Assembly (NCBI GenBank): GCA_016195685.1 | Contig: JACPZE010000044.1 | Location: forward strand, 633 to 64,632 | Origin: Candidatus Gottesmanbacteria bacterium | Lineage (GTDB): Bacteria > Patescibacteriota > Microgenomatia > 2-02-FULL-39-11 | Length of the DNA: 64,000 nt | Direction: 5' to 3' | Shown here: piece after piece, positions 1 to 64,000 of the stretch | Layout: each line of letters begins with the position of its first letter | Position numbering within the stretch: position 1 is the first letter of the stretch | Notes under the pieces: generated by a model | The model's input: the letters and a program-made list of their open reading frames with translations, nothing else | What the model was told of the DNA's origin: nothing | The model's database searches: none | Made by a program: the position numbers and the translations under genes

Positions 1-586
1 GGATTAATAAATAAAAAGATAAAGTAATAAAGAAAGTAAGATAAGTATCTACAGCGTAGAAGTGCGAGAGTTGGACAGGAAGAACCATGATGGAGTAGAG
101 GAACATAGCAAGAAGGGGTAAATTTCTAATTGACCTAATTTCTAATTGACCTAATTGAGATTTGGCGTTTGGGGATTTTTTAGAAATTAGAAATTTGGAT
201 TTAGAAATTGCTTGTTTAGCTATTAGATAAACAAGTATTACCGTTCCCAGATCTACCATCGCTGAGAGTTGTCTGCCTATGATGGTGAGGTGCCCATAAT
301 CACCTTTTCCCAGAAGTTCTGCCACCCATTTGGTGAAAAATACAGGGAAAGTGCCATAGACGAAAAAGCCAAAACCCCGGTTATGAGGATTTAATGGCGA
401 AATTCCCGTATCCAAGTATTCTCCAAAATCTTTGGGCCAGGAAATACCTGTAGCGACCATGGTGAGAAATCTTTCATCCGGGTGAAGATGCTGTCCTTGA
501 TCCCAGTTGACACCGTAGAGACGCAAGAATGCGGCAAGAAGTAAGATTCCTAATGCTAATATTAAGGTCGAGAGTTTCTTGTCCAT
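1..586 (-). CDS. GT-C (GT39/ArnT/PMT-like) membrane glycosyltransferase; ATG at 586, 3' end beyond the window start (partial)
   Basis: Reverse-strand translation from 586 gives MDKKLSTLILALGILLLAAFLRLYGVNWDQGQHLHPDERF. The HPDERF motif is typical of PMT/ArnT family 39 glycosyltransferases. No minus-strand stop was found down to position 2. Not in the ORF track because it is truncated. Confidence 0.55.
   Translation of the reverse strand, partial: MDKKLSTLILALGILLLAAFLRLYGVNWDQGQHLHPDERFLTMVATGISWPKDFGEYLDTGISPLNPHNRGFGFFVYGTFPVFFTKWVAELLGKGDYGHLTIIGRQLSAMVDLGTVILVYLIAKQAISKSKFLISKKSPNAKSQLGQLEIRSIRNLPLLAMFLYSIMVLPVQLSHFYAVDTYLTFFITLSFYLLI
121..210. repeat. Tandem short repeats (16-mer aatttctaattgacct x2.5, then agaaatt-type units) inside the partial GT-C ORF
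   Basis: Direct reading of the sequence; same family as the other heptamer-type repeats in this window. Confidence 0.6.
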
Positions 587-590
587 TAAT

Positions 591-700
591 TTTTAATTTT
601 CAATTTACAATGAATTTTCAATGATTTAATTATCAAATTGAAAAATTGAGATTTGATTGAAAACTGAAAATTTTAAATTGAAAATTGTTACCTAAGTTTA
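591..700. repeat. Intergenic tandem heptamer-type repeat tract (aattttc/aattgaa units)
   Basis: ttttaattttcaatttacaatgaattttcaatgatttaattatcaaattgaaaaattgag..., between two GT-C genes. Confidence 0.6.
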
Positions 701-2716
701 TCAGATATTAAATAATGATCGATACTCATCTATTGTAATCGGTTTGATCTTTCGATATATCCTTATCACCGGATGATCAAATACCGTGAATGTTTCTTCA
801 GCGCCCTCATCTGGAATACTTAATTGATAATTGCCCATTGATAATTGCGGAAAGGAATAAATTTCTGAAACTTTTTCAAACCCCAAGGCTCCAGAGAATA
901 ATAATTGATAATATTTTGTAACCAGGGGATATTTGTTTAGGATGTTGGGATAATTGGCAAATATTCTCCGAGAAGGGATGAAGATAAAATCGGACTTTTC
1001 CAGATGGTTTAGTAACTGCTGGAAAATCTGTGGATTTTCATCCATATGATAGAAATCAAAAGAGATAACCGTATAGTTTTTAGAAGTTGATTGCTGGTTT
1101 GTGGTTTTGGCTATGCCAAGTGGTATATCTACAACGTTGGCTGTTTCAGATAGTACATAAGAGTGATCCGGAATATTATTGTAAATCCAATAAGACGCTT
1201 GTAGTCTACTGTCATCATGGGTGTAGATGGACATAAACATCAATCCTGGAAGGATTGATGAAAATAAAAAGGCAAAAATCAAAAGGTAAAAGTAATTTTG
1301 AATTTTTCGACTGAAATTTTTTATGAATCGATAAATCAAATAAACTGTAAAAGCTGCAAAAATACTGAAGAATGGTAGTATCGGTGTCATAAACCTAGTC
1401 CATTTGGCAAAAAGAAAGGCGTTGGGGAGGAAATAGATAAGTAATGAAACCATTACTATAAATAATAATTGTAGCCCGTCCCGTTTTTTATTCTTTGTAT
1501 AATTTGAAATTTGAAATTTGAAATTTTTATTGAATTTGAAAATTTTTAATTTGAATCTTGATTGAAAATTGAAAATTGAAAATTGAAAATTTATTACTAG
1601 ATCAACAAAAAGAATGATAACTGCAGTTATAAACCCTAAAGATCCAAGGATAAACACCGGCCAGCCCAACGCATAGGGAAATATCTTTTCCGCCTGGAAA
1701 AGTATGGGTGTGGTGTTTGCAAATTGCCTGGTGTAAAAAGCCTCATATCTACCTGTGGCTACATCACTCTCATAGCCAAATACAGCGCTTTTAAAATCGG
1801 CAGGATCTGCTAAATTATATGGAGAAGATATGAAAAAAATTAAAGTACTGCCAACAAGGACCAATAATCCCATAAACCCATAAGCCAATAAGCCGGAAAT
1901 CCTCTTTTTACTCCTCTTATTTAATAGTTGGATGATTTGTATCAATAGAGTTATTGCAGTAGGAATAAGGAAAAAGATTCCAGTGAGTTTGCTTCCCAAG
2001 GCAAGACCGATGGTGAAAGACAAAAGTATTAAGTATTTAGTATTAAGTATGAAGTATTTGGGGAAAGATTTAACCGTTGCAATTTCCATCAATTTCATCG
2101 AAAAATATATTGATGCTAGAAAGAAAAAGGTGAGAAAAGATTCTGTGGTGCCGAAGTGAGCTGATTGGATAAGGCCGGGAGAAAAAGCAGTAGCTAGAGC
2201 AGCAAATAGTGAGTATTTGGTAGGAAGTAGTTTTTGGCAGAGAAGAAATACGAAGAAGACTGTGAAGATAGATGATAAAGTAGAATATAAACGGAGCCAA
2301 AAGATAGCGGAGGGGAAATTAGTGGATAGATAGTTAGTAGTTAGTAGTTGGTAGTTGGTAGTTGGTAGAAGGCGAAGTGAAAACTGGGTGATTTGGTCGC
2401 TAAAATATGCTAAATAAAGCGGAAACTGGCCATAGGAAAAGAAACGCGGGTTGAGATTACAGTTGTTGATTGTTAATTGTTGATTGTTAAGTGTTGATTG
2501 AAGATTAGGAGTTAACTGAGAAATGATACATGAAGGGATATCTGATAATTTTACCGGAAGGCGGAATTGGGAAATGGCATTGGCCATATTGCGCTCGTCA
2601 GGATCGAAGAAATAAGGAGCATCGTGCATGAGGTGGAAGAAGCGAAGGAAGGAAGCGATTAAGAGAATTATTATTAGTAGGTAAGTCTCATACTTTCGGA
2701 ACATTGTTACATTCAT
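701..2716 (-). CDS. GT-C family 39-like membrane glycosyltransferase (ArnT/PMT-like), 671 aa
   Basis: Multi-TM protein. The DPDERNM motif near the N-terminal loop matches GT39/PMT. It carries three in-frame low-complexity insertions encoded by heptamer repeats. Confidence 0.7.
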   Translation of the reverse strand: MNVTMFRKYETYLLIIILLIASFLRFFHLMHDAPYFFDPDERNMANAISQFRLPVKLSDIPSCIISQLTPNLQSTLNNQQLTINNCNLNPRFFSYGQFPLYLAYFSDQITQFSLRLLPTTNYQLLTTNYLSTNFPSAIFWLRLYSTLSSIFTVFFVFLLCQKLLPTKYSLFAALATAFSPGLIQSAHFGTTESFLTFFFLASIYFSMKLMEIATVKSFPKYFILNTKYLILLSFTIGLALGSKLTGIFFLIPTAITLLIQIIQLLNKRSKKRISGLLAYGFMGLLVLVGSTLIFFISSPYNLADPADFKSAVFGYESDVATGRYEAFYTRQFANTTPILFQAEKIFPYALGWPVFILGSLGFITAVIILFVDLVINFQFSIFNFQSRFKLKIFKFNKNFKFQISNYTKNKKRDGLQLLFIVMVSLLIYFLPNAFLFAKWTRFMTPILPFFSIFAAFTVYLIYRFIKNFSRKIQNYFYLLIFAFLFSSILPGLMFMSIYTHDDSRLQASYWIYNNIPDHSYVLSETANVVDIPLGIAKTTNQQSTSKNYTVISFDFYHMDENPQIFQQLLNHLEKSDFIFIPSRRIFANYPNILNKYPLVTKYYQLLFSGALGFEKVSEIYSFPQLSMGNYQLSIPDEGAEETFTVFDHPVIRIYRKIKPITIDEYRSLFNI
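1499..1592. repeat. In-ORF tandem heptamer repeat (aatttga x4, gaaaatt x4) encoding NFQFSIFNFQS...FKFQISN
   Basis: Read directly; the translation in the 701..2716 ORF is heptad periodic. Confidence 0.65.
2326..2368. repeat. In-ORF tandem heptamer repeat (ttagtag/ttggtag units) encoding TTNYQLLTTNYLSTN
   Basis: Read directly from the sequence. Confidence 0.6.
2461..2503. repeat. In-ORF tandem heptamer repeat (ttgattg/ttaattg units) encoding NNQQLTINNCNLN
   Basis: Read directly from the sequence. Confidence 0.6.
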
Positions 2717-2742
2717 TAGAAATTATTAATTAGAAATTTCTG

Positions 2743-3708
2743 TCAGAGGATATATAAAAACATGATTATTAACAAGCCCCACATAAGTATAGACACAATC
2801 AGTGGAAGATCTGTAGTGATGATCTTTTCTGGACGTTCTCCCTGAGTTCCCTCATAGGCTAGTTGAGCATAGCGCATAAGGCCGTAGATGACAAAAGGAA
2901 TAGTGATGATCATCCATTTACGCTCTATTGCTTGCGGTACTGTATTAAAAAGAAATGTCCGAAATGGAGGATTAAAGTGGGAAGGTTCTTCCCAAAAAGT
3001 AAACATCGCGTAAGCCAGTATCGCGGCCGACCCAAACATGGAATTATAAAAATCCAAAAGATGTTCACGATATTGAAATAGGACAGGACGGGTAGTAGTG
3101 CCTTCGCGTATCAATTCCGAATGTCTCTTGGTAGCTGCGACAAATAAAGCTACAAACATCACTGCCAAAAAGAGCCAAAAAGGCAGATGGTAGCCAGTGA
3201 TGGCTTCTCCTGCATACGCCCTTAAAATAAAAGAAAATGCGATTCCCATGATATCCAATATCGCGTGTTTCTTAAGTACCGTAGAATAAAGGATATGGAT
3301 GATGGCAAAAGCAGCCGCGACAAAGAAAAATACAGTAGAGAGAAGTAGTGCTGCAATAAGCCCAAAAAATCCCAACAAAAATGCAGCTTCAGATGCCAAA
3401 CTTAAAGAGATGAGTCCAGCAGCAAGAGGTCTGGTTTTCTTATCCGGGTGAAGCTTATCAAATTTCAGATCAATGATGTCGTTGAAAAGATAAGAAGCAG
3501 AGGAGATAGCACAAAATATCAAAAACCCCAAAAATGTCATGATGAAGAATCGCGGGTCAAAAAGCTTACCGGTGAAAATGATAGCGGCGAAGAGGATAAA
3601 GTTTTTTACCCATTGGTTTGGTCTAAGAGCAAGTAACAGTGGCGGTAAGGGGAAGAGTGTTTTTATCTTCATCATGGGTATTTTAAGGCAGTTGAGAGAG
3701 AATATCAA
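2743..3708 (-). CDS. UbiA-family prenyltransferase, decaprenyl-phosphate phosphoribosyltransferase-like
   Basis: The NDIIDLKFDKLHPDKKTRPLAAG motif (NDxxDxxxD) and about 8 TM helices. The true start may be the internal MMKIKTLF. Confidence 0.7.
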   Translation of the reverse strand: MIFSLNCLKIPMMKIKTLFPLPPLLLALRPNQWVKNFILFAAIIFTGKLFDPRFFIMTFLGFLIFCAISSASYLFNDIIDLKFDKLHPDKKTRPLAAGLISLSLASEAAFLLGFFGLIAALLLSTVFFFVAAAFAIIHILYSTVLKKHAILDIMGIAFSFILRAYAGEAITGYHLPFWLFLAVMFVALFVAATKRHSELIREGTTTRPVLFQYREHLLDFYNSMFGSAAILAYAMFTFWEEPSHFNPPFRTFLFNTVPQAIERKWMIITIPFVIYGLMRYAQLAYEGTQGERPEKIITTDLPLIVSILMWGLLIIMFLYIL

Positions 3709-3736
3709 TCATGAAGATAGAAAAGGTGGCCATAAA

Positions 3737-3772
3737 AAAACCAGGCGCCCTCAGGCGCCTGGTTTTCTCCAC
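3737..3772 (-). terminator. Rho-independent terminator downstream of the pilin gene
   Basis: GC hairpin ccaggcgcc-ctca-ggcgcctgg followed on the minus strand by a T-run (ttttttta). Confidence 0.6.
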
Positions 3773-3781
3773 TTTTATAAT

Positions 3782-4231
3782 TTATCGTGTCACTTGTATG
3801 GTTTCACTAAGCTCAGCGCCAGGAGCAGAAACAGTGATACGATTGTCAGTAGCGCTTTTCACTACCTTATAGTTGGTAGTGTAAGATGCTGTACAATCCG
3901 TAACGTCCCCACCTGTCACTAACGGATCTCTCGGTAGAGCAGCCAGATATTTGGTCACAACAGATGCGCAAATGTCTGCTTCTCCAGTGCCGTTTCCAAT
4001 TGTCAGCGCGCTGGTTGTAATCGCAGCTGGAAGCGCGCCTTTGTTGTCCGCAGCGTATTGGTGAACTGCATTTAACAGCGCATTCACGTCGCTTCTTCGT
4101 TTGGTGTTATTGGCTTGTGAAAATTGCCTGGCCGGATTGATTGCTACCAAAGCGATAGCAAAAAGAACTGCCAAAATGCCTATAACAACCAGGATTTCTA
4201 TCAGCGTAAATCCTTTCTGGTTTTTCCTCAT
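3782..4231 (-). CDS. pilA: Type IV pilin (class III signal peptide, major pilin candidate)
   Basis: N-terminus MRKNQKGFTLIEILVVIGILAVLFAIA has the canonical G-FTLIE prepilin cleavage/methylation motif. Confidence 0.85.
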   Translation of the reverse strand: MRKNQKGFTLIEILVVIGILAVLFAIALVAINPARQFSQANNTKRRSDVNALLNAVHQYAADNKGALPAAITTSALTIGNGTGEADICASVVTKYLAALPRDPLVTGGDVTDCTASYTTNYKVVKSATDNRITVSAPGAELSETIQVTR

Positions 4232-4315
4232 AGGAGACCTCCTTTGATATATTTTTATAATATTAATTCCAGTACATCACAGCTAAATTTTCTTGTCAAG
4301 TAGTAGTTATTTATT

Positions 4316-5152
4316 TTATAGTTTAGGTTGATTTATAGCTCCATCATCAGTACTTGTGTTGTTCTGATTCATACCTGCAGAAGGAGAAGATATGTTATTG
4401 AAATTGTTCGTGGGTAATGTGGGTACTCTATTTATAAAAATTGTCGGAGTTGGTGTTGACTTGGGCGCTACCGAAGGGGAATATGATTTCAGGTAAAGTA
4501 TGATCAGTACCAACACCAAGACAAATAATATAGGTAGTAATAAGATAAGTGTGTGATTATCGCTCTTCATATCTGTTCTGTCCTTTTTATTTTGACTTTT
4601 GGGGTAAGAATTTTGATTCGTCAGGAGTGTATTTTGTTTCGCAAGATCAAATCTTTCAAGTATTATCCGTGCGATTGATACATCCAAGTTATCAGATACA
4701 GTTACATCCTTACCAAGTACAAAAATAGGGATGACCGATTCAATCACAAATCCTGCTTGTTCAAACGCATCGTTGACGGCGCGGTATAAATCCGCATTAG
4801 TTGCTACAAGTTTTGATCCGGTTGGAAGTTTATATATCTTAGTACTGCAATTTTCAAAAGGGACTGTATCAACGAATTTTTGCAGTTCACTGTCCTGGTG
4901 AAATTCCGGAGTCTGCGAAAATTCTTTTTCAAAATATACATGAGGGGAGAGTACGATCATCACTTGGGATGGTGTAATTTTATTATTATCTATAAATGAC
5001 TTGATTTGTAGATTAAAAGCAGCAGAATTCACCACGTCAAGGTCATTTACAAATTCTTTTGTGAATTGGAAAGTCAAAGCAGAAGACCGGTTGTGATCAT
5101 AATAGTTGATTTTATCCCGGTCTATAAAAATGACGCTTTTTTCAAAATTCAT
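4316..5152 (-). CDS. Hypothetical bitopic membrane protein in the pilus locus (possible assembly component)
   Basis: About 195-aa N-terminal domain, a single TM (TLILLLPILFVLVLVLIILYL) and an S/T/P/N-rich tail. No confident family match. Confidence 0.45.
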   Translation of the reverse strand: MNFEKSVIFIDRDKINYYDHNRSSALTFQFTKEFVNDLDVVNSAAFNLQIKSFIDNNKITPSQVMIVLSPHVYFEKEFSQTPEFHQDSELQKFVDTVPFENCSTKIYKLPTGSKLVATNADLYRAVNDAFEQAGFVIESVIPIFVLGKDVTVSDNLDVSIARIILERFDLAKQNTLLTNQNSYPKSQNKKDRTDMKSDNHTLILLLPILFVLVLVLIILYLKSYSPSVAPKSTPTPTIFINRVPTLPTNNFNNISSPSAGMNQNNTSTDDGAINQPKL

Positions 5153-5155
5153 GAT

Positions 5156-5554
5156 CTAAATTTCCTTCCAAGATTGAACAGTCAAAATATTATTTGTGTA
5201 ATCAACTGTTACTTGAATCGTCCGTGACAAATTATTCAGTGTGCCGACTGAAGTGATGGTTATCGGGTTTGACCCGCTTATCTGTATAGTAGCATTTCCG
5301 GTATCAATTGGAAGTGTTTCACCTGTGTAATTCGGGTTTCGCAAAAGTCTGATTAAAGCATTTTCTACACCGCTTTCTGCAATATAATATGCTGAGTTTC
5401 CCTGATCAAATTTACTGGCAGAAACGGAGTTGGAAAGTATTATTACGACCGCCCCGGATGTCACCGTAATAGCAATAATCATAAAAAAAAGGAGGGTGAC
5501 TAATGCCTGACCATGATTTGAAATAGATGAGCGTTTCAAAATATTTATACCCAT
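5156..5554 (-). CDS. PilX-N-like minor pilin
   Basis: N-terminal GQALVTLLFFMIIAITVTSGAVVIILSN resembles the PilX N-terminal domain. It lacks the canonical E+5. Confidence 0.45.
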   Translation of the reverse strand: MGINILKRSSISNHGQALVTLLFFMIIAITVTSGAVVIILSNSVSASKFDQGNSAYYIAESGVENALIRLLRNPNYTGETLPIDTGNATIQISGSNPITITSVGTLNNLSRTIQVTVDYTNNILTVQSWKEI

Positions 5555-5558
5555 AAAT

Positions 5559-6053
5559 TTACCGTATTCCTACGGTCGTTTGAAAAGTTTTAGTTTCAGG
5601 ACCTTTTGACCTTTGAGTAATGCTGGAAATGGTAAAAGATATTTTTACGTTATTTTTGCCGCTGACATTTCCTAATCTTTGGAAAGTAAGGTTTGACACT
5701 AAACTATCATATCCGTTTAAATCATCGGTAGAACTATTTTTAGTGATTTGAATTTTGCCGTTAGTTAAAGTAAAAGTCTCATTCACTCCGTTAACCGTAA
5801 TTTGCAAAGTATTACCTGTTGCGCCCAAAGAAGGTGAAGTTATACTTTGCGCGCGATTGATATCATATGCAAGCTTTGCGATTAAATATCTGCCATCCTG
5901 TTCTATGCCGGCGATGGATTCGGATTCAAGTTTGATATCGATAGTTGAAATAAATATATTGGTTAAAACTACTATAAATACTGATAACATCCCTATATAT
6001 ATAATAATTTCTATAATTGAAAAACCGAAATTTTTTTTGAGCAATTTAGCCAT
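5559..6053 (-). CDS. Prepilin-type minor pilin
   Basis: MAKLLKKNFGFSIIEIIIYIGML has a G-FSIIE cleavage motif. Confidence 0.75.
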   Translation of the reverse strand: MAKLLKKNFGFSIIEIIIYIGMLSVFIVVLTNIFISTIDIKLESESIAGIEQDGRYLIAKLAYDINRAQSITSPSLGATGNTLQITVNGVNETFTLTNGKIQITKNSSTDDLNGYDSLVSNLTFQRLGNVSGKNNVKISFTISSITQRSKGPETKTFQTTVGIR

Positions 6054-6058
6054 AATAT

Positions 6059-8050
6059 CTAAGGTGAATAATTAAAAGTAATATCATATAAAGTTGGCGC
6101 AACAGTTGGTGAAGAAGTAGAGAAATAGGCTTTATACTTTACACATCGACCTGGGTTACTAAAACCGTTCTGATTACTGGTAAATGGTATAGGCCAGGAT
6201 ACTGAGAAAGGAGAAGTATTGTAAGTAGAAGAAGTAAAATAAGCGTTTGGATCCGGCACATACGGATTAGTCGCGCTTGGACCAAAAAAAGTATATGTGG
6301 CGTTGGAGCAACTTCCGTTGACAGGTTCACTGATGGCAATTTGAAATTTTATACTTGTATTGGATGGTTGAGAGACGGTAGCAAATAGTCTATTAAAGGC
6401 GACATCAGTACCAGGATCGGATAAAACTGCTGACTGATATGTTCCGGATAGTGCAAATGTTCCCCCCGGTCCTCCCTCAATTATTTGAAGTTCAGCGCTG
6501 GCATTGTCAGTCAAAATATAAGAAAAAGCATCTGTATCGGGTTCCAACACAGATGATATCGCATTTAGGCCGGTAACTCCTGTAGGGCTAGTTTGACCGC
6601 AGAGACTGATATTTGTCTTTATTTGTGTGTTGAATACCTGATACAAAGTTCCGCCAGTGCCTACAATAACAGCTCTATTTCCGTTTAAAACGTTAATTAC
6701 TCCTTTTGGTGTCATTCCATTTGTATTTGAGCTGTTTATACTTTGGGGAGAAGTTGGATTGGATATGTCTACGATATAAAAGTTTGATTTCCCTGACGCA
6801 TAGGCGGTGACAATAAAAAGATATGATCCAGTTGGATCAATGTCCAAATCTATACCGGCCAGATTATTCCCTAAGTTTACATTTGTAATCGCATGAGTAC
6901 TAATATTAATAATTTGCAGCTGACTGGTTGTACTATCGGTTGCGACAAATAAATAGTTTCCATAAATAAGTACCTTTTTACCCGTACCTGCTAAATTCAC
7001 ATTCCATAATTCAGTTTGAGAGGAACTACCAAGTATTGTAGTGACATCAAAAGCATAAAGTTTGCTGCCGGCAGCGACGTAGCCGGTGTTTCCAGAGACA
7101 TAAACACTGTTACCCGGTCGTTCTCCTCCTGAGGAGTTAAAATAACCAGCATGTGAAAGAGTAGTAGGATTTACTATATCTACAGTTAAGTTAGGATGGT
7201 CTGAGGTTAAATAAACATAATTTGGAGTGGCATAAATTGCATAAGTTTTAAAATAATTATAAGCACCTGCATTTGCCGCTGCCGGTGCAATAGGCTGGGG
7301 GGGATCGGAAATATTTACGCTATCCATAGAGTCCCCTGAAGCATTCCCTCCGGTTGTGGTATAAGCATGCCCATAGATTGCACTGATTGCGGTAGTTATC
7401 CCCTGGCCGGGAAGATCAAGAGTGTTAACCACCTCATTTTGAGGCTTACACCAGTCTCCGCGGCCTGGGCCGGCCGCGGTCAAGGTTATCTCCCCGCCAC
7501 TATTATTGGTTATTACAGTATTATTGTTAACACTTCCAGATTGGTTGAAATCTGCCTGTGTTGTTTGTAAAACATTAGCATTTTTAAGAAACCTGGTAAG
7601 GTACATTGTGCTGTCAACAGATGAAGAAAAAGGAGTATTCCATGATACGGTTGAAACGATTTTCTTAGTGGCTGGATCGATTGTCCCACCCGTTGAAACG
7701 ATATTCCCATTTGTACCTATTTGGGTATCACTTATCACAATTTTTCGGGTATATCCGTTCACTACCTCAGAATTTGATCCTAAAGACCAAGTGTTACCTG
7801 AAATAACAGGATGGTAAGTACCGTTGACGGCAATTGAAGACCAATTGGTCTCTCGTACACTCCGAATTGCTTCCTCAGCTTCTTTAAGGTACGTAGTGGC
7901 TTCAAGTCTTTGTGTTTGTTGCGCTTTACCTTCTCTGGAAGCGACCAATCCGGTTAAAAGTGCAGGTAAAAAAATACTCGCAAGTCCTATGGCGATTAAA
8001 AATTCTACGATTGTTTGTCCTTTTTGTTTGGTCATAAAGATTAAACACAA
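6059..8050 (-). CDS. Large (about 660 aa) prepilin-like protein, possible pilus tip/adhesin minor pilin
   Basis: KGQTIVEFLIAIGLASIFLPAL class III signal, then a large beta-rich S/T/N-rich domain. The probable start is the internal MTKQKGQ. Confidence 0.7.
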   Translation of the reverse strand: MCLIFMTKQKGQTIVEFLIAIGLASIFLPALLTGLVASREGKAQQTQRLEATTYLKEAEEAIRSVRETNWSSIAVNGTYHPVISGNTWSLGSNSEVVNGYTRKIVISDTQIGTNGNIVSTGGTIDPATKKIVSTVSWNTPFSSSVDSTMYLTRFLKNANVLQTTQADFNQSGSVNNNTVITNNSGGEITLTAAGPGRGDWCKPQNEVVNTLDLPGQGITTAISAIYGHAYTTTGGNASGDSMDSVNISDPPQPIAPAAANAGAYNYFKTYAIYATPNYVYLTSDHPNLTVDIVNPTTLSHAGYFNSSGGERPGNSVYVSGNTGYVAAGSKLYAFDVTTILGSSSQTELWNVNLAGTGKKVLIYGNYLFVATDSTTSQLQIINISTHAITNVNLGNNLAGIDLDIDPTGSYLFIVTAYASGKSNFYIVDISNPTSPQSINSSNTNGMTPKGVINVLNGNRAVIVGTGGTLYQVFNTQIKTNISLCGQTSPTGVTGLNAISSVLEPDTDAFSYILTDNASAELQIIEGGPGGTFALSGTYQSAVLSDPGTDVAFNRLFATVSQPSNTSIKFQIAISEPVNGSCSNATYTFFGPSATNPYVPDPNAYFTSSTYNTSPFSVSWPIPFTSNQNGFSNPGRCVKYKAYFSTSSPTVAPTLYDITFNYSP

Positions 8051-8061
8051 AGTTTTCTATC

Positions 8062-8550
8062 TTAATTCACAGATGTAACTATTCCATATTTATTTACGGT
8101 GATGATCTTTTGTTCAGACGATAATGAGTTTTTCATAGTGATTGTATTGTTGCCTATCGCACCTGATATATCTCCGGAGCCGCTTAGAAATATTATTTGT
8201 GAGGAAGGAAAAGTAGTACTGATGATCTGAATGTTATCGTCAAAGTTTATGTCTAAATTGGTTGATGATGATAAATTTAATGTACCATAGAAATCTGTAT
8301 ATTTATTGGTTGTAAGATATATACCGATATTGTCTTTTGTGTTATTTCCTTCGGTATCGCCAACCATAGCTTTTAATTGTTGGCTTTTTAAATTATTGAT
8401 AAAAGTGTCGATAGAATCAGAAAGTGACGCTTTGTGTTTCACATTTAAAAGATTGATAATTACCATCGTAACGAGCGAAGAAAAAATCAGAAGAGCTATA
8501 ATAACTTCAACTAGAGTAAAACCACGTTGTGTTTTTTTGTAAACAATCAT
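8062..8550 (-). CDS. Prepilin-type minor pilin
   Basis: MIVYKKTQRGFTLVEVIIALLIF has a G-FTLVE motif. Confidence 0.8.
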   Translation of the reverse strand: MIVYKKTQRGFTLVEVIIALLIFSSLVTMVIINLLNVKHKASLSDSIDTFINNLKSQQLKAMVGDTEGNNTKDNIGIYLTTNKYTDFYGTLNLSSSTNLDINFDDNIQIISTTFPSSQIIFLSGSGDISGAIGNNTITMKNSLSSEQKIITVNKYGIVTSVN

Positions 8551-8551
8551 T

Positions 8552-9613
8552 CTATCTGGCGCCGATTTGCCCGATCATTCCATAAATTGGAGATAATATG
8601 GACATCATCATTCCGCCTACCAAAACTCCAACCACTACGAGTATCAAAGGTTCCATAAGAGTAGTAGTAGTATGAAGTGTTTTGGATACCTGATAATCTA
8701 AATATTCGGAAATATCCTGCATAGATTTGTCCAGAGAGCCGCTTTTTTCACCTGCTTCAGTGATTTTTATCATGATACTGGGAAAGATATTTTTGGCATC
8801 TTTAAAACCTTCTGATAGTTTTTTACCTGATAAGACTAAATCTTTACAGTGTCTTATAGCAGTAGCCACTTCATTTTTCGTCACGATATCGAAAGTCAGA
8901 TCCAATGCTGCTGTAATTGGTATTCCGGCATTTAACAGAAGGTAAAGGCTGCGGGTAAAGTTCGTCAAATCGATTTCCTTTGCTAATTCCCTAAGAAGCG
9001 GTATAGAGAATAATAAATTAATGATTAATTTTTTATTTCTTCTATAAAGGAAGATAAATCCAAATACTACAACCGTTATTATGGCGATAACGGGTATTGT
9101 CTGAGTAAGAAGGGTGTTAGAAGCAAACATCAAAATCCTGGTAGGCAACGGCAACTTCATTTTCATTCTCAGAAAAACTGATGAAATTTTGGGAATGACA
9201 AAAACAAGGATCATCAGAAGTACGCCTGCGAAGACAAACATGATGACCACAGGGTAGATAAGCGCTCCTTTCACTTTATCTGAGAACTCTGTTTGTTTTC
9301 TGATATTTTCTCTCAGATCTTTTAAGGTAACATCTAGTGTTCCTGCTTCTTCAGCCGCTCTAATGATATTTACAGTAACTTTATCAAAGACGTTCGGAAA
9401 TTTTGCAAATGAAGTATGGAGTTGTTCACCTTGAACTAAATCTGCTCGCAGAGTCTCAAGGATTTTCTTTTGGTTTCCTTTGGCATCTTCAAGAATAGAA
9501 TCAACTGTCTCCAGTATTGAGATACCGGCTGATAGCATGGTTGATAGATTGCTGATAAGACCAATTTTTTCAGTAGCAGAAAGACTGATATATTCTGTTT
9601 TAATTTCACTCAT
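8552..9613 (-). CDS. pilC: Type IV pilus platform protein PilC (GspF family)
   Basis: Two T2SS-F repeats with 3 TM helices; IYPVVIMFVFAGVLLMILVFVIPK is typical of the family. Confidence 0.9.
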   Translation of the reverse strand: MSEIKTEYISLSATEKIGLISNLSTMLSAGISILETVDSILEDAKGNQKKILETLRADLVQGEQLHTSFAKFPNVFDKVTVNIIRAAEEAGTLDVTLKDLRENIRKQTEFSDKVKGALIYPVVIMFVFAGVLLMILVFVIPKISSVFLRMKMKLPLPTRILMFASNTLLTQTIPVIAIITVVVFGFIFLYRRNKKLIINLLFSIPLLRELAKEIDLTNFTRSLYLLLNAGIPITAALDLTFDIVTKNEVATAIRHCKDLVLSGKKLSEGFKDAKNIFPSIMIKITEAGEKSGSLDKSMQDISEYLDYQVSKTLHTTTTLMEPLILVVVGVLVGGMMMSILSPIYGMIGQIGAR

Positions 9614-11295
9614 GATGATTCTACCTTTGTGACTCTTAGTACTTCTTCGATAGTGGTTGTCCCTTTGGCTACTTTTTGCAATCCGTCATCAAGCATGGTG
9701 GTCATGCCTTCTTGTATTGCGGCTCTAGCAATGACATCAGCGTCATTTTTCTCTGTGATAAGTTTTCTTATGTTTTTGGTGACTTCCAATACTTCAAATA
9801 CACCAATTCTTCCGGCATACCCAATATTGTGGCAAATTTTACAGCCCTTTCCTACATAAGTTTTTATTTCTACTGCCTCACCAAAATTTTTCTTTATGAT
9901 CTCGGAAGGGATATGTTTAGCTAGTTCTCCCGCTGTGATTGCTACTGATGTTTTGCACAGATCACAAATTTTACGGACCAGACGTTGGGCGATAATTACA
10001 TTCACTGTTGAAGCTACCAGGAAAGGTTCGACTTTCATATCGATAAGCCTGGGAAGAGTAGTGGCAGAATCATTGGTGTGAATAGTAGATAAAACCAAAT
10101 GTCCCGTAAGAGCAGCATTTACCGCAATGCCTGCAGTTTCGCTATCCCTTATCTCGCCTACAAAAACTATGTTTGGGTCTTGCCGAAGTATTGATCTAAG
10201 TCCCGAGGCGAATGTGAGATTTGTCTTGGGATTTGTCTGAATCTGGTTTACTCCTTTTATGCGATACTCAACTGGGTCTTCAATGGTTGTGATGTTTTTC
10301 TCTCGGGTGTTTAAAATTTTTAATATCGAATAAATAGAGGTAGTTTTTCCAGAACCTGTTGGACCTGTAGATAGTATCATTCCATAGGATTTCTTGGTAG
10401 CCGCGGTTACTTTTTTCAAGTCTTTTTCCTGCATCCCCAGATCAAGTAATGAAAATTGTCTGAATCGTGAAGAAAGAAGACGAAGTACGGCTTTTTCACC
10501 GTCAACCATGGGAAGAATTGAAACACGGATGTCCAAATTCTCCTCATCTAATTTCATACGGATTTTACCGTCTTGAGGAGCCATATGCTCATCTGTTCTC
10601 AGTTTAGATAGAACTTTGATTCTACTAATGACCCTTTCATGGAGGTTTTTGGGTAAAAATAATACATCGTGTAGGATACCGTCGATCCGAAACCTCACAA
10701 GTGAATTTCTTTCTTCAGCTTCTATGTGGATGTCTGATGCCTTATCCTGGTAGGCAAAATCTACAAGTAAATCAACGATTTTTGCAATTGGTGCTTCATC
10801 TATCACTAAGCTTCCTGTTTTTGTGATTTCCTCACTAAAGAGCCCTTCATAAGTTTTCTGCAACTCTTTTCTAAAAACATGGAAAGTATTAAAGATATCT
10901 CTTTCTGTAGCTAAATACGGAATAACTTTTTCAGAGGTTTTTTTAGAGATCATCTCCTGGATTTGACTGTTACCGGGGTCAGTCATTGCGAGTTTGATAC
11001 CGTATTCATCACGCGAGAAAGGAATGATTTTTTGTTTTCTGGCGATTTTTTCAGGAATTATTCTTACTACGTCATCGGGTATAGATATTTTAGAAAGGTT
11101 TATGAACGGAAGTTTAAGATAATTTGCTATCAGTTGTCCTAAATTTTCATCCGAAACAATATCCTTTTCTATCAAAGCATCGGCCAGAGTGATGTCTGAA
11201 TTTTTCGCAAATTCCATGACTTCAGCGAGTTTTATCTGAGTGGCAAGATTGTTTTCCAGGATAAGAGACTTTAATTGTTCATCAGAGATGATCAT
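9610..11295 (-). CDS. pilB: Type IV pilus assembly ATPase PilB (GspE family)
   Basis: Walker A GPTGSGKTT, the GspE C-terminal tetracysteine region (CDLC...GCKIC) and an N-terminal GspE_N domain. Confidence 0.92.
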   Translation of the reverse strand: MIISDEQLKSLILENNLATQIKLAEVMEFAKNSDITLADALIEKDIVSDENLGQLIANYLKLPFINLSKISIPDDVVRIIPEKIARKQKIIPFSRDEYGIKLAMTDPGNSQIQEMISKKTSEKVIPYLATERDIFNTFHVFRKELQKTYEGLFSEEITKTGSLVIDEAPIAKIVDLLVDFAYQDKASDIHIEAEERNSLVRFRIDGILHDVLFLPKNLHERVISRIKVLSKLRTDEHMAPQDGKIRMKLDEENLDIRVSILPMVDGEKAVLRLLSSRFRQFSLLDLGMQEKDLKKVTAATKKSYGMILSTGPTGSGKTTSIYSILKILNTREKNITTIEDPVEYRIKGVNQIQTNPKTNLTFASGLRSILRQDPNIVFVGEIRDSETAGIAVNAALTGHLVLSTIHTNDSATTLPRLIDMKVEPFLVASTVNVIIAQRLVRKICDLCKTSVAITAGELAKHIPSEIIKKNFGEAVEIKTYVGKGCKICHNIGYAGRIGVFEVLEVTKNIRKLITEKNDADVIARAAIQEGMTTMLDDGLQKVAKGTTTIEEVLRVTKVESS

Positions 11296-11335
11296 GGGCA
11301 GTTTAATTTAATTTTAGGCTAGTTTCAGGGGAATA

Positions 11336-12574
11336 TCAATCAATAAGACTTGCGACTTTTTGTCCAAGTTCAATTGCGTAGTTGGTGCCTCTGTCCCATG
11401 GGTATACCATGTCCATATTCGCTAGGTAAACGTTTGGGATGGGTGTAATAAAGTCTGGTTTTATCTTTGAGTAGTTTGTGGGGAAAACTGGTTGGGCGAA
11501 AGGACCCATAAATAATTGAGAATTGAGAATTAAGAATTGAGAATTAAGTCGGGGATTGATTTTTTGAAGATAGGGAAGATATAGTTTTAATAACTCATCT
11601 TTGGTCATTTTAAGGTAGGGATGACCTTCTGGGAGATAATTTCCTACCCAAGTAAGGTGTTTTCCGCCATAATGTTTTGCATCCACCAAATTAGTTTGTT
11701 GGATAACTGCAATAAAAGGGAAAGTCCTGTCATTTATATTGAGCCAATATTCCTTTTCAAGTATTTTCTCTTTTGTCACGAGCAGTAGATTTAAAGCGTG
11801 CAAATGTGGAATATTCGTAAGTCTTTCTTTATAATCTTTTGGAAGTTGTGGGTACATTTTTATGAATATTGGGGAGGGTGTAGTGATAATGATCTTGTCA
11901 TAGTCTGTCGTTTTTTTGGTATCAAAAGGAGTAGAAAGTAATATCTTACCCCCGTCTTTTTTAAATTGCTTTTCCATTGCGTCTATCAGAGTTTGGTATC
12001 CGCCTTCCAGGTATCCTAATACTAGAGTGCGTTTTTTTATCCTAGCCCAAAACCAAGCCATGTTTACTACTTTTGCAAACTTTCCGAATTTGCCGAATAG
12101 GAGTGGTTTCCAGACAATCTCATATACTTTTTCACCAAAATATTTTCTCAGCCACTCATGGGCCAGATGTTTTTCTAAATTCTGACCAGAATTCATCGAT
12201 AAAAGTTTCAGAAACAAAGTGATTAGCCCAAGTCTTAGTCGATCTGTAAACGGAAGGGGAGAGAAAAAAAGGATTTGCAGTGGAGAATTAAAAGGGTAGC
12301 TTGTTTCCTGATAATAGATAGAAGTAAGAGTTTTTGGGAAAAGTAACTTTTCGGAAAGTCCCAGTTTTTTAATCAAATTTAAAGCAAAGTAATCATTGGA
12401 AAACCAATGGTGGTAGTGTTTTTCCACATACCAATCTGTACCCGGTAACTTTACCGCCGAAGCTAAGCCGCCTAACTCGCCAGTTGCTTCAAAAAGAGTC
12501 ACTTTATGATTTTGGGAAAGAGAAAGGCCAGCAGAAAGTCCGGTAAATCCTCCTCCCACAATTGTGATTTTCAT
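11336..12574 (-). CDS. FAD/NAD(P)-binding oxidoreductase (amine oxidase / phytoene desaturase-like)
   Basis: MKITIVGGGFTGLSAGL is a Rossmann dinucleotide-binding N-terminus. The track start at 12598 is a GTG inside the upstream repeat element, so the ATG at 12574 is preferred. It contains an in-frame heptamer repeat encoding LNSQFLILNSQL. Confidence 0.7.
   Translation of the reverse strand: MKITIVGGGFTGLSAGLSLSQNHKVTLFEATGELGGLASAVKLPGTDWYVEKHYHHWFSNDYFALNLIKKLGLSEKLLFPKTLTSIYYQETSYPFNSPLQILFFSPLPFTDRLRLGLITLFLKLLSMNSGQNLEKHLAHEWLRKYFGEKVYEIVWKPLLFGKFGKFAKVVNMAWFWARIKKRTLVLGYLEGGYQTLIDAMEKQFKKDGGKILLSTPFDTKKTTDYDKIIITTPSPIFIKMYPQLPKDYKERLTNIPHLHALNLLLVTKEKILEKEYWLNINDRTFPFIAVIQQTNLVDAKHYGGKHLTWVGNYLPEGHPYLKMTKDELLKLYLPYLQKINPRLNSQFLILNSQLFMGPFAQPVFPTNYSKIKPDFITPIPNVYLANMDMVYPWDRGTNYAIELGQKVASLID
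11511..11548. repeat. In-ORF tandem heptamer repeat (aattgag/aattaag)
   Basis: ataattgagaattgagaattaagaattgagaattaagtc, read directly. Confidence 0.6.
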
Positions 12575-12582
12575 ATTTTGAT

Positions 12583-12660
12583 TTACGGGTCCTGCCACTT
12601 AGTATCCCAACGCTACGATACATCTCCGGTTGGGACCCCTCTCTCGTGTCACCCGTTGTA
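12583..12660 (-). repeat. Palindromic 80-95-nt element (RPE-like), copy A, in the 5' UTR immediately upstream of the oxidoreductase start
   Basis: tttACGGGTcctgcc...tatcccaac...gttggga...gtcACCCGTtg has an outer stem ACGGGT/ACCCGT and an inner stem tcccaac/gttggga. It is homologous to copies at 25788, 36281 and 30418. Confidence 0.7.
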
Positions 12661-12685
12661 AATCGATGGAGATATATTATCCAGT

Positions 12686-13129
12686 TTATTGTGTAAATTC
12701 AACTGTGGGACTGTTACTTACACTAGTGTTACTGCCTAAATCAGTAGCAGTCAGTTTCACCGTGCCTGCGGTATTGGAAGTGATGAAAAATTGGGCCATG
12801 CCAAGATTATCTGTGGAAACAGTATCTGCCGGTTTTATGCTAGAAGTAGGTGTGGTCGCCAATTGTACACTCCTCCCAGGAAGAACGCTACCGCCTTCAT
12901 CTCTTATAAAGACTGAAACTTTTATTTGAGTTGGTTTCTTGTCGCTTCCCTCATCTCCGGCAACTCCAATTTGTGGAAATACGATTATAAATGATTTAAG
13001 AGGAGAGGGGTTTACGTTTTTTGCACGCAGAATTTGGTTGGTGGGTTTTTGCAGAGCTACAGTGGCAATACCTGCAAAAAACAGAAGGAAGAAAAAAGAA
13101 GTAAGAGCCAAAAACTTTCTGTCTTTCAT
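12686..13129 (-). CDS. Secreted protein with an Ig-like (Big/invasin-like) beta-sandwich domain
   Basis: Signal peptide MKDRKFLALTSFFFLLFFAGIATVA. The T/S-rich beta pattern VKLTATDLGSNTSVS. Confidence 0.5.
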   Translation of the reverse strand: MKDRKFLALTSFFFLLFFAGIATVALQKPTNQILRAKNVNPSPLKSFIIVFPQIGVAGDEGSDKKPTQIKVSVFIRDEGGSVLPGRSVQLATTPTSSIKPADTVSTDNLGMAQFFITSNTAGTVKLTATDLGSNTSVSNSPTVEFTQ

Positions 13130-13233
13130 GGTTATCTTAGCCTTATTGTGTCATTCTCGCCTAAAATTGTCAAATTTTACAATCGTTTTGATAAGGCTTG
13201 ACAACAAGTTTTATATTTGCCATACTATTTTTG

Positions 13234-13400
13234 CCCTTCGGATAAGGAGAATGCTTAAGAGATTTTTTCCTCTACAACCTCCGAAGTGGGTATCCCGAAT
13301 TTTTCGGGAGATGAGGTTAAAGTATCCACGCACCCGTGGGTGCGGGATCTACCTCCCCATTGTTGCTTCGGGGAAAAATCTTAAGTAGTCTTCCTTTTTT
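13234..13400 (+). ncRNA. Candidate structured small RNA upstream of rho (unknown family)
   Basis: Putative promoter TTGACA(13198)-17nt-CATACT. Closing stem cttaagagattttt/aaaaatcttaag. Internal hairpins tcccgaa-ttttt-cggga and gaggttaaagtATCCaCGCACCCgtgGGGTGCGGGATctacctc. A T-run follows at 13393-13400. No family assignment was possible. Confidence 0.25.
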
Positions 13401-13457
13401 GAGGGGCAATTCAGTTGGCTTTACCCTGAGAAATTTCGAATAGAAATTTTGAAGGGT

Positions 13458-13486
13458 TGACAAATACTATTTTATTTGATTAAATA
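13458..13486 (+). promoter_or_regulatory. Putative sigma70-type promoter for rho
   Basis: TTGACA followed by a 17-nt spacer and TTAAAT, about 60 nt upstream of the rho start. Confidence 0.35.
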
Positions 13487-13547
13487 GGTTACTTAAGTTT
13501 GATTTTCCCCAATTTTTTGTTCAATTAATTTGTTTCCCAGAAAATAA

Positions 13548-15032
13548 ATGACAGTACGAACTAAAGTGATAAAATCTAAAGATATAAGTGTAGAAGATCT
13601 TATAGGAGATCCCAAAGCTTCTGCAAAACAACCTGCCGAAACTTCTGTTACTGGTAAAACAGTGATAGGTATTCCTCGAGTTTCGGGAGGTCCATTACCT
13701 GTACAAACTGTTGCAGCGGTAAATTCAGGAGGTATTTCTACTGCTGGATCAATAACTCAACCTGTAAATGATTTTACTCAAACATTACAGCCTGTTTCGG
13801 TACCTTCACCAGTGGTTAGAGTGGGGGAAACGCGAAGTGTACAAGTTCCACAGGTAATTACTCCTGTGGTTGGCACAAATGGATATCCGAACGTAAATTA
13901 TTCCGACAGATATGCAAATACTCCCACCAAAGCGGTATCTGGATTTTTGGATATTATGCCGGAAGGACATGGTTTTCTTAGGCCAAAATTTATCCCTGGA
14001 GAGGGAGATATATATATTTCCCAATCTCAAATCCGCAAATTTCAACTACGGGAAGGCGACGAAGTATCAGGACAAGCAAGGCTTCCAAAAGAGAATGAAA
14101 GATACCTTGGACTTCTTAAAGTTGAAAAGGTGAATGATAAAGTGGCAGAAGATTCTGTCAAAAGGTTACATTTTGAAGATCTTACTCCTATTTATCCCAA
14201 CAAACAGTTAATACTGGAAACAGGAAAATCTCCATTATCTACCAGGATTATCGATCTTGTTTCCCCAATTGGTTTTGGTCAGCGAGGGATGATCGTATCC
14301 CCTCCCAAAGCCGGTAAAACTACCATTCTGAAAGAAATTGCCCACGGTATTTCGGAGAATTTCCCCAAAGCGCATTTGATGGCGGTTCTTATAGGTGAAA
14401 GGCCTGAAGAAGTCACAGATATCAGTAGGTCAGTGAAGGGTGACGTAATTGCTAGTAACTTTGACGAGGCGCCTGAGTCTCAAACGAGAGTGGCTGAAGT
14501 GGGATTAGACCGCGCAAAAAGATTGGTGGAATTAGGGAAAGACGTAATCATTTTGCTAGATTCCATCACTAGACTGGCCCGGGCTTACAATTTATGTGTG
14601 AACCCCTCAGGGAGGACCCTTTCGGGGGGATTTGATCCGGCAGCTTTGTATCCGGCTAAGAAATTTTTGGGGGCAGCAAGGTGTTGTGAAGCAGGCGGAA
14701 GCTTGACCATTCTGGGAACATCACTTACAGAGACAGGAAGCCGAATGGATGATTTGATTTATGAAGAGTTTAAGGGCACGGGCAATATGGAGTTACACCT
14801 ATCCCGTTTCCTGCAGGAACAAAGAGTTTTCCCGGCAATTGATATAGATAAATCAGGTACAAGACATGAAGAATTACTTTTATCTGCCGATACGCTTAAA
14901 AAAGTGGTCACTCTACGCCATATGCTTTCACTTCTGGGAGAAAATCAGGAGCGCACATCAACTTTGGTTGACCGTCTCTCCAAAACCCGTTCAAACAAAG
15001 AATTCTTGGAAGGATTAGGAAAAGGACAATAA
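13548..15032 (+). CDS. rho: Transcription termination factor Rho (with an N-terminal extension)
   Basis: GQRGMIVSPPKAGKTTILKEIAH Walker A, an RNA-binding OB domain (FIPGEGDIYISQSQIRKFQLREGDEVSG) and a RecA-like core. Confidence 0.9.
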   Translation: MTVRTKVIKSKDISVEDLIGDPKASAKQPAETSVTGKTVIGIPRVSGGPLPVQTVAAVNSGGISTAGSITQPVNDFTQTLQPVSVPSPVVRVGETRSVQVPQVITPVVGTNGYPNVNYSDRYANTPTKAVSGFLDIMPEGHGFLRPKFIPGEGDIYISQSQIRKFQLREGDEVSGQARLPKENERYLGLLKVEKVNDKVAEDSVKRLHFEDLTPIYPNKQLILETGKSPLSTRIIDLVSPIGFGQRGMIVSPPKAGKTTILKEIAHGISENFPKAHLMAVLIGERPEEVTDISRSVKGDVIASNFDEAPESQTRVAEVGLDRAKRLVELGKDVIILLDSITRLARAYNLCVNPSGRTLSGGFDPAALYPAKKFLGAARCCEAGGSLTILGTSLTETGSRMDDLIYEEFKGTGNMELHLSRFLQEQRVFPAIDIDKSGTRHEELLLSADTLKKVVTLRHMLSLLGENQERTSTLVDRLSKTRSNKEFLEGLGKGQ

Positions 15033-15110
15033 TTAATTGTTGATTGCTAATTGTTGATTGTTGATAGAATATTATTCAATTAACAATTGACTATTAACCA
15101 TTAACAATTC
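15031..15110. repeat. Intergenic tandem heptamer repeats (ttgattg/taattg, then ttaacaa-type)
   Basis: taattaattgttgattgctaattgttgattgttgatag...caattaacaattgactattaaccattaacaattc. Confidence 0.6.
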
Positions 15111-15123
15111 TTTTATTTATCTC

Positions 15124-16233
15124 ATGAAAATTTCTCCCAAGTTAGAATTTGTTTTTCATAATATTAAAGACTTCTCCAAAGAAATTTCCGAGTGGCTTCG
15201 TTTTCTTTATTACTATTCTCATAAAAAGTTGACTACAGCAGGACGTCATTTTGAAGGATTAAAGGATATTTTAGTAGATATGTTGCTTGTGAAACGAGGC
15301 AGGTACAGTAAACATTTCTTAAATATTTCATTTTTATTTCTTATTGCGGGAGCTGTAGTTGCTGGTCCGGCAATTGGCGAATACTATCCTACAGTTCAAC
15401 ATGATGCCACTACAGCAGGAGATAATTCTACCTATCTTTTAGCTTCCAATTCACAAGATGAATTATCTACCTCGACAGTAGTTTCAGATAAGCCGCGGTT
15501 TGATATCATCGATTATGAAGTAGTGAAAGGAGATACTTTAGCAGGCGTTGCAGACAAATTCGGTATCTCTATAGATACGATAAGATGGGCAAATACATTA
15601 AAAACAGACAATCTGATTCCAGGGCAAATGCTTCGGATTCCTCCAGTGACAGGTATAGTACAAAAAGTTGGTCCAGGAGACACTATCTATTCGTTAGCCA
15701 AAAAATACAAATCTGATGCTCAAAAAATAGTCAATTTCCCGGCCAATGATTTTGCAGATTTAGACACATTTGCGTTAAATATTGGCCAAATACTTTTTAT
15801 ACCAGATGGAGTTATGCCAGAGGCAGCTCCGGTTTATATAGCTGCCCAAGTCCCACAATTTATTCCCGGTACAGGAGGTAAATTCATGTGGCCAACTCAG
15901 GGAATTATTACTCAATATCCTGTTTCATATCATATGGCTGTAGATATCGCCAATAATGCAGCTCCACCGGTGGCAGCTGGGGACGCTGGTACTGTTTCTT
16001 TTGCCGGATGCATTCGTTATGGGTATGGATGCCATGTGATCATAAATCATGCCGATGGGTATCAGACTTTATACGGCCATCTGCAGTCATATAGTGTGGA
16101 AGCCGGTGATAAAGTGGGCCGCGGCCAAGTTATAGGCAAAATGGGATCAACCGGTAGATCTACGGGTATGCATTTGCACTTCGAAGTCAGGCAAAATGGT
16201 GTACTTCTAAATCCACTGTCATTTCTGAAGTAA
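15124..16233 (+). CDS. LysM-domain M23 family metallopeptidase (cell-wall hydrolase)
   Basis: Two LysM repeats (YEVVKGDTLAGVADKFGIS; VQKVGPGDTIYSLAKKY) and an M23 motif (HMAVDIA...GYGCHVIINH...GSTGRSTGMHLHFE). Confidence 0.85.
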   Translation: MKISPKLEFVFHNIKDFSKEISEWLRFLYYYSHKKLTTAGRHFEGLKDILVDMLLVKRGRYSKHFLNISFLFLIAGAVVAGPAIGEYYPTVQHDATTAGDNSTYLLASNSQDELSTSTVVSDKPRFDIIDYEVVKGDTLAGVADKFGISIDTIRWANTLKTDNLIPGQMLRIPPVTGIVQKVGPGDTIYSLAKKYKSDAQKIVNFPANDFADLDTFALNIGQILFIPDGVMPEAAPVYIAAQVPQFIPGTGGKFMWPTQGIITQYPVSYHMAVDIANNAAPPVAAGDAGTVSFAGCIRYGYGCHVIINHADGYQTLYGHLQSYSVEAGDKVGRGQVIGKMGSTGRSTGMHLHFEVRQNGVLLNPLSFLK

Positions 16234-16236
16234 TTG

Positions 16237-16309
16237 TGGACCCGATCGGACTCGAACCGACCACCTTCGCAATGCGAATGCGACGCTCTACCAGATGAGC
16301 TACGGGCCC
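16237..16309 (-). tRNA. tRNA-Ala (anticodon CGC)
   Basis: Reverse complement folds as GGGCCCG-UA-GCUC-AUCUGGUA-GAGC-G-UCGCA-UUCGCAU-UGCGA-AGGUG-GUCGG-UUCGAGU-CCGAC-CGGGUCC-A. It has a G3:U70 pair; CCA is not encoded. Confidence 0.85.
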
Positions 16310-16414
16310 GTGTTCAGAATTACAATAAGGAACACCACTTTATCTGTTAAATTATACACTATCTTAATTCCATAAACCATTGTACATGTAATTGGACTAT
16401 GGTACGATAAATTA

Positions 16415-17110
16415 ATGAGATATAAAAATAATATTATTGCAAAAGCTAAAAAATTAAGAATGAGAGGTAAGACCTATACCGAAATTAAAAAGTATTTTAA
16501 ATTATCAATTCCCAAAAGTACCCTAGTTAGTTGGTTTAGAGATATAAAATTACCTAGGAATTATCCAGAGCGAATACGGAAATTAAACTTGGAGAATTTA
16601 AAAAAAGCAAGATTATTGCACATAAAAAAGAGTTTTGAGAGGAGAAAGAAATTACTAAAAACATATAAAGAAAAGAATAATGGTTTGATTAAAAAAGCGT
16701 CTGAAGTGGGCTATGCAAAAATTGGATTATCGATGCTCTGGTTAGGGGAAGGATCAAAGCAAAGAGGAGTTTTTAGAGTAGGCAGCTCAGATCCTAGAAT
16801 AGTTAAATTATTTTTGTGGTTTATTAAAAAATGTTACCAATTTGACTTATCAAAGGTCAGATGTACTCTGCAATGTAGAGCAGATCAAAATATACCTGAG
16901 CTAGAAAAATATTGGATAAATATTACAAATATTCCCAAAAGATTATTTTACAAAGCAAGAATTGATCCGAGGACAATTGGTAAACAAACAATTAATAAAG
17001 AATATAAAGGTGTATTAAGAGTAGATTATTTTGACGTTAAAATTCAGGACGAAATGGCAGTCATAGCTGATATGTTATATAATCAAACTTTACCAGGGCC
17101 CGAAGTTTAA
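16415..17110 (+). CDS. Hypothetical HTH-domain protein, possibly a degenerate LAGLIDADG-like C-terminal domain
   Basis: N-terminal resolvase/IS30-type HTH (RMRGKTYTEIKKYFKLSIPKSTLVSWFRDI). The C-terminal LSMLWLGEGSK...VFRV is a weak LAGLIDADG-like pattern. The ORF 3' end overlaps the downstream tRNA by 15 nt. Confidence 0.45.
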   Translation: MRYKNNIIAKAKKLRMRGKTYTEIKKYFKLSIPKSTLVSWFRDIKLPRNYPERIRKLNLENLKKARLLHIKKSFERRKKLLKTYKEKNNGLIKKASEVGYAKIGLSMLWLGEGSKQRGVFRVGSSDPRIVKLFLWFIKKCYQFDLSKVRCTLQCRADQNIPELEKYWINITNIPKRLFYKARIDPRTIGKQTINKEYKGVLRVDYFDVKIQDEMAVIADMLYNQTLPGPEV

Positions 17111-17168
17111 AAGGTTGAACATCTCGATGGCATCGAGAAGGCAAGGGGTTCGATTCCCCTCGGGTCCA
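17096..17168 (+). tRNA. tRNA-Ala (anticodon GGC), atypical A8
   Basis: Folds as GGGCCCG-AA-GUUU-AAAAGGUU-GAAC-A-UCUCG-AUGGCAU-CGAGA-AGGCA-AGGGG-UUCGAUU-CCCCU-CGGGUCC-A. It has a G3:U70 pair. Position 8 is A rather than the conserved U. Confidence 0.7.
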
Positions 17169-17246
17169 CAAATTAAAATGCGAGCTGTTGTAATGGATTC
17201 ATTTTCACTATGATTCAAAAAAAGGAGGTTCCCCAAGTCCTCTCTC

Positions 17247-18763
17247 TTGCCTCAAATTTTTATTGGTGACAGATGGAAGAAAATAGTACTTTTCATTGTA
17301 TTTTTTAATCTTTTTCTCGCATCATGGTATTTCATACAGGGAGATCTGAATTTTAACACAGATATTGCCAGAGACTTTTTATTATTAGAGGACCTCAAAC
17401 AAAAAAAAGTTGTGCTCATCGGTGCTCGTGCAGGACCAGCCGGTTTTTTCCATGGTCCGGCCTGGATGTATCTGAATCTTCCTATTTATATACTCGGTAA
17501 TGGGAATCCAGTTGTTGTCGGATGGTTTTGGATAGCTCTTACAATTGGATTTCTTTTTTACAGTTTTAAAATTGCAAAAAAAATATTCGATGAAAAACTG
17601 CTTACGTTTATATTCTTTTTATGTCCTGTTATCTTATTCATTTTACCTGGGCATACTCCCATCAATATATGGGGATGATGCTGATGCCTCTTTTTTTCTA
17701 TACATTTATTCAATATATAAAGACTTTAAACGCTAAATATCTGGCATCAAATGTTTTTCTTGGTGGGATGCTTATCCAGTTTGAAATTGCCTACGGAGGC
17801 CCCCTTTCTTTTATCTTTTTGCTCTTTGTACTTTTGAAAAATAAAAAATTCCTGCATATTTTATTATTTGGACTTATTCTTATTCCACTTTCAACTTATA
17901 TTATGTTTGATCTCCGTCATAATTTTATGTTGCTTAAGAGTCTTCAAGTTTACATGAAAGGTAATCCACAGGAGCATTACGTAAGTATTCTTAGTATTAT
18001 AAAAAACCGCTTCGAATACATGACTTCTTCAGCAGTACCATTGTTATGGGATCTGCCAAATTCTAATAAAATATTAGCTGTTCTTGTTTTGGGGTTTCTG
18101 TTAAAGCTTGCTTCTTTTAATAAAGTAGATAATAAATATAAATATTTTTTCTATTTTTTCTTCGGATACTTTCTTTTTAGTTTAACCAACAGATACTATC
18201 TACTTTCACAGCATTTCCTTGGATTTATTCCAATTGTCATTATGATGATTGCTTCTTTGGTTACCTCCCGTTACGCAAAATATATCGTGATATTATTTTT
18301 ATTTATTATGCTAAATAATGAAGTTGAAGCAATAAAATTTGTTGCAGCATCAAATAATATTATTGGATTTGCAGAAAGGAGCTGGAAATTTTACGATACG
18401 CTTTCCCAAAAAGCGTTTACTGCTGGTTCTGAAAAAGAGTTTGGATATTTTGTGTGGACTCCAGATAAATTTGCGTATTCCCCTCGTTATGCCATGGTGT
18501 ATGGACAAAAAACACATCCCGATAAAATAGCATATTCCTTTACCAAAAAGCCTGTTACTTATCTAGTTATGGCTCCTCCTCCCAAAGAAGATCCATGGGT
18601 AGATGGTAAATTTTGGAAAGTACACTCGATAGTGATCGATAAGAAACCAGTCAGTGTAATTTCTTTTCCAAATGGGTATCGGATAGACCGATATGAATTG
18701 ACAGATAAAGAAGTTGCTACTCCATTTGATCCGACTCAGGATATGGGTATCCACTTTCGATGA
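17247..18763 (+). pseudogene. GT-C (GT39/ArnT-like) membrane glycosyltransferase split by a frameshift near 17594-17678 (pseudogene, sequencing error or programmed shift)
   Basis: Two overlapping ORFs (17247..17678 and 17621..18763) in different frames. Both are polytopic membrane sequence, and DIARDFLLLED is a GT39-like motif. An A8 homopolymer lies at 17576-17583. Confidence 0.45.
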
Positions 18764-18873
18764 TGACCTTTTATAGTTTTCCGGTTTACAAAATATTTAT
18801 ACAAGCAAATCAGAAGGTTCTAAATCTAAATCAATAAATCGATGAATTATGATTTTAATTAACAGATTTAAAT

Positions 18874-20052
18874 CTAAAGTAGAAACTGTGCAGGAGAAAT
18901 CGAGGGGGTAGGTTCAGTATAATTTCCACTCATATCTGTCAGAACTTTATCAGGAGTAAGTGCGTAATTATATATACGTACCTCATCAATGATTCCGTTA
19001 TAAATATAGTTACCCCCGGCTCTGGATCCAATATTAGGAAAAACGTCGTTTTGAATTCCATCCTTCAGACTATCTACACTAATGTTTGATAGTTGTTCTT
19101 TTCCATCTAGGTATATTTTTACTCCTTGGGCTTTGCTAGATCCATCATACGTCATAGCTACATGATGCCAGAGATTATTATTTACCGGCGTCTGCCCGTA
19201 AACATAGATGGCATTATCGGACCAGGTGTTGATTAAATATACTCCCAGCTGGTTATTCTTGTTTATAAAAAATTCATACCCTCGATTTCCATGTTCATTC
19301 TCCATTTTGGAAAATATTGTACTTTCCTTATCCGTTTCTGCATACTTGATCCAAGATTCTATGGTAAAAGGGTTTGTCCTTTCAAAACTAAAATTTAGCT
19401 TATTACTAACCCAAATTGAACTATCCCATCCATTGAAAAGCCTCGCTTTCCCTATTTTGCCTGTGGTAAAAACGGTGCTTGTTGAACCGCTGATATTATT
19501 ATTCCCTGACATATCATATGCAGTGATCAAGTCTTTATCACTATCAAATGGCCAGTAAGCAACAAGTTGCGGAGGTTTCATTGGAGGAGGTTTGAGTGTA
19601 GGTGTGGGTAAATTCCGAATCAAAAAATCAGGTACAGTATACTCAATACAATCATACCCTTTCTTATGTTTCCACTGATCGTAATAAGAGGATGGGTAAG
19701 AATACCTGTCACTGATTGTATCATTAGAATCTGTAGAAAAATCGGTGCACAGTTTATACCCTTTGTCATTCAAAACAATATAATCATAATCTTTTCTTGT
19801 TTTTGGATCTTTAATCGCTACCTTTGATTTTAAATCTGTAAGTTGATTCGGTAATTTATAATTCGTGCTGAAGAACTTTTCTATCTCATACCTTATACTG
19901 CCAAAATCACTTAATCTGGTATTGTCGAATGATTTATCTCTTTGTGCAAACGGATTACCGACAATTGTTAAACCCAAAAGGACGACCGTAAATACGAGTA
20001 TTCCCAAGAATCCAATAAAAATATAATAATTACGCATTTGCATTCCTGTCAT
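18874..20052 (-). CDS. Membrane-anchored LamG (concanavalin A-like lectin) domain protein with a pilin-like N-terminal helix
   Basis: N-terminal TM with a pilin-like region following the TM (DNTRLSDFGSIRYEIEKFF) but no G-FTLIE motif. C-terminal LamG region KIGKARLFNGWDSSIWV...NNLWHHVAMTYDGSS...IDEVRIYNYALTPDKV. Confidence 0.65.
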   Translation of the reverse strand: MTGMQMRNYYIFIGFLGILVFTVVLLGLTIVGNPFAQRDKSFDNTRLSDFGSIRYEIEKFFSTNYKLPNQLTDLKSKVAIKDPKTRKDYDYIVLNDKGYKLCTDFSTDSNDTISDRYSYPSSYYDQWKHKKGYDCIEYTVPDFLIRNLPTPTLKPPPMKPPQLVAYWPFDSDKDLITAYDMSGNNNISGSTSTVFTTGKIGKARLFNGWDSSIWVSNKLNFSFERTNPFTIESWIKYAETDKESTIFSKMENEHGNRGYEFFINKNNQLGVYLINTWSDNAIYVYGQTPVNNNLWHHVAMTYDGSSKAQGVKIYLDGKEQLSNISVDSLKDGIQNDVFPNIGSRAGGNYIYNGIIDEVRIYNYALTPDKVLTDMSGNYTEPTPSISPAQFLL

Positions 20053-20701
20053 CTTTAATTTGATAAATGTAATAGCTAAAAATAATACTGCTTATTGCTA
20101 AAGTTACCAGCAGATGAAGTATGAAATTGGATGTAATGTTACCATTTAGTATTGTATAGACTGTAGAGATAATCTTGTATATAAATATGAGGAATGTCAC
20201 TACAAGAGTAAAATAAATTAGCATCTTTCTCGGCATTAAAGTTCTCAATATCGGATTTTCTATAGTCTTTCTAGTAATCCGTAAAAAGAAAAATGCAAAT
20301 AGTAGATAAGAGACAATTAGTGCTGCTAGATAAGCCCGTATAAGCGTTTGAAGAAACAAAGAAAAATAATCTTTAACACTATTAGGAGGTACTGCAAGAA
20401 CCCATTTGTCTATAAAAGCATGAAGCATCAATCCGAGCGAAGTAGCTAAAACATAAAGACTGATAAACATCAGTATATGTTCAAAAGTATCCCAATCCCA
20501 CATACTATTGTGTAAATTAATGGTTATATTATTATTAGAATTTGGCGGAACAGGAATTGCGGGTTGAACTTCATCTGTGAACCCTTTTTTAATTTCTTCT
20601 TCCTCCCAACCGACTTTAAGTAGAGAAGCAATAATTTGTTTCTTCGGGATTTTTTGTAATTTTGCCAGCTTTATATAATTGGTAATTGCTTCTTGTACCA
20701 T
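20030..20701 (-). CDS. Hypothetical 4-TM membrane protein, probably co-transcribed with the LamG protein (23-nt overlap)
   Basis: ORF with four hydrophobic segments and a cytoplasmic N-terminal domain. No family recognised. Confidence 0.55.
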   Translation of the reverse strand: MVQEAITNYIKLAKLQKIPKKQIIASLLKVGWEEEEIKKGFTDEVQPAIPVPPNSNNNITINLHNSMWDWDTFEHILMFISLYVLATSLGLMLHAFIDKWVLAVPPNSVKDYFSLFLQTLIRAYLAALIVSYLLFAFFFLRITRKTIENPILRTLMPRKMLIYFTLVVTFLIFIYKIISTVYTILNGNITSNFILHLLVTLAISSIIFSYYIYQIKDDRNANA

Positions 20702-20742
20702 TTATATCTACTATAAACTGGATTCAGAAGAAATGTCAATTT

Positions 20743-21114
20743 TTAAATTGTTGCATTACTATAAGCAAGCGGAAATTGCTGAAAAATAATCCTCCATTCC
20801 CTGAGTGTCTGAACACATCCATCTACAATCGAGTTCGAAAGAATGAAACGATAGTCCACATTTGTTGATGCGGAAGCCGCAATATCATTGATTATCTTGA
20901 ATGGAAGCCCTAAACTTGGGTTCGAAAAGCCATCAATATTAAAGATTACTCCTTTTGGGAAAATTAGCCTCTGGTATTTTGTCTTCGCTTCATAAAGAGC
21001 GTCATACCAAGCTAATTCTGGGGTTCTAATAAATGCAGTACCAAAATTAAGAAGTGCGTCTATCTCAAGCTCTTCTGTATAAGTCTCATTCAGGCTCATT
21101 TTGGCAAGAGTCAA
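20743..21114 (-). CDS. Hypothetical protein (123 aa) with a paralogous C-terminal fragment at 23338..23514
   Basis: ORF; its C-terminal 27 codons are conserved at the amino-acid level in a second copy 2.5 kb downstream. Confidence 0.45.
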   Translation of the reverse strand: MTLAKMSLNETYTEELEIDALLNFGTAFIRTPELAWYDALYEAKTKYQRLIFPKGVIFNIDGFSNPSLGLPFKIINDIAASASTNVDYRFILSNSIVDGCVQTLREWRIIFQQFPLAYSNATI

Positions 21115-21119
21115 TTTCT

Positions 21120-21293
21120 GTTCTCCTCGGCGATCTTAATGATGACGGGAAGGTGGACATCTTTGATTATAACCTCGTCATTACCAATTTTGGAAAAACT
21201 CATACTCCCAGAACGCTAAGCAGGGATGCAAACGGTGTTGCCAAAGTCGACATTTTTGATTATAATCAAGTGGTAACGTATTTTGGCACATGA
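21120..21293 (+). pseudogene. Orphan dockerin module fragment (two Ca-binding repeats) with no catalytic or signal region
   Basis: DLNDDGKVDIFDYNLVITNFGK...DANGVAKVDIFDYNQVVTYFG. GC-rich relative to its surroundings. It ends 3 nt before the next gene's ATG. Confidence 0.4.
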
Positions 21294-21296
21294 GCA

Positions 21297-22607
21297 ATGG
21301 ATCTTTTGAAGCACATCATTACAACTTTCGTACTCCTATTACTCCTGCGACCTCCAGTTGTGTTTGCCCAGTCATCGTCACTTCTTACCCTTATCAACAG
21401 TGGTAAATCACTCATGTTCATTGGCGCCCACGCCGACGACGCAAACATTGCAGCGCCACTTCTCGTCCGCGGCTGTGTGGCTAAAAAATCAAAGTGTACC
21501 ATTGTGTCGATTGACCGGGCAAAATCGCCAGACGGAACCCAAGTTGATACTGAGTTTCGCACCTATACGTATCTCCTCAATACGAACGGCGTTGGCTTGG
21601 GATATCCATCTGGTACGCAGGGGGCGGGATTTGATGGTAATCCAGAGATTGTTATTGCAAACTGGAAGGCCATAGGTGACGTTGAAGGTGATATTTTAGC
21701 ACTTATTAATCAAGAAAAACCTGATGTCGTTATCACGCAGGAACCGACTCACGGGGTCTATGGGCACCCAGATCATCGCGCCATTGGCAGGGTTGTCACC
21801 AATGTCTTTCAAAAGAACAGTATTAATGCTTACCTCTACTATCAAATCGTCCGTTACTCATCGATTTTAGGTGGTAATCTTGACCCATTGCCTATCACCG
21901 ATACCATTGACGAACGTGATCGACTACCCGAGCTCAATAATGAAACGCCGTGGAATACTGCCTTAGGCGCACTGAGAACGATCCGTTTCGACCCAGGCTT
22001 TTTCGATTTAATTGCCTCTATCCCATCAGACGAGCAAATAAGTTGGAATCGGCTCGTGCAAACACCACAACAACCAGAAACCAGTCCAACACCAACAAGC
22101 GCCCCGACAGCTACGTCCATTCTTCTGCCGGCAACCACCCCGACGAGCATTCCAACTCCAGGCGCAGGTATCAGCCTAACCCCCACACCTGCCTATTTTC
22201 CTGACGATATCAATCATGATGGAAAAGTCGATATCTTCGACTATAATCTCCTAGTCACCGACTTTGGCAAGACAGGTTCCCCAGGTTTTTCAAAAGCAGA
22301 TTTAAACAATGACGGTAAAGTGGATATGTCAGATTTTAATATATTTATGGCTAGCGTTAAAAATCAACTATCAGTTTCTCCTACACTCATCTTAGCTCCT
22401 ACGCCAACCTATATTCCGACGATAATTCCTTCTCACACGGTATCCTTAACATCATGTGCATATAAACCCAATGGTGCAATTTGCATTGTAAATAACCAAG
22501 CAGGAGTCTGCAGCCATCACCAGTGTATTCCTCCTAATCATCCCCAACCGACTTCACCACCTGTAGACTGTGATTCACCAAACTCACCTAAATATTGTAA
22601 TTATTAA
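21297..22607 (+). CDS. Secreted LmbE/PIG-L family (CE14) deacetylase with a C-terminal dockerin and a Cys-rich tail
   Basis: Signal peptide. GAHADDANIA and HGVYGHPDHRAIG are LmbE-like motifs. P/T-rich linkers. DDINHDGKVDIFDYNLLVTDFGK and DLNNDGKVDMSDFNIFM are dockerin repeats. The gene is clearly GC-richer than its flanks. Confidence 0.7.
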   Translation: MDLLKHIITTFVLLLLLRPPVVFAQSSSLLTLINSGKSLMFIGAHADDANIAAPLLVRGCVAKKSKCTIVSIDRAKSPDGTQVDTEFRTYTYLLNTNGVGLGYPSGTQGAGFDGNPEIVIANWKAIGDVEGDILALINQEKPDVVITQEPTHGVYGHPDHRAIGRVVTNVFQKNSINAYLYYQIVRYSSILGGNLDPLPITDTIDERDRLPELNNETPWNTALGALRTIRFDPGFFDLIASIPSDEQISWNRLVQTPQQPETSPTPTSAPTATSILLPATTPTSIPTPGAGISLTPTPAYFPDDINHDGKVDIFDYNLLVTDFGKTGSPGFSKADLNNDGKVDMSDFNIFMASVKNQLSVSPTLILAPTPTYIPTIIPSHTVSLTSCAYKPNGAICIVNNQAGVCSHHQCIPPNHPQPTSPPVDCDSPNSPKYCNY

Positions 22608-22616
22608 TGAATTAAT

Positions 22617-23282
22617 ATGTTGAAATTAAATCTTACAAAAAAATCATACACTACAGTGCTAATCTTACTTTTTCTTCTGGTGGGATTAGCCTCTACGGTG
22701 TATCTATCCATGTCATATCTGGATATCAGAAAGAAAGCATCATATTCCGGAGCAACACTTGAACTTATTCCAGCAAGTATCATTAAAAACACAGGGGATA
22801 CATTCACAGTGGGAGTAGCCGTAAACACAGGAGATGAGACTGTCTCTGGAGCAGATGTCCATATAATTTATGAGGCTGATAAACTTGAAGTTCAAAGTAT
22901 TACCCCCGGTAACTTTCTGCCTAATATCTTTTCAGCCGGAAACTTTGGAGGAGGTAATGCTTCAATTGCATTAGTCAGCCAACCCGATAAACCACAAAAA
23001 GGATCTGGTATATTAGCCTCTATCAATTTCAAAGTCTTATCTAGTACACCTACAGTCATAAATTTCTCCTCAAATACTAAGATAGCTGCAATAGGAAAGA
23101 CCACTAATGTACTTACCAGTACCCAGGCAGCTGTGATAAATACTCCTTTGGCCACCATCAGTTCTTCGTCTTTTGCTTCTCCTAGCAGCATAGTAACACC
23201 TTCAATTGTTTCACCAACCCTTGCTATTACTCCTACCCTTAAAGTTCCTAGCCCTACGTCTATCACACCAGGAGACGGATAA
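22617..23282 (+). CDS. Membrane-anchored cohesin-like domain protein with an S/T/P-rich C-terminus
   Basis: N-terminal TM anchor. ATLELIPASIIKNTGDTFTVGVAVNTGDETVSGADVHIIYEADKLEVQSITPGNF resembles the cohesin beta-sandwich pattern. Confidence 0.45.
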   Translation: MLKLNLTKKSYTTVLILLFLLVGLASTVYLSMSYLDIRKKASYSGATLELIPASIIKNTGDTFTVGVAVNTGDETVSGADVHIIYEADKLEVQSITPGNFLPNIFSAGNFGGGNASIALVSQPDKPQKGSGILASINFKVLSSTPTVINFSSNTKIAAIGKTTNVLTSTQAAVINTPLATISSSSFASPSSIVTPSIVSPTLAITPTLKVPSPTSITPGDG

Positions 23283-23337
23283 CTCTGATAGATTAATACC
23301 AGGGGGGGTAAGGAATAGAATCTTCTTCGGTACAAAT

Positions 23338-23514
23338 TACAGAGTGTAAACCAAATTTAGTGGATACTGCTGGAAAACAATCCTCCAATCCTTTAAAGTC
23401 TGTATCAAATCATCTATAATCTGGTTCGTAAGGACTAAACGATAGTCCACTGAAAAATTTCTGATGAAATTTTCCAGTGCAAGCACAATAAAGGTGATTT
23501 TTTCGGTGTAAACA
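23338..23514 (-). pseudogene. 5'-truncated paralog fragment of the 20743..21114 gene (C-terminal about 58 codons, no start)
   Basis: The minus-strand frame ...SVDYRLVLTNQIIDDLIQTLKDWRIVFQQYPL...* aligns with ...NVDYRFILSNSIVDGCVQTLREWRIIFQQFPL...* of the full gene. Nucleotide identity is about 75% over 82 nt, with conservative amino-acid substitutions. Confidence 0.5.
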
Positions 23515-23523
23515 CATTATTTT

Positions 23524-23558
23524 TTCTCACACAAGTAATTTCCCATAACTGATATATT
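23524..23558 (-). pseudogene. Duplicated remnant of the carbamoyltransferase 3' end (encodes ...ISVMGNYLCEKK*)
   Basis: 31/34 nt identical to 25475..25508, which encodes the genuine C-terminus ILVMGNYVCEK* of the carbamoyltransferase. The two copies flank the 615-aa gene as direct repeats. Confidence 0.55.
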
Positions 23559-23620
23559 ACCAAAACTTTATACGTCTTGAAAATGTTGACAATGCAGATT
23601 CTTATTCTTATTCTGGTTAT

Positions 23621-25468
23621 ATGAAGTCTTTTCCCAAAATAAGTACAGTAGGAATTTTTCTAATACTTTTAATTTCGACGATTCTTCTTATTTCAGGATT
23701 TGCAATAGGGTATAAAACTTCACGAACAGATATATTCTCAAGAGCAGAATCTGGCCTAGCTCCGACTCCGCCTGCTTCACAATACGGAAGTATATCAGGT
23801 ACAATCACTATAGATAAAAATGTCTATGACAGTCTGGATAAATCGAGATCACTGGTAGTTTCTTCCTGTGATGTTGTACCTAAACCAACTATTGATCCCC
23901 AGGATCAGTTTCAGAAAGAAAATACTGTTGATATAAAAGATAAATATCTGGATTGTCCTAGAAATAATTGGTTTTTAGTATCCTTGGTTAAACCGGCAAA
24001 GTTTGAATATAATAAATATATTTTTCGGTATAACTTAGATAAAGTACCAATCGGAACCAGGGGAATCACTCTTCTCTCCTATTATTTTACTTCCAGAGAT
24101 GAAATTGTAGGAATTCTTTTTCCAGATAAAACAACGATAGAATCGCAAAATTGTGAGCTATTTGAAACTGACTATAAACAAGATTGTACATTAAGTATTG
24201 ATCAGGGAAGTGAGGTTAAACTGGATTATAAAATTTCTAAATCTGCCAGTAATGAAGTAAATAATGAATTATATCTTTATTCTTTGATTGGGAAAGATAA
24301 TAAAGTAGCATTAAACAAATGGTTGGAAAAAGCAGATAAGGAGACGTATAACCAGGCATTATCACTTATTACTTCTTCAGTGATAAATGTGAAGATTGAA
24401 AAAAATGAAGATTATAAACCTGTCTATTTCATCATAAAAGAGGCTGTATATGATTATCTTTTATCAAATCCAGGAAAAAACGTAATATATAAGTCAACCC
24501 GGAAAGATGAAAATTATTATAATGCGATTGCCACAAGCGGTATGTACAATATTCTACAACGCAGTTGGATGCCGGAAACAGTTGCGGGTCATATATTTGT
24601 AGCGGAACTTTTACCTACGTATTTTAAAAACTTCGGATCAATGGAAAATTACATACTTAAATATTCTGCACATATATATCCTACTTATTATCCGGGTTAT
24701 ATCCTTCAGGGAAGCGGGTTATATACTTATCTAAAAGATAAAATCATGCAAAGATTTGGTATAGATGATAAACGTTTTGCAGATATAACTCTCAGCATCA
24801 TCTATAACCGTTATAATCAAAAGGCAGAGGATGTAGAGATTATAGATGTAATTGAAGATGAAGCAAAAAACTGGGTAGAAGACAGTAAATCTTTTATAGT
24901 TGAAGAATATGATAAAAGTAATGAGCCAATCAGCACTTCGACAATACTGAGGTATTATCTGGAAAAAAACAACGGTAATCTTTCAGAATCATTGTGGGAT
25001 GTGGCAATCCTTTACAAGATTCTTGTGCGCTTCGATCATTTTGATAATACTCCATTATTTATTGTTAAACCTGATACTATTGAAACTAAATTTTCCGTAG
25101 AAAAAGCAAGTAAAGTCGCAGGTTTTACAGCAAAATATATAAAAGATGAGTTTACTAAAGTAAATAATTTTAATTCACTCAAGCAAAATTTAGATACAAA
25201 TGCCTCAGGAAATGAATCGGAAATTTATTATGACCCTAATAATCCGGAAATATCATTAGTGAATCAAGTAGGTAACGCCTATCGAAAAATGAACACGATT
25301 TCTTTACTAGTGTCGTACCCGCCAAATTTCTTGAAATTTCTTATGGTTGTGGAGAGTCAGTATAAAGGAGATGTTCATGGAATTGTAAAAAAAGAAGTTG
25401 ATTATGATGCAGCTCTATCCTTGGATGAAGTAGATAGTTATCTACAGTCATTTCTAAATAGTCCTTAA
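23621..25468 (+). CDS. Large secreted/membrane-anchored hypothetical protein (615 aa); no recognised domain
   Basis: N-terminal TM/signal (ISTVGIFLILLISTILLISGFAIG). Putative promoter TTGACA at 23588. Flanked by about 35-40-bp direct repeats. Confidence 0.6.
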   Translation: MKSFPKISTVGIFLILLISTILLISGFAIGYKTSRTDIFSRAESGLAPTPPASQYGSISGTITIDKNVYDSLDKSRSLVVSSCDVVPKPTIDPQDQFQKENTVDIKDKYLDCPRNNWFLVSLVKPAKFEYNKYIFRYNLDKVPIGTRGITLLSYYFTSRDEIVGILFPDKTTIESQNCELFETDYKQDCTLSIDQGSEVKLDYKISKSASNEVNNELYLYSLIGKDNKVALNKWLEKADKETYNQALSLITSSVINVKIEKNEDYKPVYFIIKEAVYDYLLSNPGKNVIYKSTRKDENYYNAIATSGMYNILQRSWMPETVAGHIFVAELLPTYFKNFGSMENYILKYSAHIYPTYYPGYILQGSGLYTYLKDKIMQRFGIDDKRFADITLSIIYNRYNQKAEDVEIIDVIEDEAKNWVEDSKSFIVEEYDKSNEPISTSTILRYYLEKNNGNLSESLWDVAILYKILVRFDHFDNTPLFIVKPDTIETKFSVEKASKVAGFTAKYIKDEFTKVNNFNSLKQNLDTNASGNESEIYYDPNNPEISLVNQVGNAYRKMNTISLLVSYPPNFLKFLMVVESQYKGDVHGIVKKEVDYDAALSLDEVDSYLQSFLNSP

Positions 25469-25470
25469 TA

Positions 25471-27279
25471 TTATTTCTCACACACGTAATTTCCCATCAC
25501 TAATATATCTATTCCGGATCTTTCCAAAGTTGAATAAGCGTCGGCAGGGGAGGCGACAATTGGTTCTCCACGCAGATTAAATGAGGTATTTAATACAAGT
25601 GGTACGCCTGTTTTTTTGTAAAAAGATTTTATCAATTGGTAGTAAAGAGGATTTTCCTTTTCATAAACTAGTTGAGGTCGAGCCGTATTATCTGCATGAT
25701 TTATGGCTGGTACTTTCTTTTGCCATTCTTTCTTGACTGGTACCACATACAACATGTAGCGAAGAGGATAGTGATTTTCTAATTTTAATTTACGGGTCCT
25801 GCCGCTTAGGTATCCCAAACTACGATACATCTTCGTTTGGGATCCCTCCTTCGCGTCACCCGTGGTTAAAATAGATGTATTCATAGCTGATAAATCAAAT
25901 ATCTTATCAGCATATTCTGCAAGTACAGAAGGGGCAAAAGGGCGGAAAGCTTCCCGGAATTTCACTTTTCTATTTATAATATCTTTCATTTTCAGGTTTC
26001 GGGCGTCTGCCAGGATACTTCTTGCTCCCAGCGCTCTTGGTCCCCATTCAAATCTTCCTTGCATCCAACCGATGACTCGGCCTTTTGATATTTTATCCGC
26101 GATAAAATCAACGATCTTTTTGTCATTTAATTTTTTAAATTTTGCTTTTTTCTCCTTCAAAAACTTCTCAATTTCCGGATTATCATATTGTTTTCCCAGA
26201 TAAGCGTGGGTCATCATTTTTCGATTGCCTTTATTTAAGACATGATGATATGCATATAAAGCCGCACCCATTGCTCCTCCAGAATCACCCGCTGCCGGTT
26301 GTACAAAAATATTTTTAAAGCCAGATTCTTTTAAGATCCGGTAATTAGCTACAGAGTTTAATGCTACACCACCTGCTAGGCACAGATTATCTGATTTAGT
26401 TTTGTTTCTTACATATTTGGCCATACCCAGAATCAATTCTTCTGTTACCAGCTGTACACTCGAAGCGATATCGGCTGGCCGTTTTTCTACCAGATGAGAT
26501 TGGTTCGGATCGATTGGACTTCCCAAGAGTTTTACCAATTTTTCAGAAAATGATTTTTTATCAGAGTACTGAAAAGAAAAATAGGAAAAGTCCAAAGAGA
26601 AACTGCCATCCGCAAGTTGCCGTACTGTTTTCCAGATTTTATCTGCATAGATAGGTTTGCCGTATGGAGCTAGACCCATGAGTTTCCATTCTCCTTCGTT
26701 TACCTCAAACCCCAAAAATGCAGTAAAAGCAGAATAAAAAAGTCCAAGAGATTGAGGAAAACGTATTTCGGAATTTAATCTGAGCTTGCTTCCCTCGCCA
26801 ACCCCAAATGATGAGGTGGTCCATTCGCCGACACCATCCAAAGTGAGAATCGCTGATTTTTTAAAAAGGGATGGATAAAAACAGCTGGCCGCATGGGATA
26901 AATGATGATCGCAAAAAAGTATTTTGGAAAGATCAACTTTTACATAAGATGAAATTTCCTGTTTTATCCAAAGTTTTTGTGTCAGCCAGACCCGAATACC
27001 CTCCCTAAAACTTGCATATGACAGGGGATAAGTTGATATTGCACTGATAAGCATGCGGTGAAACTTCCTGAAAGGTTTTTCATAAAATACTACATAATCT
27101 AAATCAGACTTGCTGACATGAGCAATCTCCAGGCAAAAATCAATCGCATTTTTGGGAAAAGACGAATCGTGTTTTTTACGGCTGAACCGTTCCTCTTCTG
27201 CTGCAGCTAAAACTTCTCCGTCTTTTAAAAGTACGGCAGCTGCGTCATGATAATAACAGGAAATTCCTAAGATATTCAT
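25471..27279 (-). CDS. Carbamoyltransferase (NodU/CmcH family)
   Basis: MNILGISCYYHDAAAVLLKDGEVLAAAEEERFSRKKHD and C-terminal PAINHADNTARPQLV...VLNTSFNLRGEPIV are family hallmarks. The start is set to the internal Met overlapping the upstream gene's stop. It carries a roughly 30-aa in-frame insertion from the palindromic element. Confidence 0.85.
   Translation of the reverse strand: MNILGISCYYHDAAAVLLKDGEVLAAAEEERFSRKKHDSSFPKNAIDFCLEIAHVSKSDLDYVVFYEKPFRKFHRMLISAISTYPLSYASFREGIRVWLTQKLWIKQEISSYVKVDLSKILFCDHHLSHAASCFYPSLFKKSAILTLDGVGEWTTSSFGVGEGSKLRLNSEIRFPQSLGLFYSAFTAFLGFEVNEGEWKLMGLAPYGKPIYADKIWKTVRQLADGSFSLDFSYFSFQYSDKKSFSEKLVKLLGSPIDPNQSHLVEKRPADIASSVQLVTEELILGMAKYVRNKTKSDNLCLAGGVALNSVANYRILKESGFKNIFVQPAAGDSGGAMGAALYAYHHVLNKGNRKMMTHAYLGKQYDNPEIEKFLKEKKAKFKKLNDKKIVDFIADKISKGRVIGWMQGRFEWGPRALGARSILADARNLKMKDIINRKVKFREAFRPFAPSVLAEYADKIFDLSAMNTSILTTGDAKEGSQTKMYRSLGYLSGRTRKLKLENHYPLRYMLYVVPVKKEWQKKVPAINHADNTARPQLVYEKENPLYYQLIKSFYKKTGVPLVLNTSFNLRGEPIVASPADAYSTLERSGIDILVMGNYVCEK
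25788..25870 (-). repeat. Palindromic RPE-like element, copy B, inserted in-frame inside the carbamoyltransferase
   Basis: tttACGGGTcctgccgcttaggtatcccaaactacgatacatcttcgtttgggatccctccttcgcgtcACCCGTgg. Translated in the gene frame it gives LTTGDAKEGSQTKMYRSLGYLSGRTRKLKLE with no stop. Confidence 0.75.
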
Positions 27280-27509
27280 CAGAATTGTTCTTTTAGTTCT
27301 TCTAAGGTATCGTTGTGTGTATTTTTTAAACTCCAAGTGGATACCGGGAGGGTTTTAAACCCGAGTTTGTCTTTCGTAAAAGTAAAAATAATTCCGAAAG
27401 GCAAAAGAATTGTAAAATAGAAGATAGACAGTATTACTTGCGCTTGGAATACTGCAATGCGGTGGGCGATTTTTTTCCATTTTTGCCAAATAGACTTTAT
27501 TATCTGCAT
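27279..27509 (-). CDS. Small membrane protein, SxtJ-like, in the carbamoyltransferase operon
   Basis: 76-aa ORF with 2 TM helices, immediately upstream of and overlapping the carbamoyltransferase start. Confidence 0.45.
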   Translation of the reverse strand: MQIIKSIWQKWKKIAHRIAVFQAQVILSIFYFTILLPFGIIFTFTKDKLGFKTLPVSTWSLKNTHNDTLEELKEQF

Positions 27510-27512
27510 GAT

Positions 27513-27686
27513 TTAAAAAATAGTGTAGATAAATGGGGCTATAGCAGAGCCTTGGGAGAAAATCATCAGGATTCCCAAAAGAATAAGTATGATGATCATA
27601 GGGATAAGCCACCACAAGCGTTCTTTCCATAAAAATGAGAGTAATTCTCGGATGATAGAGTAGCGCGCCAATAATTTCTTTAGCAT
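27513..27686 (-). CDS. DUF5989-family small membrane protein (57 aa), absent from the ORF track
   Basis: Manual translation gives MLKKLLARYSIIRELLSFLWKERLWWLIPMIIILILLGILMIFSQGSAIAPFIYTIF*. The C-terminal QGSAIAPFIYT motif is characteristic of small proteins found beside carbamoyltransferases. Confidence 0.55.
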   Translation of the reverse strand: MLKKLLARYSIIRELLSFLWKERLWWLIPMIIILILLGILMIFSQGSAIAPFIYTIF

Positions 27687-27729
27687 GATATTTCCATTAT
27701 AGTTTATAATGAAAAGATAAAATTACAAA

Positions 27730-28329
27730 ATGCGAAACACTCAATTAAACATAAAATTAGTTATTTTCACCGTAATAGCAGGTAAATTAAAGATATTTTT
27801 GTCCAACGATAAATTATTAGTTGGGTCATTAATTACTGGGAAATCTCTAAACCAATCTGCAGAGATACTTTTTAAAGAAAAAGTTGGCATATTGTTAAAG
27901 GATATCTATATCGAGCAATTATACACTTTTTCTTCTATAAAACCGCTAGAAATTTCAGTAGTTTATTACTTTCTAGTACCTGAACACAAAATATATTCAA
28001 ATAAATATAATTGGAAAGAATTAGCTACATTTATATTAAATAAAAGTGACAAGAAAATTATCCTATACGCGGTGCAAAGACTAAGGTGGAAGATAGAGTA
28101 TACCAATGTAGTGTACAGTTTGCTTCCGGATGAATTTACTTTTGGTCAATTGCAGTCAATATACGAGGCGATATTGGGTAAAACGCTAGATAAGAGAAAC
28201 TTCCGAAAGAAGATTTTGATCTTGAATATTCTAAAGTCCACCGGACATATCAAAAATTTGGGGAAAGCCCGTCCTGCCGAGATGTTTTCGTTTACTAAAA
28301 AGAAATTATCTTTTGTCCAAATTCTTTAA
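27730..28329 (+). CDS. nrtR: NrtR-like regulator (Nudix-related N-domain plus C-terminal winged helix), candidate regulator of the nad genes
   Basis: Diverged Nudix-like N-domain. C-terminal FTFGQLQSIYEAILGKTLDKRNFRKKIL is NrtR winged-helix-like. It sits adjacent to nadC/nadA/nadB. Confidence 0.5.
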   Translation: MRNTQLNIKLVIFTVIAGKLKIFLSNDKLLVGSLITGKSLNQSAEILFKEKVGILLKDIYIEQLYTFSSIKPLEISVVYYFLVPEHKIYSNKYNWKELATFILNKSDKKIILYAVQRLRWKIEYTNVVYSLLPDEFTFGQLQSIYEAILGKTLDKRNFRKKILILNILKSTGHIKNLGKARPAEMFSFTKKKLSFVQIL

Positions 28330-29260
28330 GAAGTATAAATTCCAGAGATAAGTTGGTGGCTTTTGAGGAATGGGTGAGGGATCCAAGTGAGAGAATATCT
28401 ACTCCAGTTTTGGACCATAACAATATATTATTCTTATCAATTCCTCCGGAGGCTTCAAAAATTATTGCAGATAAATCAAATTCTTTTCTCAGGTTAGTCA
28501 GAGTCTGTTTTGCTATTTGAGGAGTAAAATTGTCAAACATAAGAGCTAGATTATTGGGGCTATTTAATTTATTGAAAGTTGAGATGGTTTTGTAAGCTTG
28601 TTTAGCCTCCGTTACTTCTACTTCAATTAATTCATTCTTATATTTGTCAGTCAAAATCCTCAATGCCTTTTCAATTGATACAAAGATTAAATGATTATCT
28701 TTTACTAAAATTCCGTCCGACAGGTTTAATCTATGAGTGAGTCCTCCTCCCATAGCTACTGCTTTTTTATCTATCTGCATCCAAGGGGTTTTGCGGGTGG
28801 CCGCGATAAAAGGTTGTGAATTATGAGTTTTGAATTGTAGGTTAATAAGAGTAATTAAATTATTAGTTGCTGTGGCTATTCCGGACATCCGCTGGAGAAT
28901 ATTTAAAATAGTTCTTTCGAAAGCTAGGATATCATGTGCTTTCCCACTGATTTCTGCAATTGTATCCTTATTGCTTATCTCAGAGCCGTCTTTGATTTTT
29001 GGGTTAAAGACAAGCTTTGTATACTTTTTAAGTAAATATCCAACTTCCTCAAGACCTGCTATTCTTCCATTTTGTTTTGCAATAATTATTGCTTTAGTAT
29101 CCTTATGGGGAAAGAATTTTGTAGTTTTATCATTTGTAACTTTGTCGCTATCAGTAAGCCACGCAAAAAGTGTAGAGATAGTCCGTTGATAATCTCTATT
29201 TTTGGTCGTTAACTGATTTTCTTTCTGGAAGTATTTGAGAACAAGAGATATTTTATTCAT
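28295..29260 (-). CDS. nadC: Nicotinate-nucleotide pyrophosphorylase (quinolinate phosphoribosyltransferase), with an N-terminal extension
   Basis: TRKTPWMQIDKKAVAMGGGLTHRLNLSDGILVKDNH is the QPRTase signature. Confidence 0.85.
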   Translation of the reverse strand: MNKISLVLKYFQKENQLTTKNRDYQRTISTLFAWLTDSDKVTNDKTTKFFPHKDTKAIIIAKQNGRIAGLEEVGYLLKKYTKLVFNPKIKDGSEISNKDTIAEISGKAHDILAFERTILNILQRMSGIATATNNLITLINLQFKTHNSQPFIAATRKTPWMQIDKKAVAMGGGLTHRLNLSDGILVKDNHLIFVSIEKALRILTDKYKNELIEVEVTEAKQAYKTISTFNKLNSPNNLALMFDNFTPQIAKQTLTNLRKEFDLSAIIFEASGGIDKNNILLWSKTGVDILSLGSLTHSSKATNLSLEFILLKEFGQKIISF

Positions 29261-29434
29261 GGAAGTTTAATAGCTCGCATATAAATTTTTCTAGCTTACA
29301 AAATATCAATATTCCGTTGCTGCGTTGTCATTCTGAACTTGTTTCAGAATCTTGATACTTGTTATTGATTTATTTACTTGGTCTAAGAGTACCGTGTGTG
29401 CGCTTCTAAAAATTCATATTGCTGTGCTATTTCA

Positions 29435-30412
29435 TTAATTCGATAACTTCAGCATCCTTTCAATTGGTATTCTAGCCCTTTCTGCTATTTCTTTGGGAAC
29501 TTTTACTTCATAGACTAGATTCTTCAGAGTATTTAGTAACTTGGGTAGGGTGATCATTTTCATAAATTCACAAACCATATCATCACGAAGGGGTATAAAA
29601 TTTTTCTGCGGGTTATCTTTCTTCATGCGGTATAAAATTCCAGTTTCTGTCGCGACGACATATTCTTTTGCAGGAGATTGTTGTACATGCTTCATCATTC
29701 CGCCGGTTGAAAGGATTTTGGTTTTTGATGTGGGTATATCTCCGCTTGCTACATAGTGCATGCAGGTGGAAACGCAACCGCATTCAGGATGGATAAGAAA
29801 TTCAGCTTGGGGATGTTCATCCATTTTTTGGATAATATCAGCTGGTTTTACCCTAGCATGGACGTGGCATTCACCCGGATAAATAATCATATTTTTGCGG
29901 CCTGTAGTTTTGGCCACATAATCACCCAAAAACATATCAGGTAGGAAAAGAATAGGTTTTTCGGGAGGTAAAGAATTGACTATTTTTACAGCATTAGCCG
30001 ATGTGACGCAGTAATCTGATTCCGCTTTTACTTCTGCTGTGGTATTCACATAAGAAACAACTAAAGCTTCAGGGTACATTTTCTTCCATTTCCGTAATTC
30101 TGTGCCGTCAATACTGGCAGCCAGAGAACAGCCGGCATTTAAATCTGGGATAAGGACAGTTTTATCAGGTGAGAAGATAGAGGCTGATTCTGCCATGAAA
30201 TGGACACCGCAAAAAACAATAAGTGATTTTTTTGTTTCTGCGGCAAGTCTGGATAGTTCCAGGGAATCACCCACAAAATCCGCGACATCTTGGATTTCCG
30301 GGAGCTCGTAATTATGAGCAATTATTAATGCTCCCCTTTTTTCTTTCCAAAGGAGGACGTCTTTCATCAATTTTTGTTTTTCTTCTTCAAGCTCATTGTT
30401 TTGCTTCGTCAT
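29435..30412 (-). CDS. nadA: Quinolinate synthase NadA
   Basis: IIAHNYELPEIQDVADFVGDSLELS, VFCGVHFMAESA and Cys ligands. Confidence 0.9.
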   Translation of the reverse strand: MTKQNNELEEEKQKLMKDVLLWKEKRGALIIAHNYELPEIQDVADFVGDSLELSRLAAETKKSLIVFCGVHFMAESASIFSPDKTVLIPDLNAGCSLAASIDGTELRKWKKMYPEALVVSYVNTTAEVKAESDYCVTSANAVKIVNSLPPEKPILFLPDMFLGDYVAKTTGRKNMIIYPGECHVHARVKPADIIQKMDEHPQAEFLIHPECGCVSTCMHYVASGDIPTSKTKILSTGGMMKHVQQSPAKEYVVATETGILYRMKKDNPQKNFIPLRDDMVCEFMKMITLPKLLNTLKNLVYEVKVPKEIAERARIPIERMLKLSN

Positions 30413-30417
30413 TTTAA

Positions 30418-30432
30418 TTTACGGGTCCTGCC
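30418..30432 (-). repeat. Partial copy D of the palindromic element (tttacgggtcctgcc), abutting the nadA start codon
   Basis: The same 15-mer terminus as copies A-C; the minus strand reads GGCAGGACCCGTAAATTAAAATG. Confidence 0.5.
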
Positions 30433-30597
30433 GTATTCTGTATCAGCATATAAATTTTTCAGACTCTGCAGCTCGTGCTCGGTATAGCCCTAACCGTCTG
30501 TCCATATGCCTTAATATTCTCGCACTCAATTGCAGAGATCTTCAAAATTCATATTTCTTACTGAATTAGTATCGCAATGCCCGTGGTTAAATTTAAA

Positions 30598-30640
30598 ATG
30601 TTTATACTTAATACCTAATACTTGATACTTAATACTATTT
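30598..30640. repeat. Heptamer-type repeats (tacttaa/tacctaa/tacttga) in the nadA-nadB divergent promoter region
   Basis: tttatacttaatacctaatacttgatacttaatactatttt. Confidence 0.55.
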
Positions 30641-30684
30641 TCAGTTATTATACTTACTTAGTGTAAAAAATACAATAATTCATT

Positions 30685-32208
30685 ATGAAAACTGATTTTA
30701 TTGTGATTGGATCAGGTTTAGCTGGACTTACAAGTAGTTTAATTCTTTCTAACTACGGAAAAGTTTTGTTGGTTACCAAAGGAAAACTATCCGATGGGGC
30801 AACTAATTGGGCGCAGGGAGGTGTTGCTTGTGTGGTGGAAAAGAATGATACTTGGCAGAAGCATTATAAAGATACTCTCGTTTCCGGAGCATACCATAAT
30901 GACAGAAAGTCAGTTGAATTTTTGGTGAAGAATGCTCCATCAGCTATTGATTGGCTTGAAAAGATGGGGGTCCCTTTTGAGAAGGAAGAAGGCCATTTTA
31001 AAGTAGGGAGGGAGGGAGGGCACTCCTATAACCGGATTATTCACGCCACAGATTTTACCGGCAAAGAAATAGAATTTACCCTTCTTAAGAAGATAAGGGA
31101 GAATAAAAATATAATTATTTGGGAAGATTCTTTTGCCCAAAAATTATTAGTGGAGAGGAAGAAATGTTTTGGCGTTCAAATAATAAAAAAGGACAAAATT
31201 ATTCTTTGTTATTCAAAGTTTACGATACTAGCCACTGGAGGGTTAGGTCAAATTTATCAGTGGACTACAAATCCGCTAGTTTCTACAGGGGATGGTTATG
31301 CTCTCGCTTATCGGGGAGGAGTAAAATTAAAAGATATGGAATTTATACAATTCCATCCGACTGCTCTAAAACCTGCCTCCTCGGCAGGCAGGTATGGTAA
31401 TTCGCCGCTATTTCTTCTCACTGAAGCATTGCGAGGGGAAGACGCTTATTTAGTAAATTCCAAAGGAGAAAGATTTATGGGAGATTATGATAAGAGAGAA
31501 GAATTAGCTCCTCGAGATATAGTTTCCCGAGCTATTTTTGAAGAGCAACAAAAAGGATACGAGATCTATCTGGATATCAGGCATAAAAGAAAACAATTCT
31601 TAAAGAAAAGATTTCCCAATATTTATGAAGAACTGAAAAAAAGAGGGTTTGATCTAGTAAAACACTTAATCCCAGTCACTCCAGCAGCCCATTTCAGTTG
31701 CGGGGGAGTAGAAACTGATTTGTCCGGCAGGACTAATATAAAAAACCTCTTCGCATTTGGAGAAGTAGCTTGTACTGGTGTGCATGGAGCCAACAGGTTA
31801 GCCTCGAATTCTTTACTTGAAGCAGTAGTTTTTCCGCTCCGTCTGCTGAGGTCAGCGAGACTTTTTTGCGCACCTCCCAGTTCGTCCACTCCTTTGCCTC
31901 CGGCAAACTCGTGGTACTCAGGAAACAGTGGGCGTGCTCAAAAAGCTAGCTTCCCTGCAGACTTTTATCTAAATATAAGAAAAAATCTCCAAAAACTTAT
32001 GTGGGAGAAGGTGGGGATAGTGAGAAGAAAAAGGGATTTAGAATATGCGATAGGTAAGTTAAGCAGTTGGGAAAAAGATCTGGAAGATTTGGATTATCCC
32101 AGTAGAGAATTATTGGAATTAAAAAACATGATATTGGTGGGAAAACTCATTACCCAATCAGCACTCAAAAGAAGAAAAAGTCTAGGGACGCATTTTATTA
32201 CCGTATGA
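30685..32208 (+). CDS. nadB: L-aspartate oxidase NadB
   Basis: DFIVIGSGLAGLTSSL FAD site, RxxHxxGG-like HPTAL and the succinate dehydrogenase/fumarate reductase flavoprotein fold. Confidence 0.9.
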   Translation: MKTDFIVIGSGLAGLTSSLILSNYGKVLLVTKGKLSDGATNWAQGGVACVVEKNDTWQKHYKDTLVSGAYHNDRKSVEFLVKNAPSAIDWLEKMGVPFEKEEGHFKVGREGGHSYNRIIHATDFTGKEIEFTLLKKIRENKNIIIWEDSFAQKLLVERKKCFGVQIIKKDKIILCYSKFTILATGGLGQIYQWTTNPLVSTGDGYALAYRGGVKLKDMEFIQFHPTALKPASSAGRYGNSPLFLLTEALRGEDAYLVNSKGERFMGDYDKREELAPRDIVSRAIFEEQQKGYEIYLDIRHKRKQFLKKRFPNIYEELKKRGFDLVKHLIPVTPAAHFSCGGVETDLSGRTNIKNLFAFGEVACTGVHGANRLASNSLLEAVVFPLRLLRSARLFCAPPSSSTPLPPANSWYSGNSGRAQKASFPADFYLNIRKNLQKLMWEKVGIVRRKRDLEYAIGKLSSWEKDLEDLDYPSRELLELKNMILVGKLITQSALKRRKSLGTHFITV

Positions 32209-32240
32209 GGTAAATGTAGGCTTTGGTTTGAATTAGTAGC

Positions 32241-32606
32241 CTACGGCCGTGAAGATGTTGGTGGTGTATTAGCACATACTGCGTTGGCCTGAAAGTCTTC
32301 CATCGGAGTGTTTTCAACACGGAAATCCATTACATTTCCGCTATATTGTCTTTGACATATATTTCTCCCACCGACTAAATGAAATAGTGTACCTCCTATT
32401 CTGGCATTGCCTAATGGGCAATGAAAACATGGGGACTGCTGGAAATCTTTGGCATCAATATTTCTTCTTAAATTAGTTGGTGCGATTGACCCAACAACAT
32501 CAGGTCCTACTTGTTTAGCTTGCATTTTTACTTCAGTTGGGAAAGGGTCTGCAAATGGGTCAAAAGTTACATGAAATGTTTTTTCAATGGTTTCAGTATC
32601 TGGCAT
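32241..32606 (-). CDS. Hypothetical small Cys-containing protein
   Basis: ORF with CFHCP...C motifs. No family assignment. Confidence 0.45.
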   Translation of the reverse strand: MPDTETIEKTFHVTFDPFADPFPTEVKMQAKQVGPDVVGSIAPTNLRRNIDAKDFQQSPCFHCPLGNARIGGTLFHLVGGRNICQRQYSGNVMDFRVENTPMEDFQANAVCANTPPTSSRP

Positions 32607-32739
32607 ATATTTTTATACCTCTATTCGTCAAGTTAGATAGGGCTATATCTTAGCATAGCATTTATGCCGATGCAAATCATCGTATCCGAAGGTAAGCTTT
32701 CCCGGTATTTTTTGAGTATGATTGTTATGAATTTGCTTT

Positions 32740-32784
32740 TTGACACTTGACATTGCCTCAATTTTAACGTACACTGATGTACGT
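32740..32784 (+). promoter_or_regulatory. Promoter (TTGACA-17nt-TACACT) overlapping an 18-bp palindromic operator ACGTACActgaTGTACGT for the antitoxin gene
   Basis: Tandem TTGACA at 32740 and 32747. The -10 is TACACT at 32770-32775. A perfect inverted repeat spans 32767-32784. The predicted TSS is about 3 nt before the ATG at 32786, so the mRNA is probably leaderless. Confidence 0.5.
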
Positions 32785-32785
32785 T

Positions 32786-33058
32786 ATGACCCAGATAATT
32801 TCCATCACTGATCTTAGAAAGAACCTTTTCAACCTCGCCGAGCGGGTATTTTCCAGTGGAGAAGAGATAGAAGTGGAGAAAGAAGGAAGAAGGATAGTAA
32901 AAATAGTTAGAATTGATGACGACCCAAAAGATAGGGCAAAAAGAGCTCTCGCAGTGATGAAAAAAATCGGTGGGAAATTTAAAAATGTCGATTTCGACAG
33001 AAACTTTTTCAGAGGGAAGAAAGAAAAAGAGTATATGAAGAAATTAGGTCAGTGGTAG
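32786..33058 (+). CDS. Phd/YefM-family type II antitoxin
   Basis: MTQIISITDLRKNLFNLAERVFSSGEEIEVEKEGRRIVKIV is a Phd/YefM fold pattern. The start is moved to the second ATG because of the promoter geometry. Confidence 0.65.
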   Translation: MTQIISITDLRKNLFNLAERVFSSGEEIEVEKEGRRIVKIVRIDDDPKDRAKRALAVMKKIGGKFKNVDFDRNFFRGKKEKEYMKKLGQW

Positions 33059-33068
33059 GTATTAATAT

Positions 33069-33458
33069 ATGGAAAAAGTAGTTGTAGATACAGATATTAT
33101 CATAGATTTCCTCAGAACAAATAAAGGATTGCTCCCACGTCTTCGGCAACTTCAAGAAAAAGGAGTACTAGAGATCTATATATCCAGTGTTACCATTGTG
33201 GAACTTTTTACGGGAGATATGAGAAGGACACAAGAGAAAATGTTGTCTGACTTACTAGTAAATTTTAAAGTTATTCCTTTTGATGAAGAAATTGCTAAAT
33301 TTGCCGGAGAAGCAAAAAGAGGGAAAAGATTGCAAATTCAATTGTCTGATTTCATCATAGGTATTACTTCTATCTATTTTAAAGCAGATCTTGCGACCAG
33401 AAACAAAGATCATTTTCAGGGAATGAAAGGAATAAAATTTTGGAAACTTGCTTTTTGA
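33069..33458 (+). CDS. vapC: PIN-domain toxin VapC
   Basis: VVDTDIIIDFLR has the N-terminal acidic D; a PIN-domain pattern follows. Confidence 0.8.
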   Translation: MEKVVVDTDIIIDFLRTNKGLLPRLRQLQEKGVLEIYISSVTIVELFTGDMRRTQEKMLSDLLVNFKVIPFDEEIAKFAGEAKRGKRLQIQLSDFIIGITSIYFKADLATRNKDHFQGMKGIKFWKLAF

Positions 33459-33579
33459 CATGGTGTGATATATACTACGGCTTAGTTTATAGGTATCCTT
33501 AGTAGTTCCACGGTATCCTCAGGTTAAACCTAGGCATCCTGGAAACGAGAAGGACCAGTCGAAAGGGGGTGAATCCAGG

Positions 33580-33885
33580 ATGCAAACATCACAATTTCAA
33601 GATCAAACATTAGTCTGTAAAGACTGTGGCAAACAATTTACGTGGACAGCAGGGGAGCAAGAGTTTTATGCCCAAAAAGGCTTTAACAACCCTCCATTTA
33701 GATGTCCAGATTGTCGTCAGAAAAGAAAAGCTGACAGAATGTCACAACGTTCTATGACCAAAATCACTTGCAGCAATTGCGGCAAGGAAGATGAGGTACC
33801 TTTTGTTCCCAGAAAAGGAACAGGAGTTTTATGTCGAGACTGTTTTTCTAAACAAAGACAAGACCGCGGTGGCGCAATGGCATAA
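33580..33885 (+). CDS. Zinc-ribbon protein (three CxxC pairs)
   Basis: CKDCGKQFTWTAGEQEFYAQKGFNNPPFRCPDCR...CSNCGKEDEVPFVPRKGTGVLCRDCF. Confidence 0.65.
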   Translation: MQTSQFQDQTLVCKDCGKQFTWTAGEQEFYAQKGFNNPPFRCPDCRQKRKADRMSQRSMTKITCSNCGKEDEVPFVPRKGTGVLCRDCFSKQRQDRGGAMA

Positions 33886-33910
33886 ATTTTGCTTTGAAAA
33901 TAAACGATAA

Positions 33911-33942
33911 ACCCCGTACTCGAAAGAGTCCGGGGTTTATTT
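33911..33942 (+). terminator. Rho-independent terminator
   Basis: ccccgtactc-gaaa-gagtccgggg (10-bp stem with one mismatch, GAAA loop), followed by tttattt. Confidence 0.65.
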
Positions 33943-34015
33943 AAATACAGAGCCTATTGACAATAAAATTACTTCAGAGTAATATTTGCTTCTCTGCCCC
34001 GATGGGGCATTTTTT

Positions 34016-35215
34016 ATGCTTAAATATCTTTTTATTATCTCTTTCTTTCTCGGATTGAGCCTCTTTTTATCTCCTGTAAAAGTCTCTGCAGAAGAAGTTT
34101 CCTGTATGGGAAAGCCAGCTACAATAGTTAACGATCTGGAAAATGTGGTTATCAATGGAACTGAGGGGGATGACGTAATTGTCAGTACCGCACAAAATGT
34201 TGATATTTATGGTAATGGTGGAAATGACACTATATGTGCCGCAGGAAAAGCAAGAATTTGGGGAGGAGATGGTGATGATAAAATCGATGGAGGGGGAGCA
34301 AGTGAAATCCATGGTGGTCCCGGTGACGATGTAATATTTGCTCACGCGGGCGCTGGAAATACAGGAACTATTAACAGTACAGAGGCATATAACGGAACAC
34401 CCGGAGTAAACTGTTTAGCCGGAACAGGAGTTGAAGACAGTAGCACGATTTATGGAGATGAAGGTAATGATATTTTAGTCGGATGTGGTGGGCATGATAT
34501 TTTAGATGGCGGTCCAGGTGTAGATGCAATATTTGGATATGGAGGTACTGATCTTCTTTACGGTGAGGATGGGAATGATTTGTTAGTAGGTAATGATGGT
34601 GATGATACGATTTACGGTGGTCCTGGTTTAAATACAATTTTGGGTGGAGGTGGAAACGATACAATTTATGGAGGAGATGATGGGAATTATATATATGGAG
34701 GAGAGGGGAATGATTCTCTTTTTGGGGGAAATGGCAATGATTATATATTTGGGGAAGCCGGTAATGATGAAATCTATGGTTATGGAGGGGATGATTATAT
34801 AATTGGAGGAGAGGGAGCAAATGTAATTGATGGTGGAACAGGATACAATAGATGTATGCAAGGTGATCCTATGTATAATTGCGTTGATCTTTTACATCCG
34901 CCAACCCCAACTCCTGCTCCTACAGATGAGCCTACACTTACGCCTACTATCACTATTACTCCTACAGTGACTCTTACTCCTGTACCTTTGGAGCCTACGC
35001 TTACCAGTACTCCTACTCCTGTAGTTCCTACACCCACAACGCGATTGCCAAGTCTAGTTCTACCAACAATAAATTGGACATTGCCTCAATTATGGTTATT
35101 ATCACCCACACCAACTATTGGAGGAGATAATGGTCCTACACCCACAGTACAACCTACACCTACTCAACCTAGTAGTTCAAATAGGTATAACAGGCCACCT
35201 TACCGTATTAACTAA
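34016..35215 (+). CDS. Secreted hemolysin-type calcium-binding (RTX) repeat protein with a P/T-rich C-terminus
   Basis: Signal peptide MLKYLFIISFFLGLSLFLSPVKVSA. Many GGxGxDxxx nonapeptide repeats (GNGGNDTI, GGDGDDKI, GGPGDDVI...). Confidence 0.7.
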   Translation: MLKYLFIISFFLGLSLFLSPVKVSAEEVSCMGKPATIVNDLENVVINGTEGDDVIVSTAQNVDIYGNGGNDTICAAGKARIWGGDGDDKIDGGGASEIHGGPGDDVIFAHAGAGNTGTINSTEAYNGTPGVNCLAGTGVEDSSTIYGDEGNDILVGCGGHDILDGGPGVDAIFGYGGTDLLYGEDGNDLLVGNDGDDTIYGGPGLNTILGGGGNDTIYGGDDGNYIYGGEGNDSLFGGNGNDYIFGEAGNDEIYGYGGDDYIIGGEGANVIDGGTGYNRCMQGDPMYNCVDLLHPPTPTPAPTDEPTLTPTITITPTVTLTPVPLEPTLTSTPTPVVPTPTTRLPSLVLPTINWTLPQLWLLSPTPTIGGDNGPTPTVQPTPTQPSSSNRYNRPPYRIN

Positions 35216-37583
35216 TTTTCTTTCGAAAAATAATAAAAATTATTCCCAAGATTATTTCTCCGGCTAAAAGAAAAACTTTCAACTTATTCGGTTCATAGGT
35301 AAATTCCACTGTGTGAGTTCCGGGTGTGACTGGAGTAGCTAGATAAAATGGGAACACTGCGAATTTACTTGCCTCGTTTCCATCCAACTTTACCTTCCAA
35401 TCAGGATGGTAACTCATCTTAAACATGGCATAACAATATTTACAGTTATTCGGTACTTCAATTGTGGCGGAAAATGTTTGTTTTGATTGATTATCTTTGA
35501 TTATTTTTCCGGAAGGAGTAGATTCTGGAAACATGAGAGGAAAATCCGCGAATATATTCTTGGATTGCCCGTTTTCTATATAATTTGTTTCATCAGTCAT
35601 GGTTAAAACTCTTTGCATGTTTTGTGGAATAGTAGGATTATTCTCTACAGAGATAAGAGGGTGCATTTTCCACCTTCGGGTGTAGGAATTCCACCAATAA
35701 TGGACAAGGTTTAGATAATTCGTCTTATCGCTTTTTACCATCATTGGAGAAGTTACCACATCAAACCAACCGGTAGTAGGTGCCTGGAAAAGATTAAACG
35801 GGCCGTATTTATCAACCAATTTTAGACTAGATGCGAAACCTTCATTTTTCGCAGCTACAGCATATTTTATATTCAGCAGATCAAAGTCCAAAGCCTCTCT
35901 TTCATCAAAATCCTGCTCGTTTTCAGAAAGGGGCGACCAGGTTTCTGGTAGGAATTGGCTGATGTCATATCCTATACCTCCAAATAAAAGATAAAGTTCT
36001 GTTGATCCAAGTCTGAAATTTTTGCCCCAATTTCCAGGCCTTCCGGCATAGATTCTTCCGCGTGGAAGGGAATCGATCTTTGCGAGTAGATTTTGGAAAT
36101 TATGTTCATCATAGCGGTAGGCATCATTCGCCTGGTAAATCCATTTGTTATTTAAAGTGGCATAATCAGCAGTTTGTTTGGTAGTTATGTAGATCAAAAA
36201 GGATGCGAATATAAATAATAAGATATAAAAGACTATATTGAGATTTGGATTCACAGCCTCAATACCGAATTTCTCATCTGCGCGGGTTCTGCCGCGAAAG
36301 TATCCCAACTTCGTCCCGCTAAGCGGGACTACGTTTGGGAGTCCCTCCTTCGCGCCACCCACAGTTAATAATTTTGATATTTTATATTTGATTTTTGATA
36401 TAAACGAAAATAAATATTCCAACCCAGCTGGAATTAAGAATAGTGCTGCAATATGTACCCCCACTATAAATCTATGCTGGTGAAAGTCTTTCATACCGGG
36501 GATAAGATCGATCAGTCCTCCCCAAGTTGTTCTGCCAAAATATAAAATCATCCAGAAAGCAAAAAGAAGAGAAAAAGGAAAATATTTCCTGCGGATAGTC
36601 AGGACAAAAAAACCTGCCAAAACAAGAATAGTTACAATAGGGAATCTCTGCCAGTCAAAAATCTCCCCTGCAAACAGTTGTCTTGCCACTTCATACCATC
36701 CGTATGAATTGAATTTCCAGATAGGATCCCAGAAAGAGATGATGTGATATTGATTATTTAAAAGAATGGGAATAATCCAATATGAAAGAATTAAGAAACA
36801 TGAAGCAAGAATGAAGAATAATTTCTTACCCCTATTTATTATTTGAGATAAATTTAAATCTAGAAATATAAAAGGTATGGTAGAGAGAAATCCTATTATT
36901 CCGATACCTAGGTGTCCCATGACTGTGAGGGTGAGAAATATTATCGATTTTAAGGTGTATTTATTCCACAACTTGTAATCCTTACTACTTGATTCGTCAC
37001 CGATTAATGCCCTATAAGTAAAAGCAATTCCGAGTGGTAGGAAAATAAGTGCATAAAGCTGTGAAGTGAGTCCGTAGCCTCGCCAAAGGTAACTTGGCGG
37101 GTCAATACCGTAAAGTCCGTCTGTTGAGTAGTGAGCAGAGAAGAACGCTCCTAAAGCAGCCAAGATGGGTGAGAAACCAACTATTCTGAGAGCTAAAAAA
37201 ACAGATAGAGGAAAAAGACTTAGCAGTAAGTATTTTGTCCAATTATAGTAATTGTAAATTGAAAATTGAGAATTGAAAATTGAAGAGATGGGTTTAATAA
37301 AAAGATGATATGAGGAGACAATTGTTATTTGAGGTATATGACTGTAATAAAATGGAAGGGGATAACCTTCAGCCCAATTGGTTACATTATGGTCGATAAG
37401 ATTAGGTAAGCAAGATAAAGATAGTGGGCAACCGTAATTTTCCCAAACCCAATTGGTTCTGCCTACCAAAGAAAATTGAAAAATATTATCATTTGGATCA
37501 GCCAAGATTTGAGTCTCCGGATAGTTGAGCCAGAGATTAAAGATTATTGTTGCTGCTAATATTAAATAGGCGATGTATTTCAT
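35208..37583 (-). CDS. Large polytopic membrane protein, GT-C-like (YfhO/PMT-like), carrying an RPE-like insertion and heptamer-repeat insertions
   Basis: 791 aa with many TM helices and a C-terminal soluble domain. The element inserted in-frame gives LTVGGAKEGLPNVVPLSGTKLGYFRGRTRADEKF. Confidence 0.6.
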   Translation of the reverse strand: MKYIAYLILAATIIFNLWLNYPETQILADPNDNIFQFSLVGRTNWVWENYGCPLSLSCLPNLIDHNVTNWAEGYPLPFYYSHIPQITIVSSYHLFIKPISSIFNSQFSIYNYYNWTKYLLLSLFPLSVFLALRIVGFSPILAALGAFFSAHYSTDGLYGIDPPSYLWRGYGLTSQLYALIFLPLGIAFTYRALIGDESSSKDYKLWNKYTLKSIIFLTLTVMGHLGIGIIGFLSTIPFIFLDLNLSQIINRGKKLFFILASCFLILSYWIIPILLNNQYHIISFWDPIWKFNSYGWYEVARQLFAGEIFDWQRFPIVTILVLAGFFVLTIRRKYFPFSLLFAFWMILYFGRTTWGGLIDLIPGMKDFHQHRFIVGVHIAALFLIPAGLEYLFSFISKIKYKISKLLTVGGAKEGLPNVVPLSGTKLGYFRGRTRADEKFGIEAVNPNLNIVFYILLFIFASFLIYITTKQTADYATLNNKWIYQANDAYRYDEHNFQNLLAKIDSLPRGRIYAGRPGNWGKNFRLGSTELYLLFGGIGYDISQFLPETWSPLSENEQDFDEREALDFDLLNIKYAVAAKNEGFASSLKLVDKYGPFNLFQAPTTGWFDVVTSPMMVKSDKTNYLNLVHYWWNSYTRRWKMHPLISVENNPTIPQNMQRVLTMTDETNYIENGQSKNIFADFPLMFPESTPSGKIIKDNQSKQTFSATIEVPNNCKYCYAMFKMSYHPDWKVKLDGNEASKFAVFPFYLATPVTPGTHTVEFTYEPNKLKVFLLAGEIILGIIFIIFRKKIS
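36281..36368 (-). repeat. Palindromic RPE-like element, copy C, inserted in-frame in the GT-C-like gene
   Basis: cGCGGGTtctgccgcgaaagtatcccaacttcgtcccgctaagcgggactacgtttgggagtccctccttcgcgccACCCAC. It is in the same frame as copy B and the inner hairpin is 9 nt longer. Confidence 0.7.
37250..37286. repeat. In-ORF heptamer repeat (aattgta/aattgaa/aattgag) encoding SIFNSQFSIYNY
   Basis: aattgtaaattgaaaattgagaattgaaaattgaag. Confidence 0.6.
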
Positions 37584-39412
37584 TTATAAAGTACTGGGTT
37601 TAACCAGTCCGCGTGATCACTATTTATTCCGTCTCCTGCGTCTGTCACCATGAGTCCTAGAAATTTAACACCAGTTATATTCAAATTTACATGATTTGGG
37701 TAATCAAATCGGCCCATTCTTTTACTTTCAAAAAGTTTTTTTGTATCACCGTAAATGATAAAGACCGAAGAAGCAGGAGTGGCAGCTTCGGTGTCTATCC
37801 CAAAATCTGTAGAAAAACTTGTGAATTTCTTATCAATATCAAAAACCAAATTTGAGTTGGCATGAGTGCCGAAGCCTTTGCGGTAGAATAAGTAATTATT
37901 AGATAGTCTACTCCATGATTTAAAACCAGCGGAAGAATTTACTGATTGGTTTACTTGTAGTACGCCATAGTCTTGTTTGATCAGGACTGGTTTGAATAAA
38001 GTGAGTGAAATTGGTTTGCCAAAAATATAAGGGATGTTGAGAATTATTAAACAGACAACAATAAAAAAAGAACTCATGACAAAATATAAATATGATATTT
38101 GAGAGAATATATATGGCAGAAGGAGAAAGAATAAAAGAATTAGAAAGAAGGAATTAAAAATTGTCATTGGAACAGTAGTTAATCGTGTCAATAATTGGAA
38201 TCCATTTTGGGGATAATTTATTATCAGTCCATAATGCATGTTGAAAAAGATGGTGAAGGTAAGGAGGAGATATATGATCCAAAAATATTTTCCATTTCCG
38301 AAGAGACCACGGAAATTATATTTTTGATATTTAATATTTGATATCTCTAGAAAAGGATAGAGGAATAATAACAATACTATTACAGGATAGCTATATCTTT
38401 CGTGGCTTTGAGTAGTGAAGAGGAAAAAGGCAAAAATACCAAGCGATAATGATAATAAGAAATTTCGAGCAGTTGGTTTCAGAAATACAAGGATAGTTGA
38501 GAGAAGATAGAAACTAGAGAAAAGAATTAATCCAACAGTTTTGGCGTTCAGTATCCCCAAAATTGTTAATCTATCTGTCGCAGGCATTCCATGACCTTTG
38601 GCTACAATCCACCAGAGATTATGAGCATTAAGAGATAGCCACGGGAAATAGTCACCGTTGACGGTAAGAAGATAAAGTACTTGATTCATTTGGTGTTCCC
38701 AGATGAAAGGAAGGTTTAAGAAGAAAAAAGTTGCAACAGACATAGCCACACTTTTGATCATGGTATTTATATCGAAATACCGCCAGATAAAGATAAAATA
38801 GATAGGGATAAAAATGATATTTTGTAGTTTCATCATTGTTCCGGTAGTGAATAAAATGGTAGCAAGATGTGGACGCCGATAGAATAGAAGAATAATTGCA
38901 ACAAGGGTAAAAAGTATACCGAAAGACTCAACTTGTCCCCATATAGAAGAATCAAGGATAACGATAGGATTTAGGAAGAACGCAGAAGAAAGGAGAAGGG
39001 GAAGTATAGAGTATACTCTTGAATTTTTTTCGATAATTTCAGCACCAAGTTGTTTTAGTTTTTCTTTCTGTGAGAAAAACCAATATATGAGCCAGGCTAT
39101 CGCTACATCCGATATTATCGCCACAGATTTGGATACTGCCAGGAATCCGAAATTATTTTGCCGCCAAAAATTATTGAAATTGTGTGGATCGCCAATGAGA
39201 GAATAAGCTTTACCCATAAGCCAAAGCACGTAAAGGAATGCAGGAGGGTAGTTCGTGTTCGTATTTAGAGATGCCCATACTACGCCATGATCTGCTGCGG
39301 CTAGCCCCCAAGATTTCCAGAAAGAAATATCCGCCAAAAAACCCGTATTGCCGATAAAAAGGATTCTTAAGACTAATCCGATAAAGAGGATAAAGAGGAA
39401 TTTTTTAGACAT
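37580..39412 (-). CDS. GT-C-like polytopic membrane protein with a C-terminal NPCBM-like carbohydrate-binding domain
   Basis: About 12 TM helices. C-terminal KGFGTHANSNLVFDI...GVKFLGLMVTDAGDGINSDHADWLNPVL matches the NPCBM/NEW2 pattern. Confidence 0.65.
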   Translation of the reverse strand: MSKKFLFILFIGLVLRILFIGNTGFLADISFWKSWGLAAADHGVVWASLNTNTNYPPAFLYVLWLMGKAYSLIGDPHNFNNFWRQNNFGFLAVSKSVAIISDVAIAWLIYWFFSQKEKLKQLGAEIIEKNSRVYSILPLLLSSAFFLNPIVILDSSIWGQVESFGILFTLVAIILLFYRRPHLATILFTTGTMMKLQNIIFIPIYFIFIWRYFDINTMIKSVAMSVATFFFLNLPFIWEHQMNQVLYLLTVNGDYFPWLSLNAHNLWWIVAKGHGMPATDRLTILGILNAKTVGLILFSSFYLLSTILVFLKPTARNFLLSLSLGIFAFFLFTTQSHERYSYPVIVLLLFLYPFLEISNIKYQKYNFRGLFGNGKYFWIIYLLLTFTIFFNMHYGLIINYPQNGFQLLTRLTTVPMTIFNSFFLILLFFLLLPYIFSQISYLYFVMSSFFIVVCLIILNIPYIFGKPISLTLFKPVLIKQDYGVLQVNQSVNSSAGFKSWSRLSNNYLFYRKGFGTHANSNLVFDIDKKFTSFSTDFGIDTEAATPASSVFIIYGDTKKLFESKRMGRFDYPNHVNLNITGVKFLGLMVTDAGDGINSDHADWLNPVLYK

Positions 39413-39429
39413 GTGTTTATTATTATAAT

Positions 39430-39615
39430 TTAAGGAGTAGGAGTAGGGCTAGGGCCAAGGTAGGTAGATCCTGCAGGTATAATGATTCCGGAGGGTTGGC
39501 TTTGTGAATATCTGTATGATACAAAAAACGCTCCAATCAGAATCAACATACCCAAAACGACGATAATTACGAGTTTTATTTCAGAAGGATTTTCCTGGTT
39601 ATTCTCTTTATTCAT
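39430..39615 (-). CDS. Small single-TM protein (61 aa)
   Basis: ORF with a TM helix; weak support. Confidence 0.3.
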   Translation of the reverse strand: MNKENNQENPSEIKLVIIVVLGMLILIGAFFVSYRYSQSQPSGIIIPAGSTYLGPSPTPTP

Positions 39616-39637
39616 TTATGCTAGAATTTTAGCATAA

Positions 39638-41275
39638 ATGGTGAAAAAATTATTAATCTTTTTAAGTATTTTCTTTGTTTTCCTCTCTTTTTATCCTACA
39701 TTGTATGAAATCCAGCAAGCTAAAAATCTGCCAAATGAACGCTTTTTTGAATTAGTTCATAATTATGTTTTTGATTACAACTTCTATCTTTCAAGAATAA
39801 AAGAAGGGCAGGAGGGGAGATGGCTCGTAATTGAAAAATATTATAACAAGCCGCATCATGGTTCATTTTTTCAGATTTTTTATCTTTATCTAGGTAAGAT
39901 AGGTGGAATATTTCATCAGTCTAATGTGGTGATTTATCATGTCGCAAGAGTAATCCTGGGGCTTATATTATTACTACTAATCAGTAAATTAGTAATGAAT
40001 CTTTTCCCGAATTGGTGGAGTGTAGTTTCTTTTTTGATGATAGTTACTGTTGGAAGCTGGCCAATACTGATAAAACTGGGAGATGGTTGGCGTTTTGCCT
40101 CTCATTGGGGTGGGTGGTCGGTGATAGATAGTTTGCAGAGAATTACTTTTATCCCTCATGTAGTTTTTGGACAGATATTCTTGGTATTTTTTATCTGGAA
40201 ATTTGGTTTAAATCCCCAAAAAGAAAAAATTACCAGTTGGTTTTGGTGGTGGAATCTGGGTCTTCTCGCAGGGATAATATTTCCACCTGCCATCATCATA
40301 ATTTATGCGATTTTTGTAGTTTTATCTTTGTTGGAAATTATTGGAAATAAGTCAAATAAGGAATTTAAGTCACTTATTTTACCAAGAGTAGTCTTTATAA
40401 TCTTTTCTCTTCCTGCGCTTTTATATTTGCAGATCATGTTTAAAATAGAACCATGGAAAGCTCTATCACTATTTGACATCCAGCATAGGTCGATATTACC
40501 TTACTCTGAGTATGCCTTAGCATTGGGACCGATGTTGCCTTTAGGCTTGGTAGGATTATTTCTTGCTTTATATAAAAAAGAAAAAAAGTTTTATCCTTTC
40601 GCCGCATGGATAATAGCGTTGGGCTTTTTATTTCTAGTTTTTGAACACATACCACAACAATCTCCCACGCGTTTTACCCAGATGCTCATAAACATCCCCT
40701 TGGGCATTTTAGCGACTTATCTTTTTCATAATTTATGGCAGATTCGTGGTCGGTTGACAAGATTAGTCAGAGGAATAACAGTTATAATGTTTATAGCTGT
40801 TATATTACTTGGTTTTAGCGTAATGCTTTCAGAGTTGGGATGGCTTACGGACCAGGTAAGGTGGAAAAGGGAAGGGACCTGGCTTTATCCTGTCGGGGCG
40901 GAGCTGGTTTATCCGCTGAAAGACTTTATGAATGGTGTTTATTTTCTGAAGGATAATACTAGGCTGGAAGACATTGTTTTAGCTTATGAAGCTGCAGGAA
41001 ATTATATTCCCGCTTATGCCGGTAATTTTGTGTATTTAGGTCATGCCAACACACCGGATGAAGATGGAAAGTTATTAGTCGCAAACAAGTTTTTCAGCGG
41101 GAAAATGATACAAGCTGAAGCAAAAGGATTTCTTGAACGCGAAAACATCAAATACATCTATTTTGGTCCCCAAGAGAAGGAATTAAGTGACCTTACTGAC
41201 TTGTCGACAGTTTATAAATTCATTACTGCTACATACAGTAATAGTCGAGTAATTATCTATAAATTAAGTTTATAA
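39638..41275 (+). CDS. Polytopic membrane protein (GT-C-like), paralog of 41257..43005
   Basis: ORF. Shared motifs with its convergent neighbour (DYNFYLSRIKEGQEGRW vs DYYFYLSLMNEGANGAW; C-terminal IYKLSL vs IYKLNL). Confidence 0.55.
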   Translation: MVKKLLIFLSIFFVFLSFYPTLYEIQQAKNLPNERFFELVHNYVFDYNFYLSRIKEGQEGRWLVIEKYYNKPHHGSFFQIFYLYLGKIGGIFHQSNVVIYHVARVILGLILLLLISKLVMNLFPNWWSVVSFLMIVTVGSWPILIKLGDGWRFASHWGGWSVIDSLQRITFIPHVVFGQIFLVFFIWKFGLNPQKEKITSWFWWWNLGLLAGIIFPPAIIIIYAIFVVLSLLEIIGNKSNKEFKSLILPRVVFIIFSLPALLYLQIMFKIEPWKALSLFDIQHRSILPYSEYALALGPMLPLGLVGLFLALYKKEKKFYPFAAWIIALGFLFLVFEHIPQQSPTRFTQMLINIPLGILATYLFHNLWQIRGRLTRLVRGITVIMFIAVILLGFSVMLSELGWLTDQVRWKREGTWLYPVGAELVYPLKDFMNGVYFLKDNTRLEDIVLAYEAAGNYIPAYAGNFVYLGHANTPDEDGKLLVANKFFSGKMIQAEAKGFLERENIKYIYFGPQEKELSDLTDLSTVYKFITATYSNSRVIIYKLSL

Positions 41276-43005
41276 ATCGTCACCGCTTCTTTATCGTAAA
41301 CTGGTTTCAAAAGAGTAGGGTAAAGATAATTTTTGGCAAAAGGTTTTTCTTCCGGGCCTTGGAATACTAGAGCAATTTTATTACTCACAAGGAAGTTTTT
41401 AGCTTCTTCTGTGGTCATTTTATCTTCAAATAATCTTTGTGTATCATTTTCCTTTTCCTGCTCTTTATATGTATAGCCAAAATGGCCGATAAAACTGATC
41501 GTATTGGTATATGCTGGCAAATAATTTCCGGTATAAAAGGTAGAGAGTGTAACTGATTTGGTTGGATAATTTAGGTTTATGAAATTAAAAGCATCAAAAA
41601 TCCTATTATCCAGATAAACATTGCCATAAAATGGCCAGTATTCCCTGATCTGATCTTTGATACTCCAGTAAAGGGTGGGGTAAGTAAATATAATAAATAA
41701 CGTAATACTAGTAAGAGCAACTAAATTTGAAATTTGAAATTTGAAATTTGAAATGAAATCTAAATTTTTAATATTTAATTTTTGAAAATTCAATGAAAAT
41801 TTAAAATTGAAAATTGAAAATTGTTTAAGAAACTTTTCAATAGTCTTAATTCCCAGTATTGCTAGTATTGCCAATGGTAAATATGGTACCCCCTGTATTA
41901 AGCGGACATTTGAAAGATTTAATTTTGGAGCGATAGGTATAAAAAGAAGTGGAATTACTAACCAGCAAAGGATAAATATGTTTTCAAACTTTTTGGATTT
42001 TATGGTCTGATAAATTTCCATGATAGAAAATGGTAGAAGAATACCCAGCGCTCCAATTAGCTCTCTATCGAGGGGAAACTGCAGGTTTTTCTCCCAGTCG
42101 ATATACTGGCTCCAGGGAAAACCATTCTTGGTTTGAGAAACCATAAACAATAAAAATATTAACCCAATAACCCAATAACCCAATAACCCAATCAGTTTTG
42201 ACTTTTGAATTTTAACTTTTGAATTTTGGCCATTGGAAATATTTAAAAAGTAGTAAATCAACATGCTAGAAGGAATTATTAATAAGATGATCAGTAAGCT
42301 CGGTGTATGTACAAATGCCATAATTGCGCTAAGTAGAATGAGCCAGAATAGATATTTTCGTTGGGGTTTATTGATATATTTGAAAATGACAATTATTGAA
42401 GTGACAAGTAGAAATCCCCCCAACATGTGATGCGGTAGAAATGCGGCCCTTCTTACAGGATCGATGCCATTCCACCAATGCATGTAAGGTACTGACCGAA
42501 GAGTTCCATAATCATTGATAGTATGCATAAATGGTGAAGCAAATAAAAAGAAAAAGTATGTAAGATTTGGATATGGAATTTTGAGATATAAAATCAGGTA
42601 GTAAGAAGTAATAAGTAGGATTAAACCAAGAATAATTCTAGTCAGGTGATAGGTATAAGGATACCAAAGACCCAATATTTTGCTTAATCTACCAAGCCAC
42701 AAAAAGTAAGAAAAAATTATAGATGGTTGATGTCCTTCAGAAGTGTAAGGATCGTAAGTCATCCAAGCGCCATTTGCCCCTTCATTCATAAGAGAGAGAT
42801 AGAAGTAATAGTCTTGGGTATTGTTATGAATTAACGTCAAGGTACGGCCGGGAGGAGTATGTCTGACTTGCATGATCATCGGAGTGAGGTTGAGGGCAAG
42901 AATAAATAAAGTGGCGAGAACAAAAAAAACAATTTTTGATTTGAGGATTTTTAATATCACTGAGAATTTATTGTAAATTGTAAATTGTAAATTGTAAATT
43001 ACCAA
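41257..43005 (-). CDS. Polytopic membrane protein (GT-C-like) with two in-frame heptamer-repeat insertions
   Basis: ORF; paralog of the preceding gene. The insertions encode IFNFKFSLNFQKLNIKNLDFISNFKFQISN and LIGLLGYWVIGLIF. Confidence 0.55.
   Translation of the reverse strand: MVIYNLQFTIYNKFSVILKILKSKIVFFVLATLFILALNLTPMIMQVRHTPPGRTLTLIHNNTQDYYFYLSLMNEGANGAWMTYDPYTSEGHQPSIIFSYFLWLGRLSKILGLWYPYTYHLTRIILGLILLITSYYLILYLKIPYPNLTYFFFLFASPFMHTINDYGTLRSVPYMHWWNGIDPVRRAAFLPHHMLGGFLLVTSIIVIFKYINKPQRKYLFWLILLSAIMAFVHTPSLLIILLIIPSSMLIYYFLNISNGQNSKVKIQKSKLIGLLGYWVIGLIFLLFMVSQTKNGFPWSQYIDWEKNLQFPLDRELIGALGILLPFSIMEIYQTIKSKKFENIFILCWLVIPLLFIPIAPKLNLSNVRLIQGVPYLPLAILAILGIKTIEKFLKQFSIFNFKFSLNFQKLNIKNLDFISNFKFQISNLVALTSITLFIIFTYPTLYWSIKDQIREYWPFYGNVYLDNRIFDAFNFINLNYPTKSVTLSTFYTGNYLPAYTNTISFIGHFGYTYKEQEKENDTQRLFEDKMTTEEAKNFLVSNKIALVFQGPEEKPFAKNYLYPTLLKPVYDKEAVTIYKLNL
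41723..41824. repeat. In-ORF tandem heptamer repeats (aatttga x4 ... aaattga x3)
   Basis: ctaaatttgaaatttgaaatttgaaatttgaaatgaaatc...aaattgaaaattgaaaattg. Confidence 0.65.
42160..42230. repeat. In-ORF tandem repeats (aacccaat x4, then ttttgaa/ttttaac units)
   Basis: aacccaataacccaataacccaataacccaatcagttttgacttttgaattttaacttttgaatttt. Confidence 0.6.
42970..43000. repeat. Intergenic tandem heptamer repeat (ttgtaaa x4)
   Basis: ttgtaaattgtaaattgtaaattgtaaatt. Confidence 0.6.
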
Positions 43006-43033
43006 GAGAATCTGTTATCATCCGCCTAAGATT

Positions 43034-43795
43034 ATGTCAAAAGTTACACCTTCAATATCTGTTTTTTTTCCATTTTTAAACGACTGGGGGACGGTGGGGA
43101 GTCTTGTGGGAATAGCAATATCGACAGTGAGTAAACTCACAAATGATTGGGAGATATTAATTGTTAATGACGGCAGTAATCCACAAGATAGGCATGCATT
43201 AGATGAAATTGTCCAACAGATAAATCCGCAATCTGCCATCCGCAATCCGAAAATAAATAGGATTAAAATTATTGATCATGAAGAAAATAGAGGATACGGG
43301 GGGGCATTAAGAACAGGGTTTAATGAGGCGAAAAAAGACCTGGTATTTTATACAGATTGTGATGCACAGTATGATCCTAGAGAGCTTGCGAACTTATATA
43401 ATGCACTAAAACCCAATGTTGGGATGGTTAATGGTTATAAAATCAAAAGAAGTGACCCTTGGTTTAGAATTGTTACGGGTAGAATTTATCACTATTTCGT
43501 TAAATACGCATTTGGATTACCTATACGGGATACGGATTGTGATTTCAGGTTGATAAGAAGAGAAGTATTCAAAAAGGTTAAACTATTTGAAAATACAGGT
43601 ACGATCTGTGTGGAACTGGTGAAGAAAATAGATCATTTTGGGTTTAAAATTGCCGAAGTACCTGTACATCATTATTGGAGAACAAGCGGTAAAAGCCAGT
43701 TTTTTAATTTCAAAAGATTAAATAAAACCGGCATAAACCTTTTTAAACTTTGGTGGAGACTGATGATTGTACAAAATTACACTTCCTCAAGATGA
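43034..43795 (+). CDS. GT2 family glycosyltransferase (polyprenyl-phosphate sugar synthase, DPM1/GtrB-like)
   Basis: ISVFFPFLNDWGTV...ILIVNDGSNP...YTDCDAQYDP (DxD) is GT-A fold. Confidence 0.8.
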   Translation: MSKVTPSISVFFPFLNDWGTVGSLVGIAISTVSKLTNDWEILIVNDGSNPQDRHALDEIVQQINPQSAIRNPKINRIKIIDHEENRGYGGALRTGFNEAKKDLVFYTDCDAQYDPRELANLYNALKPNVGMVNGYKIKRSDPWFRIVTGRIYHYFVKYAFGLPIRDTDCDFRLIRREVFKKVKLFENTGTICVELVKKIDHFGFKIAEVPVHHYWRTSGKSQFFNFKRLNKTGINLFKLWWRLMIVQNYTSSR

Positions 43796-45414
43796 CATCT
43801 AAGATCAGAAATTTCATCAAAAAAAATTCCATTCTGATTTTAGTATCAGTAATCTACCTCATTTTTATCACACTATACTCAGGTTTTGTTCCCATGTGGG
43901 ATGCTTGGGAATATGTAGATTATTGGATATATAGGGCAGTGAGTTTGCCTTTTAATACTTTTAACTTTGATTTTGGCAGCCACGTATCTTTCTTTTATTC
44001 CTTTCTTATAAGCATTCCGGCATACTTTGATTTCGCTAATACCTACCTACTTTATTTGTTGATAGCCTTACTTACGATTCTTTCCGCTTTTGCTTTCTAT
44101 AGTATTTTATCTTGGATTTTTCCTGGGATAAACCAAAGACCAGAATTTCATCTTCTGACCATTCTTTACTTATTTTTTCCAGTAGCCACTGCCAATATTT
44201 TCCAGATCAATCCTGACACAGGAGTAATGATTTTTTTCATCATATTCTTAGCTTTCCTTATACAGAAGAACTATTTTTGGGCATTTCTTGCTGGAACCTT
44301 TTTGGTTTTTACCAAGGAGACTGGTATGGCTCTTTATATTTTTACCTTGGTTTTGTATTCTTTATACTTGAAGTTTACAACAGGAAAATTACAGTACAGA
44401 TCTGTCAAATTGCTCAAATGGATGGCACTTTTTTCCATACCACTTGTATTGTTTGCGATAAATATATTAATTCGGATCATATGGCTAAATCGAGGTTTTC
44501 AACTCCACCGTTTTGGGTCAATAGTGAACTCTTCTGATCTGATCACCTTTTCATCTCATACTGTTTCTAGATTACCTTATTCATATTTTCTTACAATATT
44601 TGTTCTCAATTTTAATTGGATACTTTCAGCCTTTTTGTCTTTGGGAGTATTTAGTTGGGGAAGGGAATTGATCAGTACCATAAAAAAGAAAAAAAATATC
44701 AACACTTCCTCACTAGCTAATCACGGATTTATAATCACTCTTTTTTTGGGAGCCTTTTTCATAATGAATATTTATAAAACCTTTACCAATCCTCGTTATT
44801 TTCTGTCTCTATACCCCCTGATGATTGTCCTTTTTTACAAAGGATTGACTTTTATCTTTGCTGGAAGAATGCTTAGAAGGGTTGTTTTATCAGTCGTAGT
44901 TTTGATTTTATTGCTCACCAATTTCCAAACTTTAGATCCTATTTCCAAAATAATTTTTGGTACATTTAAATTTGGGAGTCATGATATGCTTCTTATGACG
45001 GGGATAACGGGGGAGTGCTGTGGATACGGAAGGGATCAGATAGTCTATAATCTGGAGTATACAAATATCCATTACCTGGTGAATAAAATATTGAAAGACA
45101 TAAAACCAGATGAAAAGACAGCGATAGCTTTCACTCCATGGGAAGGGCCTTATGTTCTTGTCCGAATGGATAAGGGTCAATACGAAAGAACGCTTAGAAA
45201 ATCCGGTATTTTGGAAATTGATAGAAACTTAGTTACATGGACCTTTGATTCTTTAACTATCAAGCCTTACAGGCTTTATTTTCTTGATTTCCCAAATAAT
45301 AACGGCAGTTTTTATTTGTCTTATTATTTAAAATATTACAATATAGAAAATATCAAAACATACGACAATTGGGGTTACCAGATGAAAGTGTATCTACTGA
45401 GATTGAAAAAGTAA
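43792..45414 (+). CDS. Polytopic membrane protein (GT-C-like)
   Basis: ORF with at least 10 TM helices. The start is moved to the internal MTSKIRNF to avoid overlap with the GT2 gene. Confidence 0.5.
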   Translation: MTSKIRNFIKKNSILILVSVIYLIFITLYSGFVPMWDAWEYVDYWIYRAVSLPFNTFNFDFGSHVSFFYSFLISIPAYFDFANTYLLYLLIALLTILSAFAFYSILSWIFPGINQRPEFHLLTILYLFFPVATANIFQINPDTGVMIFFIIFLAFLIQKNYFWAFLAGTFLVFTKETGMALYIFTLVLYSLYLKFTTGKLQYRSVKLLKWMALFSIPLVLFAINILIRIIWLNRGFQLHRFGSIVNSSDLITFSSHTVSRLPYSYFLTIFVLNFNWILSAFLSLGVFSWGRELISTIKKKKNINTSSLANHGFIITLFLGAFFIMNIYKTFTNPRYFLSLYPLMIVLFYKGLTFIFAGRMLRRVVLSVVVLILLLTNFQTLDPISKIIFGTFKFGSHDMLLMTGITGECCGYGRDQIVYNLEYTNIHYLVNKILKDIKPDEKTAIAFTPWEGPYVLVRMDKGQYERTLRKSGILEIDRNLVTWTFDSLTIKPYRLYFLDFPNNNGSFYLSYYLKYYNIENIKTYDNWGYQMKVYLLRLKK

Positions 45415-45418
45415 TTTG

Positions 45419-46378
45419 TCAGTCAAAATTAATTTTTTCTCTGATAATTACAAAATATTTCCTACGGACTTGAGAATGGATAGCACCGATATATTCTCCC
45501 ATAACTCCTAGGAAAAAAAGCTGAATGCCTGCAAAAATAAAAATAAGAAATATAACGCCAGTTAATCCTGGAACTGTGACTTTCCAGTAGAAAATCTTCA
45601 ATGATAAATAGATGACTGCGCTTAAGAAACTAAGTAGTGACAAGAAAAGACCAATATAGGTACAAATACGCATAGGTAGAATAGAATAGTTAATAATTCC
45701 ATTTATGGCAAAATCTATAAGATACCGAAGAGAACTTTTGGAATGTCCTTTGCCTTTCGGCCTGGCATTCCTTTGATAGACGATTGCTTTTTTATTGAAA
45801 CCGGCTGTCGTTACAAGGCCTCTCAAATAAGGATTGTAGTCGTCAATTTTTTTTATCTCATCAACGATTATCTTATCTATAAGGCAAAAAGAACCAACAT
45901 TCAAGGGCAATTCATCAGAAGCAAGAAACCTCTCCAAACGGTAAAATATTTTTCGTGCAAAACTCAGAAGAGGATTATCTCTTGTTTTATTTCTTACTCC
46001 ATATACTAACTGATGCCCATCTTCCCAATATTTAATGAAAGTTGGTATAAGAGAAGCAGGATCCTTCATACTGCCTTCGTAAGGGATTACAGCGTCACCT
46101 GATGTGTGGATCAGGCCGGTAAATCCACTTTTCTCCGGTCCGAAGTTTCTCGAATACGACAATATCTTTACTCTTTTATCCTTTTTGGCGATGGTTTTCA
46201 GGATTGAAAGGGTAGCATCGGTGGAGCAGTTGTCCATGAAGATATGCTCATAATTGTATTTTGGAAGTTTCGAAAATGTTTTTTTAATAGCCTCATAGAC
46301 ATCCCTGACAAGGAGTTCTTCATTGAATACTCCAGTTACTACAGATATTTTCTTCATATTTATGATATTAAATCCCAA
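45419..46378 (-). CDS. GT2 glycosyltransferase, ArnC/GtrB-like, with a C-terminal 2-TM anchor
   Basis: KKISVVTGVFNEE...MDNCSTD... plus two C-terminal TM helices. Confidence 0.8.
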   Translation of the reverse strand: MGFNIINMKKISVVTGVFNEELLVRDVYEAIKKTFSKLPKYNYEHIFMDNCSTDATLSILKTIAKKDKRVKILSYSRNFGPEKSGFTGLIHTSGDAVIPYEGSMKDPASLIPTFIKYWEDGHQLVYGVRNKTRDNPLLSFARKIFYRLERFLASDELPLNVGSFCLIDKIIVDEIKKIDDYNPYLRGLVTTAGFNKKAIVYQRNARPKGKGHSKSSLRYLIDFAINGIINYSILPMRICTYIGLFLSLLSFLSAVIYLSLKIFYWKVTVPGLTGVIFLIFIFAGIQLFFLGVMGEYIGAIHSQVRRKYFVIIREKINFD

Positions 46379-47421
46379 CTTAAAGGAGTGCCTCTTTTTA
46401 TGAACTTTTGAGCTTTCTTACCCAGAATTTTATCATAATATTTTGGAGCTAGGCCAAAACCAGGACGTATCGACCTTATATTCTTTTTTGTTAAACGTCC
46501 ACCTTTTTTTATATCTTCAACTGCAAACAGGGATCGGCTGAATGGACGGCTTTTATTATACTTTTCCTTTCCGACAACTGATGGGTTACCCAATGCTTGC
46601 TCTACCTGCCTGATGCTTTTAACCATTGATTTGAATTCTTTAAAATCCAGCGAAAATGGTGAATCCGGCCCGCCTAATTTCTTATCGAGGATAAAATGTT
46701 TCTCGATTACCCGGGCCCCTAAGGTAACTGCCGCCACAGGAACATTTATGCCTAAAGTATGGTCAGAAAGGCCCACTAATGTTTTTAGTTTTTCACGCAT
46801 TGTAGTAATTGCTGAAAGATTAGTATTTTTAAATGGTGTCGGATAAAGTGATGTACATTTGAGGAATACAAGTTTATTATTGCCATTTCTCATAAATATT
46901 TTCTTAATCTTATAAAGATCATCAAGGTCTGTGAGGCCAGAAGATATAAACACGGGTTTTTTCTTGGCAGCAACATAATTTACAAAATAAGGATCGACAG
47001 CTTCAAAAGAAGAGATTTTAAATACAGGCACATCCATCTTATCCAAAAAATCTGTAGCCGTCTCATCAAATGGGGTAGAGAAAAGGATGAGACCCAAATC
47101 TTGTGCGATCTTTTGAAGTTTTGGATGCCATTCCCAGGGTGTATAGGCTTCTTTATAAAGGTCATATAATGTTTTGCCGTACCAAAGAGAACCAGATTTA
47201 ATCCGGAAATATTTGTTATTCTCATTGATAGTTAGAGTATCGGCTGTATAGGTTTGCAATTTCACTGCGTCAGCTCCGCTATCTTTTATCGCTTTAAGAG
47301 TTTTGACGGCAATATCAAAGTTATGGTTATGGTTACCTGAGAGTTCAGCGACAATAAATACAGGAGAATGGTCGCCGATTTTTTTATTGCCTATTTTTAT
47401 TTGGAGGGAAAATGGATTCAT
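46360..47421 (-). CDS. pseI: Nonulosonic acid synthase (NeuB/PseI/LegI family) with a C-terminal SAF domain
   Basis: IGNKKIGDHSPVFIVAELSGNHNHNFDIAVKTLKAIKDSGADAVKLQTY. Confidence 0.8.
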   Translation of the reverse strand: MNPFSLQIKIGNKKIGDHSPVFIVAELSGNHNHNFDIAVKTLKAIKDSGADAVKLQTYTADTLTINENNKYFRIKSGSLWYGKTLYDLYKEAYTPWEWHPKLQKIAQDLGLILFSTPFDETATDFLDKMDVPVFKISSFEAVDPYFVNYVAAKKKPVFISSGLTDLDDLYKIKKIFMRNGNNKLVFLKCTSLYPTPFKNTNLSAITTMREKLKTLVGLSDHTLGINVPVAAVTLGARVIEKHFILDKKLGGPDSPFSLDFKEFKSMVKSIRQVEQALGNPSVVGKEKYNKSRPFSRSLFAVEDIKKGGRLTKKNIRSIRPGFGLAPKYYDKILGKKAQKFIKRGTPLSWDLIS

Positions 47422-47995
47422 ACTTTTTTAACAAGTCCTTAACCCCAATATTCCAACTTGGGGAAATTAGTGAACGAATTTTATCAAAATCCCTAAGTGT
47501 ATGTATACTACCTTTGTCTTTTTGTTTTTGTGGTTTTATTTCAAACTTTCTTATTTCATCCCAATTCTTTATGAATAAATTCTGTAATTCTTCATGCAGC
47601 TTCAAATAAGATGATTGAAGCGTCTCTTTTGCTGAATGAAAATTGACACTCTTTTGTACTAGTATATCGCCAGTATCCAGTCCTTTATCAATCAGATGAA
47701 TTGTAACCCCCTTGGGAGTCTTTTTGAGAAAGCTCCAAAGGTTAGGATGTGCACCACGGTTCCAAGGGAGGTAAGAAATATGCAAGTTGATTGTTTTTCC
47801 GAAAATCAGATTCAAAATATCTTCGGGTATGATATACTTGTAGTTGTAACTGATCACAATATCGGGTTTAAATCTTACAATATCAGTCTTTTTGATCTTT
47901 GCTTCTAGAACCTTTACTGTATTATTTTCTTTTTCCCAAAGCCATTTGATGAGTGGATCAGGAATGATACCATTCTTGAGAAAAAGAATTTTCAT
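47384..47995 (-). CDS. Sugar N-formyltransferase (Fmt N-terminal domain family)
   Basis: NLHISYLPWNRGAHP and HLIDKGLDTGDIL are formyltransferase catalytic motifs. Confidence 0.7.
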   Translation of the reverse strand: MKILFLKNGIIPDPLIKWLWEKENNTVKVLEAKIKKTDIVRFKPDIVISYNYKYIIPEDILNLIFGKTINLHISYLPWNRGAHPNLWSFLKKTPKGVTIHLIDKGLDTGDILVQKSVNFHSAKETLQSSYLKLHEELQNLFIKNWDEIRKFEIKPQKQKDKGSIHTLRDFDKIRSLISPSWNIGVKDLLKKYESIFPPNKNRQ

Positions 47996-47998
47996 AGA

Positions 47999-49141
47999 TC
48001 AATATAATTCCTTGATATGTTTAATAACCTTTTGAACGTCCCTATTTGTCATCTTGGGATAGAGGGGAAGAGATAAGCATCTTTTATAATAGCTCTCACA
48101 TTGAGGATAATCTTTCTCCCTAAAGCCGAAATTCTTCTGGTAATAAGGCTGAAGATAGACAGGAATATAGTGAACTTGAGTACCAATACCATTTTCGAAA
48201 AGATATTCCATAACCTGTTTTCTGGTTTTCCCGATCTTTTGGAAGTCAAAAAGAGCCACGTACAGATGGAATACAGAATTTACTCCTTCTTCTTCATATG
48301 GACTTTTAAGCCAAGATAAATTATTAAAGTGCTTATTATAAGTTTCAACAATTTCTTTTCGCCTTTGGATGAACTTACGGATCTTTTTTAGTTGTGATAA
48401 GCCTAATGCCGCTTGGAAATCAGTCATGCGAAAGTTGTATCCTAATTCCTGCATTTCATAATACCATGGGCCGGGATTCTGGTTTAAAAAATTTTCTTCT
48501 TTTTCTATGCCATGGTTTCTGAGCTTTTTTAGCCTCTCATACAGCTTACGATTATTTGTGGTGATTATTCCGCCTTCTCCTGTGGTTATAGTTTTTACAG
48601 GATGAAAGGAAAAGGTTGTTAGATCAGAATAACAGCAGCTCCCCACCATTTTGCCATTTTTATACTTGCTGCCTAGAGCATGTGCTGCGTCTTCGATCAC
48701 AAAGAGCCCATGTTTGTTAGCTATTGTGTTGATTCTATCCATATCTGCCGGTTGACCAGCAAAATCCACAGGGATTACAACTTTTGTTTTTGAGGTAAGT
48801 TGCTTTTTAATTTCCTGGGGATGAATGTTGTAAGTCTTTGCATCGATATCAGCAAATACTGGTTGGATCCCGTTATAAAGAAATGCATTGGAAGAAGCTA
48901 CAAACGTATTTGGTGAAGTAATACCCTCCGAACCTTTTTCTATATCAAGCGCCAAGACGGCTAAATGAAGAGCCGCCGTCCCATTGGCTACAGCAACAGC
49001 ATATTTTGCATTCACAAACATAGCAAATTCATTTTCGAACCGAGCAATAAGAGGTCCAGTTGTCAAAAAAGGGGATTTAAGAACCTGAATAACTGACTTT
49101 ATGTCCGTGTTATCAATCCATTGAGATCCATAGGGAATCAT
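47999..49141 (-). CDS. pseC: DegT/DnrJ/EryC1 aminotransferase, PseC-like
   Basis: MIPYGSQWIDNTDIKSVIQVLKSPFLTTGP and the PLP-lysine region FHPVKTITTGEGG. Confidence 0.8.
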   Translation of the reverse strand: MIPYGSQWIDNTDIKSVIQVLKSPFLTTGPLIARFENEFAMFVNAKYAVAVANGTAALHLAVLALDIEKGSEGITSPNTFVASSNAFLYNGIQPVFADIDAKTYNIHPQEIKKQLTSKTKVVIPVDFAGQPADMDRINTIANKHGLFVIEDAAHALGSKYKNGKMVGSCCYSDLTTFSFHPVKTITTGEGGIITTNNRKLYERLKKLRNHGIEKEENFLNQNPGPWYYEMQELGYNFRMTDFQAALGLSQLKKIRKFIQRRKEIVETYNKHFNNLSWLKSPYEEEGVNSVFHLYVALFDFQKIGKTRKQVMEYLFENGIGTQVHYIPVYLQPYYQKNFGFREKDYPQCESYYKRCLSLPLYPKMTNRDVQKVIKHIKELY

Positions 49142-49142
49142 A

Positions 49143-50150
49143 TTAGATATCTTTAATCATCCGTTGCAATTTTTTTATTGTTAACCACCTGGGATTGTTA
49201 TTGCTGGAAAAATAAGGTTCTGTCATTTTTCTGCTTCTTTTCCAAAGAGGATTTACCGGTTCATGGAATAGATTTGAGGGACGGATAATATACATATCTT
49301 TTTGTTCATAAGTATTTCTTGCTTCATCTTCCGATATTAGCAATTCGTGGATTTTTTCACCGGGTCTAATACCAATAACTTTTATTTTACACTTCGGAGC
49401 CACCGATTTGGCCAGATCCATAATTTTCATGCTGGGAATCCTGGGTACAAATACTTCACCTCCACACATCAGTTCAATAGCTTTAATAACAAACCAGACA
49501 CCCTCATCCAGCGTGATCCAAAATCTGATCATTTTTTCATCAGTAATGGTAATCTCTCCATTTTTTTTCTGATGGTTAAATAATGAAACTACGCTTCCTC
49601 GACTTCCGATTACATTACCGTATCTGACGCAGGCAAATTTTGTGCCGAATTTTAGATCCGAATAATTATTACCCTGAATAAAGAGTTTTTCGGCTACCAG
49701 TTTGGTTGCTCCGTATAGATTGATGGGGTTAACTGCTTTATCGGTACTGATTATAATCGCCTTTTTTACACCTCTGTCGATTGCTACATTTATTATATTC
49801 TCAGCCCCTCCGATATTCGTTTTTACTACCTCAATAGGGTTGTATTCACTGGCTTCAACTTGTTTTAGAGCAGCTGCATGTATAACAATATCTACCTTAA
49901 CCATCGCTCTGTTTAATCTATCTTTGTCTCTTATATCGCCGATGAAATACCGCAGCCTCGGATCAGTAAATCCACCCATGGTCCTCATTTCTTCCTGCTT
50001 TAGCTCATCCCGGCTAAATATAACAAGACGCTTGACTTTATATTCCTCAAGAACGATCTGCACAAATCTTTTACCGAACGATCCGGTTCCTCCAGTGACC
50101 AGTATGGTTTTGCCATTCAGATAGCTTTTCTTGCGTGTTAGCTGCTTCAT
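49143..50150 (-). CDS. pseB: UDP-GlcNAc 4,6-dehydratase (PseB/FlaA1/CapD-like)
   Basis: GKTILVTGGTGSFGKRFVQIVLEEYKVKRLVIFSRDELKQ. Confidence 0.85.
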   Translation of the reverse strand: MKQLTRKKSYLNGKTILVTGGTGSFGKRFVQIVLEEYKVKRLVIFSRDELKQEEMRTMGGFTDPRLRYFIGDIRDKDRLNRAMVKVDIVIHAAALKQVEASEYNPIEVVKTNIGGAENIINVAIDRGVKKAIIISTDKAVNPINLYGATKLVAEKLFIQGNNYSDLKFGTKFACVRYGNVIGSRGSVVSLFNHQKKNGEITITDEKMIRFWITLDEGVWFVIKAIELMCGGEVFVPRIPSMKIMDLAKSVAPKCKIKVIGIRPGEKIHELLISEDEARNTYEQKDMYIIRPSNLFHEPVNPLWKRSRKMTEPYFSSNNNPRWLTIKKLQRMIKDI

Positions 50151-50830
50151 GTATATTTGTGAAATATTACCTGATATGAATGTATTTTAAATTGATTCTT
50201 TAGGTAGAAATTCAATGCTATAATATTTTCTGCCTGAGTACCGGTATAAAAATTGGAAGTCCTATACTTCTCTATCATGTAAGATATGAGTAGGGAACCG
50301 ATTCCCTTATTTTGAAACTTTGCGTCAACGCCAATAAGATCAATGCTGTAGGAAGCATTATTCCTCTTAATTGTCAAAAATGCAATAATTAGCTTTTTGT
50401 ATCTTATAAAGACATAATCATCAGCGTATCCTGAAAGAATAGAGTTTAAGATCCACTGCTTATAAATTTTTTTTGCATATTTTCTGATACGCAAATCTTT
50501 GTTGAATCTGCTGTTTTTGGCAATTATTGAAGATACATTATAGATATTATTCCAGTCTTCTTTTGTTACTTCTTTGTCTAAAATATATTCCTTAGGAAAC
50601 TTAAAATGCTTTAATTGATTGTTCTTGTTTCTTTTCAGCACAACTCTACTGCTTATATATCGGAAATCCAGTTTATGGCACAGATTAATAAGTTCCAGGT
50701 TGAAGTCAAAACAATATGAGTAGACTGCATTCTTTTGGAATCTTATGTTTTGGCGCAATATATTTATATTAAAGAAGTCTCTCCCGATAACTTTTGATAG
50801 AAATAAGTCTTCTTTTAAAGTCGTTTTCAT
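50147..50830 (-). CDS. GNAT family N-acetyltransferase (PseH-like)
   Basis: FQNKGIGSLLISYMIE is GNAT motif A. Confidence 0.55.
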   Translation of the reverse strand: MKTTLKEDLFLSKVIGRDFFNINILRQNIRFQKNAVYSYCFDFNLELINLCHKLDFRYISSRVVLKRNKNNQLKHFKFPKEYILDKEVTKEDWNNIYNVSSIIAKNSRFNKDLRIRKYAKKIYKQWILNSILSGYADDYVFIRYKKLIIAFLTIKRNNASYSIDLIGVDAKFQNKGIGSLLISYMIEKYRTSNFYTGTQAENIIALNFYLKNQFKIHSYQVIFHKYT

Positions 50831-50831
50831 A

Positions 50832-51974
50832 TTAATTTTTACTCTTAAATATATTTTTAATTACCTTTATAACCTGCCATGTTTCTTTTATACCCATGAC
50901 AGCATTAAAGGGTAAGGATAGACAATCCTTGTAAGCAGTTTCGCAATTGGGAAATTCACTATTTTTGACGAGGAGTTCTTTATATAGCGTAAACTTATAA
51001 ACAGGGATAAAATGGACGCTGCAGACGATATTTTTCTTTTTCATTATTTCAATAAAATCATCCCTTTTTATTTTTTTTGATTTTATTTTTATTACAAAAA
51101 GATGTCTGAATGGGAAAGAATATGCATTCCCGCTTAAAATTTCTATTCCTTTAATCTCTGATAGTCCTTCTTTATATAATTGATAAATAATATCTCTTCT
51201 CCTTTTGAGTATATTGATTCGACCCAACTGGGCAATCCCTAGTGTTGCCTGGAGATCAGTCATGTTGTATTTGAAACCTAGTTTGTCAACGTCATATTTC
51301 CAAGAGCCAGTTGTTGAGTACCTTTTCCAAGCGTTTCCTTTGTTTATTCCATGGAGAGATAGCGAAAGTGCTTTTTTATAGACATTCTCATCGTTTGTTA
51401 CTAAAGCGCCACCCTCACCGGTGGTAATATTTTTGGTTGGATAAAAACTGAAACAGCAAAATCTACTACTTCTGCCTATAAATCTATTTCTATATTTTGA
51501 TCCAAATGCATGAGCTGCGTCTTCAATGAGAGTAAGATTATATTTTTTGCAGAGTAAACTAAGTTTATCCAGGTTGGCACTAAAACCTGCATAATGGACC
51601 GGCAAAATTGCTTTTGTCTTCTTAGTGATTTTGCTTTCGATTTTGTCTTCATCAATCACAAAATCTTGTGGTTTGATATCGACAAATACAGGTTTTGCAC
51701 GAAGATATAAAATTGTGTTGATTGTTGAAACAAACGTAAAAGGTGTAGTTATAACTTCATCACCTGCTTTTATACCAGCACAGATAAGAGCAAGATGAAG
51801 GGCTGATGTACAGGAGTTTAGGCATAAACAAAATTCCGAACCGATATATTGGTTGATTAAACTTTCCAAATTTTTAGTTTGACTTCCGGTTGTTAGCCAA
51901 CCACTGTTAAGTACTTTAGTTACATTATTTATTTCCTTATTGGTAATTGATGGGGTGGCAAAGTTAATTGTCAT
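50832..51974 (-). CDS. DegT/DnrJ/EryC1 family sugar aminotransferase
   Basis: Family-wide pattern; FYPTKNITTGEGG. Confidence 0.8.
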   Translation of the reverse strand: MTINFATPSITNKEINNVTKVLNSGWLTTGSQTKNLESLINQYIGSEFCLCLNSCTSALHLALICAGIKAGDEVITTPFTFVSTINTILYLRAKPVFVDIKPQDFVIDEDKIESKITKKTKAILPVHYAGFSANLDKLSLLCKKYNLTLIEDAAHAFGSKYRNRFIGRSSRFCCFSFYPTKNITTGEGGALVTNDENVYKKALSLSLHGINKGNAWKRYSTTGSWKYDVDKLGFKYNMTDLQATLGIAQLGRINILKRRRDIIYQLYKEGLSEIKGIEILSGNAYSFPFRHLFVIKIKSKKIKRDDFIEIMKKKNIVCSVHFIPVYKFTLYKELLVKNSEFPNCETAYKDCLSLPFNAVMGIKETWQVIKVIKNIFKSKN

Positions 51975-52956
51975 TTTTTTGATGTTTATAAAGGTATTTT
52001 ACGTTGTAATATTTATCTTCGAGATAGTTGATATTCTTTCGTTTCAATTCTTTTATAATTTCTTTTATGCCATAGTCTAAATTATATTTAGGTATGAATC
52101 CTAGTGAATTTTTCACCTTATCAAAAGAAACCCGGTAATTTCTAATATCACTTCCAACATCTTTGAAATGGATCGTAATACCTTTAATATATTTTTCCAT
52201 GTGCTTGACTATATCCTTTATCTGAATATTTAAAGCATTGCCTCCGATATTTAAAATTTCTTTCGAAGTATGGCCAGATTTGTCAGATATAATTAATTTT
52301 ATAGCACGAGCGACATCGCCAACATGTATGATAGGTCGCCACTGATCGCCGTTTATTATGTCTATTTGTTTTGTATAGAAAGCTTGAGTAGTAAGAAAGT
52401 TGACGACAAGGTCAAATCTAACCCGCTTTGACCATCCAAATACTGTCGCCAGTCTTAATATGACGTAGTCTAAGTCCGGACTTAAGTTTTTTCTTATAAG
52501 CTCTTCCGACATAACCCGGGTTTTTGCATATAATGATAGTGGATTGAGTCTGGATCCTTCATTTAGAAGATTACTATCAGCTCCGTAGACGCTACAAGAT
52601 GAGGCAAAGATAATGCGTCTTATTTTATACTGATTACAAAGTCGCACCAGAAGATTTGTTGAATGAAAATTAGTTGAAAGGGTTTGATCCTCATTGAGTG
52701 CACAGGCAGGATCTCCAACGATTGCAGCCAATGCAATAACAGTATCTATCCCTCTTAAGGCTTTCACCATATCTATAATGTTGCAGATGTCCCCCTTAAT
52801 AATTGTCAGTCTTTTATTTCTTTTGAAATCATCAAGCGAATGTTTCTCATATATAAATGAATCCAACACGGTAACTTTATGTTTGGTCGATAAGAGCAAT
52901 AACTTAACGAGGTGGTATCCTATATAACCTCCACCTCCAGTAATAAGGATATTCAT
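51964..52956 (-). CDS. NAD-dependent sugar epimerase/dehydratase (SDR)
   Basis: MNILITGGGGYIGYHLV; YxxxK. Confidence 0.8.
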   Translation of the reverse strand: MNILITGGGGYIGYHLVKLLLLSTKHKVTVLDSFIYEKHSLDDFKRNKRLTIIKGDICNIIDMVKALRGIDTVIALAAIVGDPACALNEDQTLSTNFHSTNLLVRLCNQYKIRRIIFASSCSVYGADSNLLNEGSRLNPLSLYAKTRVMSEELIRKNLSPDLDYVILRLATVFGWSKRVRFDLVVNFLTTQAFYTKQIDIINGDQWRPIIHVGDVARAIKLIISDKSGHTSKEILNIGGNALNIQIKDIVKHMEKYIKGITIHFKDVGSDIRNYRVSFDKVKNSLGFIPKYNLDYGIKEIIKELKRKNINYLEDKYYNVKYLYKHQKNDN

Positions 52957-52957
52957 A

Positions 52958-53959
52958 TCAGTTGAGGATAGAATATTTTTTCAAAACAAATTCTACTATT
53001 CTTTTGCTTCCTTTGCCATCGACCAGTTTCCTTCCAATTCTTGATTTTTCTAATCTTAAGTTGTAACTATCCATTTTGCTTATAAGAGAATTAAGCCTAG
53101 TCAAAATATTTTTATCATTCCATGATCCAGCATGTTCTATGAATCTAGCTTGTTTCCATCCGGAAATATTGTTCTCCTGATTATTCACAATCGTGATTGA
53201 TATCGTAGGTGCGCCGATTCTGGCCAGTTCATATAAGGTTTGACCACCAGCAGAAATGACAATATCAGCGTCAAGAAACATATTTTTCAATATCTCCCCA
53301 GTTGGATAATAAAGTATGCTGGTATATCTGTCTTGAACATCTTCAATCTGTTTAATATTATTAAATGCTCTACCTACAACCACAGTTTTTCTGATATCAG
53401 GATAAGATACTGATAATGACTTTAGGATTTTTGACGTCATGTTTCTTAGGTCTGATCCGCCGAATGTGATTAAAATATGCCCAATTTTCTTCCTGATAGT
53501 TTTTCTTGGTATATACCAGAAGGCTTTCGTAAGAGGGAGAAACTGGCTTCCGAGCAAATAAAAACTGTCTCGGCGTTTATTTATTTTGAATTTCTGGGCA
53601 TAAAGAGTACGGTTGATTAGAATAGATCTAGGGTAAGGAAGTCTTAGCGTATCATCAATATAAACAGGGATTTTCACGAGTGAAGACACGTACTGATAAA
53701 ATTGAAGTGGTGCTTTGACAGAATCAATTACAACGATATCTGATTTAGAAATGATCTTTCGTGATTCTTCTTTTCTCACAACCCAATCGATTATCCTATG
53801 GTTATAACGTTTGATAATTTTAGCACTTTCATGGTCACAATTGGCATACATTGCCAAATCTGCTTTTTTATCTTCAAAAGCTTGGTATAGGGCTATACAT
53901 CTGATGATATGGCCTAATCCAAGACGGTTATTCCCTTCAGTAAAAATTGCAATTTTCAT
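52958..53959 (-). CDS. pseG: PseG-like UDP-sugar hydrolase (GT28-like fold)
   Basis: MKIAIFTEGNNRLGLGHIIRCIALYQAF resembles the PseG N-terminus. Confidence 0.65.
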   Translation of the reverse strand: MKIAIFTEGNNRLGLGHIIRCIALYQAFEDKKADLAMYANCDHESAKIIKRYNHRIIDWVVRKEESRKIISKSDIVVIDSVKAPLQFYQYVSSLVKIPVYIDDTLRLPYPRSILINRTLYAQKFKINKRRDSFYLLGSQFLPLTKAFWYIPRKTIRKKIGHILITFGGSDLRNMTSKILKSLSVSYPDIRKTVVVGRAFNNIKQIEDVQDRYTSILYYPTGEILKNMFLDADIVISAGGQTLYELARIGAPTISITIVNNQENNISGWKQARFIEHAGSWNDKNILTRLNSLISKMDSYNLRLEKSRIGRKLVDGKGSKRIVEFVLKKYSILN

Positions 53960-54840
53960 TTCCTTACCTTACTTGCGGACAAATACTTGTCTTTACGAAG
54001 ATCGTTTTTATCAAAAAGATGCATATTTTCCTGATAATATCTGTAGAGTTCGGTTACACTATCCATATAAGGAGTAAATTTAAGATTGGAAATAGTCCTT
54101 TTCAATCGTTTGTTGTCCCCCGTATATTCATAATTTTCTCCTTTATTCTTAACTGAAATTTCCAGGTCTTTTCCGGATATTTCTCTGATCATCTGAGCAA
54201 GTTGGGAGATTTTTATGGATCTATCAGGGATAATATTGTAGTCTGGGTAAGGAGATTGATGGGTGAGGAAGTAATCGCAAATTGCAACCAAATCCGTAAT
54301 ATAAAGATAGTCAAAAACTACATCCTGTTTGATGATTATTGGAAGGCCGAAGAGAGTTTTGGCAATTGTATTGGATATAAATTTGAAGCGATAATCTTCA
54401 TATTTACCATATACACCGAAAAGCCTTAGTGTAATGATTTTATTATAATTTTTTGATATTTCGCTACAAATATATTTAGCTAATCCGTAGGGATCTTTTG
54501 GAATTCTTTCTCCCCAATGGGTTTCCTTAACCTTTATCAAATCTCTGGATTTATCATATTCAGCTCCTGAGCCGAAGTGGATGAATTTTTGTAAAGAGCT
54601 TAAGTTTCCAAGGATACTTAAATACATCCGAAGAGTTGTTTCAAGGACGTCACCATCGCCTTTTATTGCACAATGGATGACAGCATCGATTTTATTTTTC
54701 TTTATATATTGTTCGACGGCTCGAAAATTAGTTAATTCAAGTTCCTTATGGGAAGGAACAAAAACAGTATATTTTTTTCGATATGCTTCAGAAAGGTTTT
54801 TTCCGATAAAACCAGAACCACCTGTGATTAAAACTCTCAT
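53956..54840 (-). CDS. NAD(P)-dependent sugar epimerase/reductase (SDR)
   Basis: MRVLITGGSGFIGKNL. Confidence 0.8.
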   Translation of the reverse strand: MRVLITGGSGFIGKNLSEAYRKKYTVFVPSHKELELTNFRAVEQYIKKNKIDAVIHCAIKGDGDVLETTLRMYLSILGNLSSLQKFIHFGSGAEYDKSRDLIKVKETHWGERIPKDPYGLAKYICSEISKNYNKIITLRLFGVYGKYEDYRFKFISNTIAKTLFGLPIIIKQDVVFDYLYITDLVAICDYFLTHQSPYPDYNIIPDRSIKISQLAQMIREISGKDLEISVKNKGENYEYTGDNKRLKRTISNLKFTPYMDSVTELYRYYQENMHLFDKNDLRKDKYLSASKVRK

Positions 54841-56636
54841 ACTTTTCCCTTATCAAATAAATGCATGTTCTTTTGGATTTCTTCTCGGGGCAGGAATGGA
54901 TACATATCCTCCAGCGGTTTTGATTCTAACGTACCATCAGGTCTTTTGAAAGATGCTGTTTTGGGATTTCTGCCTTGAGTGGGAGATAGATTGATTTCGC
55001 AAATTGTAGGAGAGGAAGTAGTCAGAACTTTCTTTAATTTAGGAGTTAATTCATTATTATTATGAATTATTTCATAATCCATATGATATGCTTGGGCCAA
55101 TTGGGCAAAATCAGGATTAACAACCCCAGATCTTTTATCGGCTCCCACAAAGCGGCTGGAGAAATAATTAGTTTGAGTTGAGCGGATTGATTCGTAGCCT
55201 TCATTGTTTAAGATAAAGATCTTGATTGGAAGTTTATAATAACTAATGGTATTTAATTCTTGGATGTTAAACTGTATGCTACCATCTCCTGTAACCAGTA
55301 TTGTCCTTTTTCTTTTATTGCCCACACATGCACCGATTGCACTTGGAAGACACCAGCCCATTGGGCCTAAGTTTGCATTTGTATAAGCCCGTTGCTCCTT
55401 TTTCACCCTCAATGCCTGATAAAGTCCGATGGCATCGAGGGAATTGCCGGTCACTACTGTGTCGTGGTTTGTCAGTAAATCAGATAGTTTATCAAATAAG
55501 ACATAGGAGTTGACATGTTTTTTATCTTTGAAAAATTCCGGTATGATATCGGGATATTTCTTCCTCCAGTATTTCATTGTATCGATCCATTGTTTGACTG
55601 GTTTTAATTTATAATTTTCCATTTGGCACAATAGTTCGACTATAAATTCTTTGGCATCAGATTCTATCGCTAAATCAATCTTGAGTGTATTTTTGGTTAA
55701 TTCTTCTTTATCAATATTTACCATTATTTTGGTAGCCTTTGGCGCAAACCCTTTGAAGTTAAATCCAGTGGAGGAAATATTAAGACTTGCTCCTATGCTT
55801 AAAATAAGATCAGAATTCTGCAAGGCAAAGTTGCCACGCCTTTGTCCTACTGGTCCGAATTTACCTGCAAGAAGAGGGTGACTGTATGGAATAAGATCTA
55901 ATCCGTTAAAAGGTAAAAGTATGGGAATGTTTAATTTATTTACTAGCTTATCAATCAGATCCTCTCCATGGGCCAACCTTACTCCATTACCAAGAATCAT
56001 AACCGGTCTTTTTGCTTTTTGTAACATTTTTATAGTTTGAATTGCCTTTTTTCTCACATCCGAAGCAGTTTCCCTTTTTGCAGGAGGCATAAACAGTTTC
56101 AATTTATTCTCATTAATATAGCTTCCCTGAACATCCAGAGGAATATTAAGCCATATAGGACCTGGTTTTCCTGTTATTGCCAGAAAATAAGCTTTTTCAA
56201 GATGGTAACGGATTTTTTGGGGATCCATTACTGTTTCGGCATATTTAGTGATGGGTTTGACGATATCAATGATGTTTATTTCCTGGGGTCCGAGTTGTCT
56301 AAGTTTTTTGTAATCGGCAATTATTTCTCTTCTGACTTGACCGGAGATCACAATCATAGGGATTGAATCAAGATATGCGCCAGCTACTCCGGTAATTGCA
56401 TTTGTACCCCCAGGACCGGTGGTCACGAGACAGGCAGATATATGATTAGTCATTCTGGCATAACTCTCAGCACATATTGCGGAGGCCTGTTCGTGGTAGT
56501 TAGATATATATTTAATTTTCTTGTTTCGCCCCACAGAATCAATAAGATGCATAATCCCACCTCCTGACACCAGAAAAATATCCCTGATGCCTTTTTCAAC
56601 TAAAAAATTGATGACGTAGTCGGAAAGCTTAATCAC
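54837..56636 (-). CDS. Thiamine-pyrophosphate enzyme (acetolactate-synthase-like; sugar-branching YerE-like candidate)
   Basis: Three-domain TPP fold: GGGIMHLID, GPGGTNAITGVAGAY, GDGSIQFNIQEL. Confidence 0.8.
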   Translation of the reverse strand: MIKLSDYVINFLVEKGIRDIFLVSGGGIMHLIDSVGRNKKIKYISNYHEQASAICAESYARMTNHISACLVTTGPGGTNAITGVAGAYLDSIPMIVISGQVRREIIADYKKLRQLGPQEINIIDIVKPITKYAETVMDPQKIRYHLEKAYFLAITGKPGPIWLNIPLDVQGSYINENKLKLFMPPAKRETASDVRKKAIQTIKMLQKAKRPVMILGNGVRLAHGEDLIDKLVNKLNIPILLPFNGLDLIPYSHPLLAGKFGPVGQRRGNFALQNSDLILSIGASLNISSTGFNFKGFAPKATKIMVNIDKEELTKNTLKIDLAIESDAKEFIVELLCQMENYKLKPVKQWIDTMKYWRKKYPDIIPEFFKDKKHVNSYVLFDKLSDLLTNHDTVVTGNSLDAIGLYQALRVKKEQRAYTNANLGPMGWCLPSAIGACVGNKRKRTILVTGDGSIQFNIQELNTISYYKLPIKIFILNNEGYESIRSTQTNYFSSRFVGADKRSGVVNPDFAQLAQAYHMDYEIIHNNNELTPKLKKVLTTSSPTICEINLSPTQGRNPKTASFKRPDGTLESKPLEDMYPFLPREEIQKNMHLFDKGKV

Positions 56637-56644
56637 GTTACTTA

Positions 56645-57868
56645 TTATTTATATTTAGATAAGAACTTCATGATAATTTTTTTCACATACGCAATCTCTT
56701 CATTGCCAATTGCCGGATATACTCCTAGCCAAAAAGCATCGTTCATGACTATATCGGCATTGACTATTTTTCCAGCAGTTTTATACTTGATTTCTTTGTA
56801 TGCTGGATGCCGAAGTAGATTGCCGGAGAAGATATTGCGGGTACCAATATTGTTCATCTCTAAATATTCGGTCAATTCATTGCGAGTGAAGGGTGCAAGG
56901 GGATTAACTATAATCGGAAACCCAAACCAGCAGGGGTCTTCTTTTTTTGATAATTTCATGAGGTTAAAATATTTAGAGTACTTTGCGAAAAATTCATAAT
57001 ATTGTCGGTAATTATCTTTTCTTTTTTTGATAAAGTAGGGGAGTTTCTTAAGCTGTGCTAGACCAATGGCGGCTTGAAAATCTGTAAGTTTGAGGTTAAA
57101 TCCAATTTGGGAATAGATATATTTATGGTCGTAGCCAAAAGGAATTTCTCCCATTTTCCATCCAAATCTTTTCCTGCAGGTATTATCTTTCCCTGTATCA
57201 CACCAGCAGTCCCGTCCCCAATCCCGGAATTGCCTTATGGATCTATGAATAAATGGATTATTCGTGATAACTGAGCCACCTTCTCCCATGGTAATCTGAT
57301 GGGCGGGATAATAAGAAAATGTGGCAATATCACCAAAAGTGCCGACTAGTCTACCGTCATATTTTGATCCAAGAGCATCGCAACAATCTTCAATGAGCCA
57401 AAGGTTATATTTTTTCGCAAGCGCAACAATTTTTTCAAGGTTAAAAGGCATACCCAGAGTATGTGCAGCCATGATGAGTTTAGTTTTCTTGGTGATAACT
57501 TTCTCAATTTTGGAGACATCAATATTTAAATTGCGCAGATCACAGTCGACAAAAATTGGGGTAAGTCCGTAAAATATTCCCGGATTTACAGTAGTAGGGA
57601 AAGCAACAGAGGTGGTTATATATTCATCACCTGGTTTTAATCTTTTCTTATCAAAGACTTTGGATGTAAGTGAAGCAAGGGCTACCAGATTAGCGGATGA
57701 GCCAGAATTTACCAAAGATACATATCTTACCTCCATGAATTTCGAGAAATCTTTCTCAAACCTTTTTGCAAATTCACCTTCAGTCCACCAGCCATCTTTC
57801 GCAACTTTTATAGCATTATTTATTTCCTCAATATCAAAAACCTTGCCAGATACAGGAATATATTTCAT
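56645..57868 (-). CDS. DegT-family CDP-4-keto-6-deoxyhexose 3-dehydrase-like (RfbH/DdhC-like)
   Basis: MKYIPVSGKVFDIEEINNAIKVAKDGWWTEGEFAKRFEKDFSKF...VNSGSSANL. Confidence 0.8.
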   Translation of the reverse strand: MKYIPVSGKVFDIEEINNAIKVAKDGWWTEGEFAKRFEKDFSKFMEVRYVSLVNSGSSANLVALASLTSKVFDKKRLKPGDEYITTSVAFPTTVNPGIFYGLTPIFVDCDLRNLNIDVSKIEKVITKKTKLIMAAHTLGMPFNLEKIVALAKKYNLWLIEDCCDALGSKYDGRLVGTFGDIATFSYYPAHQITMGEGGSVITNNPFIHRSIRQFRDWGRDCWCDTGKDNTCRKRFGWKMGEIPFGYDHKYIYSQIGFNLKLTDFQAAIGLAQLKKLPYFIKKRKDNYRQYYEFFAKYSKYFNLMKLSKKEDPCWFGFPIIVNPLAPFTRNELTEYLEMNNIGTRNIFSGNLLRHPAYKEIKYKTAGKIVNADIVMNDAFWLGVYPAIGNEEIAYVKKIIMKFLSKYK

Positions 57869-57918
57869 ATGTCTTCTCTAATTGTTCTGTATTATAGTAT
57901 AAATACCATAGAGAAAAA

Positions 57919-59682
57919 ATGAATCTTCTCGTTTTTACCACATTTATAGTCCTTGTTTACCTCCTGTCTTATCTGCCTGGTCGATTAATAGTACAGTTAT
58001 TACCATTAAAAAGTAACGAGAAATTTGTTTTAAGTTTCGGAGTTTCCTTCTTTTTATATTATCTTTTGGGCTTTTTCCAGTATATTTTTAATTTCCCTTT
58101 TTTCTGGGGGTATTTGTTTCTTCTTTCCCTCGTCATTTGTTTATCTTTTTTCCTATATACAAATAAAAAATTGTCGTTGCCGAGTTTGGAGATTAAACTG
58201 CTGGGCATCTTTTTTTTAGGATTTCTCTTCGTTACCTCTATCCAGGCACTTCAACCTTACTATTCAGGTGGTGGATCGTATTGGGATTGGTATGAATACT
58301 ACTTCCGGAGTCAATTCTTCTTTAACCATCTGTCCCCCTTCACTGCGATAGGAAATACTTTCTTACCTCAAAGAATGCCTCTTTACCACGGGGCCACTTC
58401 TTTTTTTATGTCGATATTTGGTAATGGTTTTTGGGTAATTCAACCAATTAATTCATTGTTCAATATGAGTGCTCTTCTATCCTGTTTTTTGATTTGTTCA
58501 GAGTATTTACTTCCAAAAAAGAGGCAGATAACACTTTTTATCATCGTTATGTCTCTACTTCTTCTCAATCTTCATTTTGTAGCCCAAAGTACTTATCCAT
58601 GGACGAAGGCAATGACTGCATATTATATACTTGTCGGACTTTACTTTTTCTTAAAGAATTATAAGGAAAAGAGTAAACTATCAATTTATTTAGGATTGAT
58701 CTTTTTGGCCATGGGACATCTGGTCCATCAAGTATCCTTTACTTATATTTTTGTGGTTGCTTTAGGTTTCCTTATCGTATCAATAAAACACAAGCAGTTT
58801 ACACACTTTTTCCTTGCTTTACTTATTCACCTAATTTTATTATCGACCTGGTATATATGGGCATATTTTACATTCGGAAGTTCTTTAACAATAGCCTCAG
58901 CACAGATTGTCACGGAAACGAAAAACATACCAATTGGCGCGAAATTGGACATCCTGTTTTATGATGTAGAGCAAACAGTCTTACCGGTATTAAACCAATA
59001 TTCTTGGAACAAAATATCGAATGATAAAAACTTTTTTGTATTTTTTTATGATTTTGTTTATCTATTTTGGGGCGCCACAATGCCTTCAGCTATCAGTTTC
59101 TCGGTATCTATACCCTTAATCTATTTCACGTCTATTAAACTTATTTATATTGTGAGGTCTGGATTTCATCATTTTAAAATAAAATTCGATCATATAATCT
59201 TAGCGTTTTTTATCCTCTCAGGATTTTTACCGCTTTGGTATTCTACTAAAGGTAGTGGAGCTGCGGGACTTATGCTACTGCCTTCAACTTTACTCTTAAT
59301 ATGTTTTGGTGTTTATGCAATCAATCATTTTGCAAAAAAGATTGGAAGTAAGTTTATATATTTATTCTCTTTTTTTATAATAATTGAGTCTATGATAGGA
59401 GTCGGTACCAAAGCACTGGTTCCTAAATTTTTCTTAGACCCCAATGTCAACAAAGATATCGATATGAAAAGAGATTTATATGATCTTTCGCAAGATCAGC
59501 AATATAAGGGATTTGCTGTGCATTTAAAAAATTACACATTAAAAACTGACAATCATCTAATTTTGCTTTATGATAAATTTGCCGATTTGCAACCGTTTTT
59601 TGTCCTGGTATTTATAACATTATGGATTACACTGGTCGGTATGTTAGTGAGGAGTTTATTTATCTTGGCCCATCAGGATTAA
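57919..59682 (+). CDS. Polytopic membrane protein (GT-C / O-antigen-polymerase-like)
   Basis: ORF with at least 12 TM helices. Confidence 0.55.
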   Translation: MNLLVFTTFIVLVYLLSYLPGRLIVQLLPLKSNEKFVLSFGVSFFLYYLLGFFQYIFNFPFFWGYLFLLSLVICLSFFLYTNKKLSLPSLEIKLLGIFFLGFLFVTSIQALQPYYSGGGSYWDWYEYYFRSQFFFNHLSPFTAIGNTFLPQRMPLYHGATSFFMSIFGNGFWVIQPINSLFNMSALLSCFLICSEYLLPKKRQITLFIIVMSLLLLNLHFVAQSTYPWTKAMTAYYILVGLYFFLKNYKEKSKLSIYLGLIFLAMGHLVHQVSFTYIFVVALGFLIVSIKHKQFTHFFLALLIHLILLSTWYIWAYFTFGSSLTIASAQIVTETKNIPIGAKLDILFYDVEQTVLPVLNQYSWNKISNDKNFFVFFYDFVYLFWGATMPSAISFSVSIPLIYFTSIKLIYIVRSGFHHFKIKFDHIILAFFILSGFLPLWYSTKGSGAAGLMLLPSTLLLICFGVYAINHFAKKIGSKFIYLFSFFIIIESMIGVGTKALVPKFFLDPNVNKDIDMKRDLYDLSQDQQYKGFAVHLKNYTLKTDNHLILLYDKFADLQPFFVLVFITLWITLVGMLVRSLFILAHQD

Positions 59683-59692
59683 TAATTTATAA

Positions 59693-61717
59693 ATGAAAGC
59701 TCTTCTGTTTATTTCATCTATTATTCTGTCCATATTTGCATTTGTTGCTATTTCATTCTTCTTACTAAAAAGCCGTCCGGGTGAAATCGAAATGCAACTT
59801 GCTCACAACACTCCTCTTTTTGTGAATGGTCGTTTGGATCTTGCTCCTGAACCGGGAGAAAGAAGAATTTTTCTCTTTGGATTAGTATTTCTTCCACTTA
59901 TTTCCGTTGCGAATTATTTGATACTTGTAAATCTTACAAAAAGAAAAGACAAGTATCTGAAATTTATTGAAAATCCATACCTCAATTTTTTTGTTGCAGA
60001 AGTTTCTTTGATTTTGATTTTTCTATTAAGCTTCAATATCATTTTAGATTTATTTCGTACAAAAGAACAAAATATTTACCTTATTTTTCATCCACCCTTT
60101 TATTATCTACTGGCGTTTATTGCGATCGGTATCTATATTTTTGCCAGTAGAATATTTTCGAAAGTTAAAAGCATGGTTTTTTTACTCTTTGGATTGGGAA
60201 TAATCATTCTCAGTTCGGTCTATCCCTTGATGCCGGAAAGATATTTTTTTGCTGATTGGTCCATGACGCATCATTTTGATCAGGTTTTTGGTCTAATAAT
60301 ACAGGCGATACATGGTAGGACTTCATTGGTTGATTTTGTTTCTCAATATGGCGTGATTTATCCACATGTTGCAGAAATATTTTTGAAATTCGTACCGTTT
60401 AATTTCCTCAATACCCATATATTTTTCATCTTGCTTATAATTTTCTCATTTGTATTTCTTTACCTGGCAATAGGATCTAAATCGGGCTTCACATCAATTT
60501 ATTCTTTGCTTATTCTTCTGGCTCTATTGGGTATATCGCAGCCTGTGTACTTTGCCCTTGGCTTAAGAAATCCAATCGGGTCGTTATATTATCAATATCT
60601 CCCCATACGGGTCATAACAGGTTCATTTTTCCTTTGTTTTGTACTCTGGTACTTAAAAAAAGAATCAAAGTTAGGCTATATCCTAGGATTTCTCATCATG
60701 GCGATTAGTCTACTTTGGAATGCTGATACTGGAGTAGTGATATGTGGGGCATGGATAACTTTACTTTGCTACAATACTCTCTCAAAATACAAATTCAGCC
60801 TGAAAAGTTTACGGCGGTGTTTAACTCATTTTTTCTTAGCTATAACATCCATAGTCTTAGCGATAGCTGCTTTCAGTCTTTTTGCGTATATAAGATCAGG
60901 AAGTTGGCCTAATTGGAACGGTCTTTTTGAATTTGTGCAAATCTATTACATCGCAGGTGATTTCATGGCGCCAATGCCGCTAGTAGGTTTATGGTATTTT
61001 CCTGTCTTTATTTACCTTGCTTTCTCTGTTCACAGTTTACTTGGGTTATTCACGGGCAAGACCAACTATTGGACAAAATTCTATTTATTCCTTAGTATCT
61101 ACGGAGCCGGAATTTTCGCCTATTACCAGGGAAGGAGTTTCGTTTCAAATCTCCAGGTTGTGATATATCCTGCTATTTTGCTATCTGGATTTTATTTATA
61201 TGATTTTCTTTTAAAGTATGATTTCTCTTTCGGTAAACTTAAAGTACTTTTCTCACATTGGGGTTTCCACTGGTATTTAGTCGCTGCAATTCCAATGATA
61301 TTTCTATTGAGTCATGGGATTTTAAACGTAATAGTCTGGTCCGTTCCGGCGATAGGGAATTTCCAGATGCATTGGAAGAATCCTCCCGCCGTCGTTGAAC
61401 TTGCGAATCAAATTGAAAAAAGATCGGAGTATGTAAGGGCTAATTTGAAATCAGATAAAATTATGATCATTGCTGAAGATGCTTCGTATATTCATTTACA
61501 CACGCAAACCTACTCTAGCTTGCCTTACGGATTTTATCTTGAAGTCGGTTTAACTTCTCAAGCTGATGCATTAAAAAAACTTATAAAAAGTCATAAAGTT
61601 GATCAGGTCTTTGTGGATTATAACTGGAGTAATTGGACAGGCTATAAGCTAGCTCAATATCTCACGCTAGGGGAGACTGATCAAAATTATTTACAAAAAT
61701 TCTACACGCTCCCATAA
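59693..61717 (+). CDS. Polytopic membrane protein (GT-C-like)
   Basis: ORF with many TM helices and a C-terminal soluble domain. Confidence 0.55.
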   Translation: MKALLFISSIILSIFAFVAISFFLLKSRPGEIEMQLAHNTPLFVNGRLDLAPEPGERRIFLFGLVFLPLISVANYLILVNLTKRKDKYLKFIENPYLNFFVAEVSLILIFLLSFNIILDLFRTKEQNIYLIFHPPFYYLLAFIAIGIYIFASRIFSKVKSMVFLLFGLGIIILSSVYPLMPERYFFADWSMTHHFDQVFGLIIQAIHGRTSLVDFVSQYGVIYPHVAEIFLKFVPFNFLNTHIFFILLIIFSFVFLYLAIGSKSGFTSIYSLLILLALLGISQPVYFALGLRNPIGSLYYQYLPIRVITGSFFLCFVLWYLKKESKLGYILGFLIMAISLLWNADTGVVICGAWITLLCYNTLSKYKFSLKSLRRCLTHFFLAITSIVLAIAAFSLFAYIRSGSWPNWNGLFEFVQIYYIAGDFMAPMPLVGLWYFPVFIYLAFSVHSLLGLFTGKTNYWTKFYLFLSIYGAGIFAYYQGRSFVSNLQVVIYPAILLSGFYLYDFLLKYDFSFGKLKVLFSHWGFHWYLVAAIPMIFLLSHGILNVIVWSVPAIGNFQMHWKNPPAVVELANQIEKRSEYVRANLKSDKIMIIAEDASYIHLHTQTYSSLPYGFYLEVGLTSQADALKKLIKSHKVDQVFVDYNWSNWTGYKLAQYLTLGETDQNYLQKFYTLP

Positions 61718-61722
61718 CTTAA

Positions 61723-62445
61723 GTGAAATCTATCGTTACTAAACATTTTGATAATATAGCCTCACAATATGATTATTATAAGAAAAAAAACTCATTTTAT
61801 TATTCTTCACTCAAACTTTTGCTTCACGGACTAATTCCTCCAGACAAAAATATATTGGAAATAGGATGTGGCACTGGAGATATACTTTCATTCCTTAAAC
61901 CAAAATTAGGAGTGGGAATAGATATAAGCAGCAAAATGATTGATATAGCGAGAAAAAAATATCCTATGGAAAATTTACATTTCGTAACTAGTCCGATCGA
62001 CTCATATAAGACTCAATTACAATTCGATTATATCCTCATGGCAGATGTGGTTGAGCATCTAACTGATATAGATAAAAGTTTTAAATTTATCTCCAAGCTG
62101 ACCACTCACGATACGATTTTTATAAATACGATGATAAATCCTATCTGGGAGCCACTCCTTGCGGCAGCTGAGAAGTTAAATATGAAAATGCCCGAAGGTC
62201 CTCATAAAAGGATATCATTTGAATATTTGAAGGAAATAGCCAGTATCCATGGGCTAAAAATTATCACCCATTCTTATTTTCTACTTTGCCCAATTGAAAT
62301 ACCGTTTGTTACGAGGATTTTAAATAGTATTATCGAACCATATTTAAGAAAGTTTACTTTTATCGAATACTTCACCGCTACTAGATCGCTTTCATCTTCC
62401 AAAAAGCGTTCCAACTTACCCAAAGAAGCACGATTGCATTCCTGA
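61723..62445 (+). CDS. Class I SAM-dependent methyltransferase
   Basis: ILEIGCGTGDILSFL is motif I. Confidence 0.8.
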   Translation: MKSIVTKHFDNIASQYDYYKKKNSFYYSSLKLLLHGLIPPDKNILEIGCGTGDILSFLKPKLGVGIDISSKMIDIARKKYPMENLHFVTSPIDSYKTQLQFDYILMADVVEHLTDIDKSFKFISKLTTHDTIFINTMINPIWEPLLAAAEKLNMKMPEGPHKRISFEYLKEIASIHGLKIITHSYFLLCPIEIPFVTRILNSIIEPYLRKFTFIEYFTATRSLSSSKKRSNLPKEARLHS

Positions 62446-63817
62446 CCCGCTTAATATTTGTTTTACCATAGACTCTGGCTTTATAACGTATGGGTATTTC
62501 TATGGATTTCAGATGCAATTTACTTGCACCGAACAGGAGATCAAAATCTCCAAATGGATCAAAATCTCCAAAATACGAACGCATTTTTTTGATTTTCTGG
62601 TAATCAGATCTCCAAAATACTTTTGTTCCACATAAAGTATCCGTCACTTTATGCTCAAGTAACCATGTGAACAGAACTCCAAAAAAGTAATTTCCTAAAA
62701 GATTAAGCAGTCTCATGGAATTATTTTCCATTGGATAGGTGAGTCTAGAACCACTTATCATTTCGCCTTTACCATCGACTAGTGCCTGATAAAATCTTGG
62801 TAGATCTTCAGGGATGACAGACAGATCAGCATCAAGAATCATGAGAATATCACTTTTCGCAGCCTCACATCCTCTATACACCGCTAATTTTTTCCCTTTT
62901 TCCTTATCTTGAATCAGCAATTCGATATTTTTCTTTGGAAATTTTTTTATCACCCGGTGCATTTCCTCGCGTGTTTTGTCTGTTGAATGATCTTCTATCA
63001 TCACTATTTCTGTACCACTTCCCATTTCTGGGATACGGCGTATTGCGTCTTCAATTGTTCCTTTTTCATTTCTAGCCGGCATTATAACCGAGCATGAATA
63101 CTTTCTTCCCCCCAAGCGACTCACTGGTTTTGCAACTAAAATATTGTTTAGGCAAAGATTTTTCACCCATGGCAATTTAGCAATAAATCTGTTTAGAATT
63201 TCTGAAATCATAGGAATATATAAAGGAAAAAGCATACGCTTGCTTCTTCTTATCACTTCAAAATCTGCCAGGTAAAGCATGTTTTCAATAGCACTCGCCG
63301 GTAACCAATTTTTGTATATTTGTGGAGTCTTCAAATGCATAATTTCAGCTAATCTAAGAATGTAATGCCAAAAATAATTATAGTTGTCGATGATGATGCG
63401 GGATCTTTGATGTGTAACTTTCGCAAGCTTTCGGAAAAATTCTTCTATATCATCCAAATCACCAATAAGTCCTGATATTATGATGTAATCAAATTTGTCC
63501 TTCATTTGTAGGTGTTGGGCGTCCATCAGACGAAACTTCAATTTGGGATATTTTTGTTTTGCGCTCCTTATCATGCCGGGGCTAATGTCGATCCCCATTC
63601 CTATTTTGGGTTTAAGTGATGCTAATAGATGGCCCGTACCGCAACCTACTTCCAGCACAGAACTTCCTTCCGGGACTAAAAAACGGTAATATTTGATTAA
63701 ATCGTTGTTGTAATAGCGGTTAAGATGGAAGAACCAGTCACGCCGGCGGGAATGTTTGTCGTAAAATGAAACGGCAGGATTGCTATTTTTCTTCATCAGA
63801 AATATTTCAAATACCAA
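62381..63817 (-). CDS. Bifunctional SAM-dependent methyltransferase / GT2 glycosyltransferase fusion
   Basis: N-terminal VLEVGCGTGHLLASL. C-terminal CSVIMPARNEKGTIEDAI...IEDHSTDKT is GT2. It has a 65-nt convergent overlap with the upstream gene. Confidence 0.75.
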   Translation of the reverse strand: MVFEIFLMKKNSNPAVSFYDKHSRRRDWFFHLNRYYNNDLIKYYRFLVPEGSSVLEVGCGTGHLLASLKPKIGMGIDISPGMIRSAKQKYPKLKFRLMDAQHLQMKDKFDYIIISGLIGDLDDIEEFFRKLAKVTHQRSRIIIDNYNYFWHYILRLAEIMHLKTPQIYKNWLPASAIENMLYLADFEVIRRSKRMLFPLYIPMISEILNRFIAKLPWVKNLCLNNILVAKPVSRLGGRKYSCSVIMPARNEKGTIEDAIRRIPEMGSGTEIVMIEDHSTDKTREEMHRVIKKFPKKNIELLIQDKEKGKKLAVYRGCEAAKSDILMILDADLSVIPEDLPRFYQALVDGKGEMISGSRLTYPMENNSMRLLNLLGNYFFGVLFTWLLEHKVTDTLCGTKVFWRSDYQKIKKMRSYFGDFDPFGDFDLLFGASKLHLKSIEIPIRYKARVYGKTNIKRVRNAIVLLWVSWNAFWKMKAI

Positions 63818-64000
63818 CGGTAAATTTCGTTTATTGTTGTCTGGAGGGAATATTTAGGCTGCCAGCCTAGGGTTTTTCTGATTTTTGACCAATCCAGCGA
63901 CTGGTAAGGAATTTCGTTTTTGGGAATATTGAGGATTTTATATTTCAATGGTTTACGAAGAATTCCAGTGAGGACTTTTATAAGTTCCAATACGTTGTAA
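63796..64000 (-). CDS. C-terminal end of an NAD-dependent epimerase/dehydratase; 5' part beyond the window end (partial)
   Basis: ...ELIKVLTGILRKPLKYKILN...LDWSKIRKTLGWQPKYSLQTTINEIYRWY is a typical epimerase C-terminus. Confidence 0.5.
   Translation of the reverse strand, partial: YNVLELIKVLTGILRKPLKYKILNIPKNEIPYQSLDWSKIRKTLGWQPKYSLQTTINEIYRWYLKYF

Follow-up and report, generated by a model that had tools for sequence, protein, structure and literature searches.

The 64,000-nt stretch of Candidatus Gottesmanbacteria DNA analysed here, hereafter the window, carries a NodU/CmcH-type carbamoyltransferase gene on its minus strand (25471..27279), encoding 602 aa from an ATG at 27279; the ORF as listed reaches upstream to a TTG at 27336. 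NCBI has an identical Candidatus Gottesmanbacteria protein, and Pfam analysis identified Carbam_trans_N (1.6e-82) and Carbam_trans_C (7.3e-66) domains, the latter match being broken into two stretches by an inserted segment. This segment is an imperfect palindrome of ~90 nt on the minus strand (25783..25872), delimited by comparing filled with empty sites, and it supplies 30 codons (residues 470–499, ILTTGDAKEGSQTKMYRSLGYLSGRTRKLK) that read through in the host frame as ...SILTTGDAKEGSQTKMYRSLGYLSGRTRKLKLEN... with no stop. An earlier note on this DNA, made from the sequence alone, had described a stop-free element adding ~30 aa between conserved carbamoyltransferase blocks, and both the translation of the ORF and the two-part Carbam_trans_C match agreed with that description. 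The size of ~85 nt given there was revised to ~90 nt, with a core-to-core length of 72 nt; a sister copy, L029b, measured 90 nt against the empty site in the window. The statement that a single frame out of six is open did not hold either: one of the three sense frames is open, but so is the whole of antisense frame +1, and antisense frame +2 is free of stops inside the element.

The general build is a long imperfect hairpin in which a variable outer stem is followed by a constant 6-bp stem (ACGGGT/ACCCGT), an asymmetric internal loop that is likewise fixed (GA opposite GCAGG; U-GA-C opposite G-GCAGG-A in fold notation) and a variable second stem; beyond these there is often a G-rich bulge, confined to a single strand, ahead of a variable distal hairpin. 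In the carbamoyltransferase copy, the ACGGGT/ACCCGT stem lies at 25792-25797 and 25858-25863, and the inner stem TCCCAAAC/GTTTGGGA lies at 25813-25820 and 25835-25842 around a 14-nt loop; both stem sequences are those given in the earlier note. The 5' core ACGGGTGAC (25855..25863, minus strand) comprises the P1 5' arm, the unpaired GA and the first P2 base and is exact in two window copies; the 3' core GGCAGGACCCGT (25792..25803, minus strand) comprises the last P2 base, the unpaired GCAGG and the P1 3' arm and is exact in three window copies, with two mismatches in the fourth. According to the fold, the variable interior between them (25804..25854, minus strand) holds P2 (CGC/GCG), a purine bulge GAAGGAGGGA, the inner stem and the loop. 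The sense RNA fold reached −33.3 kcal/mol (z = −4.2), and none of 200 shuffles was equally stable. Moreover, the GC content of the element is 57%, against a background of ~36%.

Alignment with homologs confirmed that the segment is extra. It is missing from the closest orthologs (P0002 and P0003) and from most others, whose base length is 568–570 aa, and the DNA of P0003 has an empty site at the element position. Solved carbamoyltransferase homologs have 7 residues where 43 are present here, with the alignment holding on both sides of the segment. In the AF2 model, pLDDT fell below 50 at residues 469–496 between confident flanks; the element is thus predicted to form ~30 added hydrophilic residues in a disordered loop between conserved blocks of the C-terminal domain, and the segment, which is open in the host frame, would be translated. 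Several Gottesmanbacteria orthologs also have additional residues in this loop. In P0009 and P0010, the loop is filled by diverged family members in which the core and the hairpin are kept and the interiors have wholly diverged; because such members occur there, the insertion may be old or its site may be a hot spot.

Three further copies were located in the window, as the earlier note had reported. The second copy (12585..12656, minus strand) lies in the intergenic spacer that separates a Big_1-domain ORF from an amine-oxidase-like gene, and ends 10 nt before the ATG of the latter at 12574; its P2 shows a compensatory change from CGC/GCG to CAC/GUG. The third (30421..30584, minus strand; 164 nt) has a divergent interior and a degenerate 5' core (ACGGGC), and ends 8 nt before the ATG of nadA (29435..30412; NadA identity by Pfam). 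Its DNA fold gave z = −3.35, and its outer stem pairs with the nadA start codon. The fourth (36282..36362, minus strand) is in-frame (LTVGGAKEGLPNVVPLSGTKLGYFRGRTRADE) within the gene of a 791-aa membrane protein (35208..37583), whose Pfam matches to DUF6541 and YfhO are weak and under the curated cut-offs, and it uses the same frame as the carbamoyltransferase copy. All four share one orientation, and their 20-nt arms differ by 0–3 mismatches, where 0.00 matches are expected by chance. A strict two-core scan of 20 shuffled windows returned no match; this scanner overlooks the two degenerate copies in the window.

Occupancy differs between related genomes. When the window was compared with the syntenic locus L029 (67–78% nucleotide identity), all four comparable sites differed in occupancy, the copies at 30421..30584 and 36282..36362 being missing at L029. 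The carbamoyltransferase copy is 94% identical across 94 nt to L029b, which lies in another gene. Inspection of the flanks and of filled versus empty sites, with TA and TTAA considered, revealed no consistent target-site duplication; the direct repeats at the ends vary by copy, with TA|..|TA in some and CG|..|CG or GG|..|CC in others.

Metagenome and genome-collection scans with the 9+12-nt core pattern ACGGGTGAC...GGCAGGACCCGT yielded at least 128 exact-core instances, in contigs of 35–71% GC among the matches listed. The search pattern itself imposed the exact 21-nt core, so its apparent invariance should be read as very frequent identity. Copies occur in Gottesmanbacteria, Saccharimonadales, 'Gammaproteobacteria' MAGs and an actinobacterial-type host, and a core scan of 2.9 M viral contigs gave no match. 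The genome-collection scan matched 11 stretches, the window's own genome not being among them; five of these (L001, L002, L007, L008 and L011) have no upstream 5' core or hairpin and are apparently chance matches. Copies on one contig nearly always share their orientation (2/2 in each of L029, L033, L077 and L119), L093 being the exception, and tandem half-copies and clusters were present at L030, L051, L122 and L129. The element family is not specific to its source genome, and one asymmetric 21-nt core is kept at 35–71% GC among the matches listed. In addition, a literature search returned no occurrence of the 3' core string and, among the papers listed, only unrelated topics for the 9-nt 5' core string, and nothing relevant was found on bacteria of the candidate phyla radiation (CPR), to which Gottesmanbacteria belong, together with palindromic, in-frame or MITE elements. 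The 21-nt-core family is apparently large and undescribed so far.

The position of the copies relative to genes was also evaluated. In low-GC contigs, 13 sense and 14 antisense copies lie inside ORFs of at least 150 aa and 57 are intergenic, an intragenic share of 27/84 (about one third) among the copies listed. None of the 27 intragenic copies, whichever way round it lies, interrupts the host frame, and the family as a whole uses two sense frames as well as antisense frames. Hosts confirmed by Pfam include TopA, LeuRS, an AMP-binding enzyme, BipA, GatB, TsaD, a class-V aminotransferase, DnaX, a radical SAM protein and Wzy_C, and the domain matches of host proteins are split or stretched where the element sits. 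Spacer copies hug gene ends, many of them in operon spacers or immediately 3' of stop codons: among the copies listed, ~45 of 75 intergenic ones lie within 30 nt of a stop codon, a proximity that is partly trivial given the short spacers of these genomes. Five Gottesmanbacteria-type copies (c12585, c30421, L029a, L077a and L091) end 8–12 nt upstream of an ATG. Furthermore, none of the 14 elements located between close co-oriented ORFs was found to split a gene, the neighbours being different genes (for example CarA/CarB and PurF/PurM).

These data indicate that the segment is probably one copy of a non-autonomous mobile DNA palindrome that resembles RPEs, REPs/REPINs and MITEs in behaviour. 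The element would be copied at the DNA level, with the fixed asymmetric core as the probable recognition site of a putative trans-acting enzyme on the folded single strand; an HUH/Y1-type transposase, as for REPs and IS200/IS605, is a candidate. Selection would purge insertions that break the frame or the fold, and surviving intragenic copies would be transcribed, translated and carried as a surface loop. Running counter to this reading, neither an adjoining transposase or recurrent gene among the flanking ORFs of the loci listed nor a consistent target-site duplication was found. The retention of core and hairpin in P0009 and P0010 despite diverged interiors also counts against it, as it hints at maintenance in place. 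MITEs and REPs are normally lineage-specific, and it is unusual for such elements to share one unchanged core among very different genomes; a host-level function would also fit.

Pairing, strand preference and covariation were then compared among the copies listed. At paired positions, G·U accounted for 1–7% and A·C mismatches for 1–12%, so G·U is not the commoner, and the sense and antisense folds contained 135 and 134 G·U pairs, respectively. Stem covariation was pronounced, with 79% of cells paired versus 60% after shuffling and 31–40% when slid, and a covariation score of 0.429 versus 0.129 that was reached by none of 500 shuffles. The absence of any excess of G·U over A·C, together with the use of both orientations, argues for a DNA-level mobile palindrome that is translated through and not for an RNA or an intron. 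The strand-specific unpaired segments and the better sense RNA fold were likewise recorded as observations counter to the mobile-palindrome reading: the sense RNA fold was the more stable in 100 of 119 copies listed, the mean difference over the copies being 3.6 kcal/mol, and the bulge carried GGAGG on the sense strand in 38 of 118 copies listed and on the antisense strand in none.

The same two features count in favour of a structured RNA module that acts in cis, such as a hairpin between cistrons or in a 5' leader. Such a module would control processing, stability or translation start, its internal loop would bind a conserved RNA-binding protein, and the intragenic copies would be by-products. 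Consistent with such a role, the bulge GGAGG is Shine–Dalgarno-like, the fixed asymmetric loop is flanked by covarying stems, five copies end just ahead of an ATG, the outer stem of c30421 is paired with the nadA start codon, and many copies occupy operon spacers or directly follow stop codons. However, the copies listed face the two ways about 50:50 with respect to host genes and operons, G·U is no more frequent than A·C, close genomes are polymorphic for presence, and the genes flanking the loci listed have no common function. Rfam 15 returned chance-level matches only, with the whole window at gathering thresholds, with the element at E up to 10, and with 20 metagenome loci and two further subtypes; the best match, whalefall-1, scored 18.6 bits against a gathering score of 37 in an alignment that misses the core. 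We therefore regard an RNA module, which is without an Rfam match even at relaxed thresholds, as unlikely.

A mobilising gene was not detected in the DNA examined. All-against-all clustering of 1,951 flanking ORFs from the 120 loci listed revealed no recurrent neighbour family and no adjacent transposase or RAYT, a Pfam scan of ~45 window ORFs found no transposase, and 942 kb of retrieved DNA contained no core pair enclosing a gene, only tandem half-copies. The lack of an associated gene among the flanking ORFs would suit a palindrome that spreads and keeps its symmetry with no dedicated enzyme, through template switching at hairpins, gene conversion between copies and horizontal transfer, its core being kept by descent from a master copy. 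The near-perfect Watson–Crick stem covariation with few G·T intermediates is what quasi-palindrome correction would produce, and the tandem half-copies and clusters at the four loci named above point the same way. Descent alone, however, leaves unexplained both the identity of the core at 35–71% GC (matches listed) amid replaced surroundings and the finding that the most conserved part is an asymmetric, non-palindromic loop, and we consider spread of this kind unlikely.

Removal of the segment from the protein, either by intron-like excision from the mRNA or by ribosome skipping (translational bypassing), seems very improbable. The base of the stable hairpin juxtaposes both junctions, conservation of the core from phylum to phylum would suit a universal processing signal, and on inspection the core arms start with GU and finish with AG; nevertheless, the 27 intragenic copies listed from low-GC contigs are all open in frame with no split gene, the RNA of antisense copies would differ, and intragenic copies are a minority (27/84 listed) in genomes packed with genes, a proportion that harm from most insertions would lead one to expect. 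An intein was rejected because ~30 codons are too few. Finally, hardly any credence can be given to a native, lineage-specific loop of the carbamoyltransferase family that is palindromic by accident: extra residues in the same loop of several Gottesmanbacteria orthologs and related sequence there in P0009 and P0010 speak for it, but it is already contradicted by the closest orthologs, wider family and solved structures, all of which lack the segment, by the P0003 empty site, by syntenic occupancy, by the presence of the same sequence in unrelated genes and spacers, and by its GC content (57% vs ~36%).

The mobile DNA palindrome was further compared with known systems. The Rickettsia palindromic elements RPE-1 to RPE-8 are attributed to Ogata et al. 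(as cited in PMC3733652). The earlier note had called the element RPE-like, and this stood for its behaviour (dispersed, in-frame, tolerated, multi-copy and polymorphic) but not for its structure, as the CGTC/GTAG tags and the architecture described for the REP/RPE superfamilies are missing. As in RPEs, hairpin repeats are dispersed in spacers and in-frame in functional, including essential, genes, where they add tens of residues that orthologs do not have. To our knowledge, RPEs are restricted to the Rickettsia lineage, whereas one core is common here to CPR bacteria, Saccharimonadales, 'Gammaproteobacteria' MAGs and an actinobacterial-type host, and copies here are read in both orientations. 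Bacterial MITEs (Correia/NEMIS, RUP, ERIC and Nezha) are likewise small, non-coding, multi-copy hairpins formed by inverted repeats, co-transcribed with neighbours and occasionally in-frame. In MITEs, the terminal inverted repeats are conserved, the target is duplicated and a parent IS can be recognised; in contrast, here the ends vary and the centre is fixed, the flanks pair but differ in sequence by copy, and neither a consistent duplication nor, among the flanking ORFs and the 942 kb, a parent element was found. The GC clusters, double-hairpin and 'byp' elements of fungal mitochondria are GC-rich mobile hairpins that invade protein-coding genes of AT-rich genomes and are either translated in-frame (yeast var1 GC clusters) or bypassed. 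Unlike the present element, they are organellar and lineage-specific and are not known to share a core, and bypassing is unnecessary here because the frames are open.

Several other candidates were tried and rejected. An integron attC site did not fit, as the basal stem is ACGGGT/ACCCGT in place of the R''/R' boxes RYYYAAC...GTTRRRY, and copies lie in housekeeping genes and operon spacers and not at cassette ends. Kink-turn, 11-nt tetraloop receptor, attC, dif-like site, primase CTG site and a 16S rRNA similarity (ACGGGUGAG), all compared by inspection, gave an insufficient fit.

GTAG- and CGTC-tagged REPs are short palindromes, often paired into larger hairpins, that lie mostly right after stop codons between co-directional or convergent genes, with some in-frame in DNA-repair, replication and tRNA-synthetase genes; a Y1 transposase encoded by a single-copy gene is presumed to mobilise them in trans (Di Nocera et al. 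2013, PMC3733652). The intergenic copies here share the preference for sites near stop codons. However, the element has no terminal GTAG or CGTC tag and no 8–9-bp stem with a 4–5-nt loop and CCA tail. Conservation is instead centred on an asymmetric loop within a 70–95-nt hairpin whose stems can vary freely; the termini vary, and the one place where GTAG is seen is the loop of the Gottesmanbacteria subtype. The present stems rarely contain G·U, whereas G-T pairing is frequent in REP stems (PMC3733652). RPE-4 and RPE-6 are themselves CGTC-tagged REPs, and the R. conorii CGTC elements encode VIPAKAGI, SFPRKRES and DSRFRGND (PMC3733652); compared by described architecture and peptides, the present element has no CGTC tag, and its peptides (TGDA...GRTR) are unlike those listed. 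Judged by the published descriptions of the GTAG and CGTC superfamilies, the element matches neither.

We further propose, tentatively and at somewhat less than even chances, that these hairpins represent an undescribed phylum-spanning class of mobile element. Its core would be the handle for one conserved putative machinery acting on the folded single strand, and its copies would have spread, among CPR bacteria and elsewhere, into essential coding sequences such as those of TopA, LeuRS, GatB, TsaD and DnaX. Selfish palindromes carried in-frame are familiar textbook oddities known from Rickettsia and a handful of Proteobacteria, and CPR proteins are noted for unexplained insertions. The present analysis ties the behaviour of in-frame palindromes to one 21-nt core at 35–71% GC among the matches listed, CPR bacteria included, and this core is a concrete, searchable signature for annotating such insertions, which, when unannotated, make gene lengths look more diverse and mislead alignments, structure prediction and phylogeny. 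The copies also form a natural catalogue of loops in essential enzymes that tolerate ~30 added residues, and they pose a defined problem, namely the enzyme that recognises the core. Should the core instead serve the host, it would amount to a widespread nucleic-acid motif that current RNA family libraries lack; if the phylum-spanning mobile class holds true, one element family would lie behind much of the length variation in CPR proteins that has no explanation so far.

The element at window positions 25783–25872 (minus strand) is extra sequence within a gene for a NodU/CmcH-type carbamoyltransferase (ORF 25471..27279(-), 602 aa). A Candidatus Gottesmanbacteria entry at NCBI has exactly the sequence of the host protein, and Pfam matched Carbam_trans_N once and Carbam_trans_C as two stretches. 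Alignment of 34 carbamoyltransferase orthologs (usual length 568–570 aa) supported the proposal of an earlier note that the segment is an addition: the two closest orthologs, P0002 and P0003 (73% identity), do not have it, and the DNA of the P0003 gene is uninterrupted at the site. The solved carbamoyltransferases 9s2t, GdmN and TobZ aligned with residues 8–464 and 508–600, confirming that the segment lies between conserved blocks, with 43 intervening residues in the host protein vs. 7 in the solved homologs. In the AlphaFold2 model (mean pLDDT 80.7), residues 469–496 were predicted as coil (pLDDT <50) between confident flanks. Comparison of filled and empty sites upheld the proposed addition of about 30 residues (470–499) and revised the proposed length of about 85 nt to about 90 nt, the inserted unit being a hairpin of 72 nt from core to core, extended by an A/T-rich outer stem (ATTTTAACC ... 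AAATTAAAA).

The plus-strand sequence of window 25792–25863, ACGGGTCCTGCCGCTTAGGTATCCCAAACTACGATACATCTTCGTTTGGGATCCCTCCTTCGCGTCACCCGT, contains both of the stems described earlier, ACGGGT/ACCCGT and TCCCAAAC/GTTTGGGA, and the GC content of the element is 57% vs. about 36% for the window. A 101-nt gene-strand RNA was predicted to fold at -33.3 kcal/mol (z = -4.2), vs. a mean of -20.5 kcal/mol for shuffled versions, none of which (0/200) was as stable. The reading frame of the ORF passes through the segment without a stop, as SILTTGDAKEGSQTKMYRSLGYLSGRTRKLKLEN. The idea that only one of the six frames is open was incorrect: one of three is open on the gene strand, and the opposite strand has one frame fully open and a second open within the element.

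A 40-nt direct repeat (90% identity; window 23518–23557 and 25469–25508) is a duplication of the carbamoyltransferase 3' end and flanks a 615-aa ORF (23621..25468) with no Pfam match, at whose place orthologous loci hold other genes; the stretch between the repeats looks like a 1.95-kb insertion next to the gene. Gottesmanbacteria orthologs also contain unrelated G/R/P/S-rich inserts in four loops (alignment A2 columns 389–450, 470–500, 503–575 and 660–700), in which the motif DFSS(D/E)GD..KRSGSHDS occupies different loops in different orthologs and ILATPPKRGRPESGGDPG recurs in P0006, P0010 and P0015. These inserts are probably further in-frame element families.

Three further copies were present in the window as claimed, where chance predicts zero. 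The copy at 12585–12656 is intergenic, its 3' end 10 nt ahead of the ATG of an amine-oxidase-like gene; that at 30421–30584, whose interior is long and divergent, stops 8 nt ahead of the nadA ATG; and that at 36282–36362 lies within a 791-aa membrane protein gene, in the same frame as the carbamoyltransferase copy. All four copies share one orientation, each on the coding strand of a minus-strand gene, and differences among them are compensatory (e.g., CGC/GCG to CAC/GUG).

Occupancy was compared with a metagenome locus, L029, that is syntenic with window 26.9–37.9 kb (67–78% nucleotide identity), and differed at 4/4 comparable sites. The nadA-leader and membrane-protein copies occur only in the window, their sites being empty in L029, which alone has one copy upstream of a QRPTase (NadC-like) gene and one in frame inside it. 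The latter shares 94% identity over 94 nt with the carbamoyltransferase copy despite the different host genes. Moreover, orthologs P0009 and P0010 have diverged family members at the same carbamoyltransferase loop; strand and frame are also shared, the arms are GCGGGTGGT...GACAGGACCCGC and GCGGGTGAC...GGGGACCCGC, and the interiors are unrelated. These copies could reflect one old insertion with later losses, or a hot spot.

The NAD biosynthesis cluster of the window comprises nadB, nadA, nadC and an NrtR-like regulator. Upstream of nadA, a promoter-like TTGTATTTTTTACACTAAGTAAGTATAAT is kept in window 30646–30680 (minus) and L029 10320–10352; the nadA ATG follows TATAAT by 11 nt in L029, and in the window an insertion of about 230 nt, which contains the element, separates the two. 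A GC-rich imperfect palindrome in nadB (31825–31970; ORF 30685..32208, L-aspartate oxidase; DNA fold z = -2.8) is located between the two Pfam domains of the protein and may simply be a native linker; copies of a 28-nt repeat lie at 31363 and 31936. Elsewhere, the GC-rich intergenic stretch 13265–13400, between ORFs ending at 13129 and starting at 13548, folded as single-stranded DNA at -27.6 kcal/mol (z = -5.5), had no Rfam match at gathering thresholds, and may represent a further repeat family or an RNA that lacks annotation. (ATTGAAA)n-like A/T-rich repeats occupy several spacers in both orientations (588–686, 1497–1591, 11515–11545, 37251–37281, 41719–41836 and 42938–43000). DNA repeats D3, D7, D9 and D15 are counterparts of protein repeats at 33986–35215 and 21297–23282, which encode an RTX calcium-binding nonapeptide-repeat protein and also, adjacent, a dockerin-containing PIG-L protein and a cohesin-domain protein, two that are not usually paired in a CPR genome.

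A genome-collection scan with the 3'-half pattern of the element identified true copies in a second Gottesmanbacteria MAG, a Saccharimonadales MAG (two copies) and three 'Gammaproteobacteria' MAGs, the taxon labels of family copies resting on record titles and recognisable host proteins. A metagenome scan with ACGGGTGAC-N45-75-GGCAGGACCCGT brought the total, with earlier loci, to at least 128 instances on contigs of 35–71% GC, and the two-core pattern gave zero matches in 2.9 million viral contigs. L084 was rejected as a chance match within coding sequence reading ...GQDPYP. The exact core was fixed beforehand by the search pattern, and hence core identity among instances is imposed; degenerate cores occur in the window copies at 36282 and 30421 and in P0009 and P0010, with compensatory P1 changes such as GUGGGU/ACCCAC in L132.

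Among the matches listed, all instances except one or two form a hairpin. From the outside in, the shared architecture is a variable outer stem, the fixed stem P1 (ACGGGU/ACCCGU), an internal loop with GA opposite GCAGG, a variable second stem, P2, often a G-rich bulge on the 5' side, and a variable distal hairpin. On a core-anchored alignment of these matches, four core-adjacent flank positions were paired in 57–83% of copies (35–41% with partners shuffled) and seven P2 positions in 64–98%. Across 96 trimmed copies from the same matches, aligned without gaps, 79% of cells were paired vs. 60% after shuffling and 31–40% with partners slid, and the covariation score was 0.429 vs. 0.129, a value reached in 0/500 shuffles. 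Tandem half-copies, with an extra 5' or 3' core and matching P2, sit 70–150 nt from the full copy in L030, L051, L122 and L129, and additional (A/G)GGACCCGT words follow copies in L022, L034, L050, L068, L074 and L101; this is clustering on a local scale, like that in REP arrays. The 67% GC contig of L064, which also carries the element, has two tandem c-di-GMP-II-GAG riboswitch aptamers (125–381; 63 and 60 bits).

Unique copies on contigs of <55% GC, among the matches listed, comprised 13 sense and 14 antisense copies in ORFs (≥150 aa) and 57 intergenic copies; ORFs were called by a simple longest-ORF rule, which is unreliable at high GC and may count as intragenic some 'N-terminal' copies that precede the true start. 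Pfam-confirmed hosts were DNA topoisomerase I, LeuRS, an AMP-binding (Acs-like) enzyme, BipA, GatB, TsaD, a class-V aminotransferase, DnaX, a radical SAM protein and an O-antigen-ligase-like protein, the domain match being split or stretched exactly where the element sits. Judged by eye, hosts of high-GC copies also include a Kgd/OdhA of actinobacterial type, with the element in its linker, and HpnC-like squalene synthase genes, in which the element takes two different positions. Intragenic copies use three frames across both strands: sense TGDA...GRTR, AAGPV or RQDP; sense RVT...AGPV; and antisense TGPA...SPV, HPS or VTR. None of the matches listed used the one frame whose core contains a stop (xAC GGG TGA).

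Intergenic copies occupy short spacers. Among the matches listed, about 31 lie ≤26 nt after the stop of an opposite-strand gene, about 14 ≤29 nt after a same-strand stop, and about 14 ≤30 nt ahead of a same-strand start. None of 14 co-oriented close ORF pairs around listed matches was one gene divided by the element; flanking pairs of different genes included DapB and an aminotransferase, CarA/CarB, PurF/PurM, PurB/PurA, CysE/CysS, HemN/HemE, Hom/Asd, and RecF and its neighbour.

We considered whether the element acts as DNA or RNA. Orientation relative to the host was about 50:50 among the matches listed, copies sharing a contig nearly always had the same orientation, and G·U pairs were rare, not in excess of A·C mismatches, with G·U counts of 135 in sense folds and 134 in antisense folds. 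Together with the tandem half-copies, these results argue for a DNA-level entity. Some strand-specific property is suggested by other features. The sense RNA fold was more stable than the antisense by 3.6 kcal/mol on average, and one strand is rich in G/A where unpaired: among the matches listed, the bulge contains GGAGG on the sense strand in 38/118 copies and on the antisense strand in none. In addition, another conserved motif of the interior, C(S)GCAG - small hairpin - CGAG(S')AC, is confined to the sense strand, with S/S' complementary in 10/10 strict matches, and recurs in otherwise unrelated subtypes (e.g., L005, L021, L032, L038, L045, L051 and L063; also L133, the P0009 gene). Furthermore, five copies of the Gottesmanbacteria type lie just ahead of a start codon, and the fold predicted for the nadA copy pairs the ATG with the outer stem. 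We weighed the evidence for DNA more heavily and consider a DNA-level mobile element the probable explanation; the strand-specific features were read as marking the strand used by a putative mobilising machinery, or as a secondary expression effect.

No Rfam family matched the element. The 3' core string was absent from the papers of the searched literature, and the 5' string appeared only in unrelated ones. The nearest described elements are Rickettsia palindromic elements (RPEs) and the intragenic GTAG- or CGTC-tagged REPs of Proteobacteria (PMC3733652), which resemble the present element in their sites after stop codons and in having in-frame copies within genes for repair, replication and tRNA synthetases, but whose tags, sizes and encoded peptides differ. 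No RAYT-like (REP-associated Y1 transposase) or other recurrent gene was detected in copy neighbourhoods, and no RAYT-like gene among the window genes scanned, which include type IV pilus components, Rho, sugar-modification enzymes, a PIN-domain protein and an RTX-repeat protein.

The initial reading of a tolerated, mobile in-frame palindrome rests on the insertion, the further copies and the occupancy differences, and is essentially right: we infer a mobile palindrome whose sequence is translated with the host gene and accommodated as a predicted disordered surface loop. As far as checked, the family is undescribed. It is very large, with a fixed asymmetric core, and is spread across unrelated bacteria and in many essential genes.

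Follow-up and report, generated by a model that had tools for sequence, protein, structure and literature searches.

The Rickettsia palindromic elements RPE-1 to RPE-10, described by Ogata et al. in 2000 and 2002 and summarised in PMC10969869, are short palindromic repeats of small, AT-rich, reduced genomes, which are found in intergenic DNA as well as in frame in unrelated housekeeping genes; in R. felis, 85 of 728 copies (~12%) lie inside ORFs (PMC1166351). Bacterial MITEs, examples of which are QMITE1/2 of Coxiella (PMC5896051), ERIC and Correia, are short non-coding repeats present in many copies; they are bounded by terminal inverted repeats, are predicted to form a strong hairpin, and are found overlapping ORFs and close to start codons. 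For the single-strand transposition of IS200/IS605 and for the REP/RAYT systems (PMC5027513, PMC6006769, PMC3733652), a strand-specific DNA hairpin is the likely recognised form and orientation is biased to the replication strand. The attC sites of integrons (PMC5371416) are imperfect hairpins of ~60-140 nt in which certain unpaired bases are conserved and the terminal structure varies; a single folded strand is functional, and their orientation is biased relative to replication. The element described below, from Candidatus Gottesmanbacteria (Microgenomates, CPR), is treated as an analogue of the RPEs, the closest that we found, and not as a member of them.

The window (the whole 64-kb stretch of DNA analysed) holds four copies of this element, A to D, one of which (C) is degenerate. 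Their coordinates, together with those of the features around copy D, are given in Table 1.

Table 1. Element copies in the window and features of the copy D locus (R1, covariance model of the element)
Feature	Position	Strand	Evidence or remark
Copy A (72-nt core 12585-12656)	12573..12666	-	R1 81 bits; intergenic
Copy B (72-nt core 25792-25863)	25780..25873	-	R1 101.1 bits; in frame in carbamoyltransferase 25471..27336
Copy C, degenerate	30409..30594	-	R1 only 15.7 bits, E 0.15
Copy D, full element	36270..36372	-	R1 79.5 bits, E 3.5e-19
81-nt hairpin core of copy D	36282..36362	-	encodes ~aa 408-434 (VGGAKEGLPNVVPLSGTKLGYFRGRTR)
Apical module GUCCCGC-UUA-GCGGGAC of copy D	36313..36329	-	alignment with copies A and B
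Host gene of copy D, HY029_06160	35208..37583	-	791-aa YfhO-like membrane protein, predicted GT-C fold
Heptamer tract TTTGATA x 4.1, period 7	36373..36401		Tandem Repeats Finder

Copy D is composed of an AT-rich 5' arm, a hairpin core and a degenerate 3' arm, and lies in frame in the YfhO-like gene, the ORF of which includes LTVGGAKEGLPNVVPLSGTKLGYFRGRTRADEKF. The first-pass annotation had read positions 36281-36368 as a second in-frame copy of the element in a GT-C membrane protein; the sequence at 36280-36368 is as it was given, and the reading was borne out by R1, by the ORF translation and by Foldseek. The helices of the core are P1 GUGGGU/ACCCGC, P2 CGCGAAGG/CUUUCGCG, which is a fully Watson-Crick variant, and P3 UCCCAAAC/GUUGGGA. 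As RNA the core folds with -43.7 kcal/mol (z -3.9), the antisense strand being weaker (-34.9), and it occurs once in the window versus an expectation of 0 from shuffles.

Matches of the host protein to Pfam YfhO and DUF6541 were slightly below threshold, and a Foldseek search with its AlphaFold model returned AftD, AftA, DPY19, AglB/STT3 (OST) and PMT as the best hits (E 1e-5 to 5e-3). The protein is modelled as a GT-C fold in which an N-terminal membrane domain of several helices precedes a soluble C-terminal one, resembling known GT-C enzymes. The same model shows coil at residues 410-445 (pLDDT <50), flanked by helices 384-409 and 446-505, which places the insert in a loop, the point that had been proposed for checking by topology prediction. 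The heptamer repeat seen beside the element is also real; on the coding strand it gives the Lys/Ile-rich SKIKYKISK directly N-terminal to the insert.

Copies B and D use one reading frame and have G.AKEG...LGY..GRTR in common, as had been claimed from their translations (copy B encodes TTGDAKEGSQTKMYRSLGYLSGRTRKLKLE). Alignment of the carbamoyltransferase to PDB chains 9s2t and 7xb6 shows residues ~485-526 as extra sequence between two matched stretches. The inner hairpin of copy D had been described as longer by 9 nt. The difference in length holds (apex of 24 versus 15 nt, core of 81 versus 72 nt), but the apex is no extension of the short one: where copies A and B have the 15-nt loop GAAGAUGUAUCGUAG, copy D has a different apical module, which is the source of the additional 9 nt, and a module of the same kind is found in an intergenic copy on a related contig (L008).

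The two remaining copies of the window abut genes. Copy A ends 10 nt 5' of the ATG (12574) of a gene of the FAD amine-oxidase family (Pfam), and copy C, which ends 8 nt 5' of the nadA ATG (30412), keeps only P1 and a GGCAGG loop at both ends, around ~146 nt of unrelated interior. An in-frame hairpin in the nadB gene of the window (31841-31965) was not detected by R1 and had no BLAST relative in the loci, and the GC-rich islands at 3974-4072, 7399-7522 and 13303-13376 of the window are not element copies.

In the window and 25 related CPR contigs (~257 kb), R1 found 36 copies at E <1e-6, all with different flanks. Half of them (18) are intragenic, in ORFs from at least 10 unrelated gene families, and the other 18 are intergenic. 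The element measures 94-195 nt, within the small size of MITEs (<~500 bp), and has no coding capacity of its own. Two AT-rich inverted-repeat arms, AUUUUAnnA and the matching AAAUUAWAAU, enclose a GC-rich three-helix hairpin, so that the arms and the P1 helix, (A/G)CGGGU / ACCCG(U/C), make up terminal inverted repeats. Pairing is strongly supported by covariation: 12 of the 20 base pairs changed on both sides and 89% of cells were paired, a result reached by 0 of 500 shuffles, and slid controls dropped to 21-49% paired. At the outermost position, 16 copies have a GC pair and 15 an AU pair. A tandem G.A mismatch occupies the centre of P2 (G.A in 28/36 copies, A.G in 23/36), and the loops are near-invariant and purine-rich (GA, AGGGR, WA, GCAGG) around an exchangeable apex. 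Hairpin stability ranges from about -30 to -59 kcal/mol, and of the two strands it is the sense one that folds better in 21 of 23 copies.

Several structural assignments, attC and REP (see below) among them, were considered and dropped on inspection of the alignments by eye. A k-turn does not fit, as the G.A pairs have three Watson-Crick pairs on either side; a terminator lacks its T-run; a promoter reading was likewise abandoned. Rfam 15 gave no match: at gathering thresholds it recognised only two tRNAs in the window, and at E <=1 nothing fell on the element in L002, L003, L004 and L007. A spread across phyla was also rejected. L003, L004 and L007 are titled uncultured Gammaproteobacteria, and L003 carries the same trio of YfhO, ALG6/NPCBM and a third GT-C gene as the window; the label is therefore doubtful, and no cross-phylum claim is made.

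Compared with MITEs, the element shares every one of the features listed at the outset. It may differ from them in that no direct repeat (target-site duplication) was evident in the flanks of the aligned copies and no parent IS or autonomous partner was identified, transposase families being absent from the precomputed Pfam annotation of called genes on the related contigs that were retrieved. Conservation here resides in the internal loops and in helices with compensatory changes, not in the termini alone. No empty site was recovered at the DNA level among the orthologues compared, whose protein identity reaches 72-77% at most (those of the carbamoyltransferase were too divergent), and the orthologous Big_1 / amine-oxidase intergenic region of L039 is unrelated in sequence.

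The orientation of the element was found to be strongly biased. In 24 of 26 contigs, and in 14 of the 16 outside the syntenic block, its sense strand, which carries the purine-rich hairpin, is the C-rich one, with negative GC skew. The skew keeps that sign in genes of either orientation, and wherever a contig holds several copies they are co-oriented. Element orientation thus tracks the DNA strand and not the gene or its transcription, which hints at a single-strand-DNA or replication-linked step.

This bias, along with a strand-specific hairpin as the likely recognised form, recalls IS200/IS605 and REP/RAYT. However, IS200/IS605 ends are two separate subterminal hairpins and the element is one long hairpin; the strand with the stable hairpin is the C-rich one (the presumed leading-strand template), opposite to the active strand of IS608; and no Y1/HUH gene was identified. 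Elements derived from IS200/IS605 lack inverted termini and insert 3' of a fixed tetra- or pentanucleotide; such a derivation was rejected, the single hairpin with inverted termini and the variable 5' flanks leaving strand bias as the only likeness. REPs are 20-40 nt long, extragenic and tagged with GTAG or CGTC, whereas the element is long and untagged, with half of its copies in genes; a REP/REPIN identity was discarded on its ends, (A/G)CGGGU...ACCCG(U/C), on the confinement of CGUAG to the apical loop of one subfamily, and on the intragenic half. The attC sites resemble the element in all the respects named above, but it has no R''/R' boxes (RYYYAAC / GTTRRRY), no cassette array or integrase context, and copies in genes. 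An attC assignment was also turned down because the hairpin base is (A/G)CGGGU/ACCCG(U/C), a fit to RYYYAAC is only sporadic among the flanking 7-mers, and GUAAAUU is the sequence on the 3' side.

Strong covariation, conserved loops and the better folding of the sense strand could also be expected of a cis-acting structured RNA, that is a regulatory, stabilising or translation-initiation module in mRNAs and UTRs. Many sense intergenic copies do stop short of a start codon by 6-15 nt (winA, winC, nadC in L009/L039, L012, L013, L040, P0122); intergenic regions here are, however, so short that any insert adjoins one. Relative to both neighbours, at least six intergenic copies run antisense (L007, L008, two in L011, L021, L025), as do two coding copies relative to their genes. 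Orientation that follows GC skew, the lack of a common function among the host genes and the failure of Rfam even at E <=1 speak against such a role as well, and we consider it unlikely. The near-invariant loop nucleotides argue for a specific putative ligand. An additional scenario, rather unlikely in our estimation though less so than the preceding one, is that the hairpin is more than selfish DNA and serves as the substrate of a hitherto unrecognised system of CPR bacteria for mobilisation or recognition, strand-specific and coupled to replication, its purine loops and tandem G.A forming a putative site for a dedicated protein, and/or that sense copies abutting start codons act as portable translation-initiation or mRNA-structure modules, the element being partly domesticated.

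The common frame of copies B and D had been attributed either to selection on translatability or to an insertion mechanism aware of the frame at the RNA or protein level. The latter predicts a single codon phase and length changes in whole codons. All 16 sense coding copies do begin in the same phase (ACG/GCG GGU GAC, giving T/A-G-D), and copies B and D differ by exactly 9 nt. Frame 0 is nevertheless almost the sole usable sense frame, since a TGA in frame 2 (GGGUGAC) is conserved and just 2 of 36 copies are open in frame 1, and the 81-nt variant, a subfamily trait, also occurs outside genes (L008). The alignment that had been suggested as a check for indels in multiples of three gave no bias: core lengths leave remainders of 0, 1 and 2 in 7, 7 and 2 coding copies versus 6, 9 and 3 intergenic ones. 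The 3' arm is translated in three frames depending on the host gene (GRTRK, RQDPQ or AGPxN), and two in-frame coding copies, in NadB of L009 and the carbamoyltransferase of L037, are antisense and open. Frame-aware insertion thus appears extremely improbable.

Selection on translatability, by comparison, is upheld by the stop codons. Every one of the 16 sense coding cores is stop-free in the frame of its host, versus 10 of 18 intergenic cores (8 have stops), and when the AT-rich arms are included only 2 of the 18 intergenic copies are open in the frame used by coding copies. The absence of a modulo-3 bias, the three frames of the 3' arm, the stops in intergenic copies and the antisense copies together identify the coding copies as a selected subset, stop-free and in permissive loops, and the frame common to B and D probably reflects a survival filter and not frame sensing. 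In the intergenic pool (n=18) the antisense frames are open in 5, 8 and 7 copies and the sense frames in 2, 2 and 0, from which it follows that stops alone cannot explain the 16:2 excess of sense copies. Tolerance of the peptide and the strand rule are invoked as candidate causes. The sense frame-0 peptide is hydrophilic (GRAVY -0.78, 28% charged, 27% Gly/Ser/Thr); those of the antisense frames contain more Pro and Cys and have a more hydrophobic composition.

The proteins that carry the element are unrelated: the carbamoyltransferase, three GT-C-like membrane proteins, NadC, NadB, Maf, Rpe, an MFS transporter and transaldolase. Among YfhO orthologues, many are without any copy and others have one at three distinct loops. 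Copies of different subfamilies occupy one of these loops in three orthologues (D, L034, L036), a situation that calls for repeated insertion, gene conversion or in-situ structural selection. In the carbamoyltransferase orthologues, inserts at three hot spots add to a base length of ~569 aa, and some of these orthologues are without the copy B insert.

Since (T/A)GDA(K/R/S)EG recurs at the N-terminal side of every sense coding copy, the insert might be viewed as a functional peptide cassette shuffled among proteins. In intergenic copies, however, the same nucleotides show equal conservation; the C-terminal half is translated in three frames, the apex is free to vary and AlphaFold gives a disordered coil. 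Moreover, when 1.84 billion representative proteins were searched exhaustively with a profile, only 5 matched at E <=0.001. Such a module is hardly credible. A word-indexed protein search with a 142-aa concatenate gave 2 matches and missed the window's own proteins, which makes it too insensitive for frame counts. Peptides of the predicted insert translation include GDAKEGSQTK and VGGAKEGLPNVVPLSGTK.

CPR bacteria are known for introns in their rRNA genes. With this precedent, and with so stable a hairpin inside coding sequence, the insert could be imagined as an intervening sequence, removed by intron-like splicing or skipped by translational bypassing and never present in the protein. Removal needs no open phase, yet the coding cores are uniformly stop-free and the antisense in-frame copies are open as well; the insert is also too small for group I/II introns, none of which was detected by Rfam. 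We regard this scenario as very unlikely.

Taken together, these observations make it likely that copy D belongs to a family of non-autonomous, MITE-like palindromic mobile elements of Gottesmanbacteria that behave in the manner of RPEs. According to this proposal copies would insert into intergenic DNA and genes alike; within genes, the survivors would be those that are stop-free in the host frame and sited in structurally permissive loops, and these would be translated as a hydrophilic, disordered peptide of 25-60 residues. The repetition, the covarying structure, presence or absence among orthologues, the loop location, the lack of a modulo-3 bias and the strand bias of orientation are shown here; mobility itself, translation of the insert and a single-strand or replication-coupled origin of the strand bias are inferred. 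Points that weigh against the proposal are the failure to recover an empty site, the absence of transposase families from the annotation searched, the excess of sense copies beyond what stops explain, the different subfamilies in one YfhO loop and the near-invariant loop nucleotides.

The likeness to RPEs, judged from descriptions, comprises the short palindromic form, the small, AT-rich, reduced genomes, the occurrence both between genes and in frame in unrelated housekeeping genes, an extra peptide (here presumed to be translated) compatible with the fold, and the lack of an attached transposase. The two differ in lineage, RPEs belonging to Alphaproteobacteria, and in the share of copies within genes, which is larger here (8/21 in a pattern-based sample) than the ~12% of R. 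felis. The element is further distinguished by its strand-asymmetric hairpin, tandem G.A mismatch, invariant purine loops, modular apex and orientation tied to GC skew, features for which we know of no description in RPEs.

The genomes of CPR bacteria are tiny and streamlined, and are generally held to be poor in mobile DNA. The element family nonetheless appears to have entered central enzymes (NadB, NadC, Rpe, transaldolase, Maf, carbamoyltransferase) and cell-envelope glycosyltransferases, with a gain of 25-60 residues. Protein-coding palindromes were reportedly described in 2002 as unique to Rickettsia; the present family extends the phenomenon to an unrelated lineage of reduced genomes. 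It accounts for a share of the hypervariable loops found in CPR protein families and causes annotation errors, such as start codons shifted upstream through its open frame. Finally, its conserved strand-asymmetric hairpin, with a bias to one replication strand, offers a handle for seeking the enzyme that mobilises it.

The window comes from a metagenome-assembled genome of Candidatus Gottesmanbacteria (Microgenomates, CPR) and carries four copies of the element, a GC-rich three-helix hairpin repeat with AT-rich arms, all in the same orientation. Copy D has a GC content of 55%, compared to ca. 38% for the genome, and encodes LTVGGAKEGLPNVVPLSGTKLGYFRGRTRADEKF within a protein identical to HY029_06160. 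The first-pass annotation had described it as a second in-frame copy in a GT-C membrane protein, in the same frame as the carbamoyltransferase copy (copy B) but with an inner hairpin 9 nt longer. The host protein does have a GT-C fold and an intact ORF, the two coding copies share their frame, and the additional 9 nt lie in the apex, the exchangeable tip of the hairpin. The heptamer tract claimed 3' of the element is also real, at 36373-36401; this TTTGATA tract resembles the AT-rich period-7 tracts (ATTGAAA / AATTTGA type) found in both orientations, mostly in intergenic DNA, at window positions 588-686, 1496-1591, 11515-11545, 41719-41836 and 42938-43000, but lies within coding sequence.

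Element copies and consensus parts of the hairpin (5' to 3' on the sense strand)
Feature	Position	Strand	Context or consensus
Copy A	12573-12666	-	end 10 nt before ATG of amine-oxidase-family gene
Copy B	25780-25873	-	in frame within carbamoyltransferase 25471..27336
Copy C	30409-30594	-	degenerate; end 8 nt before nadA ATG
Copy D	36270-36372	-	in frame within 791-aa ORF 35208..37583
Copy in Maf orthologue	L029 98-192		
5' arm		sense	AUUUUAnnA
P1, 5' side		sense	(A/G)CGGGU
Loop after P1		sense	GA
P2, 5' side		sense	CGCGAGNG
Loop between P2 and P3		sense	AGGGR
P3, 5' side		sense	UCCCAAAC
Apex between P3 and P3'		sense	variable
P3'		sense	GUUUGGGA
Loop between P3' and P2'		sense	WA
P2'		sense	CNCGAGCG
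Loop between P2' and P1'		sense	GCAGG
P1'		sense	ACCCG(U/C)
3' arm		sense	AAAUUAWAAU

Further copies were collected with a search pattern derived from the conserved 3' arm, which matched one Gottesmanbacteria genome, three MAGs labelled Gammaproteobacteria and about 17 metagenome contigs; other matches were discarded as chance hits in GC-rich DNA. A covariance model trained on 20 copies (R1) then recovered 36 copies at E < 1e-6 in the window and 25 contigs, counts that are not fully independent, as the sample consists of metagenomic contigs, several of them syntenic. Three of the loci (L003, CAYUNW010000011.1; L004; L007) are titled "uncultured Gammaproteobacteria". Because L003 is syntenic with the window, with the same cluster of YfhO, ALG6/NPCBM and third GT-C genes, its label or binning looks wrong and the labels of all three MAGs are doubtful. 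At present the family is documented only in Gottesmanbacteria-like genomes.

The hairpin structure is well supported. Twelve of its 20 base pairs are changed on both sides, with 89% of cells paired; none of 500 shuffles reached the observed pairing values, and slid registers were only 21-49% paired. As outermost pair, 16 copies have GC and 15 have AU. A tandem G.A/A.G mismatch occupies the centre of P2 in most copies, a minority, including copy D, being Watson-Crick there, and the loop nucleotides are almost invariant. The apex is modular: a 15-nt loop (72-73-nt cores, the core being the hairpin without its arms), a GC hairpin (81 nt; copy D and an intergenic copy in L008) or a longer form, of which there are several (up to 173 nt). 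In 21 of 23 copies, the fold of the sense strand is more stable than that of its complement. No match to the element was found in Rfam. At L018 2608-2701, L021 4843-4937 and L004 4687-4814 it is nested within a second palindrome (GAGUUUCGCGUAU ... AUAACGCGAAACUC), which suggests either another repeat family serving as target or a longer composite form.

Half of the copies (18/36) lie inside long ORFs, both halves of which match known families: the carbamoyltransferase, the YfhO-like GT-C protein (in three different loops), its ALG6/NPCBM neighbour, a third GT-C-like membrane protein, NadC, NadB, Maf, Rpe and an MFS transporter; a transaldolase (P0127) with two copies at separate loops was additionally retrieved by an exhaustive profile search. 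The YfhO gene of L036 likewise has two (5529-5637, 6237-6348), and in the Maf gene of L024 (586-792) two stand in tandem. In L020 a possible degenerate second copy (AGGTIEGL) directly precedes an intact one. The same few hypervariable loops recur in orthologue alignments, with subfamilies differing by lineage and many orthologues carrying no copy. The loop of copy D also holds bona fide copies in the orthologues P0003 (L034) and P0010 (L036), with apex and P2 sequences that differ from copy to copy. Two host proteins support a loop location of the insert: in an AlphaFold model of the copy D host, residues 410-445, matching the insert, are coil (pLDDT < 50) between two long helices, and the carbamoyltransferase insert (residues ~485-526) lies between two stretches alignable to solved homologues.

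Other inserts were seen in these genes. The window nadB (30685..32208, +) contains a long, GC-rich, in-frame hairpin of another kind (31841-31965, -44 to -52 kcal/mol) encoding ~40 extra residues (SARLFCAPPSSSTPLPPANSWYSGNSGRAQKASFPADF), at the NadB site that holds an antisense element copy in L009; it was undetected by R1 and had no BLAST relative among the fetched loci. Recurrent insert peptides unrelated to the element, HPELVSGS...RQVRHD in YfhO orthologues P0022, P0005 and P0008 (alignment columns ~403-440) and VILATPPKRGRPESGGDPG in carbamoyltransferases P0133, P0137 and P0142 (columns ~450-500), suggest that these genomes contain additional families of in-frame repeats.

The preserved frame had been attributed to either selection on translatability or a frame-aware insertion mechanism. 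Core lengths show no bias to multiples of 3: remainders of 0, 1 and 2 occur in 7, 7 and 2 sense coding copies, compared to 6, 9 and 3 intergenic ones. The 5' arm of coding copies is always read (T/A)G(D/G), as expected, since sense frame 2 is interrupted by the conserved TGA in GGGUGAC, and only 2/36 copies are open in frame 1. For the 3' arm the reading varies with core length, between GRTRK, RQDPQ and AGPxN; RQDPQ appears only with a G-C closing pair, by which the TAA of ACCCGUAAAU is lost. All 16 coding cores lack stops in frame 0, compared to 10/18 intergenic ones; when the arms are counted, only 2/18 intergenic copies are open. Two copies, in NadB of L009 and a carbamoyltransferase of L037, are in frame in antisense. 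Taken together, these results support selection on translatability and not a frame-aware mechanism: the coding copies are a filtered subset, and phase sensing is unnecessary. The intact frames suggest that the insert is translated.

Relative to neighbouring genes, intergenic copies are found in either orientation; among the coding copies, by contrast, 16 (plus 2 weak) are sense and 2 antisense. Stops alone are insufficient for this excess, since in the intergenic pool it is the antisense frames that are more often open; peptide tolerance and a DNA-strand rule would both fit it. In sense frame 0 the peptide is hydrophilic, with a high content of charged residues, Gly, Ser and Thr; the antisense peptides are more hydrophobic, with more Pro and Cys. 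The sense strand is the negative-GC-skew strand in 24 of 26 contigs (elements masked; binomial p ~1e-5), and in 14/16 without the roughly ten contigs syntenic with the window, replication polarity being read from GC skew only. The skew keeps its sign in both gene orientations (-0.05 for co-oriented genes, -0.10 for opposite ones), all copies on each multi-copy contig are co-oriented, and both antisense coding copies obey the rule. What fixes the orientation of the element thus acts on the DNA.

The element is a repeated, structurally constrained, strand-asymmetric hairpin at scattered locations, present or absent among orthologues and subject to a selection filter in genes. Such a pattern suggests mobility, in which a putative protein would recognise the purine-rich strand as folded single-stranded DNA; the metagenomic contigs sampled showed no insertion event, exact ends, target duplication or transposase. 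An alternative reading of the strand bias is that stable hairpins on the lagging-strand template are selected against.

Many sense intergenic copies stop 6-15 nt short of the next start codon (window 12574, 30412; L009 11349-11442; L039 6774-6883; L012; L013; L040 1928-2052), and the one Shine-Dalgarno-like AGGA there is that of the conserved GGCAGGA loop, 11-16 nt upstream. Such copies could be portable initiation regions or a mere effect of very short intergenic spacers. Open frames of the element also shift ORF starts upstream. The mechanical ORF 11336..12598 (-) has its start at a GTG within copy A, while a Rossmann motif points to the ATG at 12574; P0122 (HY029_02420, same genome), as deposited, starts upstream of another copy and reads through it, with a prepilin-like N-terminus (MGQSILEVLIAL) directly after. 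Both upstream starts are probably annotation artefacts.

The strand bias resembles that of IS200/IS605 and REP/RAYT (PMC5027513, PMC6006769), and the orientation bias that of integron attC sites (PMC5371416), but the architecture matches none of these; the active strand of IS608 is the opposite one, as the stable-hairpin strand here would, by GC skew, be on the leading-strand template. A full-text literature search returned no description of MITE-like repeats from CPR genomes. Among known elements, the closest analogue is the Rickettsia palindromic element (RPE), with 44 occurrences in unrelated R. conorii genes, where it is read in frame and does not conflict with the fold of the protein (PMC10969869, citing Ogata 2000 and 2002), and 728 copies in R. 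felis, 85 of them in ORFs (PMC1166351). Unusual traits of the Gottesmanbacteria element are its modular apex, its replication-strand bias and the combination of invariant loops and a tandem G.A mismatch.

Follow-up and report, generated by a model that had tools for sequence, protein, structure and literature searches.

Heptanucleotides form the most abundant class of long simple sequence repeats (SSRs) in most prokaryotic genomes covered by the published surveys, and polymerase slippage has been proposed as their source (PMC4679880, PMC4692102). Cyanobacterial STRR, GGGAATC of Xanthomonas and TAACTGA of the Beggiatoaceae are, as far as these accounts describe them, built of 2–6 head-to-tail copies at many loci per genome, with intergenic enrichment and a preference for period 7. 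Within ORFs the TAACTGA repeats are present in the stop-free (reverse) orientation only and are translated in frame into a repeating heptapeptide (PMC4679880).

Units of the same length are also found in phase-variable loci. The gene neuO of E. coli K1 carries AAGACTC in its 5' coding region in 3–53 copies with a mode of 20, and 65.6% of the genomes are OFF; in H. influenzae the promoters of hmw1A and hmw2A contain ATCTTTC repeats, with 13–24 copies in hmw1A constructs (PMC13001214, PMC8262952). Both systems have long perfect tracts, ON/OFF alleles among strains and heterogeneity within a culture. A third comparable case is that of Borg tandem repeats, which within ORFs give rise to amino-acid repeats and disordered regions and whose in-ORF units are perfect, divisible by three and rapidly evolving within populations (PMC9879509).

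Here we analyzed a window of 64,000 nucleotides, the whole stretch of DNA under study, which according to protein matches comes from a MAG of Candidatus Gottesmanbacteria (CPR). It contained six exact period-7 arrays of at least three copies, compared to a mean of 0.0 in shuffled sequences and 0–1 arrays at each of the periods 5, 6 and 8–15. With a cut-off of at least 85% self-match, 16 imperfect arrays were found for period 7 and 3, 1, 2 and 0 for periods 5, 6, 8 and 9, respectively. Period-7 tandem arrays are thus strongly over-represented in the window relative to shuffles and to other periods. TRF reported about 20 arrays, which are built from at least 12 different units. They are short (3–5 perfect copies) and many are decayed (70–90%); no perfect heptamer run exceeds 4.6 copies, and the match within most arrays is 70–92%.

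The tracts in spacers and inside ORFs listed in the original prediction were all recovered by TRF and in the sequence itself, with coordinates exact or a few bases off. The units AATTTGA, TGAAAAT, AATTGAG, TTGGTAG, ATTGTTG/TTGTTGA and ATTGTAA as well as the peptides INFQFSIFNFQ, NFKFQISN, FNSQFSIYNY and LNSQFLILNSQ are real.

Like long SSRs in general, the arrays consist of head-to-tail units of 5–11 nt in at least three copies and exceed both chance and the neighbouring periods, and like the heptanucleotide class they occupy many loci with differing units and are enriched in non-coding DNA. They differ from the known representatives by their CPR host, by many AT-rich units instead of one favoured unit, by the unusually large share lying in frame within a few GT-C membrane genes and by their lack of G-quadruplex potential. 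A cyanobacterial STRR/HIP1 origin was rejected, as there are no GCGATCGC sites, the proteins are those of Gottesmanbacteria and the AT-rich units differ.

Intergenic DNA, about 4.1 kb in total, holds seven arrays, and the coding DNA of about 60 kb holds 13. The density on the Gottesmanbacteria contig is about 0.25 arrays per kb overall, reaching about 1.7 per kb in intergenic DNA and 1.3 per kb in the weakly constrained parts of a few polytopic GT-C-type genes, with about 0.04 per kb in the remaining coding DNA. The in-frame hosts are five GT-C-type membrane genes and one FAD oxidase gene. Pfam assigned PMT/PMT_2, YfhO/DUF6541 and weak ALG6/8 matches to the array-bearing genes, so that their description as surface-glycan GT-C genes is largely right with regard to Pfam and fold; the status of the glycans as surface antigens found no support. 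All in-ORF arrays of the window are confined to minus-strand genes, and four plus-strand polytopic genes, among them a paralog with 25% identity to the focal gene, carry none. This restriction to the minus strand goes beyond what pure tolerance explains.

The PMT/PMT_2-type GT-C gene at 701–2716 (minus strand) contains five in-frame arrays according to TRF (821–847, 1501–1588, 2024–2058, 2319–2368 and 2463–2500). The spacer between two minus-strand genes at 586–687 is full of short period-7 arrays (TTAATTT, ATTGAAA). Positions 1–585 hold the 5' part of another minus-strand polytopic gene, with an HPDER motif, that runs off the window edge. Its in-frame repeats at 121–210 had been regarded as heptameric throughout, which is correct for the TTAGAAA array at 180–209 but not for 121–156, a 16-nt repeat of 2.2 copies.

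Two in-frame arrays are present in the YfhO/DUF6541-like gene at 35208–37583 (minus strand), namely an imperfect (TATCAAA)x4.1 at 36373–36401 encoding ISKIKYKISK and (TTCAATT)x5 at 37250–37284 encoding IFNSQFSIYNY. The minus-strand gene at 37580–39412, with an NPCBM domain and a weak ALG6/8 match, has a weak in-frame (TATCAAA)x3.1 at 38323–38344 (TRF). The sole clear in-ORF array outside GT-C-type genes is (CTCAATT)x4.6 at 11514–11548, which is in frame in a minus-strand gene of the FAD amine-oxidase family and encodes LNSQFLILNSQL. Intergenic arrays include the adjoining ATTGTTG x4.3 and CAATTAA x4.7 at 15036–15109, in the spacer of the rho and M23 peptidase genes, and (ATACTTA)x4.7 at 30604–30636, upstream of a gene for a flavoprotein of the FAD_binding_2 family.

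The focal gene HY029_06180 (41257–42960, minus strand, GTG start at 42960) encodes a 567-aa polytopic membrane protein that matches P0001 at 100%. Pfam gave no match for this protein. Its AF2 model (pLDDT 83.4, pTM 0.86) shows 11 long helices and a C-terminal domain (residues 441–567), and the best 26 Foldseek matches in the PDB are all GT-C enzymes (AglB, STT3, AftA, DPY19, PglB, ArnT) with a probability of 1.0 and TM-scores of about 0.5. As modelled, the product has a GT-C glycosyltransferase fold with a predicted N-terminal membrane module and a predicted soluble C-terminal domain. The motif H45-N46-N47-x-Q49-D50 after TM1 is invariant in the 28 homologs of the focal protein that were aligned (alignment A1); it may provide the conserved acidic residue of the first extracytoplasmic loop of GT-C enzymes, with a putative catalytic role and membrane side.

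Read on the coding strand, the focal tract at 41706–41826 consists of a short (CAAATTT)4.6 array and a short (CAATTTT)~4 array, with about 40 nt of decayed heptamers between them. The perfect (CAAATTT)x4.6 at 41723–41754 (AAATTTG on the plus strand) supplies the peptide ISNFKFQISN in the final part of variable loop 2, and the 4.3 copies of CAATTTT at 41794–41823, three of them perfect, encode QFSIFNFKF at its start. The remnants linking both (41755–41793) encode LNFQKLNIKNLDF, and here the actual reading frame is the only stop-free one. TRF reports 41723–41822 as one row of period 7 with 14.7 copies, 74% matches and 10% indels. Of the proposed heptamer tract at 42160–42230, the part at 42196–42228 is indeed an imperfect (TTCAAAA)x4.7, encoding QNSKVKIQKSK in variable loop 1, whereas 42160–42192 is an octanucleotide (TAACCCAA x4.1), i.e. 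perfect TTGGGTTA x4.1 on the coding strand. The latter encodes IGLLGYWVIGL, a family-conserved start of a transmembrane helix with the consensus IGLLxYWxIGL in alignment A1. Finally, a perfect intergenic (ATTGTAA)x4.4 at 42970–43000 is located 10 nt upstream of the focal GTG start, in a divergent spacer of 73 nt common to the focal gene and a GT2 gene.

The lowest pLDDT of the focal model (blocks of 48–53) was found for residues 381–410, which are flanked by helices 360–380 and 410–440. The charge pattern of the loops fits an inside location, and the two array-bearing loops are probably cytoplasmic. Judged by the AF2 model, loop charge and the alignments, the expectation that the insertions fall in loops holds for the focal arrays in the variable loops, but some arrays occupy transmembrane helix segments.

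A special reading frame had been assumed for the in-ORF tracts. This was not confirmed, since every frame of a 7-nt array cycles through all three phases and gives the identical cyclic heptapeptide; both the heptad-periodic peptide and the "frame" result from the arithmetic of 7x3=21 nt. All 19 AT-rich consensus units contain stops on the plus strand and 11 consensus units are stop-free on the coding (minus) strand, with 46% of AT-rich 7-mers being stop-free. The orientation of in-ORF arrays relative to the gene is thus due to the need for stop-free units, as in the TAACTGA repeats. Avoidance of stop codons (TAA) likewise leads to the G-less "CAA+A/T" units of the coding strand and accounts for their common "CAA" core, so that a special unit family behind this core was rejected.

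In alignment A1 the array peptides occupy two column blocks of varying length in every sequence, and columns ~320–385, corresponding to the loop 1 region, are hypervariable in length. In the family alignment of the PMT_2-type gene 701–2716 (A2), 5/5 arrays of this gene fell into variable or indel-rich columns. Across the orthologs in A1 and A2 the heptad peptides were conserved neither in position nor in sequence, and the loops contained unrelated sequence or nothing. Lag-7 peptide repeats were enriched in the two families, with 8 versus 0.6 and 13 versus 1.4 in shuffled sequences.

Four orthologs of the focal gene (L004, L005, L007 and L009) carry clear but differing heptamer arrays in loop 1, loop 2 or TM2, and L016 has two weak T-rich matches in the TM2 region. 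Periodic 8-nt DNA as at 42160–42192 was also present in L004, L005 and L007. Identical tracts in related genomes, which had been suggested as a test for fixed features, were thus not found: orthologs at 50–65% identity carry different arrays, and array turnover is therefore slow. On the other hand, perfect arrays such as the 8-mer occur in orthologs whose synonymous sites are expectedly saturated, which points to ongoing homogenisation or re-expansion and hence to mutationally active arrays. The focal ortholog group is a hotspot in other genomes, too: of the 16 arrays at 15 loci it holds 8, with about 9% of the DNA. Selection for variability, instead of tolerance, could be behind this concentration. 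The truncated homolog P0073 was considered as a candidate frameshift allele; its contig diverges behind an (AAAATGC) array and stops after another 44 nt. The split homolog KKS45895/KKS45896 was considered as an OFF allele and rejected, as its break is located in TM8-9, outside the arrays.

To compare assemblies, Logan contigs around the arrays were obtained by exact-protein look-up, which returned contigs in six of 12 look-ups; the five arrays of gene 701–2716 are outside this comparison because their look-ups returned none. Contigs of SRR12113410, SRR12113414 and SRR12113415 showed no gaps to the window across eight arrays. The strain in SRR12113409 (contig L019), which differs by 10 mismatches per 3193 nt (0.3%), had no gap at 15036–15109 either. 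The arrays at 11514–11548 and 37250–37284 were identical in Logan contigs L141 (another run) and L002, respectively, and the proteins P0026 and P0245 of two MAGs, with 542/544 residues identical, have the array peptide in common. No loop-length differences were detected in aligned pairs of full-length members of 90% clusters, and a flank-gap-flank scan of JGI metagenomes for strain variants gave 0 matches. The proposed variability in unit number was therefore absent at eight arrays across assembled contigs. At 41723–41754, the longest perfect array, three Logan contigs from two runs stop inside the array, with ends including 41751 and 41745. Heterogeneity at the read level might be the cause; de Bruijn arithmetic at k=31 with alleles of +1/-1 unit did not reproduce these two ends.

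We consider it likely that the arrays are heptanucleotide microsatellites tolerated in low-constraint segments, and not on/off switches. A proliferating microsatellite tolerated as insertions was the alternative named in the original prediction, and it is supported by arrays that lie in variable regions and are stable between strains. We infer that replication slippage generates the arrays and that they are neutral or tolerated. Slippage would produce arrays anywhere, with persistence only where selection allows it, i.e. in intergenic spacers and in weakly constrained parts of a few polytopic membrane proteins of the GT-C type. Within these proteins the tolerated sites would be variable loops, presumably cytoplasmic in the focal protein, and some transmembrane helix segments.

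Inside ORFs two filters would apply and shape which units survive. The unit has to be stop-free in all three phases, which in AT-rich DNA would favour G-less units with a run of A after a single C (CAAATTT, CAATTTT, CAATTCT), and the net change in length has to come to a multiple of 3 nt. When translated, such an array would give a peptide with a period of seven residues in which F, N, Q, I, S and K abound and which subsequently decays by point mutation. Over the times of species divergence, arrays may give rise to variable loops, and at times to hydrophobic helix segments, and reshape them. As the arrays are stable between strains and remodelled on the timescale of species, they would serve as raw material for loop-length evolution and not as switches.

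In this respect they resemble the Borg repeats, which also add low-complexity or disordered segments with a preference for membrane and extracellular proteins, and whose homologs bear different repeats at similar places. Unlike those, the units described here measure 7 or 8 nt, which is not divisible by three, so that the frame is kept only when three units are gained or lost; in addition, the arrays have few copies, are frequently decayed and are stable from strain to strain.

The original prediction favoured contingency loci; in this reading hypermutable arrays would switch GT-C genes or a promoter and thereby give the episymbiont population a phase-variable surface glycan. The arithmetic is sound, since 7 is not divisible by 3 and adding or removing one unit at any of the four focal arrays truncates the 567-aa protein to 251–419 aa. 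Genes of envelope-glycan enzymes, in which the arrays cluster, are often phase-variable in pathogens. The resemblance to neuO and hmw1A includes the 7-nt unit, a copy number that has to preserve the frame within ORFs, and an array at a promoter or 5' site: the minus strand of the array at 42970–43000 forms the best sigma-70-like match of its spacer (TTTACA, 17 nt, TACAAT). The contig ends within the longest perfect array would fit as well. However, tract length, ON/OFF alleles and unit variation all speak against switching. The 3–5 perfect copies compare with a mode of 20 in neuO and 13–24 in the hmw1A constructs, most arrays are decayed, and those in ORFs are located mid-gene or late, in variable loops, instead of at the 5' end. 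The six host genes of the window are all intact and in frame, as are 15/15 focal-gene orthologs (single-frame full-length matches) and most paralogs, in contrast to the high share of OFF genomes for neuO. Copy numbers are identical over the assemblies of four runs, the 0.3%-diverged strain and the two near-identical MAGs, and intergenic DNA is equally dense in such arrays. We therefore regard contingency loci as unlikely. Should unit number prove heterogeneous at the read level, this would be the first evidence that envelope glycosylation is phase-variable in a lineage of uncultivated episymbionts.

A broader idea, to which we give a slim chance, is that the arrays serve the CPR episymbiont as an evolvability device, with rare switching of individual GT-C genes and one divergent promoter, glycan heterogeneity and, in the long term, new loops and transmembrane segments. 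The 8-nt array with the family-conserved helix start would then be an example of a manufactured segment, and the contig breaks a first trace of heterogeneity.

It is similarly improbable that the arrays, mainly the intergenic ones, act as DNA or RNA regulatory elements such as promoters or protein-binding sites. Array-built hexamer pairs with a spacing of 17–18 nt are found upstream of three genes (42998–42970, 15080–15108 and 30622–30651), and a translational role was suggested for the TAACTGA repeats (PMC4679880). Nevertheless, counts of promoter-like matches were not above those of shuffled sequences in any region, an Rfam search of the window gave two tRNAs and nothing else, with no match for the arrays, the units vary between sites, and the in-ORF arrays would be left unaccounted for.

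Very doubtful is a selected structure, i.e. heptad peptides retained as functional amphipathic segments. Hydrophobic (F/I) and polar (N/Q/K/S) residues do alternate, NFKFQISN recurs in two unrelated genes of the window and several homologs, and the octanucleotide encodes a conserved helix start. But the recurrence follows from the same DNA unit and not from a conserved position, orthologs differ or have nothing at the loops, the array peptide shows the low pLDDT given above, the same units are present in non-coding spacers, and arrays gave rise to a BLAST match that was spurious, the proteins being unrelated otherwise. The chance of an assembly or sequencing artefact is negligible: short-read assemblies are error-prone at tandem repeats and contigs break at one array, but independent Logan assemblies from four runs match the arrays base for base, the ORFs are all open through them and similar arrays occur in MAGs of other studies.

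If the arrays are ordinary microsatellites, the value of this finding is practical and modest: the prokaryote-wide excess of heptanucleotides would be documented in CPR bacteria too, they offer a concrete case of microsatellites as raw material for the evolution of membrane-protein loops, and for annotation they are a warning, since array peptides of the FNFKFQIS type lead to spurious similarity and inflate the loop variability of GT-C proteins.

Such arrays are not limited to the window. (AAATTTG) arrays of at least four copies were present on at least 120 metagenome contigs, with 4–7 copies and a GC content of 30–63%. These contigs contained 176 further period-7 arrays, compared to 2–23 for each of the other periods from 5 to 12. 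The length of (CAAATTT)n in metagenomes peaks at 33–34 nt, which is partly a bias of phase detection, and a residual peak stays.

Approximately 20 arrays with a period of 7 nt were detected in the window by TRF. A scan of the window found six perfect period-7 arrays of at least 3 copies, compared to 0.0 in 20 dinucleotide shuffles and to 0-1 at periods 5, 6 and 8-15. Imperfect arrays numbered 16 at period 7 versus 3, 1, 2 and 0 at periods 5, 6, 8 and 9, respectively. The over-representation of period 7 in the window is real and statistically firm; the overall array density was 0.25 per kb. Every tract listed in the original prediction was found in the sequence. In two of them the repeat unit differs from the one named originally, 42160-42192 being an 8-nt array and 121-156 a 16-nt repeat. 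Read on the coding (minus) strand, the focal tract (41706-41826) consists of about 4 copies of CAATTTT, followed by approximately 40 nt of decayed heptamers and a perfect (CAAATTT)4.6. In the product of the gene at 33986-35215 (plus strand), Pfam marks 9 stretches of RTX calcium-binding nonapeptide repeats. The DNA periodicities of 27 and 18 nt that TRF reports in this gene, at 34686-34768 and 34938-34981, are ordinary codon-level repetition and have no relation to the heptamer arrays.

The focal ORF (41257-42960, minus strand, 567 aa) was 100% identical to the NCBI protein HY029_06180, and almost all of its 90 homologs belonged to Gottesmanbacteria or Microgenomates. The source of the window is a MAG of Candidatus Gottesmanbacteria (CPR/Microgenomates). 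No match of the focal gene was found in Pfam. Its AF2 model (pLDDT 83.4, pTM 0.86) had only GT-C enzymes among the best 26 PDB matches (AglB, STT3, AftA, DPY19, PglB and ArnT). Furthermore, the gene at 701-2716 matched PMT and PMT_2, the gene at 35208-37583 matched DUF6541 and YfhO with scores that fell short of the curated cut-offs, and the gene at 37580-39412 carried an NPCBM domain plus a weak ALG6/8 match. The Pfam and structure matches thus bear out that nearly all in-ORF arrays lie in GT-C genes, for which we infer a surface-glycan role. In most of the Gottesmanbacteria loci with an ortholog (L004-L018), the gene lies among GT-C paralogs that are clustered two to four together and share 22-31% identity. 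A paralog and GT2 genes flank it in the window, pointing to a large island of envelope-glycosylation genes. BLASTP between the genes 701-2716 and 41257-42960 gave a single match of 53 residues (45% identity) in array-derived peptide. This is spurious homology from the common repeat unit; the proteins are otherwise unrelated.

Based on a manual, ORF-based gene list, 7 arrays were intergenic (~4.1 kb, ~1.7 per kb) and 11 were located in five minus-strand polytopic membrane genes (~8.5 kb in total, ~1.3 per kb). The remaining ~51 kb of coding DNA contained 2 arrays (~0.04 per kb), one in a FAD amine-oxidase gene and a weak one in a GT2 gene. In-ORF arrays were present in minus-strand genes only and absent from four plus-strand polytopic genes of the window, including a 25%-identical paralog of the focal gene. 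All period-7 arrays lay before 43.3 kb, where the cumulative GC skew climbs. The skew rose up to ~44 kb and was flat or falling afterwards (1-44000 versus 44001-64000). The confinement of the arrays possibly reflects a replication-strand effect or the skew turning point.

Under translation a 7-nt array passes all three phases per 21 nt, so every frame yields the same cyclic heptapeptide. The particular frame and heptad periodicity emphasized originally are results of this arithmetic and add no information. It likewise follows that a unit can last within an ORF only when none of its three phases contains a stop. On the plus strand each of the 19 AT-rich consensus units carried a stop, although stop-free sequences made up 46% of the window's AT-rich 7-mers; on the minus strand, 11 consensus units were stop-free. 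Since coding-strand units lack G, TAA is the sole possible stop. Its avoidance places each A-run after the single C, which by this reasoning gives CAAATTT, CAATTTT, CAATTCT, CAATTTA and CAACAAT their common look of CAA plus A/T. A special element family behind these units is unneeded, as TAA avoidance suffices.

Two readings had been proposed, a proliferating microsatellite tolerated in the proteins or contingency loci. The first was supported for segments of low constraint. In the focal-family alignment (28 sequences) array peptides filled columns ~320-385 and ~513-600, with length and sequence differing in every homolog. Residues 381-410, the loop joining helices 360-380 and 410-440, had the lowest confidence of the AF2 model (pLDDT block means 53, 48 and 52). 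Both variable loops are probably cytoplasmic, judging from the eleven long helices and soluble C-terminal domain of the model, from the invariant motifs in the alternate loops, and from the composition of the two loops, which are K-rich without acidic residues. In that case the conserved loops, which are presumably catalytic, would lie across the membrane from them. The PMT_2 gene at 701-2716 (minus strand, five in-frame arrays) had 2920 relatives among 1.84 billion representatives, most matches being interrupted at residues ~363-420. Here all five array segments fell into variable or indel-rich columns (alignment of 20 sequences). Two of the five are located in the first loop past the DPDERN motif; therefore, the sites are not all cytoplasmic.

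The arrays are not confined to loops. T/C-rich period-7 arrays were found in TM2 of the orthologs L004, L009 and, weaker, L016, and the 8-nt array lies at a helix start. This perfect array (TTGGGTTA x4.1, 42160-42192, minus strand) encodes IGLLGYWVIGL, a conserved transmembrane-helix start (family consensus IGLLxYWxIGL). At the orthologous site the DNA was 8-nt periodic in L004, L005 and L007 and not in six other orthologs, which suggests that the helix segment was built or repeatedly re-homogenised by tandem duplication. In focal-gene homologs the variable loops also take inserts of another kind, GC-rich, hairpin-forming and translated in frame (…GVTRGRTRK, …LGMTR…), which is consistent with low-constraint insertion sites. 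Within the ORF 35208-37583, a similar GC-rich (~59%) insert of ~105 nt (36255-36360, minus strand) is translated in frame as GGAKEGLPNVVPLSGTKLGYFRGRTRADEKFG. Its hairpin is strong (-45.6 kcal/mol), and the insert resembles a short palindromic repeat element whose in-frame presence is tolerated.

The contingency reading failed in three of its four testable defining features, and its frameshift arithmetic held: one unit more or less at any of the four focal-gene arrays cuts the protein from 567 aa to 251-419 aa. Perfect runs reached only 3-4.6 copies, and most arrays had a match level of 70-92%. For comparison, neuO has 3-53 copies (mode 20) and the hmw1A promoter constructs have 13-24 (PMC13001214, PMC8262952). 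All array-bearing genes of the window were in frame, whereas the gene is OFF in 65.6% of the neuO genomes. Additionally, all 15 orthologs from GTDB species representatives gave single-frame, full-length matches. Independent Logan assemblies of SRR12113410, SRR12113414 and SRR12113415 had no gaps relative to the window at 8 arrays. Copy numbers at 15036-15109 were unchanged in the SRR12113409 strain (10 mismatches in 3193 nt), and two MAGs from different projects shared 542 of 544 residues with an identical array peptide, KNFKFQISNY. In the pairs aligned, full-length proteins from ten clusters at 90% identity differed in length at the termini only. Length polymorphism was thus not found, as far as the comparison reached. 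Identical tracts in orthologs, the other sign of fixed features, were not found either, arrays being different or absent. At 50-65% identity the same sites held other arrays or none; therefore the arrays turn over, but slowly.

One result could still reveal heterogeneity. Three Logan contigs from two runs terminate within the longest of the perfect arrays, (AAATTTG)4.6, two ending at 41751 (L002, L003) and one beginning at 41745 (L001), with an overlap of 7 nt only. Simple allele models did not reproduce these ends. Logan contigs ran unbroken through the ATTGTAA array (31 nt) and the 8-mer array (33 nt).

In JGI metagenomes, (AAATTTG)x4 was present in at least 120 contigs of 30-63% GC, with 4-7.3 copies. 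Among the matches listed, 4, 5, 6 and 7 copies were present in 86, 30, 3 and 1 contigs, respectively, 75 of 120 arrays were contained in an ORF of 150 aa or more that reads the CAAATTT strand, and a residual length peak was seen at 33-34 nt. The contigs of these listed matches carried 176 further period-7 arrays of many different units, and 2-23 arrays at each of the other periods from 5 to 12. Their period-7 density (0.24 per kb) equals that of the window. The 15 ortholog loci varied between 0 and 4 arrays per ~20 kb, and in other genomes, too, the orthologs of the focal gene formed a hotspot (8 of 16 arrays). Neither the strand restriction, the hotspot, the contig ends nor the high-GC arrays with the length peak overturn the reading of a tolerated microsatellite.

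According to published surveys, heptanucleotides are the commonest class of long SSRs in most prokaryotic genomes, with polymerase slippage suggested as the cause (PMC4679880, PMC4692102). Reverse-oriented TAACTGA arrays giving a repeating heptapeptide on translation have already been described (PMC4679880). Our literature search found no description of such heptanucleotide arrays in CPR bacteria. The window arrays belong to a known kind of repeat, which they exemplify clearly in a host lineage that is new.

Five metagenome contigs of 55-63% GC (L058, L026, L064, L070 and L118) contained sharp-edged, AT-only (CAAATTT)4-6 arrays, some of them within long ORFs (1471 aa, and 899 aa with an AMP-binding-like SGSTGQPKG motif). 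These often adjoined related units (CCCAAAT, CAGATCT, TAATTTC).

In the 73-nt divergent spacer, where sigma-70-like matches were not more numerous than in shuffles, the best match was the (TTTACAA) array at 42998-42970 (minus strand; TTTACA, 17 nt, TACAAT; 10/12). Transcription from this predicted match would start 2-3 nt ahead of the GTG start, and loss of one unit would abolish the 17-nt spacing.
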